Source: Schmidtea polychroa
Lineage: Eukaryota
Assembly: GCA_044892525.1 (NCBI GenBank)
Contig: CM097885.1
Coordinates: forward strand, 30,072,001-30,136,000
Direction of reading: 5' to 3'
Length of the DNA: 64,000 nucleotides
Part shown: one piece after another, positions 1-64,000 of the stretch
How positions within the stretch are numbered: position 1 is the first letter of the stretch
Layout: each line of letters starts with the position of its first letter
The notes under the pieces: model-generated
The model's input: only the letters and a program-made list of their open reading frames with translations
Databases searched by the model: none
What the model was told of the DNA's origin: nothing
Made by a program: the position numbers and the translations under genes

Positions 1-1
1 A

Positions 2-796
2 AAAGATACAACTCAACATGCTGAATCTATAATATTAAATGAGGTAATAACACAACAACAGGGGCCAACAATTAAAGCTATAAAAGAGTTGGAAGATTTC
101 AATGAACAAGCAAAATTTAAAGAGTTAGAAGATAAAAAACAAAAAATAAAAGAACTAGAGTGGCAGGATAAAGAAAAAGAATCCAGTGAAAACCATCCTG
201 AAAGAAATCAAAGAAAACGCAGAAGAATTTCTAATGTGGAAGAAGAAGAAATGTTTTTAAAAACAAAACCTCTTAAAGTTGATCCTAAAATTAGAGATGA
301 TTTACCTCCTTCAATTAGACCCACATTTAATACTAATACTGAAGGATATCAAATAATAACAATTAATAAACAAAACTTTACTTTATATTCAAATTCAGAA
401 AATAAATCACGTATTCATTCACAAAATGTTTATAATAATGAATATTTAGACTTTGAATTTACAGATGATTTTTATAGATTACTTTGTGGATATTCTTCAG
501 ATGATGTTGAAGAAATTAAAAAATATTTAAATTTAATAAGATTAATAAGAGCTAGTTCTAAAGCAAAATATATTCAAGATTTAAAGAATTATTTAAATAA
601 AAATGAAAAGGGTTATGTTGTTACAGAGAGAGAGGGATTGGATCCCATCAATCTTTTTATTGAATTAAGAAAACTATTAGCTGCAAGGAAAGCAGGACAT
701 AATAATTTAGATTCTGATATTTTAAAGATTTCTAAAGATTTGTTAAAACAAGGAATAATTTCAAAAGATAAATTTAATAAGTATACGAAGTTATAA
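2..796 (+). CDS. Conserved Polinton protein of unknown function, 5'-partial
   Basis: Frame is open from the window start. C-terminal DPINLFIELRKLLAARKAGHNN...ILKISKDLLKQGII resembles the DPNELxxRLxLLxAxxxAGN motif recurrent in Polinton ORFs. Confidence 0.7.
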   Translation, partial: KDTTQHAESIILNEVITQQQGPTIKAIKELEDFNEQAKFKELEDKKQKIKELEWQDKEKESSENHPERNQRKRRRISNVEEEEMFLKTKPLKVDPKIRDDLPPSIRPTFNTNTEGYQIITINKQNFTLYSNSENKSRIHSQNVYNNEYLDFEFTDDFYRLLCGYSSDDVEEIKKYLNLIRLIRASSKAKYIQDLKNYLNKNEKGYVVTEREGLDPINLFIELRKLLAARKAGHNNLDSDILKISKDLLKQGIISKDKFNKYTKL

Positions 797-818
797 ATAC
801 GAAGTTTTAAAATACAAA

Positions 819-1283
819 ATGACTCCTTCAATATTAGATTTTTTAAAAACATTTGGAATAAATACAAAAACAAATTTCAATTTAAAAGATTATGCAAATT
901 ATTTAAATTTAAAAATTAAAATATTAATGAATGATGAATTATCAAGTCTGGAGAGTCCCCTGAATATAATAATCAATTATCAAAATTCAAATGAAAAAGG
1001 ATCTCATTGGGTTTGTATATATAAGAAATCTATCTACTTTGATTCTTTTGGGATTAAACCTACTAAAGAAGTTGAAGATTATCTCTTGAGGGGTTCTCCG
1101 ATTGATTCCCCAAATGGTTATACTTTTAACTCTTTACAAGTTCAACCTTTGAATACTAAAATATGTGGTATTTTAAGTTTATATGTTTTGTATAGATTGA
1201 ATAAGGGAGAGGGAAAGGGGCATACGCAGGATTTTGAATCTATAATTCAAGAAATTTATAATGATCTAGAATCTCTACTATAA
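819..1283 (+). CDS. Adenain-like (C5) capsid maturation cysteine protease
   Basis: GSHWVC, YFDSFG and QVQPLNTKICG give the His/Asp/Gln/Cys catalytic set of adenoviral/Polinton proteases. Confidence 0.93.
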   Translation: MTPSILDFLKTFGINTKTNFNLKDYANYLNLKIKILMNDELSSLESPLNIIINYQNSNEKGSHWVCIYKKSIYFDSFGIKPTKEVEDYLLRGSPIDSPNGYTFNSLQVQPLNTKICGILSLYVLYRLNKGEGKGHTQDFESIIQEIYNDLESLL

Positions 1284-1331
1284 GGATTTTTACTATAAGG
1301 ATTTTTACTATATGAATTTACTACTAAAGAA

Positions 1332-2095
1332 ATGGAGCTTCACAACCCTCCGGAAGATAATTTAAAAAAAATGGTAAACATAATGTCAGATAAATATTCA
1401 AGAACTTTATCTATAAATTCAAAAGAATCAGACTTTACTATAAACTTTCAAGATTCAATTAAATTAGATCAAAATTTAAATTATGAATTGGGGCTATTAT
1501 GGTTTTGTGCTTATAATACTATTTTTAATATAACTAAAGATAATAATAAATTTACTATTCAAACTCGTGATGGACATAAACCAGAAATTATAACAATAGA
1601 ACCTGGGGCATATGAGATAAAAGATTTAAATGATATACTTTCTAAAAAAACAAATGAAGGTATTAAAATTAAAATGGATATACCAACTTCAAAATGTGTA
1701 ATGACTTTGAAGAATATAAAAATTAGTTTTTAGATAATTGTTTCTTTCACACAGTTTTAGGATTTAAACCTATGGATATAACAATAAAAGAAGATAAAAT
1801 AATAACATCAGAAAATATTATAAAAATAATAAATACAAACACAATAAATATTCATTGTGATTGTATAACAGGTTCTTATAATAATGGTAAACAAACAAAT
1901 GTTTTATATTCCTTTCCCTCAAACACAGTTCCAATGGGATATAAAATAGTTGAAAGAATGAATCCTCCAAATTATTTACCTTTATGTAGAAAATATATAA
2001 TGGATATTAATTTTAAAATTCTTAATCAAGAAGGAGAATTGATTGATTTTAATGGAGAAGAGATTTCAATGTATTTACATTTGAAACAGGTTTGA
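1332..2095 (+). CDS. Minor capsid (penton) protein, split by a 1-nt frameshift near 1730
   Basis: Motifs SDFTINF..IKL..YELGL, IEPGAYEIKDLN, VLGF, INIHCDCITGSY.NGKQTNVLYSF and NQEGELIDFNGE..YLHLK match Polinton minor capsid. Adding one T to AGTTTTTAG joins ORFs 1332-1733 and 1772-2095 via FLDNCFFHTVLGF. Confidence 0.85.
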
Positions 2096-2119
2096 AGATT
2101 CATTTTAAATTATTAATAA

Positions 2120-3130
2120 ATGAGTTCTTATATTCCATGTAATAGAGGTGGTGGAACAATAAAAACAGGGTTTAATACAGAAGAAATATTAACTTTAACA
2201 GAAAATAAATATATTAATGAAAGAGGTGATTCAATGAAGGGTGATTTAATTTTAAATGGACACAAGATAAAAGAATTATCTTTTCCAACTGATGAAGCTG
2301 ATGCAGTTAATAAGAAATATGTAGATGGTGTTAAAAAATATACTGATTTAACAACAACAAGAATTGAAAGTTCATTAACAACAAAAATTGATTCAATGGA
2401 ATCAAAGCTTAATAATATCGAACAACGATTTAATGATAAATTTGACAAGTTACAAAGTCTGTTAACTGAACAAGTTGTAAAGTTAAATACTACCATATTA
2501 AATTCTAAAGATAAACAAATTATGAATACTAAATTTAATACAATATATAAGATAATAAATGAGATGATTACATCATTTAATAAAAGAATTTCAAATTTAG
2601 AGTCTCATGGAACACACATTAATACCACACATAGTATTAGAAAAAGAGCTGCTGAATTAGAACAGAATAAAACATTATTACCCCATGCATATAAACATTT
2701 TATAGAACCAAGTTTAATAACAACAAACAGTAAAGAATGGGGTGTTTTTATGGTTGTAAAGATTATTGATCCTTATTTCTTTTTTTTTGATGATGATAAT
2801 GAAAGAATGAAATGGTTTGTGAAATGTGATTATAATAGTAAGCTTGAAAAGGGTGATGTTATAATGACTAGTTATGATTTACCACACGGAGATTGGTATG
2901 TTAATACTCATTCACATGGACTACATAAAGTTAAAAGTAAGAATATTATTTTTAAAAGCACACTTGTACAATATATAGATTTAATATTTTATGAAAAAAA
3001 GGTTGATGTTGATGAAGTTCGTAAAGCATTAAGAGAATTGTATAAAGATATCCTCTCAACAAGAGTTTCTTTTGATATCCGAGTATTGGTACCAGATGGT
3101 GCTCAGAAGAATAAAGTCTTATTTTTTTAA
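2120..3130 (+). CDS. Putative virion fibre/spike-like protein
   Basis: N-terminal GDSMKGDLILNGHKIKELSFPTDEADAVNKKYVD resembles phage tail-fibre/trimeric adhesin neck repeats. It is followed by a long heptad-like coiled coil and a distinct C-terminal domain. Confidence 0.55.
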   Translation: MSSYIPCNRGGGTIKTGFNTEEILTLTENKYINERGDSMKGDLILNGHKIKELSFPTDEADAVNKKYVDGVKKYTDLTTTRIESSLTTKIDSMESKLNNIEQRFNDKFDKLQSLLTEQVVKLNTTILNSKDKQIMNTKFNTIYKIINEMITSFNKRISNLESHGTHINTTHSIRKRAAELEQNKTLLPHAYKHFIEPSLITTNSKEWGVFMVVKIIDPYFFFFDDDNERMKWFVKCDYNSKLEKGDVIMTSYDLPHGDWYVNTHSHGLHKVKSKNIIFKSTLVQYIDLIFYEKKVDVDEVRKALRELYKDILSTRVSFDIRVLVPDGAQKNKVLFF

Positions 3131-3138
3131 TTATTAAA

Positions 3139-3735
3139 ATGGAAGAAGTAAGAGAAGAAAAAATTTACCCAGAATTGAGATCATCAGGATATTATTCTTC
3201 CAAGGCCTCGGCTCCCACAGAACTTGAAATTATGAGAGTAAAAGAATTTAAATCAGAAACCTTACATTTACAAGATTTATTAAAGCATTATAAAAAAATT
3301 AAAAATAGATGGAATAAAGGGAATACAGTTTTAAAAGTTATAGGTTATTCTTTAGGATTTGCATCTGCAATATTAACAGTTATTTTACCCATAACTTTAC
3401 CAGTTGTTACTCTTGCACCTGTAATACTTGGAAGTATTTCTGTAGCTGATGGTTTCTTAACTGAAATAGTTTCATTATCTTATACTTCTAAAAAGAAAAG
3501 TTTATATAGAGAAGTTTCTTTATCAATAGAATTAGGAATCTCTAAATTATTTTTATTTCAATTAAAAGCTTTGGAAGATGGAATCCTGACTGACGAAGAA
3601 ATAATGAAATCAAATCAAATAATACAAGATATAAAGAATGAGGTTATAAGATTAAAAAGGGAGGGCATGGTGGCTAATGTTATAAGTAATAAAAAAACAT
3701 CTCGAGAAAAATGGTTAAAGAATTCTTACTTATAA
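3139..3735 (+). CDS. Two-TM membrane protein of the Polinton/adintovirus accessory type
   Basis: Hydrophobic hairpin VLKVIGYSLGFASAILTVILPITLPVVTLAPVILGSISVA, flanked by a basic helix and a C-terminal KALEDGILTDEE motif. N-terminal IYPEL...ASAP. Confidence 0.65.
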   Translation: MEEVREEKIYPELRSSGYYSSKASAPTELEIMRVKEFKSETLHLQDLLKHYKKIKNRWNKGNTVLKVIGYSLGFASAILTVILPITLPVVTLAPVILGSISVADGFLTEIVSLSYTSKKKSLYREVSLSIELGISKLFLFQLKALEDGILTDEEIMKSNQIIQDIKNEVIRLKREGMVANVISNKKTSREKWLKNSYL

Positions 3736-3736
3736 A

Positions 3737-4039
3737 ATGGATGTATTTTTAAAAAAAGTAGATCAAGTTGCTATAGTTGATACTTCTAAATTAAACATGT
3801 TTTTATTAAAAGAAAAAGCTTTAGAGTTTACTAAGATTTTAAGTGAGAATCCTAATTTTACTCAATCTCAAATTTGTAAAATGTTAGGTACTTCGGATTC
3901 TACTATGAGACAAACGATAATAAAAATCTTAATAAGAAATATTCTTGAGATCTGTATACTATTATTTTTCAATCGAAGAAATTCATTAATTAAATCATTA
4001 AATAATGTTTTAGATAAAATAACTTTTGAATCGTTATAA
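3737..4039 (+). CDS. Small HTH DNA-binding protein, probably truncated or chimeric at ~3910
   Basis: NPNFTQSQICKMLGTSDSTMR is a helix-turn-helix-like segment. The sequence after it is the antisense of ORF 3868-4101. Confidence 0.5.
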   Translation: MDVFLKKVDQVAIVDTSKLNMFLLKEKALEFTKILSENPNFTQSQICKMLGTSDSTMRQTIIKILIRNILEICILLFFNRRNSLIKSLNNVLDKITFESL

Positions 4040-4101
4040 TATGATTTTATATTTTCATATATTATTTTTAAATCTTCATTAGTCAGGATTGGATTACTCA
4101 T
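3868..4101 (-). CDS. Small Polinton ORF downstream of polB, unknown function (possibly 3'-truncated)
   Basis: ATG lies 25 nt after the polB stop on the same strand with an A-rich context. It overlaps the convergent HTH ORF. Confidence 0.4.
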   Translation of the reverse strand: MSNPILTNEDLKIIYENIKSYYNDSKVILSKTLFNDLINEFLRLKNNSIQISRIFLIKIFIIVCLIVESEVPNILQI

Positions 4102-4125
4102 TTTTAAATCTAAAAAACAATAGAT

Positions 4126-7100
4126 TCAGTCATGACTGAAAGTCACTGAAAGTCTACTTAACTGATTTTTATTATAATTAAATTCTTCATCAGTTAGATT
4201 TTTTATATATTCTTCTTCAGTGTTGAAACATTTTTTCTCTATAGAGATTGAATTTTTAACTTGACAATATAAAGGTTTGTTATCAAGGTAATCGAATTGA
4301 GGAGGGATCTCTGGGTATATAATCTCAACTTTATAAATATCAAGATCAGTAATCTTTAAATTATAAACTTCATTTATTTTTTCAAGATTTTTTATTATAG
4401 GTATTAAATCATTTCCAATTGGGAGAGTTGTTTTTAAATCACTTAGAATAAATCTTTTATCATCATAATTTGATAGTGATATCTTGGCTGATTCTTGTTG
4501 ATACATATTATGCTTCTCAGATTTAAGTTGATGAACCTCTTCTATTTTATCTTGATGGTTTTCTTTTAGTGCATCTTTATAATCTTGATGAGTGATATTC
4601 TTAGATACTGATTTTTGTATACCTTTACATTTGTTATCTTTAAAAGTTTTTGTGTTTGTTATTATTGGTCGTTCAAATGTATAATCCATTTCTTCCATTT
4701 CCTTAGTTATTGGATTTTTATACATGATTTTAATTGTTTGCTTTTCTGTTTTTGGTTTTTCTGTCTCTTCAAGAGAATATTGTTTAGCTCTAATAAATAC
4801 TGCATCTAATATTATCTTATTTGGTTTTTCATCTTTGAAGGTGAATAATTCTCCAGATGAATTTATTAGTTTTGAAAGTATAGGATTTTCAGCTATTTCT
4901 TTTTTCACATCTTTACCATGTATTTTTAAAAAGAAACTATCTGTATCCATTGCACATAAGCATACTCGATCTCCAAAATGTGGAGTAAAAACATCATAAT
5001 AGGTTTCATACATTTGTAATTTAGAAAGCTCTAAGATTGCAAAGCCCATAGAGATTGGTTTATTATAAGTTTTTTCATTATTTTTTATTTCAATTGCAAC
5101 TAGATTCTTTGAAAATACTTCAGCATTTTTAAATGTAGGTTTTCCAAGCATTCGATTATATCTATTAAAATCCTTTTGAGTATTTGTTAGGAGTTCTATT
5201 CGTGTGTATTTGTCAACATTTTCCATAGTCTTGCCAAAGACTGCATTATTTAAAAGTTTATAAATCACATCTAGATAGATATTTCCAACTCTTTTTGCTT
5301 CATTTCTTTTCTTGATATTTCCTTCTATGAAGTTTTTCATAAATGGTGCTTGTTTGAATTTTATAATATTATGAATCTTCTTCAAACGCATTCCATGAGA
5401 AAGATAAAATTGAAGGAGTCTATAATGACAAAGATAATATTCTCTATCAGTTTGGTCACATAAAAGTTTTATTGCAGTTGCTATAAGTTTTAAGATTTGC
5501 CAAGGTGAAAGTTCTTCTAGATCTATCATTCTTTTTATTGGTGAATAGGGAAGAAATCTAGTTCTAGATTTTATTCTATTTGGGTATTCGAGATCACATT
5601 CTATAGCATATCCAATATCAGAATCTTTAGGGGTTAATAGTATTTTTTTTATAAGAGCATCTAGTTTTTCTTTTTCTTTAGGAATATCAACCCAGGAGAA
5701 CTCACCAGTTGGTAAATGTTGAGACATTACACCCCCATATAGAGCAGTTGCATCACAATAAAATATTTCAAATGGATCGGTTAAACCCTCTGTTATTAAT
5801 TTAGAGTCTTCTGGAGTTTCTATTTTAATATAGTCTGCATCAGTATCTTTAAAATATTTTCTAGTAAGAGTTATGGAATTATTTGCAGTTATTTCTCTAT
5901 CCCCCATTACAGAAGAAATACCCCCTCTAATATTATGTTTAAATACATTAAACATGTCAAGATCTTTTATTAATTCTATTTTTTTATTCTTATCAGAATG
6001 ACTTTCAGAATCCCCCTCAGAAATCCATTTATTATATAACATTATATCCCAAGCTAGAGCTGGCAGTGTTATATAATTATATGGTTTTAATTCAAAGGTT
6101 TTACAGAAGATTTCAAAACAGTCTGCTAAAATATAAACATCAAGGGATAAATACATGTCAGTATATTCTCCAAGGTTTTTACAGTTAAATAATTCCCACA
6201 TTTTATTTGCTCGAGAATATTCTTGATCTGTAATATTTGATAGTTGTAGTTTTGAATAGAATGCTTCTTTCTCTGGTAATTTTGTTTCATTATATCTTTC
6301 AAATGAATTCATATAATCATAAGGGTAGATTCCTTTTGATAGACATGTTGGATATTCTTCTGGAGGAATATTATATTTTATCAAAACTTGCTCTGTTGTA
6401 TATTTAAAGTCTTCTGGTTTCATTGTTTTAGCTATTGCATCTAGAGACATTTGAAGAAAGTTTAACGAGTCTATAAATTTTAAACAACCAAATTGCACAC
6501 ATTTATATTTTTCTTTTGTTAAGCCAATTACCTTGAAAGAGCTTTTAGCATTTACAGCTAGAGCCTTTATAAATAAATGTAAATCATACCCAAAAAGATT
6601 ATGAAATATAACTGGTATAAATTTAGGAGTATAACAATTAAGATTGCAATTTTTATGGGCTGCTCCTCGATAATTATTTTCACTTTTAAAATGATCATGA
6701 TCAGGGACTTTAGTGTTTGAAGATTGTTGTCCTTCATGAAACATTCTTTGTTCCTCTTCTTCAATAATATTAATATAAGACTCAATGTCCGAAGGTCCTA
6801 TGTCCAAAGACTCAAGATCCTCAGGGAGTTGATCCTCAGGATGACTTTCAGAATGTCCTTCAGAATGACTTTCAGAAATTGAAGTTGTAAAGCCCTCAAA
6901 TGGTTGTTTACACATCCAACAATTTGAAGCATTTTCATATTCTTCAAATTGTTCATCTGAGAAATTTATTTTATAATCTGTTTTTAATATATTAAATAAT
7001 TCATGTTCTAAATCATTTACACTATTAACAAAATGATTTAAAGCATCTTCTGAAGAAGTTCCTCTATATGAATATTCTTTAGATTCTATAAGTTCAGGAT

Positions 7101-8928
7101 AATTACTTTTAAAAAATAGTTTATAAGCTGATGGTATTTGTTTAGCAGTTCTTATTGTATAAGATTTTCTATTTTCCCATAGAAAGTTTTTCATAGTCTG
7201 CCATATTGGTCTTGACGTTTGACCTTCGGACGGAGTCCCTTCAGAATAATCCTCAGCCCTGCGCATGCCCTCCACCCTTTCCCAAGAATCTAATAAATTA
7301 TGTTTTTCTATTATTTTTAAATATTCTGTTTCTAAATCGTGTTCTATATTTACTGCTTCAAAGTCACCATATATTACACCTAATGATTCTAATAAATTAG
7401 AAAAATTTTTAAACTGCATGTCTGTGTTTGTAGGCATTTTAATTAAAGCTGGTTTGTTCTTCTCACATAATCTTTCATGTTTAATTATAGCATTTTTTGT
7501 TGTTGAATAATGTAAACATCTTTTACAAGTTGTTCCACCTCTAGCTAGATTTCTTGTACGCATAAAACTTTGAAAGTTTTTTATTAAAATATAATGTTGA
7601 TTCCTTTCTAGGTTTGATAGGTTCCCTTCATCAACCCCTTCAACCTGCCATTCCTCTTCATCTAGTGCTGACTCAAATAGACCTGGGTCCTCCTCCTCTT
7701 CTTGTTGAAGATTTAAATCTTGGCCTGGATCTTCTTCATCTTCATTATAAACATAACCTTGATTAAACTCTCTTTGATCAACACTATTAAATTCTTCTAA
7801 TATTAAAAGATCTATTTCTCTATTTTTATCTTGTTCTAATAATTCTTTATTTGAAATATAAATTGGAATAATATGTCTTATAGAAACATCTTTCTCTGGA
7901 ACATGTTCATAAATATTAAGTTTAATATTATTTAAATTTTCAAATTTTGGAATGTCTTCAATTTTCATTGGGTGTTCAAATCCTTTTGGATAAATTAATT
8001 CATTTTCATATTGTTCATATTTTTTAACTCTTTGAGGATTCTTTGCTTGAGGATGTAAGTGAGCAAGTATTGCCCATTGAAAACATTTGTTATCACCATT
8101 CTGTACATTAATAACATAGCTCGAGTTGAATGGTGTACGGATAAAAGATTGAGGATTTGGGGGTGCTGCTCTCCAATATTCAATTTCTATAGATTGGAAA
8201 GAATGAAATCTTAAATTTGATTCTCCCAATTCTTGTTCTACAACCTCTTGTTGTTCTCCCATCTCTTTACATAAATCATTGATGGTTTTATTTATTCCTT
8301 TTGTTGAGAATAAATATTTAAAACATGATTCAACACTAGAATCTAAAAAAGATGTATCTGCCCCTTCTCCTCTCCAATATTTTGTAGAGATTCTAACTTT
8401 ATATTTTATAATATTAAATCTTGATCGACCAAAAATTCTTATAGCATTATCCATTGAGTTTTTTATGTTTTGCTTATTTTCTCTTATATACTCTGAGATT
8501 GTGGAGGCAAACATTTGATCTCCAAATACATCTATGTGATTGAAGTTGTCCCAATTATATTTTTCTTTTTCAATATGTTCAGGTTCAATATCAGAATCCT
8601 CAGAGTCAGAATCTCTTTTAGGTATTGGTTGTTTGTTTTTTATAGCACATGATTTTACATGTTTTAAATAATAAGATTTTATATTAAATTTTGATTTACA
8701 TATAGGACATTCAAATTTTTCTCTATTTTTAGGAACTCCAATACAACTTTCAAAATGTTTATTATATCCTGAAAGTAAATATCTAACTTTACATTTGGTA
8801 CAAATTTTTGAGTTTGAATTATCAAGTCTATTTGTTTTTAATAAATGAGCTTTTGATTTTTGATGAGATACTAGAGCAGTTCTATTTTTAAAATTTTTTT
8901 GACAAACCTCGCAATTATAAATATTCAT
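4126..8928 (-). CDS. polB: Protein-primed family B DNA polymerase polyprotein (pPolB), 1600 aa
   Basis: ExoI YGDFEA, ExoII FHNLFGYDLHLF, ExoIII YLSLDVYILAD. Polymerase motifs YCDATALYGGVM, KLLNNAVFGK, MDTDSF, RAKQYS, KCKGI and YDDKR. EndoVII-like CWMC...DHDH...YRGAAHKNCNL. N-terminal zinc fingers. Confidence 0.97.
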   Translation of the reverse strand: MNIYNCEVCQKNFKNRTALVSHQKSKAHLLKTNRLDNSNSKICTKCKVRYLLSGYNKHFESCIGVPKNREKFECPICKSKFNIKSYYLKHVKSCAIKNKQPIPKRDSDSEDSDIEPEHIEKEKYNWDNFNHIDVFGDQMFASTISEYIRENKQNIKNSMDNAIRIFGRSRFNIIKYKVRISTKYWRGEGADTSFLDSSVESCFKYLFSTKGINKTINDLCKEMGEQQEVVEQELGESNLRFHSFQSIEIEYWRAAPPNPQSFIRTPFNSSYVINVQNGDNKCFQWAILAHLHPQAKNPQRVKKYEQYENELIYPKGFEHPMKIEDIPKFENLNNIKLNIYEHVPEKDVSIRHIIPIYISNKELLEQDKNREIDLLILEEFNSVDQREFNQGYVYNEDEEDPGQDLNLQQEEEEDPGLFESALDEEEWQVEGVDEGNLSNLERNQHYILIKNFQSFMRTRNLARGGTTCKRCLHYSTTKNAIIKHERLCEKNKPALIKMPTNTDMQFKNFSNLLESLGVIYGDFEAVNIEHDLETEYLKIIEKHNLLDSWERVEGMRRAEDYSEGTPSEGQTSRPIWQTMKNFLWENRKSYTIRTAKQIPSAYKLFFKSNYPELIESKEYSYRGTSSEDALNHFVNSVNDLEHELFNILKTDYKINFSDEQFEEYENASNCWMCKQPFEGFTTSISESHSEGHSESHPEDQLPEDLESLDIGPSDIESYINIIEEEEQRMFHEGQQSSNTKVPDHDHFKSENNYRGAAHKNCNLNCYTPKFIPVIFHNLFGYDLHLFIKALAVNAKSSFKVIGLTKEKYKCVQFGCLKFIDSLNFLQMSLDAIAKTMKPEDFKYTTEQVLIKYNIPPEEYPTCLSKGIYPYDYMNSFERYNETKLPEKEAFYSKLQLSNITDQEYSRANKMWELFNCKNLGEYTDMYLSLDVYILADCFEIFCKTFELKPYNYITLPALAWDIMLYNKWISEGDSESHSDKNKKIELIKDLDMFNVFKHNIRGGISSVMGDREITANNSITLTRKYFKDTDADYIKIETPEDSKLITEGLTDPFEIFYCDATALYGGVMSQHLPTGEFSWVDIPKEKEKLDALIKKILLTPKDSDIGYAIECDLEYPNRIKSRTRFLPYSPIKRMIDLEELSPWQILKLIATAIKLLCDQTDREYYLCHYRLLQFYLSHGMRLKKIHNIIKFKQAPFMKNFIEGNIKKRNEAKRVGNIYLDVIYKLLNNAVFGKTMENVDKYTRIELLTNTQKDFNRYNRMLGKPTFKNAEVFSKNLVAIEIKNNEKTYNKPISMGFAILELSKLQMYETYYDVFTPHFGDRVCLCAMDTDSFFLKIHGKDVKKEIAENPILSKLINSSGELFTFKDEKPNKIILDAVFIRAKQYSLEETEKPKTEKQTIKIMYKNPITKEMEEMDYTFERPIITNTKTFKDNKCKGIQKSVSKNITHQDYKDALKENHQDKIEEVHQLKSEKHNMYQQESAKISLSNYDDKRFILSDLKTTLPIGNDLIPIIKNLEKINEVYNLKITDLDIYKVEIIYPEIPPQFDYLDNKPLYCQVKNSISIEKKCFNTEEEYIKNLTDEEFNYNKNQLSRLSVTFSHD

Positions 8929-9012
8929 TTTTTAAAAAAATTTTTTTATTGGATACTCTGTTTTTAGATTTTTAAAATATTTATATTTATCAAACCTATC
9001 ATTTTACCAAAC

Positions 9013-9027
9013 CTGGCAGCTTGCCAA
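9013..9027. promoter_or_regulatory. NFI/CTF consensus site CTGGC-N5-GCCAA upstream of polB
   Basis: CTGGCAGCTTGCCAA matches YTGGC(N5)GCCAR. Function is not demonstrated. Confidence 0.35.
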
Positions 9028-9041
9028 TCGATAATCATATA

Positions 9042-9283
9042 AGTAGTGGATATAAGACCCACACCTGCGCGCCCGTACTGAGACTTGTGAACTTCCATTT
9101 CTTCTCCTATTTTCTCTATATTTTTTGGGTTTAAGGCTGAAAATGAGAGGGTATATGTTTTCAAAATAAAGGTAAAAAAGGATTAAAAGTGAAAAGAATT
9201 AGGGCCTTTTTTACCATAAAATAAGGGGTTGAATGGCCACTGATCAGAGGGGGTGTGCGGGTGTGGGTCTTATATCCACTACT
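9042..9283. repeat. Polinton terminus with 33-bp inverted repeat (9042-9074 / 9251-9283)
   Basis: AGTAGTGGATATAAGACCCACACC at 9042 is the exact reverse complement of the last 24 nt before 9283. The match extends to 33 nt with 3 mismatches. Confidence 0.95.
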
Positions 9284-12200
9284 GGCCAAGGACCAAATTT
9301 AAAGCCGTTCAGAGTATATTGCGTAATTCAAGACAATGTGTTAGTTATTACGCAATATACATTACTATTTAAGATTGATCACTCTGTGTTAATATTAATA
9401 AATCTTTAGATGGAACCAATTGTTGTAACTGGCGACCACGCCGAAAATGTTCACACAATGACGACTCGAGGAGAAGGGGAAAAGTCTGCAAGAGACGCGC
9501 TACCGAAACTTGCACAAGAACTCTTGGATATGGAAATTAGAAGATACGACGGCAGATGTACCAAGGAAGCTGAAAAATGGATACAGGCAATTGATGATTG
9601 GATCGCTAGGAATGATTTGAAGAGGACAGAAGCATTCGATTTTCTTCTTTGCGATGAAGCGGCTACACTGTGGAAAAATTTCAAAACAGAAAAAACAACA
9701 GTTAAAGCTGCTAAAGAATGGTTTTCCGAAACATTTACAATTAAATTGACTATTATAGACAAGATTAAAGAACTTGCTGCAATTAGACAAGAAGAAAATG
9801 AGAGATATTCAACCTTCGAAATCAGGGTATTGAAATTAGTGAGTGAAGTTATTAATTCAGGAATGAGGGTAGAGGAGATTGCCAATGAAATTATAACTGG
9901 ACGCGTCAGAGACAGAAGATTAAAGGATGCTCTAACAATGAAACCATCGATGACGGCAGAAGAACGAAATCAACTGGCCAAAATTTACGAAAAAGTGGAA
10001 TCAAAAGAAAAGGCGGAAGAAATTATGGTAATAAAGAAGAGTAGTTACGCGGAAGCAACAAGGAGAAGGAATTCAGAAACGTTTACAAGAGAAACAAATG
10101 GAAGTAACACCAATATATTAAGAAGCCAAGGAAATTACAGAAGAGAGAATTTACATGATAATTCGTATAACAGAAATAACGAAATGAATCATGCAGTCGA
10201 ACGGAATGTGCAGAGAAGGACACCAACGGTTTCGCTTAAACACATTGCCAAGAGATTATACAATCGATCTAGAGGCCTTCCTGATCCAAGAAACGGCGAA
10301 TTACAGTCAGGCCAATGCTTTTGCTGTGGAGAATATGGACACAGAAGATATGAATGTCCACTAAAAGATAAATGTTTGATGTGGTAAGGGAGGGCATAAT
10401 TTTCGTGATTGTTATTTATTAAGAAAGAAAGAACAACAAAACTATGAGAACAAGAAAATGATAGCTTGTGTGCATGACGAAGAAAACGGAAGAAATTACT
10501 CGGATGATGCAGAAACAAGAGAATCAATTATCCATGATGTGGAAACTGAAAAAAAACACGAGGAACTCTATAGCATACATTTTGTCAATGGGGTTGTAAA
10601 GGAAGAAAATCGGAATGACAGAACAGAGAGAATGAGGTATGCGACATTAGATGGAAGAGAATGGAGCAAGATGATGATAAATGATGTTGAGATTGAGATG
10701 TTGTGGGATTCTGGAGCTTCAATTACAGTGATGAATGAGGAAACATGGAATAAAATTGGCAGTCCACGTTTAAGCAGCAGTGAATTCAAAATATGTGAAG
10801 TTTTTCCAGGAACTCAAAAACCACAGGGATGTACTGAAGTAAATGTTTATTGGCACAATAAGATGAGGACTCTCAAAATAATTGTTATCAAAAATATATT
10901 TCCAGGTTTTATTGGTGGGATAGATACTTTGAAAGCATTTGGAGTGCAGTTGATGGAAATTAACAATATCGAATTCGAGACAAAGATTAGCAATTATACT
11001 GATGACGAGAGAAGACAAAAAGCAAAAAAGGAATTGGGAAGAAATGAATTGCCAACAATTAACAAATTATTAGATGAATTCGGATCAATATTTATGGCAG
11101 CCAGATTTGATTTAGGATTCACAAGAATCGTAGAGCACGAAATTAAAACATCTCGGAATCCAACAATGCAATTTCCAAGACGACAACCGATGCATCTAGA
11201 ACAGAAAATTGAAGATATGATAAAAGAGTTAACAAAAGCTGGAGTTATAAGACGCTGTAAAAGTCCATGGAGCTCTCCATTGGTTGTAGTAGGAAAGAAA
11301 GACGGCTCAATTAGAATGTGCGTAGACTATCGAGAGTTGAATAAGATGACAGAAAGAGAATCTTTTCCTATGCCCAACATATCCCAATTACTCGATAACC
11401 TATCAGGATCTAAATTCTTTTCTTCTTTAGATCTTGGACAAGCATACTATCAGGTCACATTAGCAGAAGAAGCACAAGAAAAAACGGCTTTTAGTTCCAA
11501 AGAAGGTCAATTTTGTTTCAATCAACTTCCATTTGGATTATCAACATTTCAGCGATTAATGCACACGATGTTAGAGGGTATCTTGTTTAATGGAGCAATT
11601 ATTTATTTAGACGATATTCTGGTATATGGCAATGACCAGTCTGAACATGATGAGCGATTACGAGAAGTTTTCAAAAGAATAAAAAAACAGGACTAAGAAT
11701 AAATCCGGAGAAGTGCGATATTTATAAAACCAAATTAAAATTCCTTGGTCACACCGTCAGTGAAGATGGAATACAGACAAATTCAGGGAAGATCAAGTCA
11801 ATTACAGAAGCGACGAAACCACAGTGTGCTAAATAACTTCGATCTTTTCTAGGTTTGACAAATTACTATAGACGATTTGTCAAAGATTATGCTAAAATAG
11901 CAGCACCCCTACATGCAGCAGCGTCAAGTTGTGATAAAACAATCGAATGGTCAGAAAATTGTGAAAACAGTATTAAAACAACTTAAAGAAGCTTTAACAC
12001 AAGCACCTATTCTTGATTTTCCTCGTATAGACCGTAAATTTATATTGGATACTGATGCCAGTTTTGAAGCTATTGGAGCAGTGTTGAGTCAAATAAAGGA
12101 AGACGGTTCCGAAATAGTTATCGCATACGGTTCAATAAATCTGACGGCCCATGAAAAGAGATACTGCGTAACCAGGAAAGAGTTATTGGCATTGCATGAA

Positions 12201-13090
12201 TATGTTTTATATTTTAGACAGTATTTATACAGGAAAGAATTCGTGGCTCGAACAGATCACAAAGCTTTAGTATTTATGAACACGAATAAAAAAGCAATAA
12301 GTCCACAATTTCAGACATGGATGGCTAATCTATCGGAATACGATTTCCAATTGAAATACCGGAAAGGTGAAGAACATGCAAACGTAGATGGATTATCAAG
12401 GATCGAGGGTAGTTTATGTGCACAGTGTCAGACAGCACATGTACAACATAAACAAGAAAGGTCAAGAGTAAGATATATCAATTTGATACAAAAAACACAG
12501 ACAATGTTAGAAATTATGGAAGAACAGAAGAAAGATAAATTGTTCCAGGAAGTGATGGAAATTCTTAAGAATCAGATAGATTTTCGGAAGGAATCGTTTC
12601 TAAATAGATTTTTATTCAGATATAAAGATCGATTAAAGATATCGGATGATATGCTTGTATTGGAATCAGACAAAATAGATCTAGTGATAATCCCAAAAAG
12701 CTATCAATCTAAACTAGTGATTAAAATACATGAAGATTTATGTCACGTTGGAATTAAGAAACTGTTTCATTATTTGGAAGGGAATTTTTTCTGGTCGAAA
12801 ATGCAAGAAACCGTTAAAGAGATAGTAAAACGATGTGTCACATGTGCAAGACGGAAAATAGACCAAGGGAGGACAAAGGAAATTTTAATTCCACACGAAA
12901 GTTCTGAATTTCTAGAACAGATTGTGATGGATGTTGCTTTCATGGAGAGAACTTCAACCGACAAAAAGTATGTTATCGTTATTATTGATAGGTTTAGTAA
13001 ATTAGTAAGTTTAACGGCTACAGCAAACCAAGATGAAAAAAACAATTTAAAGACGCTAATGAACAATTGGATTTACAAATATGGTAAACC
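9284..13090 (+). mobile_element. Ty3/Gypsy LTR retrotransposon copy 1 (5' LTR remnant 9284-9430, PBS, gag, pol truncated in integrase)
   Basis: 9284-9430 matches the 3' LTR at 58421-58557. PBS TGGCGACCACG at 9430. Gag CCHC knuckle CFCCGEYGHRRYEC, protease LWDSGA, RT YLDD, RNase H DTDAS/TDHKAL, integrase HHCC and IDRFSK. Confidence 0.95.
9410..10387 (+). CDS. gag: Gypsy Gag (second zinc knuckle frameshifted)
   Basis: CX2CX4HX4C knuckle. A second knuckle CLMC(G)KGGHNFRDC is broken at ~10380. Confidence 0.85.
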   Translation: MEPIVVTGDHAENVHTMTTRGEGEKSARDALPKLAQELLDMEIRRYDGRCTKEAEKWIQAIDDWIARNDLKRTEAFDFLLCDEAATLWKNFKTEKTTVKAAKEWFSETFTIKLTIIDKIKELAAIRQEENERYSTFEIRVLKLVSEVINSGMRVEEIANEIITGRVRDRRLKDALTMKPSMTAEERNQLAKIYEKVESKEKAEEIMVIKKSSYAEATRRRNSETFTRETNGSNTNILRSQGNYRRENLHDNSYNRNNEMNHAVERNVQRRTPTVSLKHIAKRLYNRSRGLPDPRNGELQSGQCFCCGEYGHRRYECPLKDKCLMW

Positions 13091-13097
13091 ATCGTGA
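10458..13097 (+). pseudogene. pol: Gypsy Pol (PR-RT-RH-IN), frameshifted and 3'-truncated
   Basis: ORFs 10458-11696 and 11913-13097 carry PR/RT and RH/IN motifs. There is a frameshift at ~11690, a stop at ~11833 and a break at 13090. Confidence 0.9.
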
Positions 13098-14573
13098 GCG
13101 GAAGCAACTATGTCAGAATCAAAATCTTGTGCTTGGTCCTAGCGAATCATCAGCACAATAAGGCGCAACTCCTAGCTCGACCAATGCACGATTAACTGGG
13201 GTTATTAATTTTAAAATTTCCTCAGTTGCCAATACTAAACTACTCCATCTAGTCTTTATATCTAAGAACAAACTCAAACAATTTTAAAATTTCGCTTCTT
13301 AAAGATTATTTTCTAAAGAATTTTATAATTTTCCTCATTTCATCTATCGCAATTTTATTTGTTTTTGAAGCTCTATTATTTCTAGTTCTGAATGTAAAAA
13401 ATCCTCGTTTTCCAGTTCATCTATTATTTCATTAGATTCCGCTTGATTTTCATCATTTTCAAAAAATTCTATGACATCATCACTTTCGATAGCATCGACA
13501 TTACCAAGTTCATTATGTTTTGAGTAAAAGGTTTCAATGGCGGCTAAATGAAAAGCGTGCTTATAGCGTAATTGGCTTTCAGCTGATATGGTTTTGCCGT
13601 ATTTTACCATTACGTTTGCGCCATCGTGAGCGGAAGCAACTATGTCAGAATCAAAATCTTGTGCTTGGTCCTAGCGAATCATCAGCACAATTTTGAACAT
13701 TCCTTTTGGCCTGAGGTTTTTTTATCATGGCAGTTGTAGTTCCACCTTTAATTGATATCTTATTTGTGCATAATTCGACTTGACATTACGCAATTTCTAA
13801 AGATATTTTTTTGAAATAATCCCAAATTTTCGATTTGTTTGTTGCCATTCTGGATTTGAAAATATTTATAAAATATCACGATCAAAATAAAAGCAAACTT
13901 AATTTTTAATTATGTATATGTCGTAGGCAAATGGTAATTTTAGGAAAATAACATTTGGCTAGGCAAATGCCATTTGCCTGGTCAAATAGCTTTAGCTATT
14001 ATTTCATTTTGAAGCACATTTTTCTCGTAAAGATATACAATTTTCATGGGGAATATCACTTTGTTCAAAACTTATTGACGACACTTTTGTTAGTTCATTT
14101 CGAGTAAACCAATTTTTTAACACACACGTTAACACACCAATGCTATTTTCCTAGTCAAATGGAAATGAAATAATAGCTAAAGCTATTTGACCAGGCAAAT
14201 GTTATTTTCCTAAAATTACCATTTGCCTACGACATATACATAATTATTATTTTAATTAATAATTATACTTACGATGTATAACTTGTGTTCTGTGATGAGC
14301 GCGTTAAAGTGTAAAACATTTCATTGAATTAAATACAATTTCTTAAAATAAAAGAAAATCTTACAATTTGACTTGCTTAGTTAAGAAAAATCGAAAACAT
14401 TTAATATTAATATAGCAACCAATGTCAAAATTTCTGATATTTTTTGCTTGAAAAAAACATTTTATCTAAAATAACTACTCGGTTACTTGACGAAATTATC
14501 CGGTTAACGAATAATGACAAATACCTGAAAATAGACGAGTACTCGGTTACTCGATTATTGGTTTAGTCATCTA
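13089..14573 (-). mobile_element. Internally deleted hAT transposon (BED finger and DDE fragments)
   Basis: Minus strand reads MATNKSKIWDYFKK...C..IKGGTTTAM (BED finger, ~13848-13720) and DIVASAHDGANVMVKYG...HAFHLA (hAT second Asp/CxxH region). A candidate terminus TAGATGACT... lies near 14573, with AACCGAGTA subterminal repeats. Confidence 0.7.
13908..14245. mobile_element. MITE with ~80-bp terminal inverted repeats
   Basis: AATTATGTATATGTCGTAGGCAAATGGTAATTTTAGGAAAATAACATTTG...GGTCAAATAGCTTTAGCTATTATTTCA is mirrored at 14163-14245. Confidence 0.75.
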
Positions 14574-14889
14574 ATTATTATTCATTTAAATTAATAATAT
14601 TGATGGTATTATTCTACGAAACTCAGCGTAACCCAGTAGTTTCATCAAACCTCATTCTACGTGGTGCATTAGATAACTCCCTAGACTAGGATTTTAGGTC
14701 AATAGTGACGTTGTTACTATAAAGAGCGGTAATTTTAGTGACTACATATTTACCTTTGCCATGTTTGTGATGTTTCTTAGGTGAAAGAGAAAGGCAGTTT
14801 TGCCATTTTCGTAAATATTATGTCGTTAAGCCTAGGGTTATCAAATTCATTAGGTTGAAAGGCACTGAAAATAAGGATGTCACTCAACA

Positions 14890-15920
14890 CCCACAATTGG
14901 TCTACCAGGACCTTAGTCCACCGCATTTACCGATTTACACTTGAATAAGGAGAGTATAGACAAGACCGGATGTCAGTTTTCAATGACGAAAGAAAAGGAT
15001 GACCGATTGAAATTTCCGATGAGAAACGACAATTGTTGGTCTCTCTAAATGCAGAATCAGCATCAGTGAACTGACGAGACGTCTTCACGTGAGTTTTTTT
15101 GCCCCATGCTTTTATAAAGGATTTCGGCATCAGGAAACACTGCTCGCGCTTTGTTCCTAGATTCATTAGTGGTGAAATTGTTGCTAATCGCCTTGCTTAA
15201 TACAAATCCAACCTGATACTTTACGACAAATTTGATGGTGCTTTTCTTCAAGATATTGTGACTGAAGATGAGACTTCCAATAGCTTCTATGTTCCTGAGA
15301 GCAAGAGCGATTGCAAAGTGGCGAATCCCAAATAAATCAGTCTCTCAAAAGCTCCACAGCGGGACATCTCATTGACAGGTTACCATGCTAACTTTGTTCT
15401 GGAACATTCGCGGCATCATTAAACCGGAATTTCTGGATTTTAAAGCCACGATGAACTCTCAATATAATAGTGAACTCTTGTATGATGTGCTGAAGCGTCT
15501 GTGAAAGTCACCAAACATGCCTCTCTTGTTGCAGCATAACAACGCTTGAATTCATATTTCTCCACGACCCCAACAGAATAGTGTGGCTTCCCACTTGTGG
15601 CGCACCCTCCTTAAACAGGGATCTTGTTCCCAGTGATTTTGTGCCATTCCGTCATCTCAAATAACATCTGAAAGGCAACCATTTTCAATCTGCAGAGGAA
15701 CTAAAGGAGAAAGTGGAGAGTGTCTTTACTTCCATTGCTCCAAATTTCTTTGAAAATTAATTTGTGGAACTTCTTCGCTGGAAAAATGCTTGAAGAAAAA
15801 TGGCTTGTATATTAAAAAATGAGCTATTTTTGGAGTATGTAACTGTAATAAAAATTTGAACTTGATTTGACTTTTTATTCTTGCCGAGTTCAGAGATTTA
15901 CCACGTACGACTTGGATATC
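14890..15920 (+). mobile_element. Degenerate mariner (DD34D) transposon
   Basis: FLQDIVTEDET...YVPESK (~15243), LLLQHNNA*IH (~15522) and HPP...DLVPSDF (~15603), with multiple stops and frameshifts. Boundaries approximate. Confidence 0.8.
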
Positions 15921-16816
15921 TTATGCAATTAATACATTTTATTATAAATTTCTTATTACATCGTACAAGATTTGTATGTAATAGGCTTTGTCCGAACCTG
16001 AAGGATTTACATTTATTAAATATCTTGTAACAATTGGAGTTCTTTTCTATATATCCATTATTTTTACGTATAGTGATTAAAGATTAAAATATAAAACAAT
16101 AACAATTTTATATAAAGTAACAAAAATAAAATTATTTTAAAATGACATTTACAAGGGGTGTATCAATTTATTCCGAAATTTTCACATAGCATATTTTTTT
16201 AACTTCAGCGATGTTTTATTTAAGTTTACATTATATAATTTTTCCAATTAATTTCCAATTAATTTTGATTTTACCATTTTCTTAATAAATTATTAAATTT
16301 TTCCCATCTTCATTATAAAACTTAATTGTTTAAACTTCATGTAAGTTTATTTCCTTGAACAACAGTTTCTGATGTTTTATCTCCTGTACATGATTCCGCA
16401 TCATTCAAATATTCTTTATGTACCCGGGATACAACAAAACTGCAGAAGATTTTCGTTGTTATTACGTTTTAAAAGTTTGGATTTCGTATATTATGAAGCA
16501 TTTTGGATTATCGATTCTTTGTTGGACAGTAATTTAATTAAATTTATTGAAATTAATCATTGATTAATATTTAAAATTTTTAAATCATTTAAAAACAAAT
16601 GAAATTTTATAGATTAATAAGAAAAGAATAAATGAATTAAGAATATAGAACTAATTTTTATTAGAAAATAGAAATTATAAAAAATAAATATTTTTTATTT
16701 TGTTATTTTATTAAAAGCCAAAATGAATGATGAAAGTTGTTTAAATATTAGTCCGAAATAATACTTTAGAAAGTAAATATTTAAATATAAAATAATTTTT
16801 TAAATAAAATTGCATA

Positions 16817-18741
16817 ATGGGTGTCAAAGGGCTTATGACTTATATGTTAAATGACGGTTCTTCATTAAAACCTTGTAAATTAAGAAATACTAAAGTTATT
16901 ATTGATGGAAATAATTTATTGCATTCAATTCATCATGCACACAAATCAGTATGGGAATTTGGTGGCGAATATGAATCATTTGATAAATCTCTAAAGAAAT
17001 TTTTTCATAGATTACAAGAATGTGAATTAGAGCCATTTGTTGTGTTTGATGGTTGTTATGATGCTAAGGTAACTAATTCCATTATTTTATTAATATTTTT
17101 ACAAAAACCGCTAATGATACAATTTAGGGCAGTAAAATAAGAACAACTATATCTCGATTTAAAGATAGATTATTTACATGTTCCCAATTGAATAAGCAAT
17201 ACCCATCTAACGGGTATTTGTTGCCTATGTTAGCCGTATCAACAATGATATCAGTATTGGTGGAATTGAATATAATGTTTATAACTTGTCACGAGGAAGC
17301 CGACAAAGAAGCCGCTGCATTAGCTAATTTTTTCAATTGTCCTGTTATCAGTAATGACTCCGATTTCTTTATTTTCCCATTAAATTGTGGATTTATTCCG
17401 GTTGAAAGTTTAAATTTTATCCCCGTAAAAGAGATCTGTCAATGTTGTTCGAATTCTTCTCATTTCTATGTATCTTGTGCAATATTTCATCAGTCTAATT
17501 TCTATCTGAAATCATCAAACAACCTGCAAATCAATGTGAATTTTATGCCTTTATTTTCAACACTGATGGGAAATGATTTTATATCTGTGAATTTTTTCGA
17601 GAAAATCTTCCTCCAAAATTCCAATGGTCGTAAGAGCAAAAAGATGGGTAAAACCACATCGAAAGTTGCAATGTTGTTAAATTGGCTGATGGAATTCGAT
17701 ACTATCGACAGCGCCATTGACAGAGTCGTCCAGTCAGTGAAGGAGAGTCAAAGAATTTCAATGAAAAACTTTATCAAATCATCAGTGGAACAGTATAATA
17801 TCAACCAATCAAATTTAGTCGATTCAATTAAATCGAATTCTCCAGTGATTCCAAATGAAAGCAGTATATTTGCCAGCTTGCCGAATTTCATTAATATCCG
17901 ATTAAACCGATCGATTTTGTCGCCGATTCTCATTAATAGTCTAATATCAGAGAAAGTGTTCCTGCCTGCGTATGTTGAATCGATTAGTGACGATTCCATT
18001 CATTCGGTCTCTCGTGGGATTAGAAATCGATTTTATAGAGTTCTTATGGAATTGGCCAACAAATCATCGGGATCGATAGTCGAATATGCGAGAAAAGAAA
18101 AATCCATTTTTAAAACGCGAATTGCAATCGATGAAATCATCGGAAACGATTTGACCAATCCGCTGCTGGATTGGCTGAAAATCGATAATTCTTTCGGATT
18201 CATTGAGACGATGATTTTGTACTGGATAGATTCCTCGGCCAATAAGGAGACGAGTTGGAAATTCTATTCGATTCTAGCGGGAATCGCTGCAGTTTTCATT
18301 CAGTTGGCCTGGAAATCGGAACTGGAAATGGATCCCACCGGATCGGATTTCAAGAGGGAACAATACAACAGCCCGATTTACAAGTTCTTCAATCGTCCGA
18401 TTGTCAGTAACGTCAACAAGTTCCAAATTCGACTCGTTCATGGGTTCAATGAGTTGCAATCGGTTTATTTCTCATTGGTCCAATTGCTGAACTTGGATCC
18501 GGCATTTGATCCGGATCTTGTTCCATCGCCACAGAGTTTGTTCTGCGGGAAATTGAATTACAATCTTTGTGTGGATTTGAAAAAGCGAAAGAATTGTTGG
18601 AATTTTCTCTCTCAGTTGTTTGAATCGTTTCCGTGTTGCAAAGTGCGGGATCGATTTCTGGAAATTATCGATAAATCTCGAAAATTTTCTCCGGATTTTG
18701 ATTTGTTTCTGGGAAATTGTCAAAATGTGATAAATAAATAA
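16817..18741 (+). CDS. ASTE1: Asteroid homolog (XPG/PIN-domain nuclease family), 2 exons: 16817-17068 and 17128-18741, ~621 aa
   Basis: MGVKGL, VIIDGNNL, FGGEY, FVVFDG, EEADKEAAALA and CPVISNDSDFFIF. The 59-nt GT-AG intron has a CTAAT branch point and joins in phase 0. Confidence 0.9.
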
Positions 18742-18839
18742 TTTGAGTTTCTTTTATTGCTTTTGTTTGTTTTATGGGTTAAATTTCCAGCGCTACCGTA
18801 ACTAATGACGTATTGGCAGGTTTGACTGGGGAGGATTAA

Positions 18840-19130
18840 CCTCTTAACGGTTCCATTTCTCCGGGGAAAACGTTTCAAAAAAGGTCTTATTTTTTATTGT
18901 TAATAATGAAAGACTAAGTTATAAGGATGTTATCCATAAGAAAACTTCATGTGGCACTCTAATTGGCTGAAATTTATACTGGGCTTGTATAGACAGCGTA
19001 CAAATCCATATGGGATAATCAAAAACGAAACAAGCGCAGAATTCCATTTAAATGAAGCCTGCCCGTATATATACGGGATAATCCATGTTCAGTTTGCCCG
19101 TATATATATACGGGTTAAACCGTTAAGAGG
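18840..19130. mobile_element. piggyBac-like MITE
   Basis: TTAA on both flanks. TIR CCTCTTAACGGTT / AACCGTTAAGAGG. Confidence 0.85.
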
Positions 19131-19258
19131 TTAATAAGCCCGTAACCCTATCTAAAATTAGCGAAAGGATATTTAATTTTTAGGTTGTGTCTAGTCGATC
19201 TGCCTAACAATTTAGTGCGTTCCTGTGGTAACGCTTTGAAGACATCATTTACACACTA

Positions 19259-20312
19259 CAGCAAAGCGCATTTGATTATCATTAATGAGACATTGATTTA
19301 GCAATGTCAATTGAGCTTTGTTTTGGTTTTAGTTATATATTAAGTTTTTATGTAAGTAAGATATTTATTTAGATATACATTAAATTTTTCATAGTTCACC
19401 TAAAATATCCAGTTTCTTCAAGCATTTGGGGAAGAATCTTTAACATGACTATTCAAATGATTATATGATTACTATAATCTGGTTTTTGAAGTTCCTCGTT
19501 AACTGCTTGGGATATTGCAGTAAATTATTCATTGAAGGTAAGTCTGTCTGCTAAATCCATCAGCCGAGGAAACTTTAGTCCTTACCCCATTTTTAATTTT
19601 GCTGAACACACTTTCGTTGGGGTTCAAAAATGGATTATATGGCAACTTTTCAATTTGATTATTAAATGAAGATATATTATTGTGGATGGATGCATTATCG
19701 TGGATCAAAATGAATCAAGAGCTATAGTTTCACATTCAATTCGGTTAAAAATGACTGATATGATTCCTTTTTATAAAAGCCAATAATAATTTTTGTATGG
19801 ATTGGCTCATCTTTGGATATTGCCAAAACTAGAGAAATATTGGGACCTCGATTGGTTGGCATATTGCTATAAGTTCGATTGCCTACTTGTGATCAACCGA
19901 ATCTCTTGTTCGTCCATGTATTGAAAGAGCATTCATCTATGAAGTTCTTGAAATGGAATAGTCGATTCTGATGAAGTTTCTGACACATCCTCCTTCATTT
20001 TTTATAATTAATTAATTTTAAATTGAAAATTTTTAGCTAATTAAATGTCCGTATGCAAAATCAATGTTCTGTTGTTGTGTATTTTTTCATTTATAGAAAT
20101 TTTGTGAATAGTGTTTGTGTGTATTTATTTATTTTTCTTCCAACAGCGATTTCTTCTATCTTTCACTAGTGTAATTGCCAATTTAATGTCACCATGCTAA
20201 TTCAATGTCACTTCTGGCTACTACACACACACTTACTTATAGGTAAGTTAATATTTATATTATAAAAAGCCAAATCAATGTCCATTCGATGATGATCAAT
20301 TGGCGATTGGTG
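19259..20312 (-). mobile_element. Degenerate IS630/Tc1-type DNA transposon
   Basis: Minus strand IDECSFN...NRGPNISLVLAIS, IHDNASIH and PYNPFLNPNESVFSKIK. Imperfect ~45-bp TIRs flanked by TA. Confidence 0.8.
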
Positions 20313-21747
20313 TAAGGTTTCTCGTTGGTTGATAGAGTGATTATGCCATGCTGGTCTATGATAAGTTGACCGTTCATCTTATTTGAATACTATTTTTAAT
20401 TTTGCATTGTATAAAAAATCTATGTGATTTCGTAGCTGAATCAAAGGGCTTACACTTAAACTAATCTATCGACCTCGCTGAGATTTTAAAAAATGGACAA
20501 GCTTTTATTATATTAATACGATACCTAGCACACCAAGCAATTATCTGTGCTCGGATTTTAATTTTCTTTAACAGTCGAAATTTTCATGAGTGGCTTATTT
20601 TGATAAGTATTTCGTTTTTGACACAATGGTGATACAATGGTAACGAGTTGGTACAAATTGCTCGTTTGCGGTATTGGCTATAGTTCTTGTTTAAAGCTTT
20701 TACTATTTTACTTTTTTTAACTTTTTATAGTTCTACTTCTGAAATCAAGGTTAAATTTATTTATATTCGATTTATAAACCCAAAATATCCGTAGAAAAAT
20801 CCACGATGTAATAATATCTAGCTGAACCTGCATGCTTCTCTAACCTTCGCTACATAATCAAACATTTATCCTGACCATATGTGTATATCTCTTATGCACT
20901 ACCATATCATACATACACACCTAATCTCCCTAGTATACTTCGTTCAGATTATTCGAAGAATTTTCACAGATACCAGATTCCAATCTGTTGAAAATCTTCT
21001 TAAATAACCTAAAAGTTTTTGTTGACCTATGAGTAAACTAAATATGAAATACAGCGTGCAGTTTTAGCTTCACATTTGTTTATTTCCATGTTTAACCTTT
21101 GATAAAACAGGAAAAACTTTTGGGTTAGTAGTTTTACTCTAATTAAAGTTACCACCTTTTTCTCGACCGATATACGAACACTCAAACCTATTAAAAAGAA
21201 TAATAATTTAAATAAAAAATCAATTTTAAAAATAAGTGTATCTATAATATTTATTTAAATATTAGTATTAAATGTATAAAACGAAAAAACAAAAACAAAA
21301 AATTAAAATTAGCACTTTTTATTTCATAATATATTAAATAAATATATCAGTCATTATGAAAGAATTATCACTTCTTCTTCCAGATATATTTTTGTTACTT
21401 TTGGCAGCCTGAAGAAACTTTGGTTTAGTTTTTATATAGTCATTAAATTCTGAGCAAGACATTTCAAAATTATTATTGAACAAATATAAAAGTATTATAT
21501 TAAATTAATATACATACTTCTGTTTTTTGAGATCATAAATTATGCTTTTTTAGCAGGTAAGAAATAACACAAGCAAGCAGCATGAAGTTGATACAGTTAT
21601 ACAATATAATAACAAAATAAATAAATTTAACGTCAAAATTTACAAAATTTGACAACACCTAACCTACTGAAAATTTTTAAGAGCACAATATTTACCCTTC
21701 AGACAAATTGAAGAAAACTCGTTACAAAAACTTAACTTTAACTTTAT

Positions 21748-22810
21748 TGTTGAGGATACCTAAATAACAATTTATAAAGAAATAAATAAAATTACCTGGG
21801 GTAAGATCGCCATGACAAACGGGACGATCTATGGAAATTCAGAAAAGAAAACGGAAGTAAAAAGAAATTAAAAATGAGAAAGGTAAAGGAAATAAAAGGA
21901 ATCAAATAGGTAAATAAAAACCTAGGTCAATACTAATTAATTAGTACAAAAAGGAAAAGGAATTTTTAAATCGGGGAAAAAGGAAAACAACAATATCCTT
22001 ATCTCGACAGCTTGCCAGTGATAACAGAATTAATGGGACAATGCGGTCAAACAAAAAAGGGAAAGGGAAAACAACTTGACAACTGTCAGAGATAAAAATG
22101 GGACAGTCGGGGAAAGCAGGAGAAAGAAAATGGAAAAACACTTGATTATCTGGAGTGCCACAAGAGAAGCAAACTATATAAGGGAAAACTGGAGGACACG
22201 AAATTTGAACAAAATTAGAGAAAAAATTAGAGAGCAAATTCAGAGACAAAATTAGAGACAAGAGTTACGCGAAATTGAGACAATTTGGAAGACGATTTGA
22301 GAGACGATTTGAGAGACGATTGAGAGATGATTTGAAAGATAAAATTATTGGGGAAAATTAGATAACGTTGGACGAAACGTTGTTGGACAAACGATTGTCA
22401 AAAATAATTGTAAAGAAAATAATTGTGGAGAATAATTATTGGAGAAGAGCGAAGAAAAGAATTAGTTGAAAAATAAAACGAAAAGAAGTTATTTGATTAG
22501 TTGAATAAAGTTGTGAAGAAATTCAAAGAAAACAACCAGCTCAAAGTCCCAGTGATAAACCAATCAGTAATTTGTGATCTTTTAATCCGGTGTTATACAC
22601 AAGTGCTATTCCTTGCCGAGTGTTGTAATAAGCATTGTATAGTCACCAAGCAGAGTGTTGAATTTATTGCCAGTGTAAAGAGAAAGATTATTTGTGATTA
22701 TCAATAAAGATTTCTGTTGTTAAGTGCTATTTGTGAATCGGTTCAAGACACGCTTGGTGTCAGAGTAACATTTAAATTTATCACCAACTCAATAACCAAA
22801 CATTATTAAC
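21748..22810 (+). mobile_element. LTR (TG...CA, ~1 kb) plus tRNA-Leu-like PBS, no coding region
   Basis: Starts TGTTGAGG, ends GACA at 22750, followed by TGGTGTCAGAG. Homologous to 31476-32420. Confidence 0.65.
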
Positions 22811-23439
22811 AAACAGGTAGTGGCATTAAGTTAAGGTAAATCAATATTTTTAAGCTAAATTAATTTTTTTAAATTTTTTACATGGAATTTAATTAATTGA
22901 TACAATAACCGAACATTTTAACGTCCGGTCTGGGTGCCAAACGAATAACGAACAATTTATTTGATTACCGAACTGTTCCTGCGAAAACCGAACGGGTGGT
23001 AAGCCTAACTCTAATTAATAAGGCTATAAAATTGAAGAGAACCTTTTAGTTTTCAAAATTATTGGGTATTTACAAAAGACGATAAAACCACCACAAGTTG
23101 TCTCATGTCCTCCTTATGATTTAAGTTTGGGTTGCTTCCTATATAAGTATTAAAATGAGTAAAATTAATGAAAATAATCATTTTTATCAATACATTATTG
23201 TTGATCCATTTTCCACCATAGAACTGTTCTTAACTTTAAAAATATAATTCATAAAAAACACGAAAACTAACTTCTTTATTTTCAAACTCTACAACTTTTT
23301 TATTAACAAATAAAATTATACATTAATCTCTTAAATTTTTTTAACCTTATTTATATTTTTTTTACAAAACATTTATTACATTTTGTTTTATTTGACTGCG
23401 GTCTCATTCCATTTAATTTATAAAAATACCAAAAACAAT

Positions 23440-25030
23440 AAGTCCATAAAAGAACTTTTCTCGGAATGGTAAATTTTTATCACAAATTTATTGAAAAAGC
23501 TTCAGAATTATTGTCACCGTTATCTTCGTTAGTCAATAGAAAGATATTGGAAACCATCAAACACTCTCATGAAGCTAAAGCAGCGTTTGAAATGGTGAAA
23601 TCAAAATTAACACTGACTCAAACAATGACCTTCCTGGATAGCGAAACAAAGGTGTCATTGACAACTGTTGCATCAGACCTAGCAGTTGGAACTGTGCTAC
23701 ATTAAGCGATACACGGAGAAACACAAGCAATAGAGTTCTTTTCAAGAAAACTATCACCTACTCAGGTTCGATACTCAGCATTCGATCGAGAGCTTTTAGC
23801 AATAGTAGAAGCCGTAAAACACTCTTCCTACAGGCTCGAAGGAAAAACATTTACAATATTCACTAACCACAAACCTTTGGTTCATGGGTTAAAGATGAAG
23901 AAACCATCTCCTCGGCAATAACACCAAATTTCATTTTTATCCGAATTTAATCTTAATATTAAATATAACGCCGGTATAGATAAAGTAGTAGCAGATTGTC
24001 TATCAAAAGCTTCGATAAATGTCATTCAATTCCAAGAAGATCTCCATAAAGCCCGAGTCAGAGCGCTAAGTCCTGAGAGTGCAGATATAGAAAAGTTTAA
24101 TGAGGTCATTGAAGAAGATGGTATATTTTATGATATGTCAATATCTAAAGAATTACGGAAGGATGTATTCAAAATATTACATCAGTATCATCAACCTGGG
24201 TTTAATGTAATTTATCAGCTGACAAAACTCAGAGCATCTTGGCCTAGAATGAAAAAGATATGCTAGAGTGATGCTGCAACTGCGTTGAGTGTCAAGCAGA
24301 TAAAATTCACAAGCAATTAAAATCCCATATACAGAGTTTTCCTGCCGGAAATAGATTTGAAGTGCTGCATGAAGATATTGTTTGACCACTACCACCATCT
24401 AATAATCACGATGGATAGATATTCCCGTTGACTGGAAGCACTTCCAGTCATGTCATGATGGTAGAAACGATTGTAAAAGTAATAACAAATGCGTGGTTTG
24501 CGAGATATGGAATTTCAAATCATATTATAACCGATCAAGGAACTCTATTTGAGAGTAAAGTGAAGCACATTCGTTCAACTGTATATCATATGCAATCAAA
24601 TGGATTGATTGAAAAATTTCAAGATGCATGGCACAAAAGTGCAGATGGTCGAAAGGTTCAAAAATGATATTACTGGGTGGAGAAACTCTCCACACATTCT
24701 AAAAAACATATCACTATCGTAAATGTTATTTGGTAGTGGTGCTATGTTACCAGGATATATATTCACTAGAAGAGGCTTGTCGAAGTTTCAGTACACTAAA
24801 TACCAACCCTGATCTAAGATATCCAAAAGCAGATAGAATCAATATTCCGCGGAATCGGCCATTGAAGAAATTGGTATGGTTAGAACACCAGAAACAGAGA
24901 TACACTGGACCGTAAAAAGTCGTGTCAATACAACTAAATATCGTAACAATAAGCAAGGATTCGAAAGAAGTTACAGTGAATATGCAAAGATTAAAACCTG
25001 CTATAATCGAAGAAGATAAAAACAAAAATT
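23440..25030 (+). mobile_element. Old Gypsy pol relic (RT end, RNase H, integrase)
   Basis: GMVNFYHKFI, TVASDLAVGTVL, YSAFDRELLAI, TNHKPL, ITDQGTLFES, HMQSNGLIEKF and YTGP, with many stops. Confidence 0.85.
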
Positions 25031-25763
25031 CAAATGAAACAAGTTCAGAAGATGACTGTTTCTGCAATGCAGTATCCTATTATTTTATATATTTAATTAG
25101 AAAAAATATTTGTTTGAATAATTAGAAAAAAACGAAGTACCGGAAATTTGAATTTGGAGATAAGAGAGATTATGATAATAATAAATTATTGAATTTCTTA
25201 TTTGTAAGTCCTTAACACATGATAATTAAAGGTTATGTGTCGCTGGAGTCCTGTAATAGAATTAAGTTAATGTAAACTAGTTCAGATTAGCAATGTTAAG
25301 CTTCACTTTAAGTTTCATTTGTAAGAACACGAATTAATATAAACTATTATAGAATCACGTAGTTATTAATGTTCAATGTTTTGATGGGAGGTTGGAGTTG
25401 TGTCATGTCCTCGCTATGTACGATATGAATAAATTATTAATCCATCCTTATAAATTCTGAAATAACTAAATTCATAGCGCATTTCGTTGTATCTATAGTG
25501 TTTGAGAAAAACTTAAAACTAATTTTCATATGTGAGATACAGTCTTTTTATTACAATGAATACTAAATAGATAGTTAAATTTGATATTTTACTTTTGTTT
25601 TAATAATTTTAAATTATAAGTGCCTTTAAACAGCTTTGAAATTATAAGAATTCATTTATTATTGCTCTTTCAATTACAAAGTTTATATAAGCATTTATTA
25701 TTTTTAAAATTTTGCTAAGTATGTGTATTTTTCATTTTTAAATTTAATCAAATTAAATTTCAG

Positions 25764-28700
25764 ATGTCATTAAACGGCCAACATGTTGTAAAAATTGGAG
25801 ATAGCATTAGGAAAAATCAGAAAAGTAATTTAATTACATTTCGCTATGACTTTTTACCGGGATCTGTTGCCACTAATAAACCTGGCGAAGTTAAAGTCGA
25901 TACAGATAAAGGCGTTAGTGTTAAACTTCCAAATCAACCCGGTTCAAATCCAGATCACACTTTATATAAAGGCGCATACAAAGAAGCTGTAAAGGAATGC
26001 GTTCTTATTGTTGATAGAATTGTAAATTATATTACAATTGGAAAATACAATTAATAATACATCCTAGACAGGTCAAATGACACTCGAAAAAATTGACTAT
26101 AATGTTAATTTGAAAAATTGTCGAGTACCGGTTACAGTATCTAATAACAATAATAACAATAATAATATTTCCAATAGTAAAGTAAAAGTAGTCGAAGAAA
26201 CTAAATTATCAGATAATTCAGATGATGTAAATATTTATTATCACATTATATAGTAAATTATTCAGATAGGTGGTTATGGATGTCCATGCTACTGATCGCC
26301 ATGAAAACAATGGCAAAATTGTTAATTATTATTTTATTAATTGATATAAAGATGTAGATTAATAATAAAAGAATTATGATAAATAGGAAACATGATAAAT
26401 AATAATAATTTTCTAGCATTGGGTAACTGAGCAACAAGATCAGAAAATAGTAAATTTAAATATTTCCTTTGCTTTTCAACATCTTCCTATAGTCAGAGCT
26501 TGTAACTTTCGTATTTGGTGGTGGTAGTGACAAAGGGTGGGGCCTTAGATGCACCTGTGTTCCGAAACGTCTCCCATGCTTTCTTAATATATAAACAGTG
26601 ATTTTATTATAAATTATTTCATTAATATTGTCATTTTAATAACATTTTAATGGAATAATGATATTTATAAATGATTTGTAAATTAGTATGTATAATAAAA
26701 GAGTTTACTAATTCATTTTAACACGTTTCTCGCCTAGCTTTTAGTTTGAAGCGAAATTTGCAATTGAAAAGCGTTGAATTTATATGGTTTCTTTCGATTT
26801 GTTCTAAAGCATCCAATGACAAGCACTCTATGGAGATTTGTTTTGCTGTAAATCTACCTCATATTTGACAATATTGCGGTATAGTGTCAGGTCTGCGCCA
26901 AAACCCTTCTCTGTGTATTAACTAATCCTAGGTAAACTGATGATGTAATCATATACAATATTACGTAATCACATGTTATATATGTATGTAATTCCGCTTG
27001 TTATCAATATTACATATTTACAAACTAAGGCTGTACTTAATTAATTAACAAATTTAAATATTGTTTATTGATTAATTTAGAATTTTATAAGTATGATATG
27101 TAATCAATAATTGTAAATATTATATTAATAATTTAAATGTAAGTATAGTTATAATATAATTTAAATTAACAAAATGATTGCAGAATGATGTTTTCTGGTT
27201 TAAGATATTGTTGGCGTAAAACAATCCTCTTGTTTGAATATTGTGAATAAAAATAAATATTGGAATTTTGAATATTTAATTAATTTAAATGGATATAATT
27301 AATACTCGATCCACACAGCTTAATTGAAGTTGCTAATTCTTTCGCTTTGAGCAGGCTAAAATTAAATTCTTCAGAAAATAAGTTTATTAATATTTTTAAC
27401 CAATGAGAAGTAAGAAAAGGGAAATAAAAGAGAAGATCAAAAAGCAAGATTAAATAATAATAATAAACATTCAGTATTTTAATTAAAAATTAATAATTTA
27501 AAATAATATAGAAAAAAGATCAAAAATAAATCAAAATAGTAAAACATTTTTTATAAATATTTTATGATATTATTTATTAAAATAGGTTTTTATGAGCTAA
27601 TTATAGAAGCTTTAAAAATTAAAAAATTAGAGAATAAATTCATTAAATTTTTAAATTCCTTGGAAAAACGTTTATTATTTTTAACCAATGAAAAGTAAGA
27701 AAAATGAAATAAAATAGACGATCAAAAAGCAAGATGAAAAAATAATAATATTAAACGTTCAGTATTTTAATCAAAATGTTCAGTAATTATTTTTCAGTCG
27801 TTTTAAAAAAATTAAATTAAAGATAATAATTTAAAATAATAGAAAAATAGATAAAATATAATTTTAATAGATCATTAGGATTTAAAAATCAAAATACACA
27901 ATTTTAAAAATATTTAAATTGCGTATATAAATAGTTATTGGAAACTATATTTTTAAATATTTTTAAATATTTTTTAGTGTTTTGTTTTGAATTTAAAAGG
28001 ATATTTAATTAAAAAAAAATTTAAATTCTTCAAAATGAAATGTGTATTATTTTTAACCAATGAGAAAAAAGAAAATAAAAGAGAAGATCAAATTATAATA
28101 ATATTTAAAGTTTAGTATTTTAATTAAAATGTTCAGTAAATACGCATTAGTAGCTTTAAAAAAAAATTAAATTAAAAAATTATAATTTAAAATAATGTAG
28201 AAAAATAGATCAAAATGGAAAAAAATTGTGTATAAATAGTTAATGGAAACTATATTTTATAAATATTTTAATATATTATTTGCAGCAACATGCTTAAATT
28301 GTCATTTAATTGTTTAAAATAATGATGATATTATTAATAAACGTTCAATATTTAAATGAAAATGTTCAGTAATTATTTTTCAGTCGTTAAAAAAAAATTA
28401 AATTAAAAATAATAATTTAAAATAATAGAAAAATAGATAAAATATAATTTTAATAGATCATTAGGATTTAAAAATCAAAATACACATTTTTGAAAATATT
28501 TAAATTGCGTATATAAATAGTTATTGGAAACTATATTTTTAAAAATTTTTAAATATTTTTTAGTGTTTTGTTTTGAATTTAAAAGGATATTTAATTAAAA
28601 AAAAATTAAATTCTTCAAAATGAAATGTGTATTATTTTTAACCAATGAGAAAAAAGAAAATAAAAGTGAAGATCAAATTATAATAATATTTAACATTCAG

Positions 28701-29742
28701 TATTTAATTTAAAATGTACAGTAATTATGTTTCAGTAGCTTTTAAAAAATATTAAATTAAAAAATAATAATTTAAAATAATGTAAAATAATAGATAAAAT
28801 ATAATTTTAAAAGATCATTATGATTTAAAAATCAAAATACACATTTTTTAAAAATTTTAAATGTTTTATTTTTGTTTCGTTTGGAATTTAAGAGGATATA
28901 TAATTAAAAAAATTTTAAATTCTTCAAAAAAATATTTATTATTTTTAACTAATGAGAAGTAAGAAAAAGAAAATAAGAGGGAAGATCAAATTATATTTAA
29001 CATTCAGTATTTTAATTAAAATTATGTAATTATGTTTAAAAAAAAATTAAATTCAAAAATAATAATTTATTAAAATAATATAGAAAAATAGATCAAAATT
29101 GTGACATAAAAGAAATAGGAAATAAAAGAGAAGATCAGAAAGCATTTTGAAAATAGAAGAAACCCAATTTCAGGAAATTGGAAAGGAATATCTTAAAGTG
29201 GAAAATATTTTCATTTGTATTAAATATATTATTCTCAGCAAAAGGCTTAAATTATACTTTAATTGTTTACTATTTCTTTACTCTAATTTCATGTGACAGA
29301 GTCTACAATAATAATTTGATTTTGAATAGTTGTTTCTTACAACGATTCTATTTATCAAGTTCAAGCTTTCTTAATCTACATTTTCCCATAGTTTTGTAAA
29401 CATATTATTATTATTATTATTTCTGATAATGATAATGATAAATACCAGGAGTCAGGTAAAGGAAATACAGCTTATGTTGATCCACTTTTTGGAGATTTTA
29501 CTAAACTTGATAACCGAAACCTCTCGGATTCTGATGAAGAAATGACCAATGATAATAACCATAATGAAATCAGTGATGAAGTTTTGAATGATCTCAATAT
29601 AACGGAAAGTGACATGGACAGTGATTCTGATGATGGTAAACACAATGATGTTACTGCTCAAGTGGCAGAAGATCTTCAAATGACCGACAGTAGCATGAGC
29701 AATTCCGACAGCTCCTCCAGTGATTCGGAAATTATTAATTAA
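25764..29742 (+). CDS. EAF: ELL-associated factor (EAF1/2-like); exons 25764-26021, 26068-26226, 26270-26320 (less certain), 29449-29742
   Basis: RYDFLPGSV, YKGAYKEAVKECVLIVDRI|TGQMTLEK (EAF domain). Acidic/Ser-rich tail ends AEDLQMTDSS, like the EAF DLQLSES motif. GT-AG introns join in phase 0. Confidence 0.85.
27360..29150. repeat. AT-rich degenerate satellite in the EAF intron
   Basis: Unit ...TTTTAACCAATGAGAA...GAAGATCAAA... recurs at ~27395, 27680, 28052, 28637 and 28945. 27770-28140 is nearly identical to 28360-28720. Confidence 0.85.
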
Positions 29743-30139
29743 AAATCAATTAATCCCAAAAAATTGATTTTCTGCTTTTGAGCGTTCAAATTTATGTGTT
29801 TGTTTTTAATTGTTTATTTCACTGTTTTTTCCATTTAAATTTTTATCATAAAAATTTTTACATAAAAACAAGAATTAAATTTACCAATCAAATCTTCGAT
29901 TCCAAAGCGTGCTTTATTTGATTCACAAAATAACGATTCGCAGACAAGATATACATTTATTGATTATCACATTTGATTGCACGAATTATAACAACACGAT
30001 CGGTTCAACATGCAAACAGGTAATTACATATAATTTATTACGACACCACGTGAGGAATAGCCATACTTCCAATTACTCAACAATTACCAGCCGCTCATCT
30101 GACTCAATAATTTGGTAAATTGGATTGAACTCAGTTTTG

Positions 30140-30692
30140 TTACACTGTTAAATTCTAATTTCGAATTATCATTTTAATTTTTCCTTTGATTACTATTTTA
30201 AGACTTGCTTTTATAATTCGCACTTGTCCGACACTTATGATACATCTTTTTTCATTACTGTCTCCATAATTTGATTAGGCCTTGTGTTCGGAACTCGAGA
30301 TAATTTGTCATTTTTCCCATTTTTGCTTCTGCATTTTCCATACGTTTTCCAACTCCCGTGTTGTCCCTGGCAGTTCGGCACTTAGGTTTTCTGACATTTT
30401 TTTCTTATTTCCGACGTTATCTCTGAAAGTTCGGAGATGCCAATTTTGCTTTCATGTTTTGTTTTTGTTTTCATTTTTTGAATTTCTTTTTGATTTCTTG
30501 CAGTTATTAATTATAAGTGAGCTTTTTTCGCCTTATTGTTGCATTTCTTTTGTTTTGTTATTCCTCAATTTCTCTATTTCTCAATTTTTTCCCTTTTCTG
30601 TTTTCTTCAAGTTCTCGAGTGCTATCCCAATCAAGCTATCAGTTTTATTCCAAGTTGTAATTATTTATATTATTATTTAGGTATCCTCAACA
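30140..30692 (-). mobile_element. Partial LTR related to 21748 (inverted)
   Basis: Minus strand begins TGTTGAGGATACCTAAATAA, identical to the start at 21748. Left boundary approximate. Confidence 0.55.
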
Positions 30693-31475
30693 TAGTAAAA
30701 GTTGATTAAACATTTTAATGTAACATAAATTCTGATTTATATATGGTTACAAATATTTAGATTTTTAAGGCGTATACTTTAATTTTATATAAAGAAAAAT
30801 TTGAAAATTCAATAAAGTTCATTTTAAAAAGTACTAAATTTAACCAATTTGAAAGAATAAAAATATTACTGATGATCATTATTAACATTTGAAAACAGGT
30901 AAGTCAAATTCTCTATGGTGGTTTGAAACCACGAAACAGTAAATTGTTGGGTAAAAACTAAAATAAAGCTTTTATTTCTTTTAGAGAATAAGAATTTATA
31001 TTTTAATTGATAAAACTTCGGCAGTGAAGAATCAACTGGTACACCTAAAAAGCATAGAAAAAGCACTAAGTTGAACAAAATAAAATAACATCAGGTAAAT
31101 CAAATTAAACACAACAAAAGAGGGTAAATAAAAACAAAATTAATTAAAAATCGAAAACCGCAAGCAGTAGCACAAGTTACACATGTCAGTCAGCATGAGA
31201 AAAATAATAATCGCTTAAAAAGTCGTAAAAATGCAGAAAATACCCCCGAAAAGAAGGTATATAAAGCGACACGAAATGACAATCGGGATCGTGGTAAATA
31301 AATTAATTTGGAAAAAATTAAATAACGAAATTACTTGAACCAATCCAATTATAAATAGAAAATAAAATAAAAAAACAAATTTAGATAATTTGACACCCGT
31401 ACTCGATCCTGATTATCTTAAAGCTTACCCCAAACATATTATATAGGTCCATCTCTGTGGACATTTCACTGCTAT

Positions 31476-32420
31476 TGTTGAGCAACCTAAATAACAATTT
31501 ATAAATAAAATTACCTTGGGGAAGATCGCCATGACAAACGGAACGATCTATGGAAACTCAGAAAAGAAAACGGAAGTAAAAAGAAATTAAAAATGAGAAA
31601 GATAAAGGAAATAAAAGGAAATAAAAGGAATCAAACATGAAAATAAAAGCCAATGTCAATACTAATCAATTAGTACAAAAAGGAAAAGGAATTTTGAAAT
31701 CAGGAAAAAAGGAAAGCAACAATATTCTTATCTCGACAGCCTGCCAGTGATAACGTAATAGCTGGGAGAAGGCGGTCCAACAAAAAAAGGGAAAAGGAAA
31801 AATATCTTGACATCTGTTAGAGATAAAGCTGACAAAGCGGGGAACGCAGAAGAAAATAAAAATAGGAAAATAAAATCTGTCGCCAGTGCCATAAACAAAA
31901 TAACTATATAAAGGTAAACTGTTGGACGAGAAATCAGAGCAAAAAGTAGAACGAAAACAGAACGAAATTGAGAACAAAACGAAACGAAATTAGAGACAAA
32001 AAGTAGAGCAGAATTAGAGACGAAAAGAGTTAAAAAGGAGAATCAAAACAGAGTGAAAAGAAAAGTGACGAGAATCTTATATAAAATTGAATATAAAGTA
32101 AAAGTGGAGTAAATAAATTGTGTGGTCAAAGCAAATAGAACAATCGATCAACGTATCCTGTAATTGAGTAGTTGACGGCTAGTGATTATTGTTGTGATTA
32201 CAGAAAGGGCTATTCTTCACGTAGCGTCGAAATAAGCACTGTGTGATAAATTGGTTTAGAGTTAATTCGTTGTAATTGAAATTTGTACAATTCCGTGTGG
32301 ATATTAATAAAACTTATTGTGTTCGAGAGTGTTGAATTGTGAATTAATAAACACGCTTTGGAGTCAGAGTAAAAGTTTGAATTTACAAACAGTTTCACCA
32401 ACCCAATAACCCAACACTAT
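31476..32420 (+). mobile_element. LTR plus degenerate PBS, same family as 21748
   Basis: TGTTGAGCAACCTAAATAACAATTT...GATCGCCATGACAAACGG...; ends AAACA at 32353, then TGGAGTCAGAGT. Confidence 0.65.
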
Positions 32421-35119
32421 TTTTTAAACTCCTATAGGTAAAAATTTGTTCTTATAGATAATAAATGACTGCTATTTTTTAAACTCTTACAGGTGAATTA
32501 TATATTCGATTTTCATTTTCAACGTATTCAGCTAAGCAAAATTTTTATTTCAAAATAATCAGTTATTCAAATTCCGTTAATTCCACAAATCAGTCGGTAG
32601 TAACCTTTGGGATGATTGCAATTGTAGTAAATTTTGTTTTGTCATATATAACGTAGAATTATATGTATAGAATGTGTTTAACATTAATTTCAATTTCATT
32701 GATTAAATGTGTTTACTAAATATTTTTCATTCTTTTTCCTCGACAAATATCACATAAATATTTTAGTAAATTATTTTTATTTGGTCTATGCATATGTTGT
32801 CACTGAGATACCAGATTGGCTACGAGTGTGAAAAGAACAGGTGTCTTTTCACTGAATGGGTCAAAGGTGTGATTTCAAGCCCGCAGTTGAATGGACGTCG
32901 GTTTGGAGGGCCTCCAGCGACTCCATCACTGTTGTGAATTTTAGAGTACACTAGAAACGGAAAATCCAAGCGCGATAAAAATTTGAGAGAATTGTTTGAG
33001 ATAGAACTGGCGAAAATAATGAAATCGGAGTACAAGATTGACATGTAGTTCCACGAATATAATTAAATAGACATGGCTGAGGAGGTCCGGGAATTTCTGT
33101 TGAAACGATGATTTTCAGGGAAACGAGAAAATCGATAAATCTCATTCGCTCGCCAATAATCCAAAAAATCGAAGAATTCATTACATTAATCGTTACTTTC
33201 CACGTTAGATAAGTACTATCTTTACCGATTCGGAGAAGCATTCGTTAAATCAATCACATTACAGACGAATTAGACATGAATCTTTAGGGAGAATGAGCTG
33301 TTCCGGTTTAGGAGGTGACCGACCGTACGATCGCCATCACATACTTATTAGCACCGATCCGATCTAGTATTAAGAATTCGTTTCTCATACAAGAGCATTT
33401 GACCATAAATTTGTAAGTATAACCATCTGAAATAGCTCACGATTTAGTCAAAGCGTGGTAGCAGATTAATTGACGAGTATGGTGAGCAATCGCGTTAGCA
33501 CTCAATTTTGTGTAATGCATGCAAAAATAATATAGCGTTTTCTTCCGAAATTAAACATTGATTAACAAATTGCAACATATTAATATTTTCATATTATTGT
33601 TGGGCTAGAACTGATCTCTAGGCCCAAACTTCTAATTGTGACTGAAATGCGTAGGTACACAACATGCAAAAAGCAAAAAGTATAGTTAAATATTGAAAAG
33701 CTACACCAAATAAACAATAATAATTAGAAGAGAAACAACAAAAAAAAATGTAAACACAGAAATTAAATAAAATTATACAAAAGCAAGAAGTTATGCAAAA
33801 TCTAACTCAAAATAGCCAAATAAACACAGAGTTACAAAAAACAAACTCGAATAACTTAAAAGATGGTAAAAATAGCAAAAAATTCCAGAAAAACCCAGAA
33901 CATTCCATAAAAATGGCAATGACCATCATAAAAGCTACCTTAAACAATAAAATTTAGAAAAATAAATAAATTAGTATTAAAAATAAAATTTCTTAAAAAG
34001 AAATTCGTAAAATATCAGTTAAAAATAAAAATTGAATTAAAAGGATTATGGAATGTTCTGGAACCGTTCCAAATCCATCATGGAGGAAAAATTAGCAAAA
34101 AAAAATTTAGGAAATAAAATTTTAAAAATAAAAATAAAAATTATGACGCAAAAATCGCCATTAAAAATATCAAAATTACAAAATAGAAACTTCTGGAATA
34201 AAAAGAATTCGAGTTTGTTTTAATGCATCAATACATACACGTGTACAAAATAGGTATATATACCGACGCATTTTCGTCACAATTCAGATATTTTTGTATG
34301 CCAAAAATTTTTACCGAAACTTCAAGCAGTATTGAAAGTAAGGATGATCGATTATATTTATTATATAATTATTATTTTATGATACATTATATTGATTTTG
34401 TCCCTTTTTTGTTATCATTCTACTATTATGTAACAAGAGTGACCAGCGTCGTCGACGAGTTCGCGACGCTGATCAGCCTTGTTTCCAATAACTATTTTAC
34501 ATGCACGATACGGGTCTACGACCCCACATGCACTAAATTTCATTTTTTAACCGGAAGGTCGCCACGAACAAATGGTTTCTAACCAGGAGTAGGGCGGTAA
34601 ATCCATCCAGGTAGTTGGCATAGTCGCAGGGACTATGCGGGCAAGTAATCGCGGGAAACATATTACAATAAGGCCTATCGTACCGTATTCAGTTGAATCG
34701 GGAAAGTAGGAAAATTTTAATTAATTCGATCTTCCGGTAAACAACATATCTAAAATTCACATTCAACTATTCCATAGGAAAACATCATAAAGAAAATCTA
34801 AAATGGGAAATGTCCCAGACTTAAATCACTACAACGATTTTCAAGTAGTCGGCTAATTGCACAAACCATCCAATTATTTGGTATACCTAATGTTGAATAT
34901 TGTTAATAGACTTTGTTGATATTATTGATAATTTTATTGATCAGAAAATTAGCACTCAATAACTTGAATCTAAGAAAATTTCAATGTTATAATCATTTAG
35001 TTTACTATGGGCTATCGAATATTAATATCCAGATTATCGGGATGATAGACATTAACTCTTAAATGTATATGTACTGAAGTCCAGTTAATTTTTACAATCT
35101 ATATTGACCCAAGTTTTTG

Positions 35120-35900
35120 GGAGTTTATAATCTATTGCGTTGTATCATTATCGCCTAATACTAATTAGATATCCTCAAATTATAAACCCATTTTATCGTA
35201 TATTATAAAATTTTAAAATCCATTTTATTCTCAAACTGTAAAGTCATATATCCATTTTATTATATTATTCCCATTCAATATTATTTATATATCAAAAAAC
35301 CCAAATCCATTTATTGTATTAACCATCATTTAAGATTACTCGGATATCAAAAAATTTTTAAATCCATTTTGCTGTAATATCATCACTTAGTAGTAATTAG
35401 ATACCATCAGACCATAAATCCATTTTGTTGCATATTATAAAATTTTTACTCCATTTTGTCCTCAAACGGTAAAGTTGTATATCCATTTTATCGTATTATT
35501 CTCATTCAATATTATTTATATATTAACAACCCAAATCCATCTATTGTATTAACTATCATTTAAGATTAGTCACATATCATAAAATGCTAAATCCTTTTTA
35601 TTGTATCATTATCACTTAATATTAACCAGATACCACCAAATTATAAATCCATTTTATCGTATACTAAAAAATTTGAAAACCATTCTATTTTAAACTGTAA
35701 AGTCATATATCCATTTGATTGTATTATTCTCATTTAATATTATTTATATATCATAAAAACCCAAATCCAATTATTGTGTTAATTATCATTTAAGATAATT
35801 TAGATGTCCTAAAATTCTAAATCCATTTTATTGCAGTATCATCATTTAATATTATTTAGATACTTAAAATTATAAACCCAATTTACAGTATTCATTACAT
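35120..35900. repeat. Tandem repeat, ~238-bp unit x3, built from ATCCATTT subrepeats
   Basis: TATTATTTATATAT...CCCAAATCCA recurs at ~35280, 35510 and 35740. AAATCCATTTT motifs recur throughout. Confidence 0.8.
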
Positions 35901-36929
35901 TCATTATTCTGAGATTACAAACCCTTTTGATGGTATTGTTATCATCCAAAATTATTGGGATGTTGCCTCGAATTACCAACCTGATTTAGCTGATTTATTA
36001 ACAATAGAGTTACAGATAAGTCAATTAAGTTCTATCTATATTTGGCCTTCACCCTTACCCTTAACCCCACCCCAGCCCACCTATTAATTATATACCTCAT
36101 TTAACTAATTTATAGATTTATTAAAATGCTACTATAAATAGAAAAATTCAAAATTAACTTTATTGATTTATTTTTGCTCATGATGAGAATCCGCCAATAG
36201 GGCCACTGCTATTAATAGCAACAACCTTACCAACTAAAAGGGGCCTCGTCAAACTCACCCTGACTGCCCAAATAGGCGATGCATACATTTTTTAAAAAAG
36301 CGCCAATCACCGTTGACCATGTCGTTCGGGACATTGATTCTCGTGCGAAACCTATCACACCCGCGCGAACCTAATCCAGGATACCCAGTAGTCAACCTAT
36401 GCATGACAAGAAAACCTTCTCATTCCGTTCGTTTCTACAGGACTAGCTACCTAAGTCAAGATATAAAATCATAACCCAGAATTAATAATTAGTCAACGTT
36501 TTATGATATATTACCATAAATTTATGAATTACTTTAATGTAAATAAAAGCACTTACAAAACTATCCAATAATTCTTGCATATCGCGAATCATAGGTTAAT
36601 TTGGTAAAAGAATCAATGAAATTACCCAACAACTAGTTCGTAAAGTAGTAGGATAAAATTAATTATCTGGTTGAATTTAATGAAATGTGATAACCAACGA
36701 GATCCCAATTCCTGAAATTAAATCATGTCAAAGTTATAAGAAAGTTACTTGGCGAACGATGTTGAAGTGAAAGCCACTCACTACCACTACGGTTAGGGAT
36801 TGCTAGGGACCAGGTGCGAATCTAGGACTCATAGCGAATACCCCTCCCATAATAAGTCTGAGTAGCACAATTTTGTGAAGCACATTAGGATAAAGAAAAA
36901 AAGAAAAAAAGGAACTACGAAATTATTAG

Positions 36930-37460
36930 AATTATGATGATTACTTAATATAATGGGGAATTAAATTTTGAAGCAGATAAACAAGAATCTGAAATTTTAA
37001 TTTTTATTTCCCCTATTTTGTGAGATTTAAATTTATTAATTTTGAACTTAAATATCTGGTAATTTATAACTTCTAAACTATTAATTAATTTATAATATAA
37101 ACTTTCTTTAGATTTACAGATATTTCTCAGGATACAGTGCCTTTTTGCGAAGTTGAAGATCTGGCAATGTAAGATTTATTCATTAAAATATAAAACATTA
37201 AAATATTTTACAGTATAGCAGATATTTCTTATTAAACGCTGCCTTTTTGTGAAGGTAGCATTTCAAATATTGAAGAAGGTCCTTTAACATCTTTCAATTT
37301 GCAGGGAAAAAATCGCAAATCGTAAATTTTAATAAATTATTTTAACAAATTAATATTTTAATAGAATTACAGAAAATAGAATTACAAATTACTTGAAATC
37401 CCCAAAAATTCGATTATTTCAATAATTTATAAATATAAAAAAACGCAGAAATCACCAAAG
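36930..37460 (+). mobile_element. 5' fragment of an intron-containing IS630/Tc1 transposon (homolog of 53640-54920)
   Basis: 37095-37450 is the inverted homolog of 54535-54905. GT-AG introns at 37059-37111, 37169-37213 and 37322-37364. Confidence 0.7.
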
Positions 37461-38359
37461 GAAAAAGAAACTATTTTATCCATATACGTCGCTTCTTTCC
37501 TAAATGTCTTAAAAATATTAATGTATTTGGTGATTACTTTATTTATTTATAGTTAAAAATATATCTAACTTACATTTTAGCGAAATAATTCCAAAAAATG
37601 CATAAAATGTCATAAAATTCTTAAAAAAACACCTGAAATTTAATTATCAATATTTTATATTATAAATGCTGACTACAAGTAATATTTAAGAGCTTGAATA
37701 ATGATCTCATAATTCAAGTCTTAAAAGTTACTTAAAATTAAAAAATTTACCTGAAAACGATTTTTCAAAAATGAAGTTAAGTAATCATTTTCACATAAAT
37801 GTTGACTCACCTCAACTGGTGTGCACACCAACGTACATTATAAACAGTGTTAACTTTCGGGATTAGGTGTAGAGTAGGAGGTAAAATCAACCAGACGTGT
37901 AAAATGATACATAGTTCTCTACTAGTACACAAAACATCACTGAGATACGTTTCCTATAAAAGGAAAAAATCAATAATCGTACATTATAGAAATATACATA
38001 CTTACTTTGATTTCACGCTGATGTTCTCATGATATACATCTTAAAAATATAGAAATCTAAAAAGTGGAAGAAAAATTAAATGCTGGACACAAAAACAACA
38101 CATACTAAAAAACACATACAAACTTTCGATTCATAGAAATGCACTGAGATACGTTTCTATAATAACTTTATTTTAGACAATTTTTAGAAAAAAAGAGATC
38201 GATGAAAATTTTTTAAAATATATTTTTAATGAAATTATCAAGAGCAGATGAATTTGGTTCAATGTCTTTTCAATCTAGATTTTATTTAACGAAAGAAGCC
38301 TCTTATATTGAGCTCAGAAAAAAAATTAAAAAATTAAAAAAAATTATTTTATTCTTATT

Positions 38360-38800
38360 TACACCGAGAACACCCTTTCCTAACCGTCTGGACCTGCTAA
38401 TACTGTAACATGAAGTCTGATTGAATGACCATCTTTCCATTTGTAAATGACCTCCGACAAACCAACGACTTTGGCGGTACTGAAACTGTGTTTTTCGTGC
38501 TTCGTCAGTCAGTGATAAATTAGAGAAACGCTAATTCACCACTGATCTTTGTAGACATTGTTACGCAAGAAACACCTGGGATTGAGGCAGTACATCACAC
38601 GATAACTTACCAGTATAATATTGAAACAGATATTGGATAGTTTGCATCATTTTGCAATTAAATATGATAATGGAAACATATTTTATAGATAACTTCAAAA
38701 TCACGGAAATATTAGGTATGGTAGTTGTTGAACACGCAACTCATCTTTGCAACGGCTCTAAACCACTTATACAACATCGCCTTCAACTACTTCCGTGTAT
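38360..38800 (-). pseudogene. Possible highly decayed Gypsy gag/protease relic
   Basis: Minus strand FQYYTGKLSCDVLP weakly resembles the FQ(L/I)DTGAxCxVLP protease motif. Confidence 0.25.
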
Positions 38801-39430
38801 CATCTAAGTTTTTCTTATAGCTATGGTTAACGAATTCAGAATTTAAATTTCAAGCCACTCTAACCTAGCAATAATTCCCCTTGAGAATATTCATTTAAAT
38901 TCAAAGCATAGAAATATTTTAAAATTCCTGTTACAAAACGAAAAGAATAGAAAAATGCAAATCATTCTATTGGAGGAGAACTTTTTTGGAGTAGTTTCGG
39001 TAACAAAGTTCATCTATTTGTTAACGACCACGTTACACATTCCCAATATAGTTGCTAATGAAGGTAGCCGTTGGTTAAGCGATGCAAGAAAGAAAAATCC
39101 TTTGAAATTTGGATTTAATTTAAATCGAAGTATAAAATTTCATTGCATATTATTTATTTTCAAATTCAATTATTTTATGTTCAGAATTGAAAAATTGCTT
39201 CAAAAACAAAGGTAAACATTTATCTATTAAAAAAATTCTCTCGTGTTGTTTAATTCTTTAAAATGTATTAAAAATTAAACAATTATTTAAAAATTTATAT
39301 TTAGTATGAACAGTATTGGTATTTGTATTACTTAACAATTCTTAAATTTGTTAATTTTCATTGCAAAATATTTTAGCGAAATTTTAATGTTTATTTATTT
39401 TAGCTAATCTAGTTTTTTAAATAATTTACA

Positions 39431-42400
39431 ATGAAAGAAGTAAATTATACTTCTTTAGGTCGTCAAAAATCTAAAAACAATGATTGTGAAAAATGTTTGA
39501 AATCATGGATAAAAACATTATTATTATTCTTTAATATATTATTAATGGTTAATGTTATATTTTGCAATATTCTATAATGATTAGTCATAGGCCGGTAGTA
39601 TTGGTGTTATAATATATTGTTCTATTTATTTTTACCGAAGAGAAAGCTATGTTGCCATTTTAGTGGGAACAAATATGTTTATAGCATATTATTTGTTAAT
39701 AGTTTCAGGAGTAGCTCTTATTATAATTGTAACGGTTGCATTCATTGGAATTGGGAAAAATATTATCAAAATTATTTATACAGTAAATTCTTAGTTTTAT
39801 TATAATTTAAAAATCATTAAAAATATTATTTTCCAATATATGAATTAATTTAATTTATATTTATTATTATTAGTTTAGAATAATAAATTAAGTTATAAAA
39901 AATTTTTTAGTGGTAGTAAATGAAAATTGATTTGTAACCCTTCTACATTACAGTTGTGGAAATTTTGGTGGGATTATAAATAGATAGGAAAAGATTGGTA
40001 GAGATCTCTTGGAGGAATAAATGAAAGACTACAAACTGATTAATTAAAAATTGTTTACCTCATCAATCATCGTAATGTAGAAAGAGAAATTTATTTTGGA
40101 TAGGAGATTACAAAGTGAAAAGTGAAGGTTTTGAGGAATTATATAATCATTAATCATTGGAATAACTCAATTTTAAAAAATGAAGATGGAGAATAAAAAC
40201 GAAGGAAAAATATAGTTACACGATTTTAACATTAAAATTCCAGATAGTTTTTGACGTCCATCAAGCACTTTTGGTTACATGATTTGTATTTTTTAAAAGT
40301 TTTTTTAATTAAAAACAAAAATTAAACATTTAAAATTATTTAAAAATTACAATAAAACTAAAATAAATTCTATTTTGTTTAAATGAATGAATTTGAAAAA
40401 ATTTAAACAAAAATATAAAGGGAGTTGGATTTTACATAAAAATCCATGCTTTGCTATATTTCAATTGATTGGTTCCAAATCGATAACGAAAAAGGGTCAT
40501 ATTGTGTGCTGATCTATGGGAAATCTAATTGATTGAAATTTGGTGTAAATAAGGGGAGCAAATAATTTTAATAACAAATTCAAACTCATAAACAACACAA
40601 TTAACCACAATGTCGCTTATAATGATCATTTTATTCTAGAAAAAAGTAGTTCAAATCTATCAACGAAATTCATAATTATTCGAATAATTTCATTTGAATT
40701 TAATATATTATAAACTAATTTAAAATCGATGTTTTGATTTTAAATTTAAAGATTTTTTGAAATTAATATATATTTTAATATATTTTAATATATATTTGAA
40801 TTGAAATATTATTTTAAATTTTATTATATACTTGTAATTTTACATCGATAATAAATAATAAATATACCCTTGTGACCAGAGCCGTAGCTAGGGGGTGGCG
40901 AATGGGGCGACCGCCCGGGCGCCGAGTCGAAGGGCGCCAAAACTGTGAAATGATTATTTAAATTTTTTGTTTTTCTTTTTTTCATATTAAATTTTTATAT
41001 TCTGCTTTCCATGTTTACCGTTTTCAAAAGTTAAACTAAAACAAAACTGTTTCGCTGGTCTATCTAAAGGTTTTTGCAAACGGGCGACTAAATCCGAAGG
41101 TGGCTGATCATGAAAACAGTTTTGAGCATAGAAAATGCTGCTTAGCCTGGAAAGATCTTGGAAATCATTTGATAGAAGGAAGGACAATTGATGATAATGA
41201 TTATAGATATCGTTGATATATTATAATAGTAACCTTAATAGGAACTTAATGATCAAACTCTGAACTTATAATATAAGTTTGGTTAAGCATTGTATAGCTT
41301 TGCATCTTAATTTGACTCTTCAAGACCAATTCCATTCCTGTAAGTACACAATTAATGGAAGTGGTGGATTCTTTTAGCACCAGGGGCGCCAAATTTCAAT
41401 CTCGCCTGGGCGCCATTTTCCCTAGCTACGGCTCTGCTTGCGACATGTTGAGTGTGACCAATACCAATAGGGGTACAGAATATCTTGTTGGATAAAGTCT
41501 ATATAAGAACTTACAATATGCTACCCAAATGGTCTTTATTGAATAATTTGTTGTATATAGATTTGTATAGATACATCAAAATACTGATATTCATAAATTA
41601 ACTAAAAATACTCAAAATTTTAAAGAATTTTGAGGAAAATAATCATGAAAATATTGAAATTAATCATGAAATGGATGCAGAAATTAAGTTTTATGAAATA
41701 ATAATGAAACTTCGAAAATAAAATAATAATAATAATAATATACCCTTGTGACATGTTGAGTGTGAGCAGTACCCACAGGGGGACAAAATATCTTGTCGAA
41801 TAAACTCTTATAATATATAATAAACTATATATATAATAATATTATTCCACCGCGTACCCCTTTGAACAACCTTTAAAATGAGCTATTGTTCAATGAAATC
41901 CATTGGTGAGAACTCTGAAAATTTAAATTTAAAAAACATGACTTTAAAAAATAATAATAATAATAAAAATTCCTATAATAAAACTAATATTAATAATAAA
42001 TATACCCTTGCGACATGTTGAGTGTGACCAATACCCATAGGGGGACAGAATATCTTGTTGGATATATATATGCTTGAGATAATGTATAAATATCAGTTTT
42101 GTGTCTTCGTTAACAGTTGACTTTGAAAAAGTACAGTTTTGAAATCCATTTTATATTTTAATTTTATATTTTTGACTTATTTTTACTGGATAACGTTTGA
42201 ATGCTTACAAATTAAACTATTTTAGCATAATAATTTATATTTTCAGTACGTAATTTTGCTGGCATTAATATTTCTTTTGGAAGCGTTATCAGTTGGATCA
42301 GCAATTTATTATGGTTCATTTTTCATGGATGTATTCAAATTGGATTTGAAAGAGACTATGACTACAAATTACAAATTAGGCAATACCCGAATAATTGAAG

Positions 42401-43838
42401 CGACAGATAATTTGCAAATCAAATATAAATGTTGTGGATCAGTGTATTACACCGATTGGATTGAAAGTGGTTATGGGAATCAGCAAAATTTAACCAACCC
42501 AAAAATACGCAATCGTGTTCCAGAATCCTGTTGTAGAACTCGGGTACAAGCTTGTGGACAGATAACTCATCCATCAAACATTTACCATCAAGTAATACAC
42601 ATCGACTTTTACTGATCTAAATATTATTTAAAACAATATTCGAACGTGCTGTAAATGTTCAATAATTGATTTCATTAAATTCCTACACTATTATTTACAT
42701 TAAAAATTACAACTTTCTTTATATACATTTATTATAATCAATTTTACAATCTATATTACAATCTATATTACAATCTATATTACAATCTATATTACAATCT
42801 ATATTACAATCTATATTACAATCTATATTACAATCTATATTACAATCTATATTACAATCTATATTACAATCTATATTACAATCTATATTACAATCTATAT
42901 TACAATCTATATTACAATCTATATGACCATGTATTTCTCGCAATGATATATTATGCTCAATGATCATCTCAATAAATTAGAAAAGAATTGTTACCCTATA
43001 ATATATATTTCTAAACAATATGCACCTTAATTGGTTAAATGATAACCCATTATGATTCCTTTAAATATTTTGCCTTGAACAAAGATAGAAATTTACTCCA
43101 AATGATAATTGCTACCAAAATTATCAATGAATATATTAATGACCATGCATTTCTCACGAAGATATATGAATTATCAATGAAATTTTGATAATTATTGTAA
43201 TGTACATTAGATGAATAAATTACCTATAAAATGCTAAATATTCAAATTTTACTAAATTACCTTTTGCTCAATATTATTTAAATGACTAAAAATGACAAAA
43301 TTAACCAATAAATTAGTCGCTCGAAATATACTAAAGAATTCGGTAAATTACATTTAAAATATTCTAATTATTCATGAATATCTGATAAAGATATATATGA
43401 GCATTTATTTCTCACTAAATCACCTAAGAATGGTTACCATATATTTCTAACTAATATACATTTGCTTTAGTTTGCTAATTAATATATCCTTGCAACATGT
43501 TGAGTGTGACCAATACCCATAGGGGACAAAATATCTCGTTGGATAAACGCTGAGTATATATAAGAACTTACAATATGGTATCCAAAGGGTCTTTATTGAT
43601 TAATTTGTTGTATATAGATTTGTATAGATACATCAAAATACTGATATTCATAAATTAACTAAAAATACTCAAAAATTTGAAGAATTTTGAAGAAAATAAT
43701 CATGAAAATATTTAATATGATGAAAATGTTGAAAATTATGAGAATGTTCCTGAAAATAATCATGAAAATATTGAAATTAATCATGAAATGGATGCAGAAA
43801 TTAAGTTTTATGAAATAATAATGAAACTTCGAAAATAA

Positions 43839-43932
<94 letters not shown>

Positions 43933-46899
43933 TACCCTTGTGACATGTTGAGTGTAAGCATTACCCACAGGGGACAAAATATCTTGTCGGATAAACTCTG
44001 AGTATGTATAATAAACTATATATAATAATATTATTCCTCCGCTTACCCCTTTGAACAACCTTTATTGTTCAATGAAATCCATTGGGGGAACTCTGAAAAT
44101 TTTTATTTAAAAAACATGACCTTGAAAAATAATAATAATGATAATAATAATAATAATAATAAAGTATAAAATGAGGATTTCTCGGTAGCAGCATTTAAAA
44201 CAATAAAATGATAATTTAAGTCTTTTGCTGTAAATCAGGGGTTCTTAACCTTTTAAAACTTATGGACCCCATCAATATATAATTGGTACCGCTGGACCAC
44301 TGAAATTGTAAAAATTTAATAAATTGATAGTAAAACACATACATATTTTAATAATTATTTATAAATCTATTTATTCAGCTTCAAACAAAAATAATAAAAG
44401 ATTTTTGTAAATAGTTCCGCGGACCCCATGGGGGGTCTATGGACCCCAGGTTAAGAACCACTGCTGTAAATAATGTATTTAATGAAAAAAATTTCGACTA
44501 TAAGATAGTACTTGTCTAGATAGGAGATTGACAAGGACTATCTCATCCTTAAACTTTGCGATCACAGATCCTGTGTAAATTTAATAGCTCTGTGAATATT
44601 TACAACAACCGCACCCAGTTCTAAATAAAGGTTAAGGAGTCTCCAATAAAGAATGTGATTTTTTTTGGATAATGCGTGAGTATTAACTTCTCAACTTTTG
44701 AACCACGTGGATAAATCTTTTCCGCAATAAGATGGAAATCATTCAAATAATCATGCAAACGATAAAATATATTGATATCAACTTCAATCGAGTGACCTTA
44801 TGGAAGCATTTCAATTTCAGAATCCAAACATTCAATCAATACATTATCGAAATTATTATGCACCCAACTAAAATCAGCATACAGAAATGTATTCAATAAT
44901 ATACATACATAAACAATATTTTTTAATCTTATTTCGTACAAATTTTTTTACTGCTAATTCCTCGATAATATCATTAAAATTTATCTGTTTTGTTACCTCC
45001 TGCTCTATTGACAACATGGCCACCCCCTCTAACCTATCTTATTGCATGGTTGATTTTAGATAATTTTTAATTAACTGTAATTTGGAAAAACTGTGTTCGT
45101 CGGAAGCTACTGAAACAGGCGCTGTTAGCATATTTCTCAATGCTATATATGTATTGGGATAGATATTATCTTTGCAAATTTGTTTCAGTCAATCTAATGG
45201 GTTGTATTCTCTTGAATAATTTGTGTCAAAATTTTGTCCTATCTACTAATAATTGTGAAAGCGCGGGGCCTCGGGAAAAATCCCCGAAGTTCCGACCTCT
45301 GAGCCGGCTCTGCACACAATCATCAATAAAATGAAAATACTCTGTAGTATTATTGTAATTATTAATTAATGAATGACTCGCTATGATTGAAATGTGTATT
45401 TGGTAGAGTTTTACATCTTTCGGTAGATATCGGCATATATCGAGTGTCAAAAGCACCTTTTAATCTAAATCAATTTAAACCGCTTAAATAAATAAATATG
45501 ACGAATATATTTTATAACTAAGCTTTATTTGAACAAAATTTCAATAAGCAAATAATTCAAAATGATAGTTTACACAGTACCCAAAAGATAGCGACTTTTA
45601 TAACAGAAAGATAATCGGTTGTACAAACCGTCCTCAGATACAAACTGCCAAAAGCTAGGGCTAAGATTTACTACAGCTCTAGGCCAAGATTATTGGTAAC
45701 AAGATTGGAGGGAACCAGAAATTTAACGCTATCGTAACACCCAAATGTAGTGTTTCGTCTAACTCTTAAAACTATTACTTGAGATTTTATAATTTATCCT
45801 AGAGACGAAAAGTAACACTATAGTACTGCGCATCTAATCGACCGGGTTTGAGATTGCCCCAATGAATTTAAGTAATTAGGTAAAAATAACAAATTTTGCA
45901 ATGGCTACATGAAGTTTAACGTATTCAAATTTTTTTTCACTGCTTAAAACTAAACTATTTATATACGATCTGAAATGTGTTGCTCTACGTATTGCTTGTC
46001 ACAGAATAATCTACGTACAGAATATTTTGAAAACAACTGATTCAACGTAAATTTTTTTGGTGCTACGTACAATCTTCAAAAAGTATCTACTACGTATATT
46101 TTTACAGTTTGTTTTCGTTCAGGTCCATAGTTTGACCTTCTATTTATATTAGAGATACTTATATTAATTTATATTAATATTAATAATAATAGTAATATTA
46201 TTTATCTATTACCTATTTTTCTGGACTAATCTCCGTTGGCCTAACCCTAACATAACTATGCCCCTATTTTATTACAAATTAAATGACACAAAAAATTTCC
46301 CTCTACAATAACTAATGATTAAGAAATGTAAAATCAACAATCTTTTGAAATGGCATATTTTTAGGGATGTGTGTCAAAATTCTATGAAGCCGTATCTAAG
46401 AATCTTAGCATAGTGCAATATATTGCTCTAGGATGTTTAGTAGCTCAAGTTAGTCTTTTATTATTTTCAAATTATTGCTATCATTATTATTATTATTATT
46501 ATTACAATCTATAACCCGTCAAAAATGACGGAATCATGTTATCAATCCAAATTCATAATTATCTATATATTTGTATGTTTAAAAAAGACAATAATTAGTT
46601 TATTTATATTTATTTTTATTCAATAACTATTTAATGGCAATATTTTTGGTATTATTGTATGATAGATAACCGTTAAAAAAGAATTAATAGTTCAAATTGG
46701 ACAAATTATGCATCATTCGATAGAGAAAAGTCAATTTTCAGATAACATTAAAATTAAAATGCCATGTTGTCGATCACAATTAAAAGTTATAATAAAATTT
46801 GCCATTTGGTGATTTTAATTAAGCGTTATTCTATAATCACTCATTCACATACATATATCGAGAAATATGGATTTAGATAATTTATTATTAATATTATTA

Positions 46900-46991
<92 letters not shown>

Positions 46992-49900
46992 TAATTGTTA
47001 ACAAGCAAACTCAAAGTAATTTTAAGTTGTTAACAATAATAATACTTTTTTCCATCTTAAATGGATACTTTTGTTCCTTTTAATATATTACCTGCTTTAA
47101 TTTGAATATATAACTGACTTAAAATTTATATACTAAAAATCTTTTTTTTCAATTTTTTTATACCCAGACGTTGAGGCGCTTTGTTAATTATGGGGTTAAA
47201 TTTAGCAGTCACACCCCAACAGTTATCAGATTTATAATTCCTCTTTAATTGTTATATCCAATAGATTAAGGGGCATAGAGATTGTTCAATGTTTAATATA
47301 TAAAATATTTATTCTTTTCTGCTATAGTTAATGATTGAAATATAATCTTACTTTGGTTACAAATCATGGGATCTTCAGACTCTCAGTTTATGTTAAATAC
47401 ATAAATATAATCACTAAAAAATCTAAGATTTCAGATTCTATTCGAAGATAAAATTTAGAAACTAACATACATTTCTATCATCAAGTTCTTTATATTTAAT
47501 TCGATTTTGATTTAAACAAATTTGATTGTAATAATTTACAAACAAATCGAGTTTTGTTTTTACCTCTTTGACCGATGATTTAATATACTGTATCATTTCT
47601 TAATTCCATTAAAATATTATTATTAATGGCCTTTCCAATTGGAAGCATATAAATGACTATTTAAAAAAACATGAAAATGCATCTGAGAATATAAAAAATT
47701 ATTTTAAGTGGATTGAAACAACTGCGAGATTTCACAAAAATAAAGTAATTGACAAAAAATTGCAATCGGTGATTAGTAAAGAAAAAAACATTTGGAAAAT
47801 GTGATGGATAGGCTCTACAATATTGTATTATTTTTTTCAACTAATAATTTGGCTTTCAGTGAATCTTCATATCAGTTATTTACTAAAAATAATGGAGATT
47901 TCTTAGGGCTTGTAGAATTATTAAGTAAATATGATGTAGTCATGCACTAACATGTACGATGCATTCTATCTCATGAAACACGAGCAGACAATTCAAAACG
48001 AAATAATTAATTTTTTGGCACCATCTGTTTGCTAAAATATTACAGCGCGAACCAAAGTGGATAAATATTTTTCTATTATACTAGATTATGTACACCTGAT
48101 ATTAGCCATATTCTCTGTGACATTGCGATTTGTAGATTTAACTGAATTTTTTGTAGTCGTTCAGGAACATTTTATTTCTTTCTACGAAATTGACGAATCT
48201 ACTGGTGAATATATATTTGATAAAACTAAACAACTACTATTGGATTTAAAATTAAATATTTACGATATTAGATGACAGGGTTATGATAATGGCTCAAATA
48301 TGCGAGGAAAAAATAAAGGTGTACAGGCACGCTTGCTTCAAGAAAATCCACGAGCATTTTTCATACCATTCATTAAATTTAGTTATAGAAAATGCAGCAA
48401 TGTCTTGTCCTATTAAATCTATATGTGAAACTCTCTGGGAGAGCCGAATTGATTGTATAAAATCTGGGAGGTTTCAAATAGTTGAAATTCATGATGCATT
48501 CTGCTGATGCAGCGACTTAACATGAATGTTTAACATTAACAGAAAAACTTGGCGAGTATTCTTTCTTTGTTATGTTGGTGACTTGGTACAACATACTTCA
48601 ACGTATAAATGTTGTAAGTAAATCTATGCAAACAAAAGATATGGATTTTAAAACTACTATCAACTTAATGAAATCATGTACAGAATACATTTCCAGCTAC
48701 CGAATAAAACAATTTAAAAACTCTCTTTCTGTAGCTGAAAATTTAGCAAAGCTCCTGGGTTCCGACAAGTCAGATAACCTACTTTAATAAATTATTACCC
48801 AACCAATGTATGGAAAAAGATTGATTTTGCTAATTCTCATAGAAGTTTGAAAAAAAGCTGGCGTGCATTCGAACTACAACACCAGGATACATTGTCGAAC
48901 CACTTGATAAGGCTAAATATTCATAAATCTCTACGAATATCACCAGTTAAGTCTCTTCCAGCTAAATTAATTCCAGAAATAGCATGACATAACACATAAC
49001 TTTCATGAATTGGCATAGTGTGAGATATAGGATTGCTATAGTCCAGAACGAAACCCAGGGAGCGACCTGAAGCGTACAAAGAAAAAGCTGCTTGAATTGC
49101 AACATACATCATTGGTGCATTAAATGTCTCCAACGTAATTTGAGTCATGGATCCTCTGTCAACTTGGGAATATTGAAAAGAACTCCTCGGTCAGTTATTG
49201 AGATTGCATTGCCGGATGCGATAGATTTTAAATGAACGAAGAAATCTTTAGAGCCACTATCATTGTAAAAACTAATGAATTGGTATCTATTCTTTGAGTT
49301 AAACCATTTCATAATGGAAACGAAAAAACGAAACTACAAGAATCTTTATTTTTAAAATATCCGCGAATAAAAATTCGTTTTTAAACAAACCTCTATCAAA
49401 ATTCCAAAAATCACTTAATTATAAAAAATAAAAATTTAAATACATTGCCTCGCGTCTGTCTGCGGACCACAACAGCCAAATACAATCAATACTCAATGCG
49501 CGCACAGACACCATACATAATTAAACTCAGGATTGACCATTGTGTTTGATTTCATTCCTTCATATTCTCCTTAGCTAAATCCATTTAGTATAGTAAAACC
49601 TATTTATTAATTATTTAATTTAACAACAATTCATACATACAATTTTATTAAAAAATTTCAATAATTATTGGGAACGTTACACAAAAAATTTAAAGTACAA
49701 GTATTCACTGCATTCTGCACATTAATTTTCGGATTCAATGACTTTATCAATAGCATCTCGCAGATTACACGTTCCCAATAATTATTGAAATTTTTTAATA
49801 AAATTTTAAAATCAGACATACCTATTTTTCTCTTACAGCCCTTATTGTGCTCAATAATATTGGTCAAAGCTTTCGGTCTACAATGTTCTCGAGCTCGAAT

Positions 49901-50406
49901 ACAGAGATGACGGGAAGTCTCTCCAATGTATGTGGCATTACACCAAATCATGTAAACTGATAAACGAAATTGGAACATAATTCGACCGGAGTTTTTGACA
50001 TTAATAAACATATTGCGTACTATCCATGAAGTTGACACTATCCTATAGTTTAAATTCCCAAACTGCTTTCTTATCTTCCCTTTATACTCCTTAAAACATT
50101 TTGATTACGGCAATACTAACACAAATTTAGCCTCATCATCCTTACCCATGCTATTTAATTTATTTAACTCATCAAAAATATATCGTGAAACCAATGTTTG
50201 ATTGGTGCTTTCTTATAATTAAATCGTTGCCATGTTTATTCAATTATAATAATTATTATTATAATAATAAATCTTTTATTAATTTTCATTATACACTTCT
50301 ATTTTCTTAGCTGCTCGGAATCATTATGGGATCTGTATTGATTGTATTGTTAAAGAAAGATGTGAAATATCGAATAAATTATCACGACTCATATACCAAG
50401 ACATAA
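39431..50406 (+). CDS. Tetraspanin, CD151/TSPAN11-like; exons 39431-39547, 39591-39782, 42247-42591, 46365-46448, 50311-50406 (~277 aa)
   Basis: Four hydrophobic segments. EC2 has LQIKYKCCG...DW...VPESCC...[12 protein letters not shown]. All introns are GT-AG in phase 0 and give an uninterrupted ORF. Confidence 0.9.
40877..41436. mobile_element. hAT MITE
   Basis: TIR CAGAGCCGTAGCTAGGG / CCCTAGCTACGGCTCTG. 8-bp TSD CTTGTGAC / CTTGCGAC. Confidence 0.92.
42745..42924. repeat. 12-bp minisatellite (TTACAATCTATA)n, ~15 copies
   Basis: Read directly. Confidence 0.97.
43838..43930. repeat. (AAT)n microsatellite
   Basis: Read directly. Similar (TTA)n tracts at ~46905-46990 and ~50497-50561. Confidence 0.97.
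44236..44463. mobile_element. hAT (Charlie/Buster-like) MITE
   Basis: TIR CAGGGGTTCTTAACC / GGTTAAGAACCACTG. Perfect 8-bp TSD CTGTAAAT. Confidence 0.93.
47540..48790 (+). pseudogene. Decayed hAT transposase (Tip100/ZMYM1-like)
   Basis: [58 protein letters not shown] and CETLWESR. Confidence 0.8.
48921..49200 (-). pseudogene. Degenerate intronless actin fragment
   Basis: [29 protein letters not shown]...INLAGRDLT corresponds to actin MTQIMFETFN.PAMYVAIQAVLSLYASGR...LDLAGRDLT. An LTE...PK remnant lies upstream. Confidence 0.85.
49640..50230 (-). mobile_element. Penelope-like element 3' fragment (GIY-YIG endonuclease)
   Basis: [20 protein letters not shown]...[16 protein letters not shown]. 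Confidence 0.85.
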
Positions 50407-50495
50407 TTGGTTACAAAAATACTAAAATTTGACATTAGTTTTATTGAGTGCCTTTTATATGAAACATTTTATAGTAATTTTTTACTTGCTATATG

Positions 50496-50562
<67 letters not shown>

Positions 50563-51065
50563 CGAAATTTGCAATGATGAAATATAATTAATATCACAGT
50601 TTTATGTTTATTAATTTCGTTTAATTTTCTTAATTTTACCTTATTATATTAAGCAAAAATGCCTTTTATTGCAATAAAATTTTGTTATATATTGTCAAAA
50701 GTTTATGTAATAATTAACTTTAATTAAAAAAATTATTTTTAATTTGAATTTAGTAAGCGAATGCGAATGACCCTATAATCATCATAGACACATGCAATGT
50801 ATAATTGTAACAGAATTTAATTGACAGTTTCCTCTTTTCCGAATAAGTTTAAGGGGTAATTGTTTCCCTTCTACTTGGTCAAAGTCTAAGATGAGACTGT
50901 TTCGAGGCGATATACAGTATCTGCCGTATACAATAAAGTCGGAAAGTGCATAAACTATGGGCAACAAAGACATTATGGTTGGAAAGTTATTTTTTATTAA
51001 ATTTACATTTTCTAAAGTTTTCAATAATTTTTAATCTTTTTTATGTTAAAATTTTTTTTTATTAA

Positions 51066-51291
51066 CCCTTTCCTATCGTGTGTATGTAAAATTATGACAA
51101 AAAAATAAAAGATTTCGTGGTGCAGAAGTGTTAGGGCAAATGCTTGTAATGGACGACGACGACGACGACGATTTTGCAAGCGATGATGACAACGAATGAA
51201 ATGAAATGAAATTTATTATTTCTTTTATTTTGTGCAATTAAATTGGTATTGGAATGTACCGGGCGCAGAAAATAATGAGGATAGGAAAGGG
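51066..51291. mobile_element. piggyBac-like MITE
   Basis: TTAA on both flanks. TIR CCCTTTCCTATC / GATAGGAAAGGG. Confidence 0.88.
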
Positions 51292-51439
51292 TTAAAATCT
51301 CTTATTTATGAGTAGGGAGATATAAATAACCTTCTGTGTCTTACCTTTCCGCTAGATTAAATATGTAATATTTAACTAAAAGATTTTGAAGTAATTTGAA
51401 GCACTATAGTAAGAGAGTAAGGTCAATGTGAAAACCTAT

Positions 51440-53312
51440 AGTCAAGCCTATTTTTTGGCTAAACTTTTTTACTTTTTCTTCTGTGATATCAATTTTATTA
51501 GCTTTTATTCGTGGAAAATGATTAAATATTTTCGACCTAAGATCGTTCACAAAAAGCCGAAGTTTAGCTTCAAAACTAAATAACGTTTGTGACAAATCAA
51601 TAATTATCTTTTCTTTTCCTTGTAAAGCCAAATTTAATATTTGCAAATGTTCCATAATGTCTGTAAGGAACATTAAGTCAGAAAGCCAAGTTTCATTTTC
51701 TAATTCTGGGTATGCTATTCCTTTTTCTTTGGATTTAGGAGTTCCACAAAACGATCCAAAACATTGTAAGTTGACAGCCATCTAACAATACACCATAAGG
51801 AGACATCATTGGGCAATTCATCTGTTTCATCATTTAATCTTAATTCTTCTAAAAAGTTTTTAAATTGACGATGTGTTTTGGCATTTGTTCTAATTAAATT
51901 CACAATCTTCAAAACAATCTTCCACACATTTTCGTATTTAAAGTACTTCGCTATGAGATGCTCGCGATGAATTATGCATTGAAGAGATAAGAAATGAGGA
52001 ATATTTGGATCTCTGTTTAAAAGACCAATGAGACCTTGATTTTTCCCCATCATTGCAGGCGCTCCGTCTGTCGCAACACTTACAAGTTTATCACGCGCCA
52101 ATTCAAACTTGTCCATCACTACATCAAGCGCAGTTTTGACATCGATACCGCGAGTTGTTTCTTTAAGAGCTACTAGGTCTAAAATTTCTTCCTTTACTTT
52201 TACGTCAGAAGATACAAAGCGGACAAAAACGGCTAATTGTGGAACATCCTGAATGTCAGTAGACTCGTCGAGAGCTAAACTGAATGCTGTACAATTTTTT
52301 AAATCACACATCAAATTATTTTCAACATTTTCGCTAATTTGGCCAATTCGACGCGCAGTTGTACGACGTGACATAGGAATACGTGAGATCAATTTATGTA
52401 GTTTTGAGTTATCCGGATCCAAAACTTTAATCACTTCTTCCAAGTTTCTCTTAATAAATTCACCTTCTCCATATGTACGTTTAGCACGAGCTATATTCCA
52501 AGCTATCAAAAAACTAGCTTCGTTGGCACTGTCATCTTCTCGACTAAAAGAAGACATTAGTCCTTGTTGGTTTTGAAGCCCTGATTGCAATGACTTAAGT
52601 TTTTCTGTTCGCAATTTTGAATTGAGTGGATATTGAATTGATAAGTGTGGATGACTTACTTCATAGTGTCGACGTAAATTGGTTACTTTGTAGTTGGAAA
52701 TTGTAACTTTACAAATAAGACACAACGATTTACCATTATTGTCAATAAAAAAAAACTTTTCTGTCCATTCTTCTTGAAAGTTCTATTTTCTTGTTTGTAT
52801 TTTCGTTTTTTGATGTTTTCTGAGGTCATTGTAATAATAAATTTGAATAACTTATATTACTGAAATTTAAACAAAATAATAAAAAGACATAAATTTAATT
52901 TTAATTAATTTAAAATTTTAAAATGCTTCATAAAAAATCTTCTTACCAAATTTTTCAAAAAACACGAATAGAAAACTATACTAAAATATACAAACGACCG
53001 CAATATTGTACAAACAAAAATACTAACTAATCAAAATTCACTAAATTTATTTTCATTGCTTCTCTCTCGTTGTTATAACAAAGCGCCGCCTACTACAAAA
53101 TAATTTTAAAAAGCAGTAAAATGTGAAAAACAATGTTTCGTTAATTTTTAACATTTATGAAAATACAATTGCAACAAAAAATTTTTTTTTAAAAATTCAG
53201 TTGAAAAAATTTCAAAATAAAAAAATAGAATTCAATTTTCAAATTCAATTATCAAAAATTCAATTATCAATGAGCCGCATGCGGCTCTAAGAGCCGCATT
53301 TGCCCACCGTTG
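51440..53312 (-). mobile_element. hAT (Charlie/SPIN/GTF2IRD2-like) transposon, 3'-truncated; transposase ATG at 52829, frameshifted
   Basis: CLICK..NLRRHY, FSLALDESTDIQDVPQLAVFVR, SVATDGAPAMMG, CIIHREHL, VRWLS and FLTDIMEHLQILNLALQG. 5' end reads CAACGGTGGGCAAATGCGGCTCTTAGAGCCGCATGCGGCTC. Confidence 0.9.
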
Positions 53313-53639
53313 ATATATAACATAATATAAATATTATATTTAAATAAATAAACAAATATATCAATAAATAAATGCGAATAAATAAAACCGAATAATGGTA
53401 GATTTCTTAGATATAGAATAAATTATACATATTTACTCATTTTCTTGGCTGTATATATTAGTTTGGCTCACAAATTGAATTCTTTTATTTTGAACAACTT
53501 GATATTTTACACCTAAATTCGAAATATAAAAGTTTCTATAATCTAAAAAAATCGATAAAATTATAGTATAAGAACACACAAACTTACCTGTGTGTAAAAA
53601 TGTAATGTTCCGAAAGTTATGTGACAATGTTTACTTTCA

Positions 53640-54920
53640 ATAAAATGTAAGTTATATATATTTTTAACTATAAATAAATAAATACATCACCAAACACATT
53701 TATTTTTTAAGAAATTTTGGAAAGAAGCGGCGTATATGGATAAAATAGTTTTTTAAGTTTTTGTAATCTTCTTTCTCCAGCTCATTTTCAATAGCCTCTT
53801 TGACGATGTCAAATCTGCTTGGAAAGGACAAGGAGCTTAATCCATTTGTCCTTGATATTGTTTTTCTGATGCTGCCTTTAATTTTGCTAAACACACTTTC
53901 TATTGGATTGAGGAATGGGCTATATGGTGAGGTTTTCGATGTATTTTTTGGAGATAATAAATAATAATAAAAAAGGAGAATTAAAGCATTGTCATGAATG
54001 AGACGGTATCCTGTCCCATTCAATTTAGTACTTAATTCATTAATGAAATGTTAGTAGGTATCCTTTTTGTAGGATACTATAATTAATTGGTGATGAATTG
54101 CACCTTTGACACCTATTGCTAAGAGAAATGACATGTTTTGTCCTCTGTTATTTGAAACTACGTAGTATATTCTCTCCATTTTTCTTCCTTCCGTAGGTTT
54201 GTTTAGTCCACGTATTGAAACCACATAAATGTAAATGACATTTTTTATCTCGCTAGACTTATTCAAGATAACGTGTGACATCGTCCATTCGGATTTGAAG
54301 TACGTGATCAGAATTTCTTGTTGCCACACATGGCCTTACCTTTTTAACTGATATTAAATGATTTTTTAGGAATCGAAAAATAGCAGTTTTGGAGGCCGAG
54401 CAATTTTGTTGTAAAAGGAAAATTTGCATTTCTTCTAAAGTTGAATAAAAATTGACTTCGAAAAAATCCAACAAATTATTTCCCTATTCTTCTGAAATAA
54501 TTTGTTTTCTGCCACTTCTTTTTCCTTTGCTAATTTCTGCATATTTTTTATATTTATAAATTATTGAAATAATCGAATTTTTGGGAATTTGTAATTTTCC
54601 CCATTCTCAAAGGCATTAATAAGCCGAATTTTGTCATTTTCTGTAATTCTATGAAAATATTAATTTGTTAAAATAATTTATTAAAATTTACGATTTGCCA
54701 TTTTTTTTCTGCAAATTCAAAGATGTTAAAGGACCTTCTTCAATATATGAAATGCTACCTTCACACAAAGGCAGCGTTTGACAAGATATATATGCCATAC
54801 TTTAAAATATTTTAATGAATAAATCTTAAATTGTCAGATCTTCAACTTCGCAAAAAGGCACTGTGCTCTGTGAAATATCTGTAAATCTAAAGAAAATTTA
54901 TATTCTAAATTATTTTATAA
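53640..54920 (-). mobile_element. Degenerate IS630/Tc1 (DDE_3) transposon with spliced N-terminal exons
   Basis: HTH (TLEEMQIFL..CSASKTAIFRFLK), NRGQNMSFLLAI, IHDNA and SPYSPFLNPIESVFSKIK. An intron lies at ~54649-54691. Confidence 0.8.
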
Positions 54921-55378
54921 TTAAATCTTACGATGTATTTTTTTCTTTTTCTCTAAAGTCCTAAGGCGGTTACGTCTCACCTGATAGTTTTCACTTTTGT
55001 GAAACAATGATATTTCTTGACCATTGGCTCTTGTCGTACTATTTTCACATCTAAGGCTACCGTGCCTTGTCGATGTGCTTGATAACGAATTGCTTGTCCA
55101 TGTTTCCTCATTAGTGCTTTTATCTCTGTCTGGAATGATTTACATTCCTTTACAACCGGTAATATCAAAAGTATTATCGTTTCTAGTGTTTCTACCGGTA
55201 TGCGCAACATTAACATCCAGTCTAGAATTTCTTTTATTGTTTCTAAATAGATATAGATATATTTCCAAACCAATTTGACAAATTGAATATTAATTCCAAT
55301 TGAATATAATCAATTATTTCCACGATTTCTTCTATAGATTTCAATTATTTGAAAAAATAAAACTCCTTCCGTTACACT

Positions 55379-58300
55379 GATGGAGCAAGATGATGATAAA
55401 TGATGTTGAGATTGAGATGTTGTGGGATTCTGAAGCTTCAATTACAGTGATGAATGAGGAAACATGGAATAAAATTGGCAGTCCACGTTTAAGCAGCAGT
55501 GAATTCAAAATATGTGGAGTTTTTCCAGGAACTCAAAAACCACAGGGATGTACAGAAGTAAATGTTTATTGGCACAATAAGATGAGGACTATCAAAATGA
55601 TTGTTATTAAAAATATATTTCCAGGTTTTATTGGTGGGATAGATACTTTGAAAGCATTTGGAGTGCAGTTGATGGAAATTAACAATATCGAATCCGAGAC
55701 AAAGATTAGCAATTATACTGATGACGAGAGAAGACAAAAAGCAAAAAAGGAATTGGGAAGAAATGAATTGCCAACAATTAACAAATTATTAGATGAATTC
55801 GGGTCAATTTTTATGGCAGCCAGATTTGATTTAGGATTCACAAGAATCGTAGAGCACGAAATTAAAACATCTCGGAATCCAACAATGCAATTTCCAAGAC
55901 GACAACCGATGCATCTAGAACAGAAAATTGACGATATGATAAAAGAGTTAACAAAAGCTGGAGTTATAAGACGCTGTAAAAGTCCATGGAGCTCCCCATT
56001 GGTTGTAGTAGGAAAGAAAGACGGCTCAATAAGAATGTAGATTATCAATAGTTTAATAAGATGACAGAAAGAGAATCTTTCCCTATGCCCAACATATCCC
56101 AATTACTCGATAACCTATCAGTATCTAAATTCTTTAGATCTTGGACAAGCATACTATCAGGTCGCATTATCAGAAGAAGCACAAGAAAAAACGGCTTTTA
56201 GTTCCAAAGAAGGTCAATTTTGTTTCAATCGACTACCATTTGGATTATCAACGGCTCCAGCAACATTGCAGCGATTAATGCACACGATGTTAGAGGGTAT
56301 CTTGTTTAATGGAGCAATTGTTTATTTAGACGATATTCTGGTATATGGCAAGGACCAGTCTGCACATGATTAGCGATTGCGAGAAGTTTTTAAAAGAATA
56401 AGACAACAGGACTAAGAATAAATCCGGAGAAGTGCGAAATTTACAAAACCAAATTAAAATTCCTTGGTCACACCGTCAGTGAAGATGGAATACAGACAAA
56501 TTCAGAGAACATCAAGTCAATTACAAAAGTGACAAAACCACAGTGTGCTAAACAACTTCGATCATTTCTAGGTTTGACAAATTACTATAGACGATTTGTC
56601 AAAGATTATGCTAAAATAGCAGCACCCCTACATGCAGCAGCGTCAAGTTGTGATAAAACCATCGAATGGTCAGAAAATTGTGAAAACAGTTTTAGACAAT
56701 TTAAAGAAGCCTTAACACAAGCACCTATTCTTGATTTTCCTCATATAGACCGTAAATTTATTTTGAATAGTGATACCAGTTTTGAAGCTATTAGAGCAGT
56801 GTTGAGTCAAATAAAAGAAGACGGTTCAGAAATAGTTATCGCATATGGTTCAAGAAATCTGACGGCCCATGAAAAGAGATACTGCGTAACCAGGAAAGAG
56901 TTATTGGCATTGCATGAATATGTTTTATATTTTAGACAGTATTTATACGGGAAAGAATTCGTGGCTCGAACAGATCACAAAGCTTTAGTATTTATGAACA
57001 CGAATAAAAAAGCAATAAGTCCACAATTTCAGACATGGATGGCTAATCTATCGAAATACGATTTCCAATTGAAACACCGGAAAGGTGAAGAACATGCAAA
57101 CGCAGATGGATTATCAAGGATCGAGGGTAGTTTAGGTGCACAGTGTCAGACAGCACATGTACAACATAAACAAGAAAGATCAAGAGTAAGAGTAATATAT
57201 CAATTTGATACAAAAAACACAGACAATGCTAGAAATTATGGAAGAACAGAAGAAAGATAAATTGTTCCAGGAAGTGATGGAAATTCTTAAGAATCAGATA
57301 GATTTTCGGAAGGAATCGTTTCTAAATAGTTTTTTATTCAGATATAAAGATCGGTTAAAGATATCGGATGATATGCTTGTCTTGGAATCAGACAAAATAG
57401 ATCTAGTGATAATCCCAAAAAGCTATCAATCTAAACTAGTGATTAAAATACATGAAGATTTATGTCACGTTGGAATTAAGAAACTGTTTCATTATTTGGA
57501 AGGGAATTTTTCTAGCCGAAAATGCAAGAAACCGTTAAAGAGATAGTAAAACGATGTGTCACATGTGCAAGAAGGAAAATAGACCAAGGGAAGAAAAAGG
57601 AAAGTTCTGAATTTCTAGAACAGATTGTGAAGGATGTTGCTTTCATGGAGAGAACTTCAACCGACAAAAAGTATGTTATCGTTATTATTGATAGGTTTAG
57701 TAAATTAGTAAGTCTAACGGCTACAGCAAACCTAGATGAAAAAACTATTTTGAAGACGCTAATGAACAATTGGATTTAGAAATATGGTAAACCTCAAAGT
57801 ATATTGAAAGACAGAAGGCGAAATTTTGAAAGCAAATATTTTAAGGAAAATTAGAACAACTTGGAATAAAGCCAGAATTCGCCTCGCCATACCAACATCA
57901 GTCGAATGGCTTAGTGGAAAGAGTTATCAGGGAAATGAGAGATTTACTTGTGACGACGATGAAAGGGGCTGTGCTGAAAAACAGTGGCACGAACTGTTGC
58001 CTCGAATTGAATTCAGTATAAATGCAACTTATCAAAGTTCTACAAAATATTTACCATTTGAGATAATATATGGATGGAAAATAACGTTACACGCTAATTC
58101 TAGACTCAAACATCAAGTACACGATATTTCGGAGAAGCACAAAAGAATAACAATCAAGCTGCGCAAAAGATGAGAAAATTCGAGAAAGACAAGAGAATTA
58201 AACGATATTTTGAAGTGGGGGAAGAGGTACTAGTAAGACGAGAACCACATAGAAGAAACAAAAATCATATGCAATATGATGGTCCTTATAAAATTCTTAG

Positions 58301-58557
58301 ATTTGTTTCAGATCATCAAGTTGAATTGCAATATCCAGATACGACGCGGCACCGACGAATCGAATGGTTAAAGAGATGGCATCAATCTTATGAAGGGGAG
58401 AGTAATGATATTACATTAGAGGTCAAGGACCAAATGTGAAGCAGTTCAGAGTATATTGCGTAATTCAATACAATATGTTAGTTATTATGCAATATTTAAG
58501 AGTGATAACTCTGTGTTAATATTAATAAATCTTTAGATGGAACCAATTGTTGTAACT
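55379..58557 (+). mobile_element. Gypsy copy 2 (same family as 9284): decayed PR-RT-RH-IN, PPT and 3' LTR 58401-58557
   Basis: Closely similar to 10661-13090. PPT GAAGGGGAG at 58392-58400. LTR AGTAATG...GTAACT is 157 bp. Confidence 0.95.
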
Positions 58558-60902
58558 GTATTGATTATGACATCTTCATTAGTCAAATGTCTAATAAGAT
58601 TCGAATATTAATATTATAATGAAGTACTGTTTATAATATGATATATTTGTACAACAAAATCTATCTAGATTGTCAAATGCTACAACACAAGATATTATTT
58701 GATAAATTTCAATGTAAGTCATTTCAACGAACTGCATGAATACGTATAATATGAAACATTTTGGATTTTTGCAAATTTCAAAGCTGAACATTTCTGTAAT
58801 TCCACATTTCTCATTCCTAAAATGTAAATGGTTCAATGCCAAAAATTGCAATATTCAATAAAATAATGATCTCCATATAATAATAACAATAAAAAATTGG
58901 TATTTTGTAAGTAATAAATTTTTGTATTTAAAAATTTCGTAGGATTTTTGATGTTGGCCTATTTTCACCTCCTTGACTATTTGCGCACCTCAACTGCCGG
59001 ATTGCAATTATGACTGAAATAAAAACATCCACAACATCAAATTGATTGAACCATATTCGGCACAAGTGATGGTGGTACAGTGTTTAATGAAGGCCACTAT
59101 AGACATAACATTCAATAACTTTATAAAATTGTTTTGTTGGGTTATTAATATTTTTAAACAGATACTATTGACTCTTTGTGTTCTTAATACTAAATAAAGA
59201 AGCCACAACACAATAAATTTCCTTCAGTAATCTGTATTTACACTAGTCAATACACACACTAGATTTATATGATCGGCACTTTTTTTTATTATAATAGGTA
59301 GATGGCCCAATGGATTACCATTTCAATAGAGACTGTTCACTTAATTATTTCCAAAACTCCTTTAATCACACTTAAAATGTTTCTTAAGTATCGATCATGT
59401 TATCAGATTTTCCCATTCGCTGTCTCTTATAGGATACTCACGATATCAGTCATCTCACTTGATTTAATTTTCAACTGAACTTTTGGAAAAAATTAAATGA
59501 AATTTAGCATGACAAGCTGACTGATGTTAAGCTCTGGAATAGTGTTTTATATTGGACTGATCAATTGATTTCAAATAAATAATTGTAGTTGTTGAATGTC
59601 TTTGTATATAAGCACCCATCTTTTTAAAATTATTGTATTCGTATTCATCTTATCATTTGCTATTAGCTCAATTTTGTCTTCCCAAAAGAAATATTAGTTT
59701 TTTCATTTAAATTTTTTGAGTTTTGGCAAATTGTGCATTTTTATTGTTTTACACATAATTCTTTGTACATTTTGCCTCAATTTTTACAACACTAACAATT
59801 CATTAAAGTAATTTAATATAAATAAGCTAATAGCTGTAGAAAAATTCCATAAAATAGAAAAAAGGACATGATTACAAATTATAATATGGATGAAGCACCG
59901 CCGACATTTAATGTTCCATAAAATCATGCGTGGGTTTAAAGGGTTCTAAATCAGTTGTGATAAAAACCTTAGACTTCGGCAAGACTCCTACAGTGTTATT
60001 TTGACTTGTTCTGCGTATTATAACTAAAAATTCGGTTTTCTCAATTATACTAAACTTGATTACATCGCCTTGCATTTGATAAAAATTTTATTGGATGTGT
60101 TCGCAGGATTTGCATACTAAGAAAAATGAGTAATAACTGCCTACAAATTATTGTCAAGGTTTTATAAGAAAGTATCTAAATTTCACATCCTTAATGATTT
60201 ATATGGATTTTAATTGCAAAATTATTTCAAAAATATGTAAGTTATTTTTAATTAAAAAATTTTTAATTAACTATTTAACTATAATTAACCCTATAATTAA
60301 CTATTTTATCAAAGATTACGTAAAATATTTTTTAACAATAATTTTTACAAACATTTACAAATGAGTATTTTCTTAGGTGGTGTATGTCATCACGTGTTTG
60401 ATTTATTATAGAGATTATATTCCTCGGGTTTGTATGTTTTAATCAATTTTTCTACTCTTTCTGGAATCCTATAATAAAGTGACAGGTGTAACTGGTTATA
60501 AATTTTTAGCACACAGGCGAGTTTGTAGGGATATTATAATTTATTGATTATTTTTTTATATAATACTGTTTTTATCAAATACAATGCGATGCTTAAACTC
60601 AATTTAAATAAAAATATTAATAGCATTTGCCTTTTGTTTTTATGTCAGCATTTTATTATTCGATAAAATAACTTTAAATATTAAATTTTAAATACCTTTT
60701 AAAATTAAATTTATATAACAATTTAAAAACACACTGGATAAATCCTGTGCCGAAATATCGTGTATCTTATATATTGTTTTGTTCTATGGTCTTACAAATA
60801 TTAATATGGAAATAATTTAATGACCTTATGCATCAAAAACTCGGAATTTTTCTAAAGAATTAACAAAAATATGTATAGGTTGGTAAAATTAAAACAATTT
60901 AT

Positions 60903-63900
60903 TTAATAAATTAAACATTTTAATGTTTTTTTATCATTAAATATTGTCTTACCACAAAAAAATACTTTCCTTCTGAAAGTTTGCCTGAATTTGCTAGACA
61001 TGACATTGTAAATAATTGGGTTTGCAGCTGAATTTATAAAAACCAGAGATCTAACAAATAAAATATACCACAAATCCATGTTGGCATTTTCAACAAAAGC
61101 ATTGTAAACCAATAAAACACGATAAGGAAACCAAGTTAACACGTGAATTATCGCAATTATTGACACTATTTTGATTTTCTAAAATAATTATATTTTGTAA
61201 TATATAATAATCATAGTTCTAAGATACACATGCATTCAAATGCTAGGACATACTAATACAAACTAAATAATCATGTTGCAACTTTTTCATGTGAACTTCT
61301 TGAGATACTTGAATAATTAAAAAATGTATGCTGGGCCATTCTCAGGTAAGGTATGGTAGCTCCTTAGAAATTCACACCGGAAAATTACTCTATTCGAAGC
61401 AAAAGGATAACATCATTTTAAAAATATACATGCTAAGAAATTAATGTATTTTTTGAACTTTTAATGTAATGCTATTTTATTACTGGTATACAAGGACATT
61501 TTCATTAGCTTCAAGCTCTGATAAATATAAATATGGCTTTCAATGAAAAGATAAAGTTAATATTTTGTAAATCGTGCATTTTATTTTGGGAAAATGCAAC
61601 TGCTAAGGTGTATAAAACAGAACAATCCAACTCAATATATCAATAGTGGCTAAACTATTTAGCTCGGTATGTCAAAATTCTATAAGAATCACATCGAAAA
61701 ATAATGATCAATTTTAAATAAAAATTTGAAAACACCTAACAAACGAAATATATTTCAAGGAAATTATCCTCATCAACATTCTGACATCATAATCTATGTT
61801 AATAATTATATACAAAAACAATTATGATGTAATGGTTATGATTTAAAGAGTTAATTAAATAATCAAAATAAATTCGTTGCTGATTGAAAGTTAATTGTAG
61901 GGGATTGTGATTTAATAACTAATGTGTCACATAAAATTCTTTCCCACTTATTATTAAAGGTTTTATATAGCATTTTAAAATATATTTTGTCAGTTGCACT
62001 TTTACACATTTTCCTACGCTCAAATGTATTACTGATGCCTTTCAATCGACTATGTTTCTGAAGTCTCTCCAATTGCACTTATAACATGAAAACTTATACA
62101 CTAGATTTATTTCAAAACATATTGAATGATTTTAAAAATTTTGATACTATTTTAAATAAATTGGAATTGCTTTGTGTTTTCATGACTAAAACACTTAAAA
62201 TTTTTAAGCGTTCCGAATATGAAATAACTAAAACATGAGATTGTAAAGGTTCAACATCAAAAAATGATCTGTAATGTTCCTTGTTTCTATTAGCGGTAAT
62301 CAAAAGACAATCAATGGTTTACTTTGAATAGCCTTTTTTTCAAAAGAGAAGATATATTTTTCAAACGTAGAAGATACTAACCATGATCTAAAAATCAAAC
62401 TCTTAATTATAATTTTATGATATCTAAAATCACAAAAGCTATTAGAAGTAGTGTATAGGCATTTATCCGTTGGAATTCTAATATTTCTGTTTCAAAACCA
62501 TTTCTCTAACAAATCTTAAAGGGTAGAAAATAATTAACTTCTTCCACTGCAAACTTTATATTGGAATGAACCGCGTTCATATAATTTTAAAAAGGAAGGA
62601 CTTCTTCAGAACTAGAAATTAATGCAAGAATTGGAGGAAAATGTTATCTTATTGCTAAACCATGAACCTGTTGAAAAAAAATGCAACATTAGAAGTGGCA
62701 AACTCAACGATTCATGAAATTCAACTTCATCTAAAGTCTGGTCATTTAACTTATTCTCTTTCCACAAATCACAGCAAATATCAATAGTTGTATTTAATGG
62801 AACATTTGTAAACAAACTAGTTACATCATAAACCACCATATAGTCAGAAGAATGAGTCGCGACACTCATAATCCTTATAAATCAAAAGTTTTAACAATAA
62901 GTCAAGAACCTTAGCTATCTTATACTGTGATGAACCTACCATGGAAACCACCAACCGCAATAGAACATCTTGACCAGGTTACTTTTAAATAATCAAGCAA
63001 ATTGTTTCCTAATGACATTACAAATTTTCATGGTAAAATACTAACTGAAGATATTAAGAAAATGATTATATTATTTGAATCATGTTGACCTAAAGGTCTT
63101 TTTATATGAGACCCATTTCAAGAAAACCACGGGTCTTCCAAGAAGTATTATATTACAAATATTAATCTATAGCAGTGGTTCTTAATCTGGGGTACATGGA
63201 CCCCCAGGGGGTCCGCGAACGGGTTCAAAGTGGTCCGCGGCACTATTTACAAAAAATCATAAAAAATATTTTATGTTATCTTGATATTGTAACTAAAATA
63301 ATAAGTAACATTTCTTTACTGTTTTGTAGCATCAAAATTCTAACATTTGAACTTTTATGTTAAATAATTTAAGTCTCAGTAGTAGTATTACTTTTATTTG
63401 AAGCTGAATAAACAGATTTATAAATATTTATTAAAAAGTGTGTGTGTTTTACTATCAATTTATTAATTTTTTACATATGAGGGGTCCATCGGTACCAATT
63501 ATATATTTATGGGGTCCATAAGTTTGAAAAGGTTAAGAACCCCTGATCTATAGAAAGAGTGTGGCTTTGCTATTTCCCGATACTCGCGGTCATGCATTCC
63601 GAGCTTTATTGGCTTTTCTCAAGGTAAAGGATAACTGGCGCTATCATAGAGTCAGAGATTGGTGTGGTTTTTCTAAAAATTAAAATTTACAAAAATAGCC
63701 GACAATTTCTATATTTGCTTGCTGTATTTATGAAAAGTGGAGACGCGATGAAACAGTTGAAGATTCCCACGGCACTCAACATATTAAAATTCAGGCTCAC
63801 ACGAATAGATTAAAAATGATATTACTGAACTTACTTTTGATTTAATTCTTGCTGTTCCTGATTCAACTGATTTCAATTTGTAAGAATATTTCACAAATTG

Positions 63901-64000
63901 AGGCAGAGATTTTCTTTTCAAGACAATCACAATATTTCCATGGCAAAACAAAAGAATAACAAATGGAAGAGAATAAAAAATTATTAAATCTGTTAAATGA
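60903..64000 (-). CDS. Rhodopsin-class GPCR, TRH-receptor-like; exons 63835->64000 (TM5) and 60903-61178 (TM6-7, C-tail)
   Basis: HLTDLIIFYSLPFVILLFCHGNI (TM5) splices in phase 0 (GTAAGT...TTTAG) to KIVSII...TWFPYRVLLVYNAF...FINSAANPIIYNVMSSKFR. WxPYR and MSxKFR are typical of TRH receptors. Confidence 0.8.
61740..63150 (-). mobile_element. Decayed Penelope-like element in the GPCR intron
   Basis: LRLVVSMVGSSQYKIAK, YDVTSLFTNVP (PLE RT) and the C-terminal ILCDTLVIKSQSPTINFQ (GIY-YIG end). Confidence 0.8.
63173..63545. mobile_element. hAT MITE, same family as 44236-44463 (inverted, longer)
   Basis: TIR CAGTGGTTCTTAA / TTAAGAACCCCTG. Perfect 8-bp TSD ATCTATAG. Confidence 0.93.

Follow-up and report, generated by a model that had tools for sequence, protein, structure and literature searches.

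The 64,000-nucleotide stretch of Schmidtea polychroa DNA analysed here (hereafter the window) contains the right end of a Polinton whose terminal sequence recurs, inverted, a short distance inside the element, delimiting a unit of 242 bp at 9042-9283. The question raised by this locus is whether the unit is a regular part of the Polinton end, and what it might then do, or whether it is a separate small element, a by-product of copying, a self-priming hairpin or an accident. Taken as a whole, the best explanation is that the unit is a palindrome forming the outer part of the TIR and serving as a local fold-back origin, to which we assign a probability slightly above one half (about 0.55).

The genes lying to the left of the unit are those of a Polinton. 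An adenain-like (Peptidase_C5-type) protease is encoded on the forward strand at 819..1283; it matched the protease ORFs of pPolB loci at 33-38% in tblastn searches and obtained a score of 0.96-0.97 in the ESM Atlas, with PF00770 in 15-62% of the cluster members. On the same strand, a capsid gene probably belonging to the penton/PZ family occupies 1332..2095 and is split in this copy into two ORFs (1332-1733 and 1772-2095), both of which match adjoining stretches in other pPolB loci (for example L015 and L073), the gene being also 27% similar to an ORF in L109, a complete element. The DNA polymerase B of protein-primed type (pPolB; 1600 aa, with N-terminal C2H2 fingers) is encoded on the reverse strand at 4126..8928, its ATG lying 113 bp inward of the inner arm of the unit. 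It has 2535 homologues, the best being 50% identical and many carrying PF03175, for which the Pfam search gave no direct match in the window protein itself. The intervening stretch at 8929..9041 (reverse strand), which is multi-copy in the sequencing runs, may include the pPolB promoter and represent the inner part of the TIR, as suggested by a TATA-like 8-mer read by eye at 8985-8978. The element continues leftward beyond the window: the portion present lacks the major capsid gene, and no tblastn match to the integrase, MCP or ATPase of L109 was obtained in 1-9283. A sigma-70/terminator scan, PDB sequence searches and one protein comparison also returned nothing. The Polinton features found are thus pPolB, the adenain-like protease, the split penton/PZ-like gene and an end motif of the (AGT)2//(ACT)2 type (as in the available text of PMC8097293), located at 9278-9283, exactly at the insertion junction. 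A pPolB gene beside the end, an adenain protease and a penton-like gene are shared with animal adintovirus-type Polinton/Maverick elements, as are the (AGT)2//(ACT)2 end motif and insertion with a probable 6-bp TSD (PMC8097293 and PMC4196379, in the sections available).

The right boundary of the element was defined by comparison with a paralogous empty site. The Polinton is inserted in the 5' LTR of a Gypsy element, the rest of which lies at 9284..9431 (forward strand; 87% to 58421-58558) and is followed by gag and pol. The first 148 bp to the right of 9283 correspond to 58421-58558, in the 3' LTR of another Gypsy copy, and this LTR, intact at 58402..58558 on the forward strand, extends 19 bp further to the left than the Polinton-side match. 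The same LTR start was seen as a loose end before 9284 in four of four runs. Since an intact LTR is present in the window and its start precedes 9284 in the runs, 9283 is the exact insertion junction, 19 bp into the Gypsy LTR, in agreement with the earlier note on this DNA, which had taken it for the Polinton terminus. A candidate right copy of the 6-bp target duplication, GGCCAA, is found at 9284..9289 (forward strand), where the empty site reads GGTCAA (58421-58426); this comparison concerns the right end, which is the only one in the window. The 242-bp unit itself is flanked by CATATA on the left and GGCCAA on the right, which do not form a TSD, and what precedes 9042 differs from the LTR start; therefore the 242 bp did not insert here alone, as the same note had gathered from the flanks.

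Some features of the Gypsy copies were recorded during this comparison. The LTR (about 157 bp) is itself bounded by AGT...ACT (58402-58558, 9284-9431). The second copy is located at about 55380-58558, and the place where the first one breaks off is occupied by a 600-bp piece bounded by a 71-bp perfect direct repeat (13089-13691).

The terminal 24-mer occurs exactly twice in the 64-kb window, at 9042-9065 (forward strand) and 9260-9283 (reverse strand), any match to it being obtained in 0 of 100 shuffles. By BLAST, the arms 9042-9074 and 9251-9283 are identical at 30 of 33 positions and enclose a spacer of 176 nt; ungapped extension brings them to 9042-9081 and 9244-9283, with 34 of 40 positions identical and six different. 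The inner arm (9042..9081, forward strand) thus begins with (AGT)2 as an inverted copy of the terminus, and the outer arm (9244..9283, reverse strand), which ends with (ACT)2, is the true terminus of the element. Past 40 nt the similarity is no longer significant, 653 and 386 of 2000 shuffles being equally good, and neither this test nor a fold of the spacer revealed a residual palindrome between the arms; an Rfam search of the spacer gave no match of note (best E 0.72). Decay of CpG was considered as a cause of three arm mismatches, which are all transitions at CG steps, and was set aside because three changes are too few. The folding energy of the 242-bp unit is -48.4 kcal/mol on the forward strand (z -7.4) and -41.4 kcal/mol on the reverse strand (z -6.9), and the excess stability comes entirely from the arms (z 0.11 for the spacer alone). 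The inverted copy of the terminus, and the ability of this single end to fold on itself, had both been proposed from the sequence and are borne out by these tests. A second inverted repeat of 11 bp, proposed at the same time, does exist at 9171-9181 and 9205-9215 but is weak, given that at least 11 bp was reached in 13 of 1000 spacer shuffles and that sibling contigs carry C>T at both 9205 and 9215, the outer bases of its right arm, leaving 9 bp. It is probably incidental.

Sibling copies were examined in sequencing runs of the same organism, nine of ten of which hold part of the stretch; contigs were compared at 80% likeness in four runs (X1, X2, X3 and X6), their coordinates being a reading of the reported end offsets. 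The inner arm and the spacer are continuous in one diverged contig each of X1 and X2 (depth 320 and 381, respectively); in a further contig of each run the spacer runs on into the outer arm as far as 9283 (depth 308 and 372). The low-depth Gypsy contigs among those listed have depths of 26-49, contig depth not being a copy number. None of the contigs listed for the four runs spans both arms or the 9041|9042 junction. The siblings possess their own substitutions and indels, and the runs come from three studies. Because the structure is common to diverged siblings, it is neither an assembly artefact nor a one-off rearrangement, an outcome that the earlier note had itself considered. Such an accident could explain why the window holds a single copy of the unit, and is hardly credible in view of these siblings, of arms that differ from each other and of the same design in unrelated elements (see below).

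The runs also bear on whether the end of a larger element is here a captured non-autonomous mini-Polinton, that is a MITE-like or defective-interfering unit, the earlier note having suggested a 242-bp mini-replicon of the latter kind. In its favour, the end motif is present on both sides and sibling contigs begin or end within 1-4 bases of 9042, and at 9283. In addition, one low-depth X3 contig has 29 different letters to the left of 9041, a loose flank whose sequence is absent from the window, and another X3 contig ends at 9039 and departs from the window sequence after 9179; these two contigs could represent the left TIR or a different subfamily, and would be equally compatible with a free end. 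(X3 has no coverage at 9198-9258, a gap that was not counted as absence.) Against it, the unit is covered about 640-1830 times at the four positions listed for X1, X2 and X6, which is the same order of magnitude as in the leader next to it (357-3872) and far lower than in the Polinton body (bins mostly at 10^4-10^5). The unit is, like MITEs and non-autonomous Polintons, short, non-coding and bounded by inverted ends; unlike them, it shows no TSD and no excess copy signal over the adjacent leader, its left flank differs from the LTR start of the empty site, and in relatives it is integral to the TIR.

Relatives were collected by a pPolB-alignment search, which yielded 28 viral loci and 57 loci from genome bins. 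A stretch of 300 bp or more preceding the pPolB frame was available in 56 loci, which were scanned for inverted units bounded by end motifs; 29 loci with a shorter upstream stretch or an open frame were left out. Such a unit was found upstream of pPolB in at least 4 of the 56: L064 (AGTAGT type, 129-bp unit) and L035, L072 and L080 ((AC)3A type, units of 159, 142 and 123 bp, respectively). All four have the same layout, in which host sequence is followed by end motif, spacer, inverted end motif, a short leader and pPolB; in most other scanned loci no terminus is near or captured. Units with the AGTAGT motif of at least 13 bp were not produced by chance in 20 shuffled sets.

Several candidates were discarded: a 167-bp one in bin G005 extends outward as part of a larger repeat, a second match in L072 likewise extends outward, and those in L083 and L043 lie inside larger palindromes, not at ends. 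Bin G005, which has many Polintons with long TIRs (149 pPolB matches), showed no such terminal unit in 39 stretches. Searches by sequence gave no match to the exact 21-mer in viral contigs; the single match in metagenome contigs (L001) is a chance match in an ORF of an unrelated contig, with neither inverted copy nor spacer. Degenerate terminus patterns had no match in viral contigs and one unconvincing match in five bins, and nothing was found by single-protein locus searches. Dozens of GTDB MAG bins (L030-L086) contain eukaryote-type Polinton contigs, probably by host contamination.

Two of the relatives are complete elements. G001:C67 (L109; 19,408 bp) has TIRs of 234 bp that both open with a 159-bp palindrome, and carries integrase-, capsid- and ATPase-like ORFs (these names being a reading of ORF matches). 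G001:C9 (L112, 291-15427) is bounded by a perfect TAGGAA TSD and has a 174-bp palindrome at both ends; the flanks of its unit show no TSD, as in the window, and the target duplication lies outside the palindrome. Further AC-type ends were found at C9 169-282 and in C50. A local inverted copy of the terminus is thereby present in 10 termini of 8 elements, window included (18-20 matches out of 20); the nine termini of the seven other elements, all obtained in the searches for pPolB relatives, open with a palindrome of 114-174 bp. Scores of 10-13 out of 20 were obtained for 7 IMG/VR elements (11 ends, either termini or ends of contigs), which lack the design; the palindrome is therefore dispensable. 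Since the two complete relatives carry the design as the outer part of both TIRs, the mini-replicon suggestion is not upheld; outside TIRs the unit was not encountered in the relatives, and no free mini-copies were found in their bins, which are small and incomplete samples of the hosts. Capture of a mini-Polinton is accordingly quite improbable.

Other arrangements were noted in these loci. At L112 169-464, 2 bp separate an inserted AGT-type Polinton from the palindrome that ends an AC-type one, placing two palindromic ends back to back, and targeting of ends is possible. L109 contains, at about 8350-17350, an internal tandem duplication of about 4.7 kb, real or due to an assembly error, in which the integrase and the C-terminal portion of pPolB occur a second time. 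In L015 (1-623 and 15381-16003), AGTAGT motifs are found about 310 bp inside a longer inverted repeat, corresponding to nested ends or to insertion into a palindrome. L085 has at 3-149 a 147-bp unit with inverted arms of 18 bp, located 152 bp upstream of a pPolB-like frame and devoid of a known end motif.

The quality of the palindrome varies among these ends from near-perfect (C9 79/87, C67 73/83) through L064 (50/66) to the window, the most decayed of the set, where only the outer 40 bp pair. The design of the window is presumed homologous to that of the near-perfect relatives, its spacer (9082..9243), now without residual palindrome, being probably the decayed centre. We are thus confident that 9042-9283 is the outer part of the TIR, in the form of an old, partly decayed terminal palindrome with pairing left in its outer 24-40 bp alone; its place within the TIR would account for the missing TSD around the unit. 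The terminal palindrome is most likely a fixed end design, common to the subfamily of this element and to several further lineages of animal-type pPolB Polintons. By analogy with both TIRs of the two complete relatives, the left end of the window element would carry it as well.

Co-variation between arms was analysed in the ACACACA group (6 termini from 5 elements). Of 34 arm pairs, 18 had changed on both sides, and pairing was retained in 96.6% of cells, in a structure that was drawn from one of the analysed sequences; none of 500 shuffles was as high, controls with slid arms gave 26-61%, and there was one cell of G-T type. Such co-variation can equally come from copying between arms without any benefit. 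A palindrome without function could arise time and again when synthesis switches template onto the nascent terminus (copy-back), spread to both TIRs by end repair and then decay. Almost exclusively two-sided changes with a single G-T type cell are what copying would be expected to leave, and the gradient from near-perfect to decayed palindromes and the absence of the design from many elements also agree with it. So does the pPolB phylogeny (45 rows, FastTree), in which the four palindrome-bearing rows occur in separate places without clustering and imply at least 3 changes; because this tree has one long branch (L144) and omits several short-coverage loci, it was used only to establish that they do not form one tight clade. 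Two observations make this functionless origin unlikely: the centre decays while the outer arms stay matched, and the inner arm carries an extra base near position 20 in two separate pPolB clades (the L035 group and L064), which blind copying should erase.

This extra base (at position 26 in L080) is on the inner arm in all seven termini that have one, and the palindrome has the same orientation in both TIRs of the two complete elements; there is therefore no flip-flop among the integrated copies examined. Orientation bears on the reading in which the palindrome is a self-primer, as in parvoviruses or the virophages and PLVs of Halocafeteria, the folded 3' end being extended and the closed end later opened. 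The 3' terminal base does pair, without overhang, with the base that opens the inner arm, beyond which the template continues, and such a scheme corresponds to Model D in the available text of bioRxiv 10.64898/2026.07.28.741278. Hairpin transfer predicts both flip and flop, yet a single orientation was observed; the termini compared are integrated copies, among which a filter by the integrase could hide flop ends. The protein-priming end motifs (AGT)2 and (AC)3A are moreover kept (motifs as in the available text of PMC8097293). On balance, self-priming as the main role is slightly less likely still than functionless copy-back.

The local fold-back origin that we favour is a tentative proposal, held at a little under even odds, and concerns the way in which a single strand regains a duplex end. 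To our knowledge the replication mode of Polintons has not been shown, the accepted end-to-end racket having been deduced from sequence. A panhandle needs about 31 bp. According to the available text of PMC11886824, the displaced strands of adenovirus and PRD1 are currently modelled as end-to-end panhandles, and direct evidence for panhandles is still lacking; protein-primed strand displacement restarting via a panhandle is described there and in PMC4196379, likewise available in part. In the mechanism proposed here, strand-displacement synthesis or excision would free a single strand in need of a duplex end to restart. Its 3' end would pair with the inner arm 100-240 nt away and not with the far end 15-20 kb away, re-forming a short duplex origin at which the terminal-protein/pPolB complex could initiate. 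Synthesis would then run round the loop into the body and give a full strand with the end orientation unchanged, and repeated copying through the fold would keep the arms matched. On the other strand, the 5' end would pair with the inner arm and leave a long 3' tail, trimming of which would free the unit; comparable tail trimming has reportedly been seen in engineered adenovirus minichromosomes, and nothing in this analysis shows a product freed in this way. The fold of the 3' end on the inner arm leaves a 3'-OH on template and so is also a possible self-primer, a consequence that the earlier note had not considered. This should invite wasteful snap-back synthesis, which counts against a function as local origin, and extension from the folded 3' end would yield molecules of foldback type; a yeast linear plasmid is reported to have a hairpin derivative.

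Hairpin telomeres of parvoviruses and densoviruses and of poxviruses are imperfect terminal palindromes of 100-250 nt. The Polinton end resembles them in having an imperfect terminal palindrome able to fold back, a parvovirus-type trait reduced in the window to its outer 40 bp, and differs by its single orientation in integrated termini and by the protein-primed polymerase of the element. For adenovirus and PRD1, intramolecular pairing of inverted ends was proposed to restore the origin, and for the adenovirus minichromosome end pairing was proposed to restore end identity (PMC11886824, in its available text, the latter citing Wang et al. 1991); these pairings are end-to-end across the genome or engineered, whereas that of the window is natural and local.

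The closest parallel is provided by the endogenous virophages of Halocafeteria seosinensis and PLV subtype 4, for which the available text of bioRxiv 10.64898/2026.07.28.741278 describes terminal palindromes inside TIRs and proposes a role of the hairpin in replication. As in these ends, the palindrome lies in the TIR next to the TSD in G001:C9 and C67, and next to the candidate TSD copy at the right end of the window element. The Halocafeteria palindromes measure about 52 nt, were searched with a gap of at most 10 and are reported there preferentially without pPolB. Those described here measure 114-242 bp and belong to pPolB-encoding, animal-type Polintons with protein-priming end motifs, bearing in mind that the window element and its relatives were found through pPolB, which they encode; in contrast to the short loop of Halocafeteria, the centre of the window unit is unpaired over 162-176 nt. 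Palindromic repeats are also marked in a figure legend of 10.64898/2026.10.13.758929, a source available in part. What sets the window element apart from animal adintovirus-type Polintons is a TIR whose outermost part also includes the terminus in inverted orientation. The terms "hairpin" and "palindrom-" do not occur in the main texts, supplements aside, of PMC8502044, PMC8097293 and 10.1101/2023.08.22.554363, and no description of a palindromic end design for pPolB animal Polintons was found in the literature, although supplements, Repbase or subscription papers may hold one.

It is conceivable, and to our mind rather doubtful, that several pPolB animal Polinton lineages possess, by independent gain or by inheritance from an ancestor, an asymmetric end folding on itself and serving as local origin and sometimes as self-primer. 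If so, a second replication route would exist beside the end-to-end panhandle, linking protein-primed and hairpin-ended replicons, and foldback satellites with Polinton ends would be explained as snap-back products. The finding of palindromic ends in pPolB Polintons bears on whether panhandles exist and runs against the recent suggestion that terminal palindromes accompany non-pPolB replication. A recurrent, co-varying and orientation-fixed palindrome also offers a concrete DNA end of 120-240 nt for comparing protein priming, self-priming and integrase processing.

For annotation purposes, such ends resemble MITEs without TSD and can be mis-called. Elsewhere in the window, a MITE-like inverted repeat is located at 13896-14257, with arms of 82-103 bp at 82-85%. 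The window further contains a host gene with an XPG_I_2 domain at 16817-18741, which we take to be asteroid-like, and two ORFs at 51404-52725 with an apparent resemblance to a broken hAT-type transposase.
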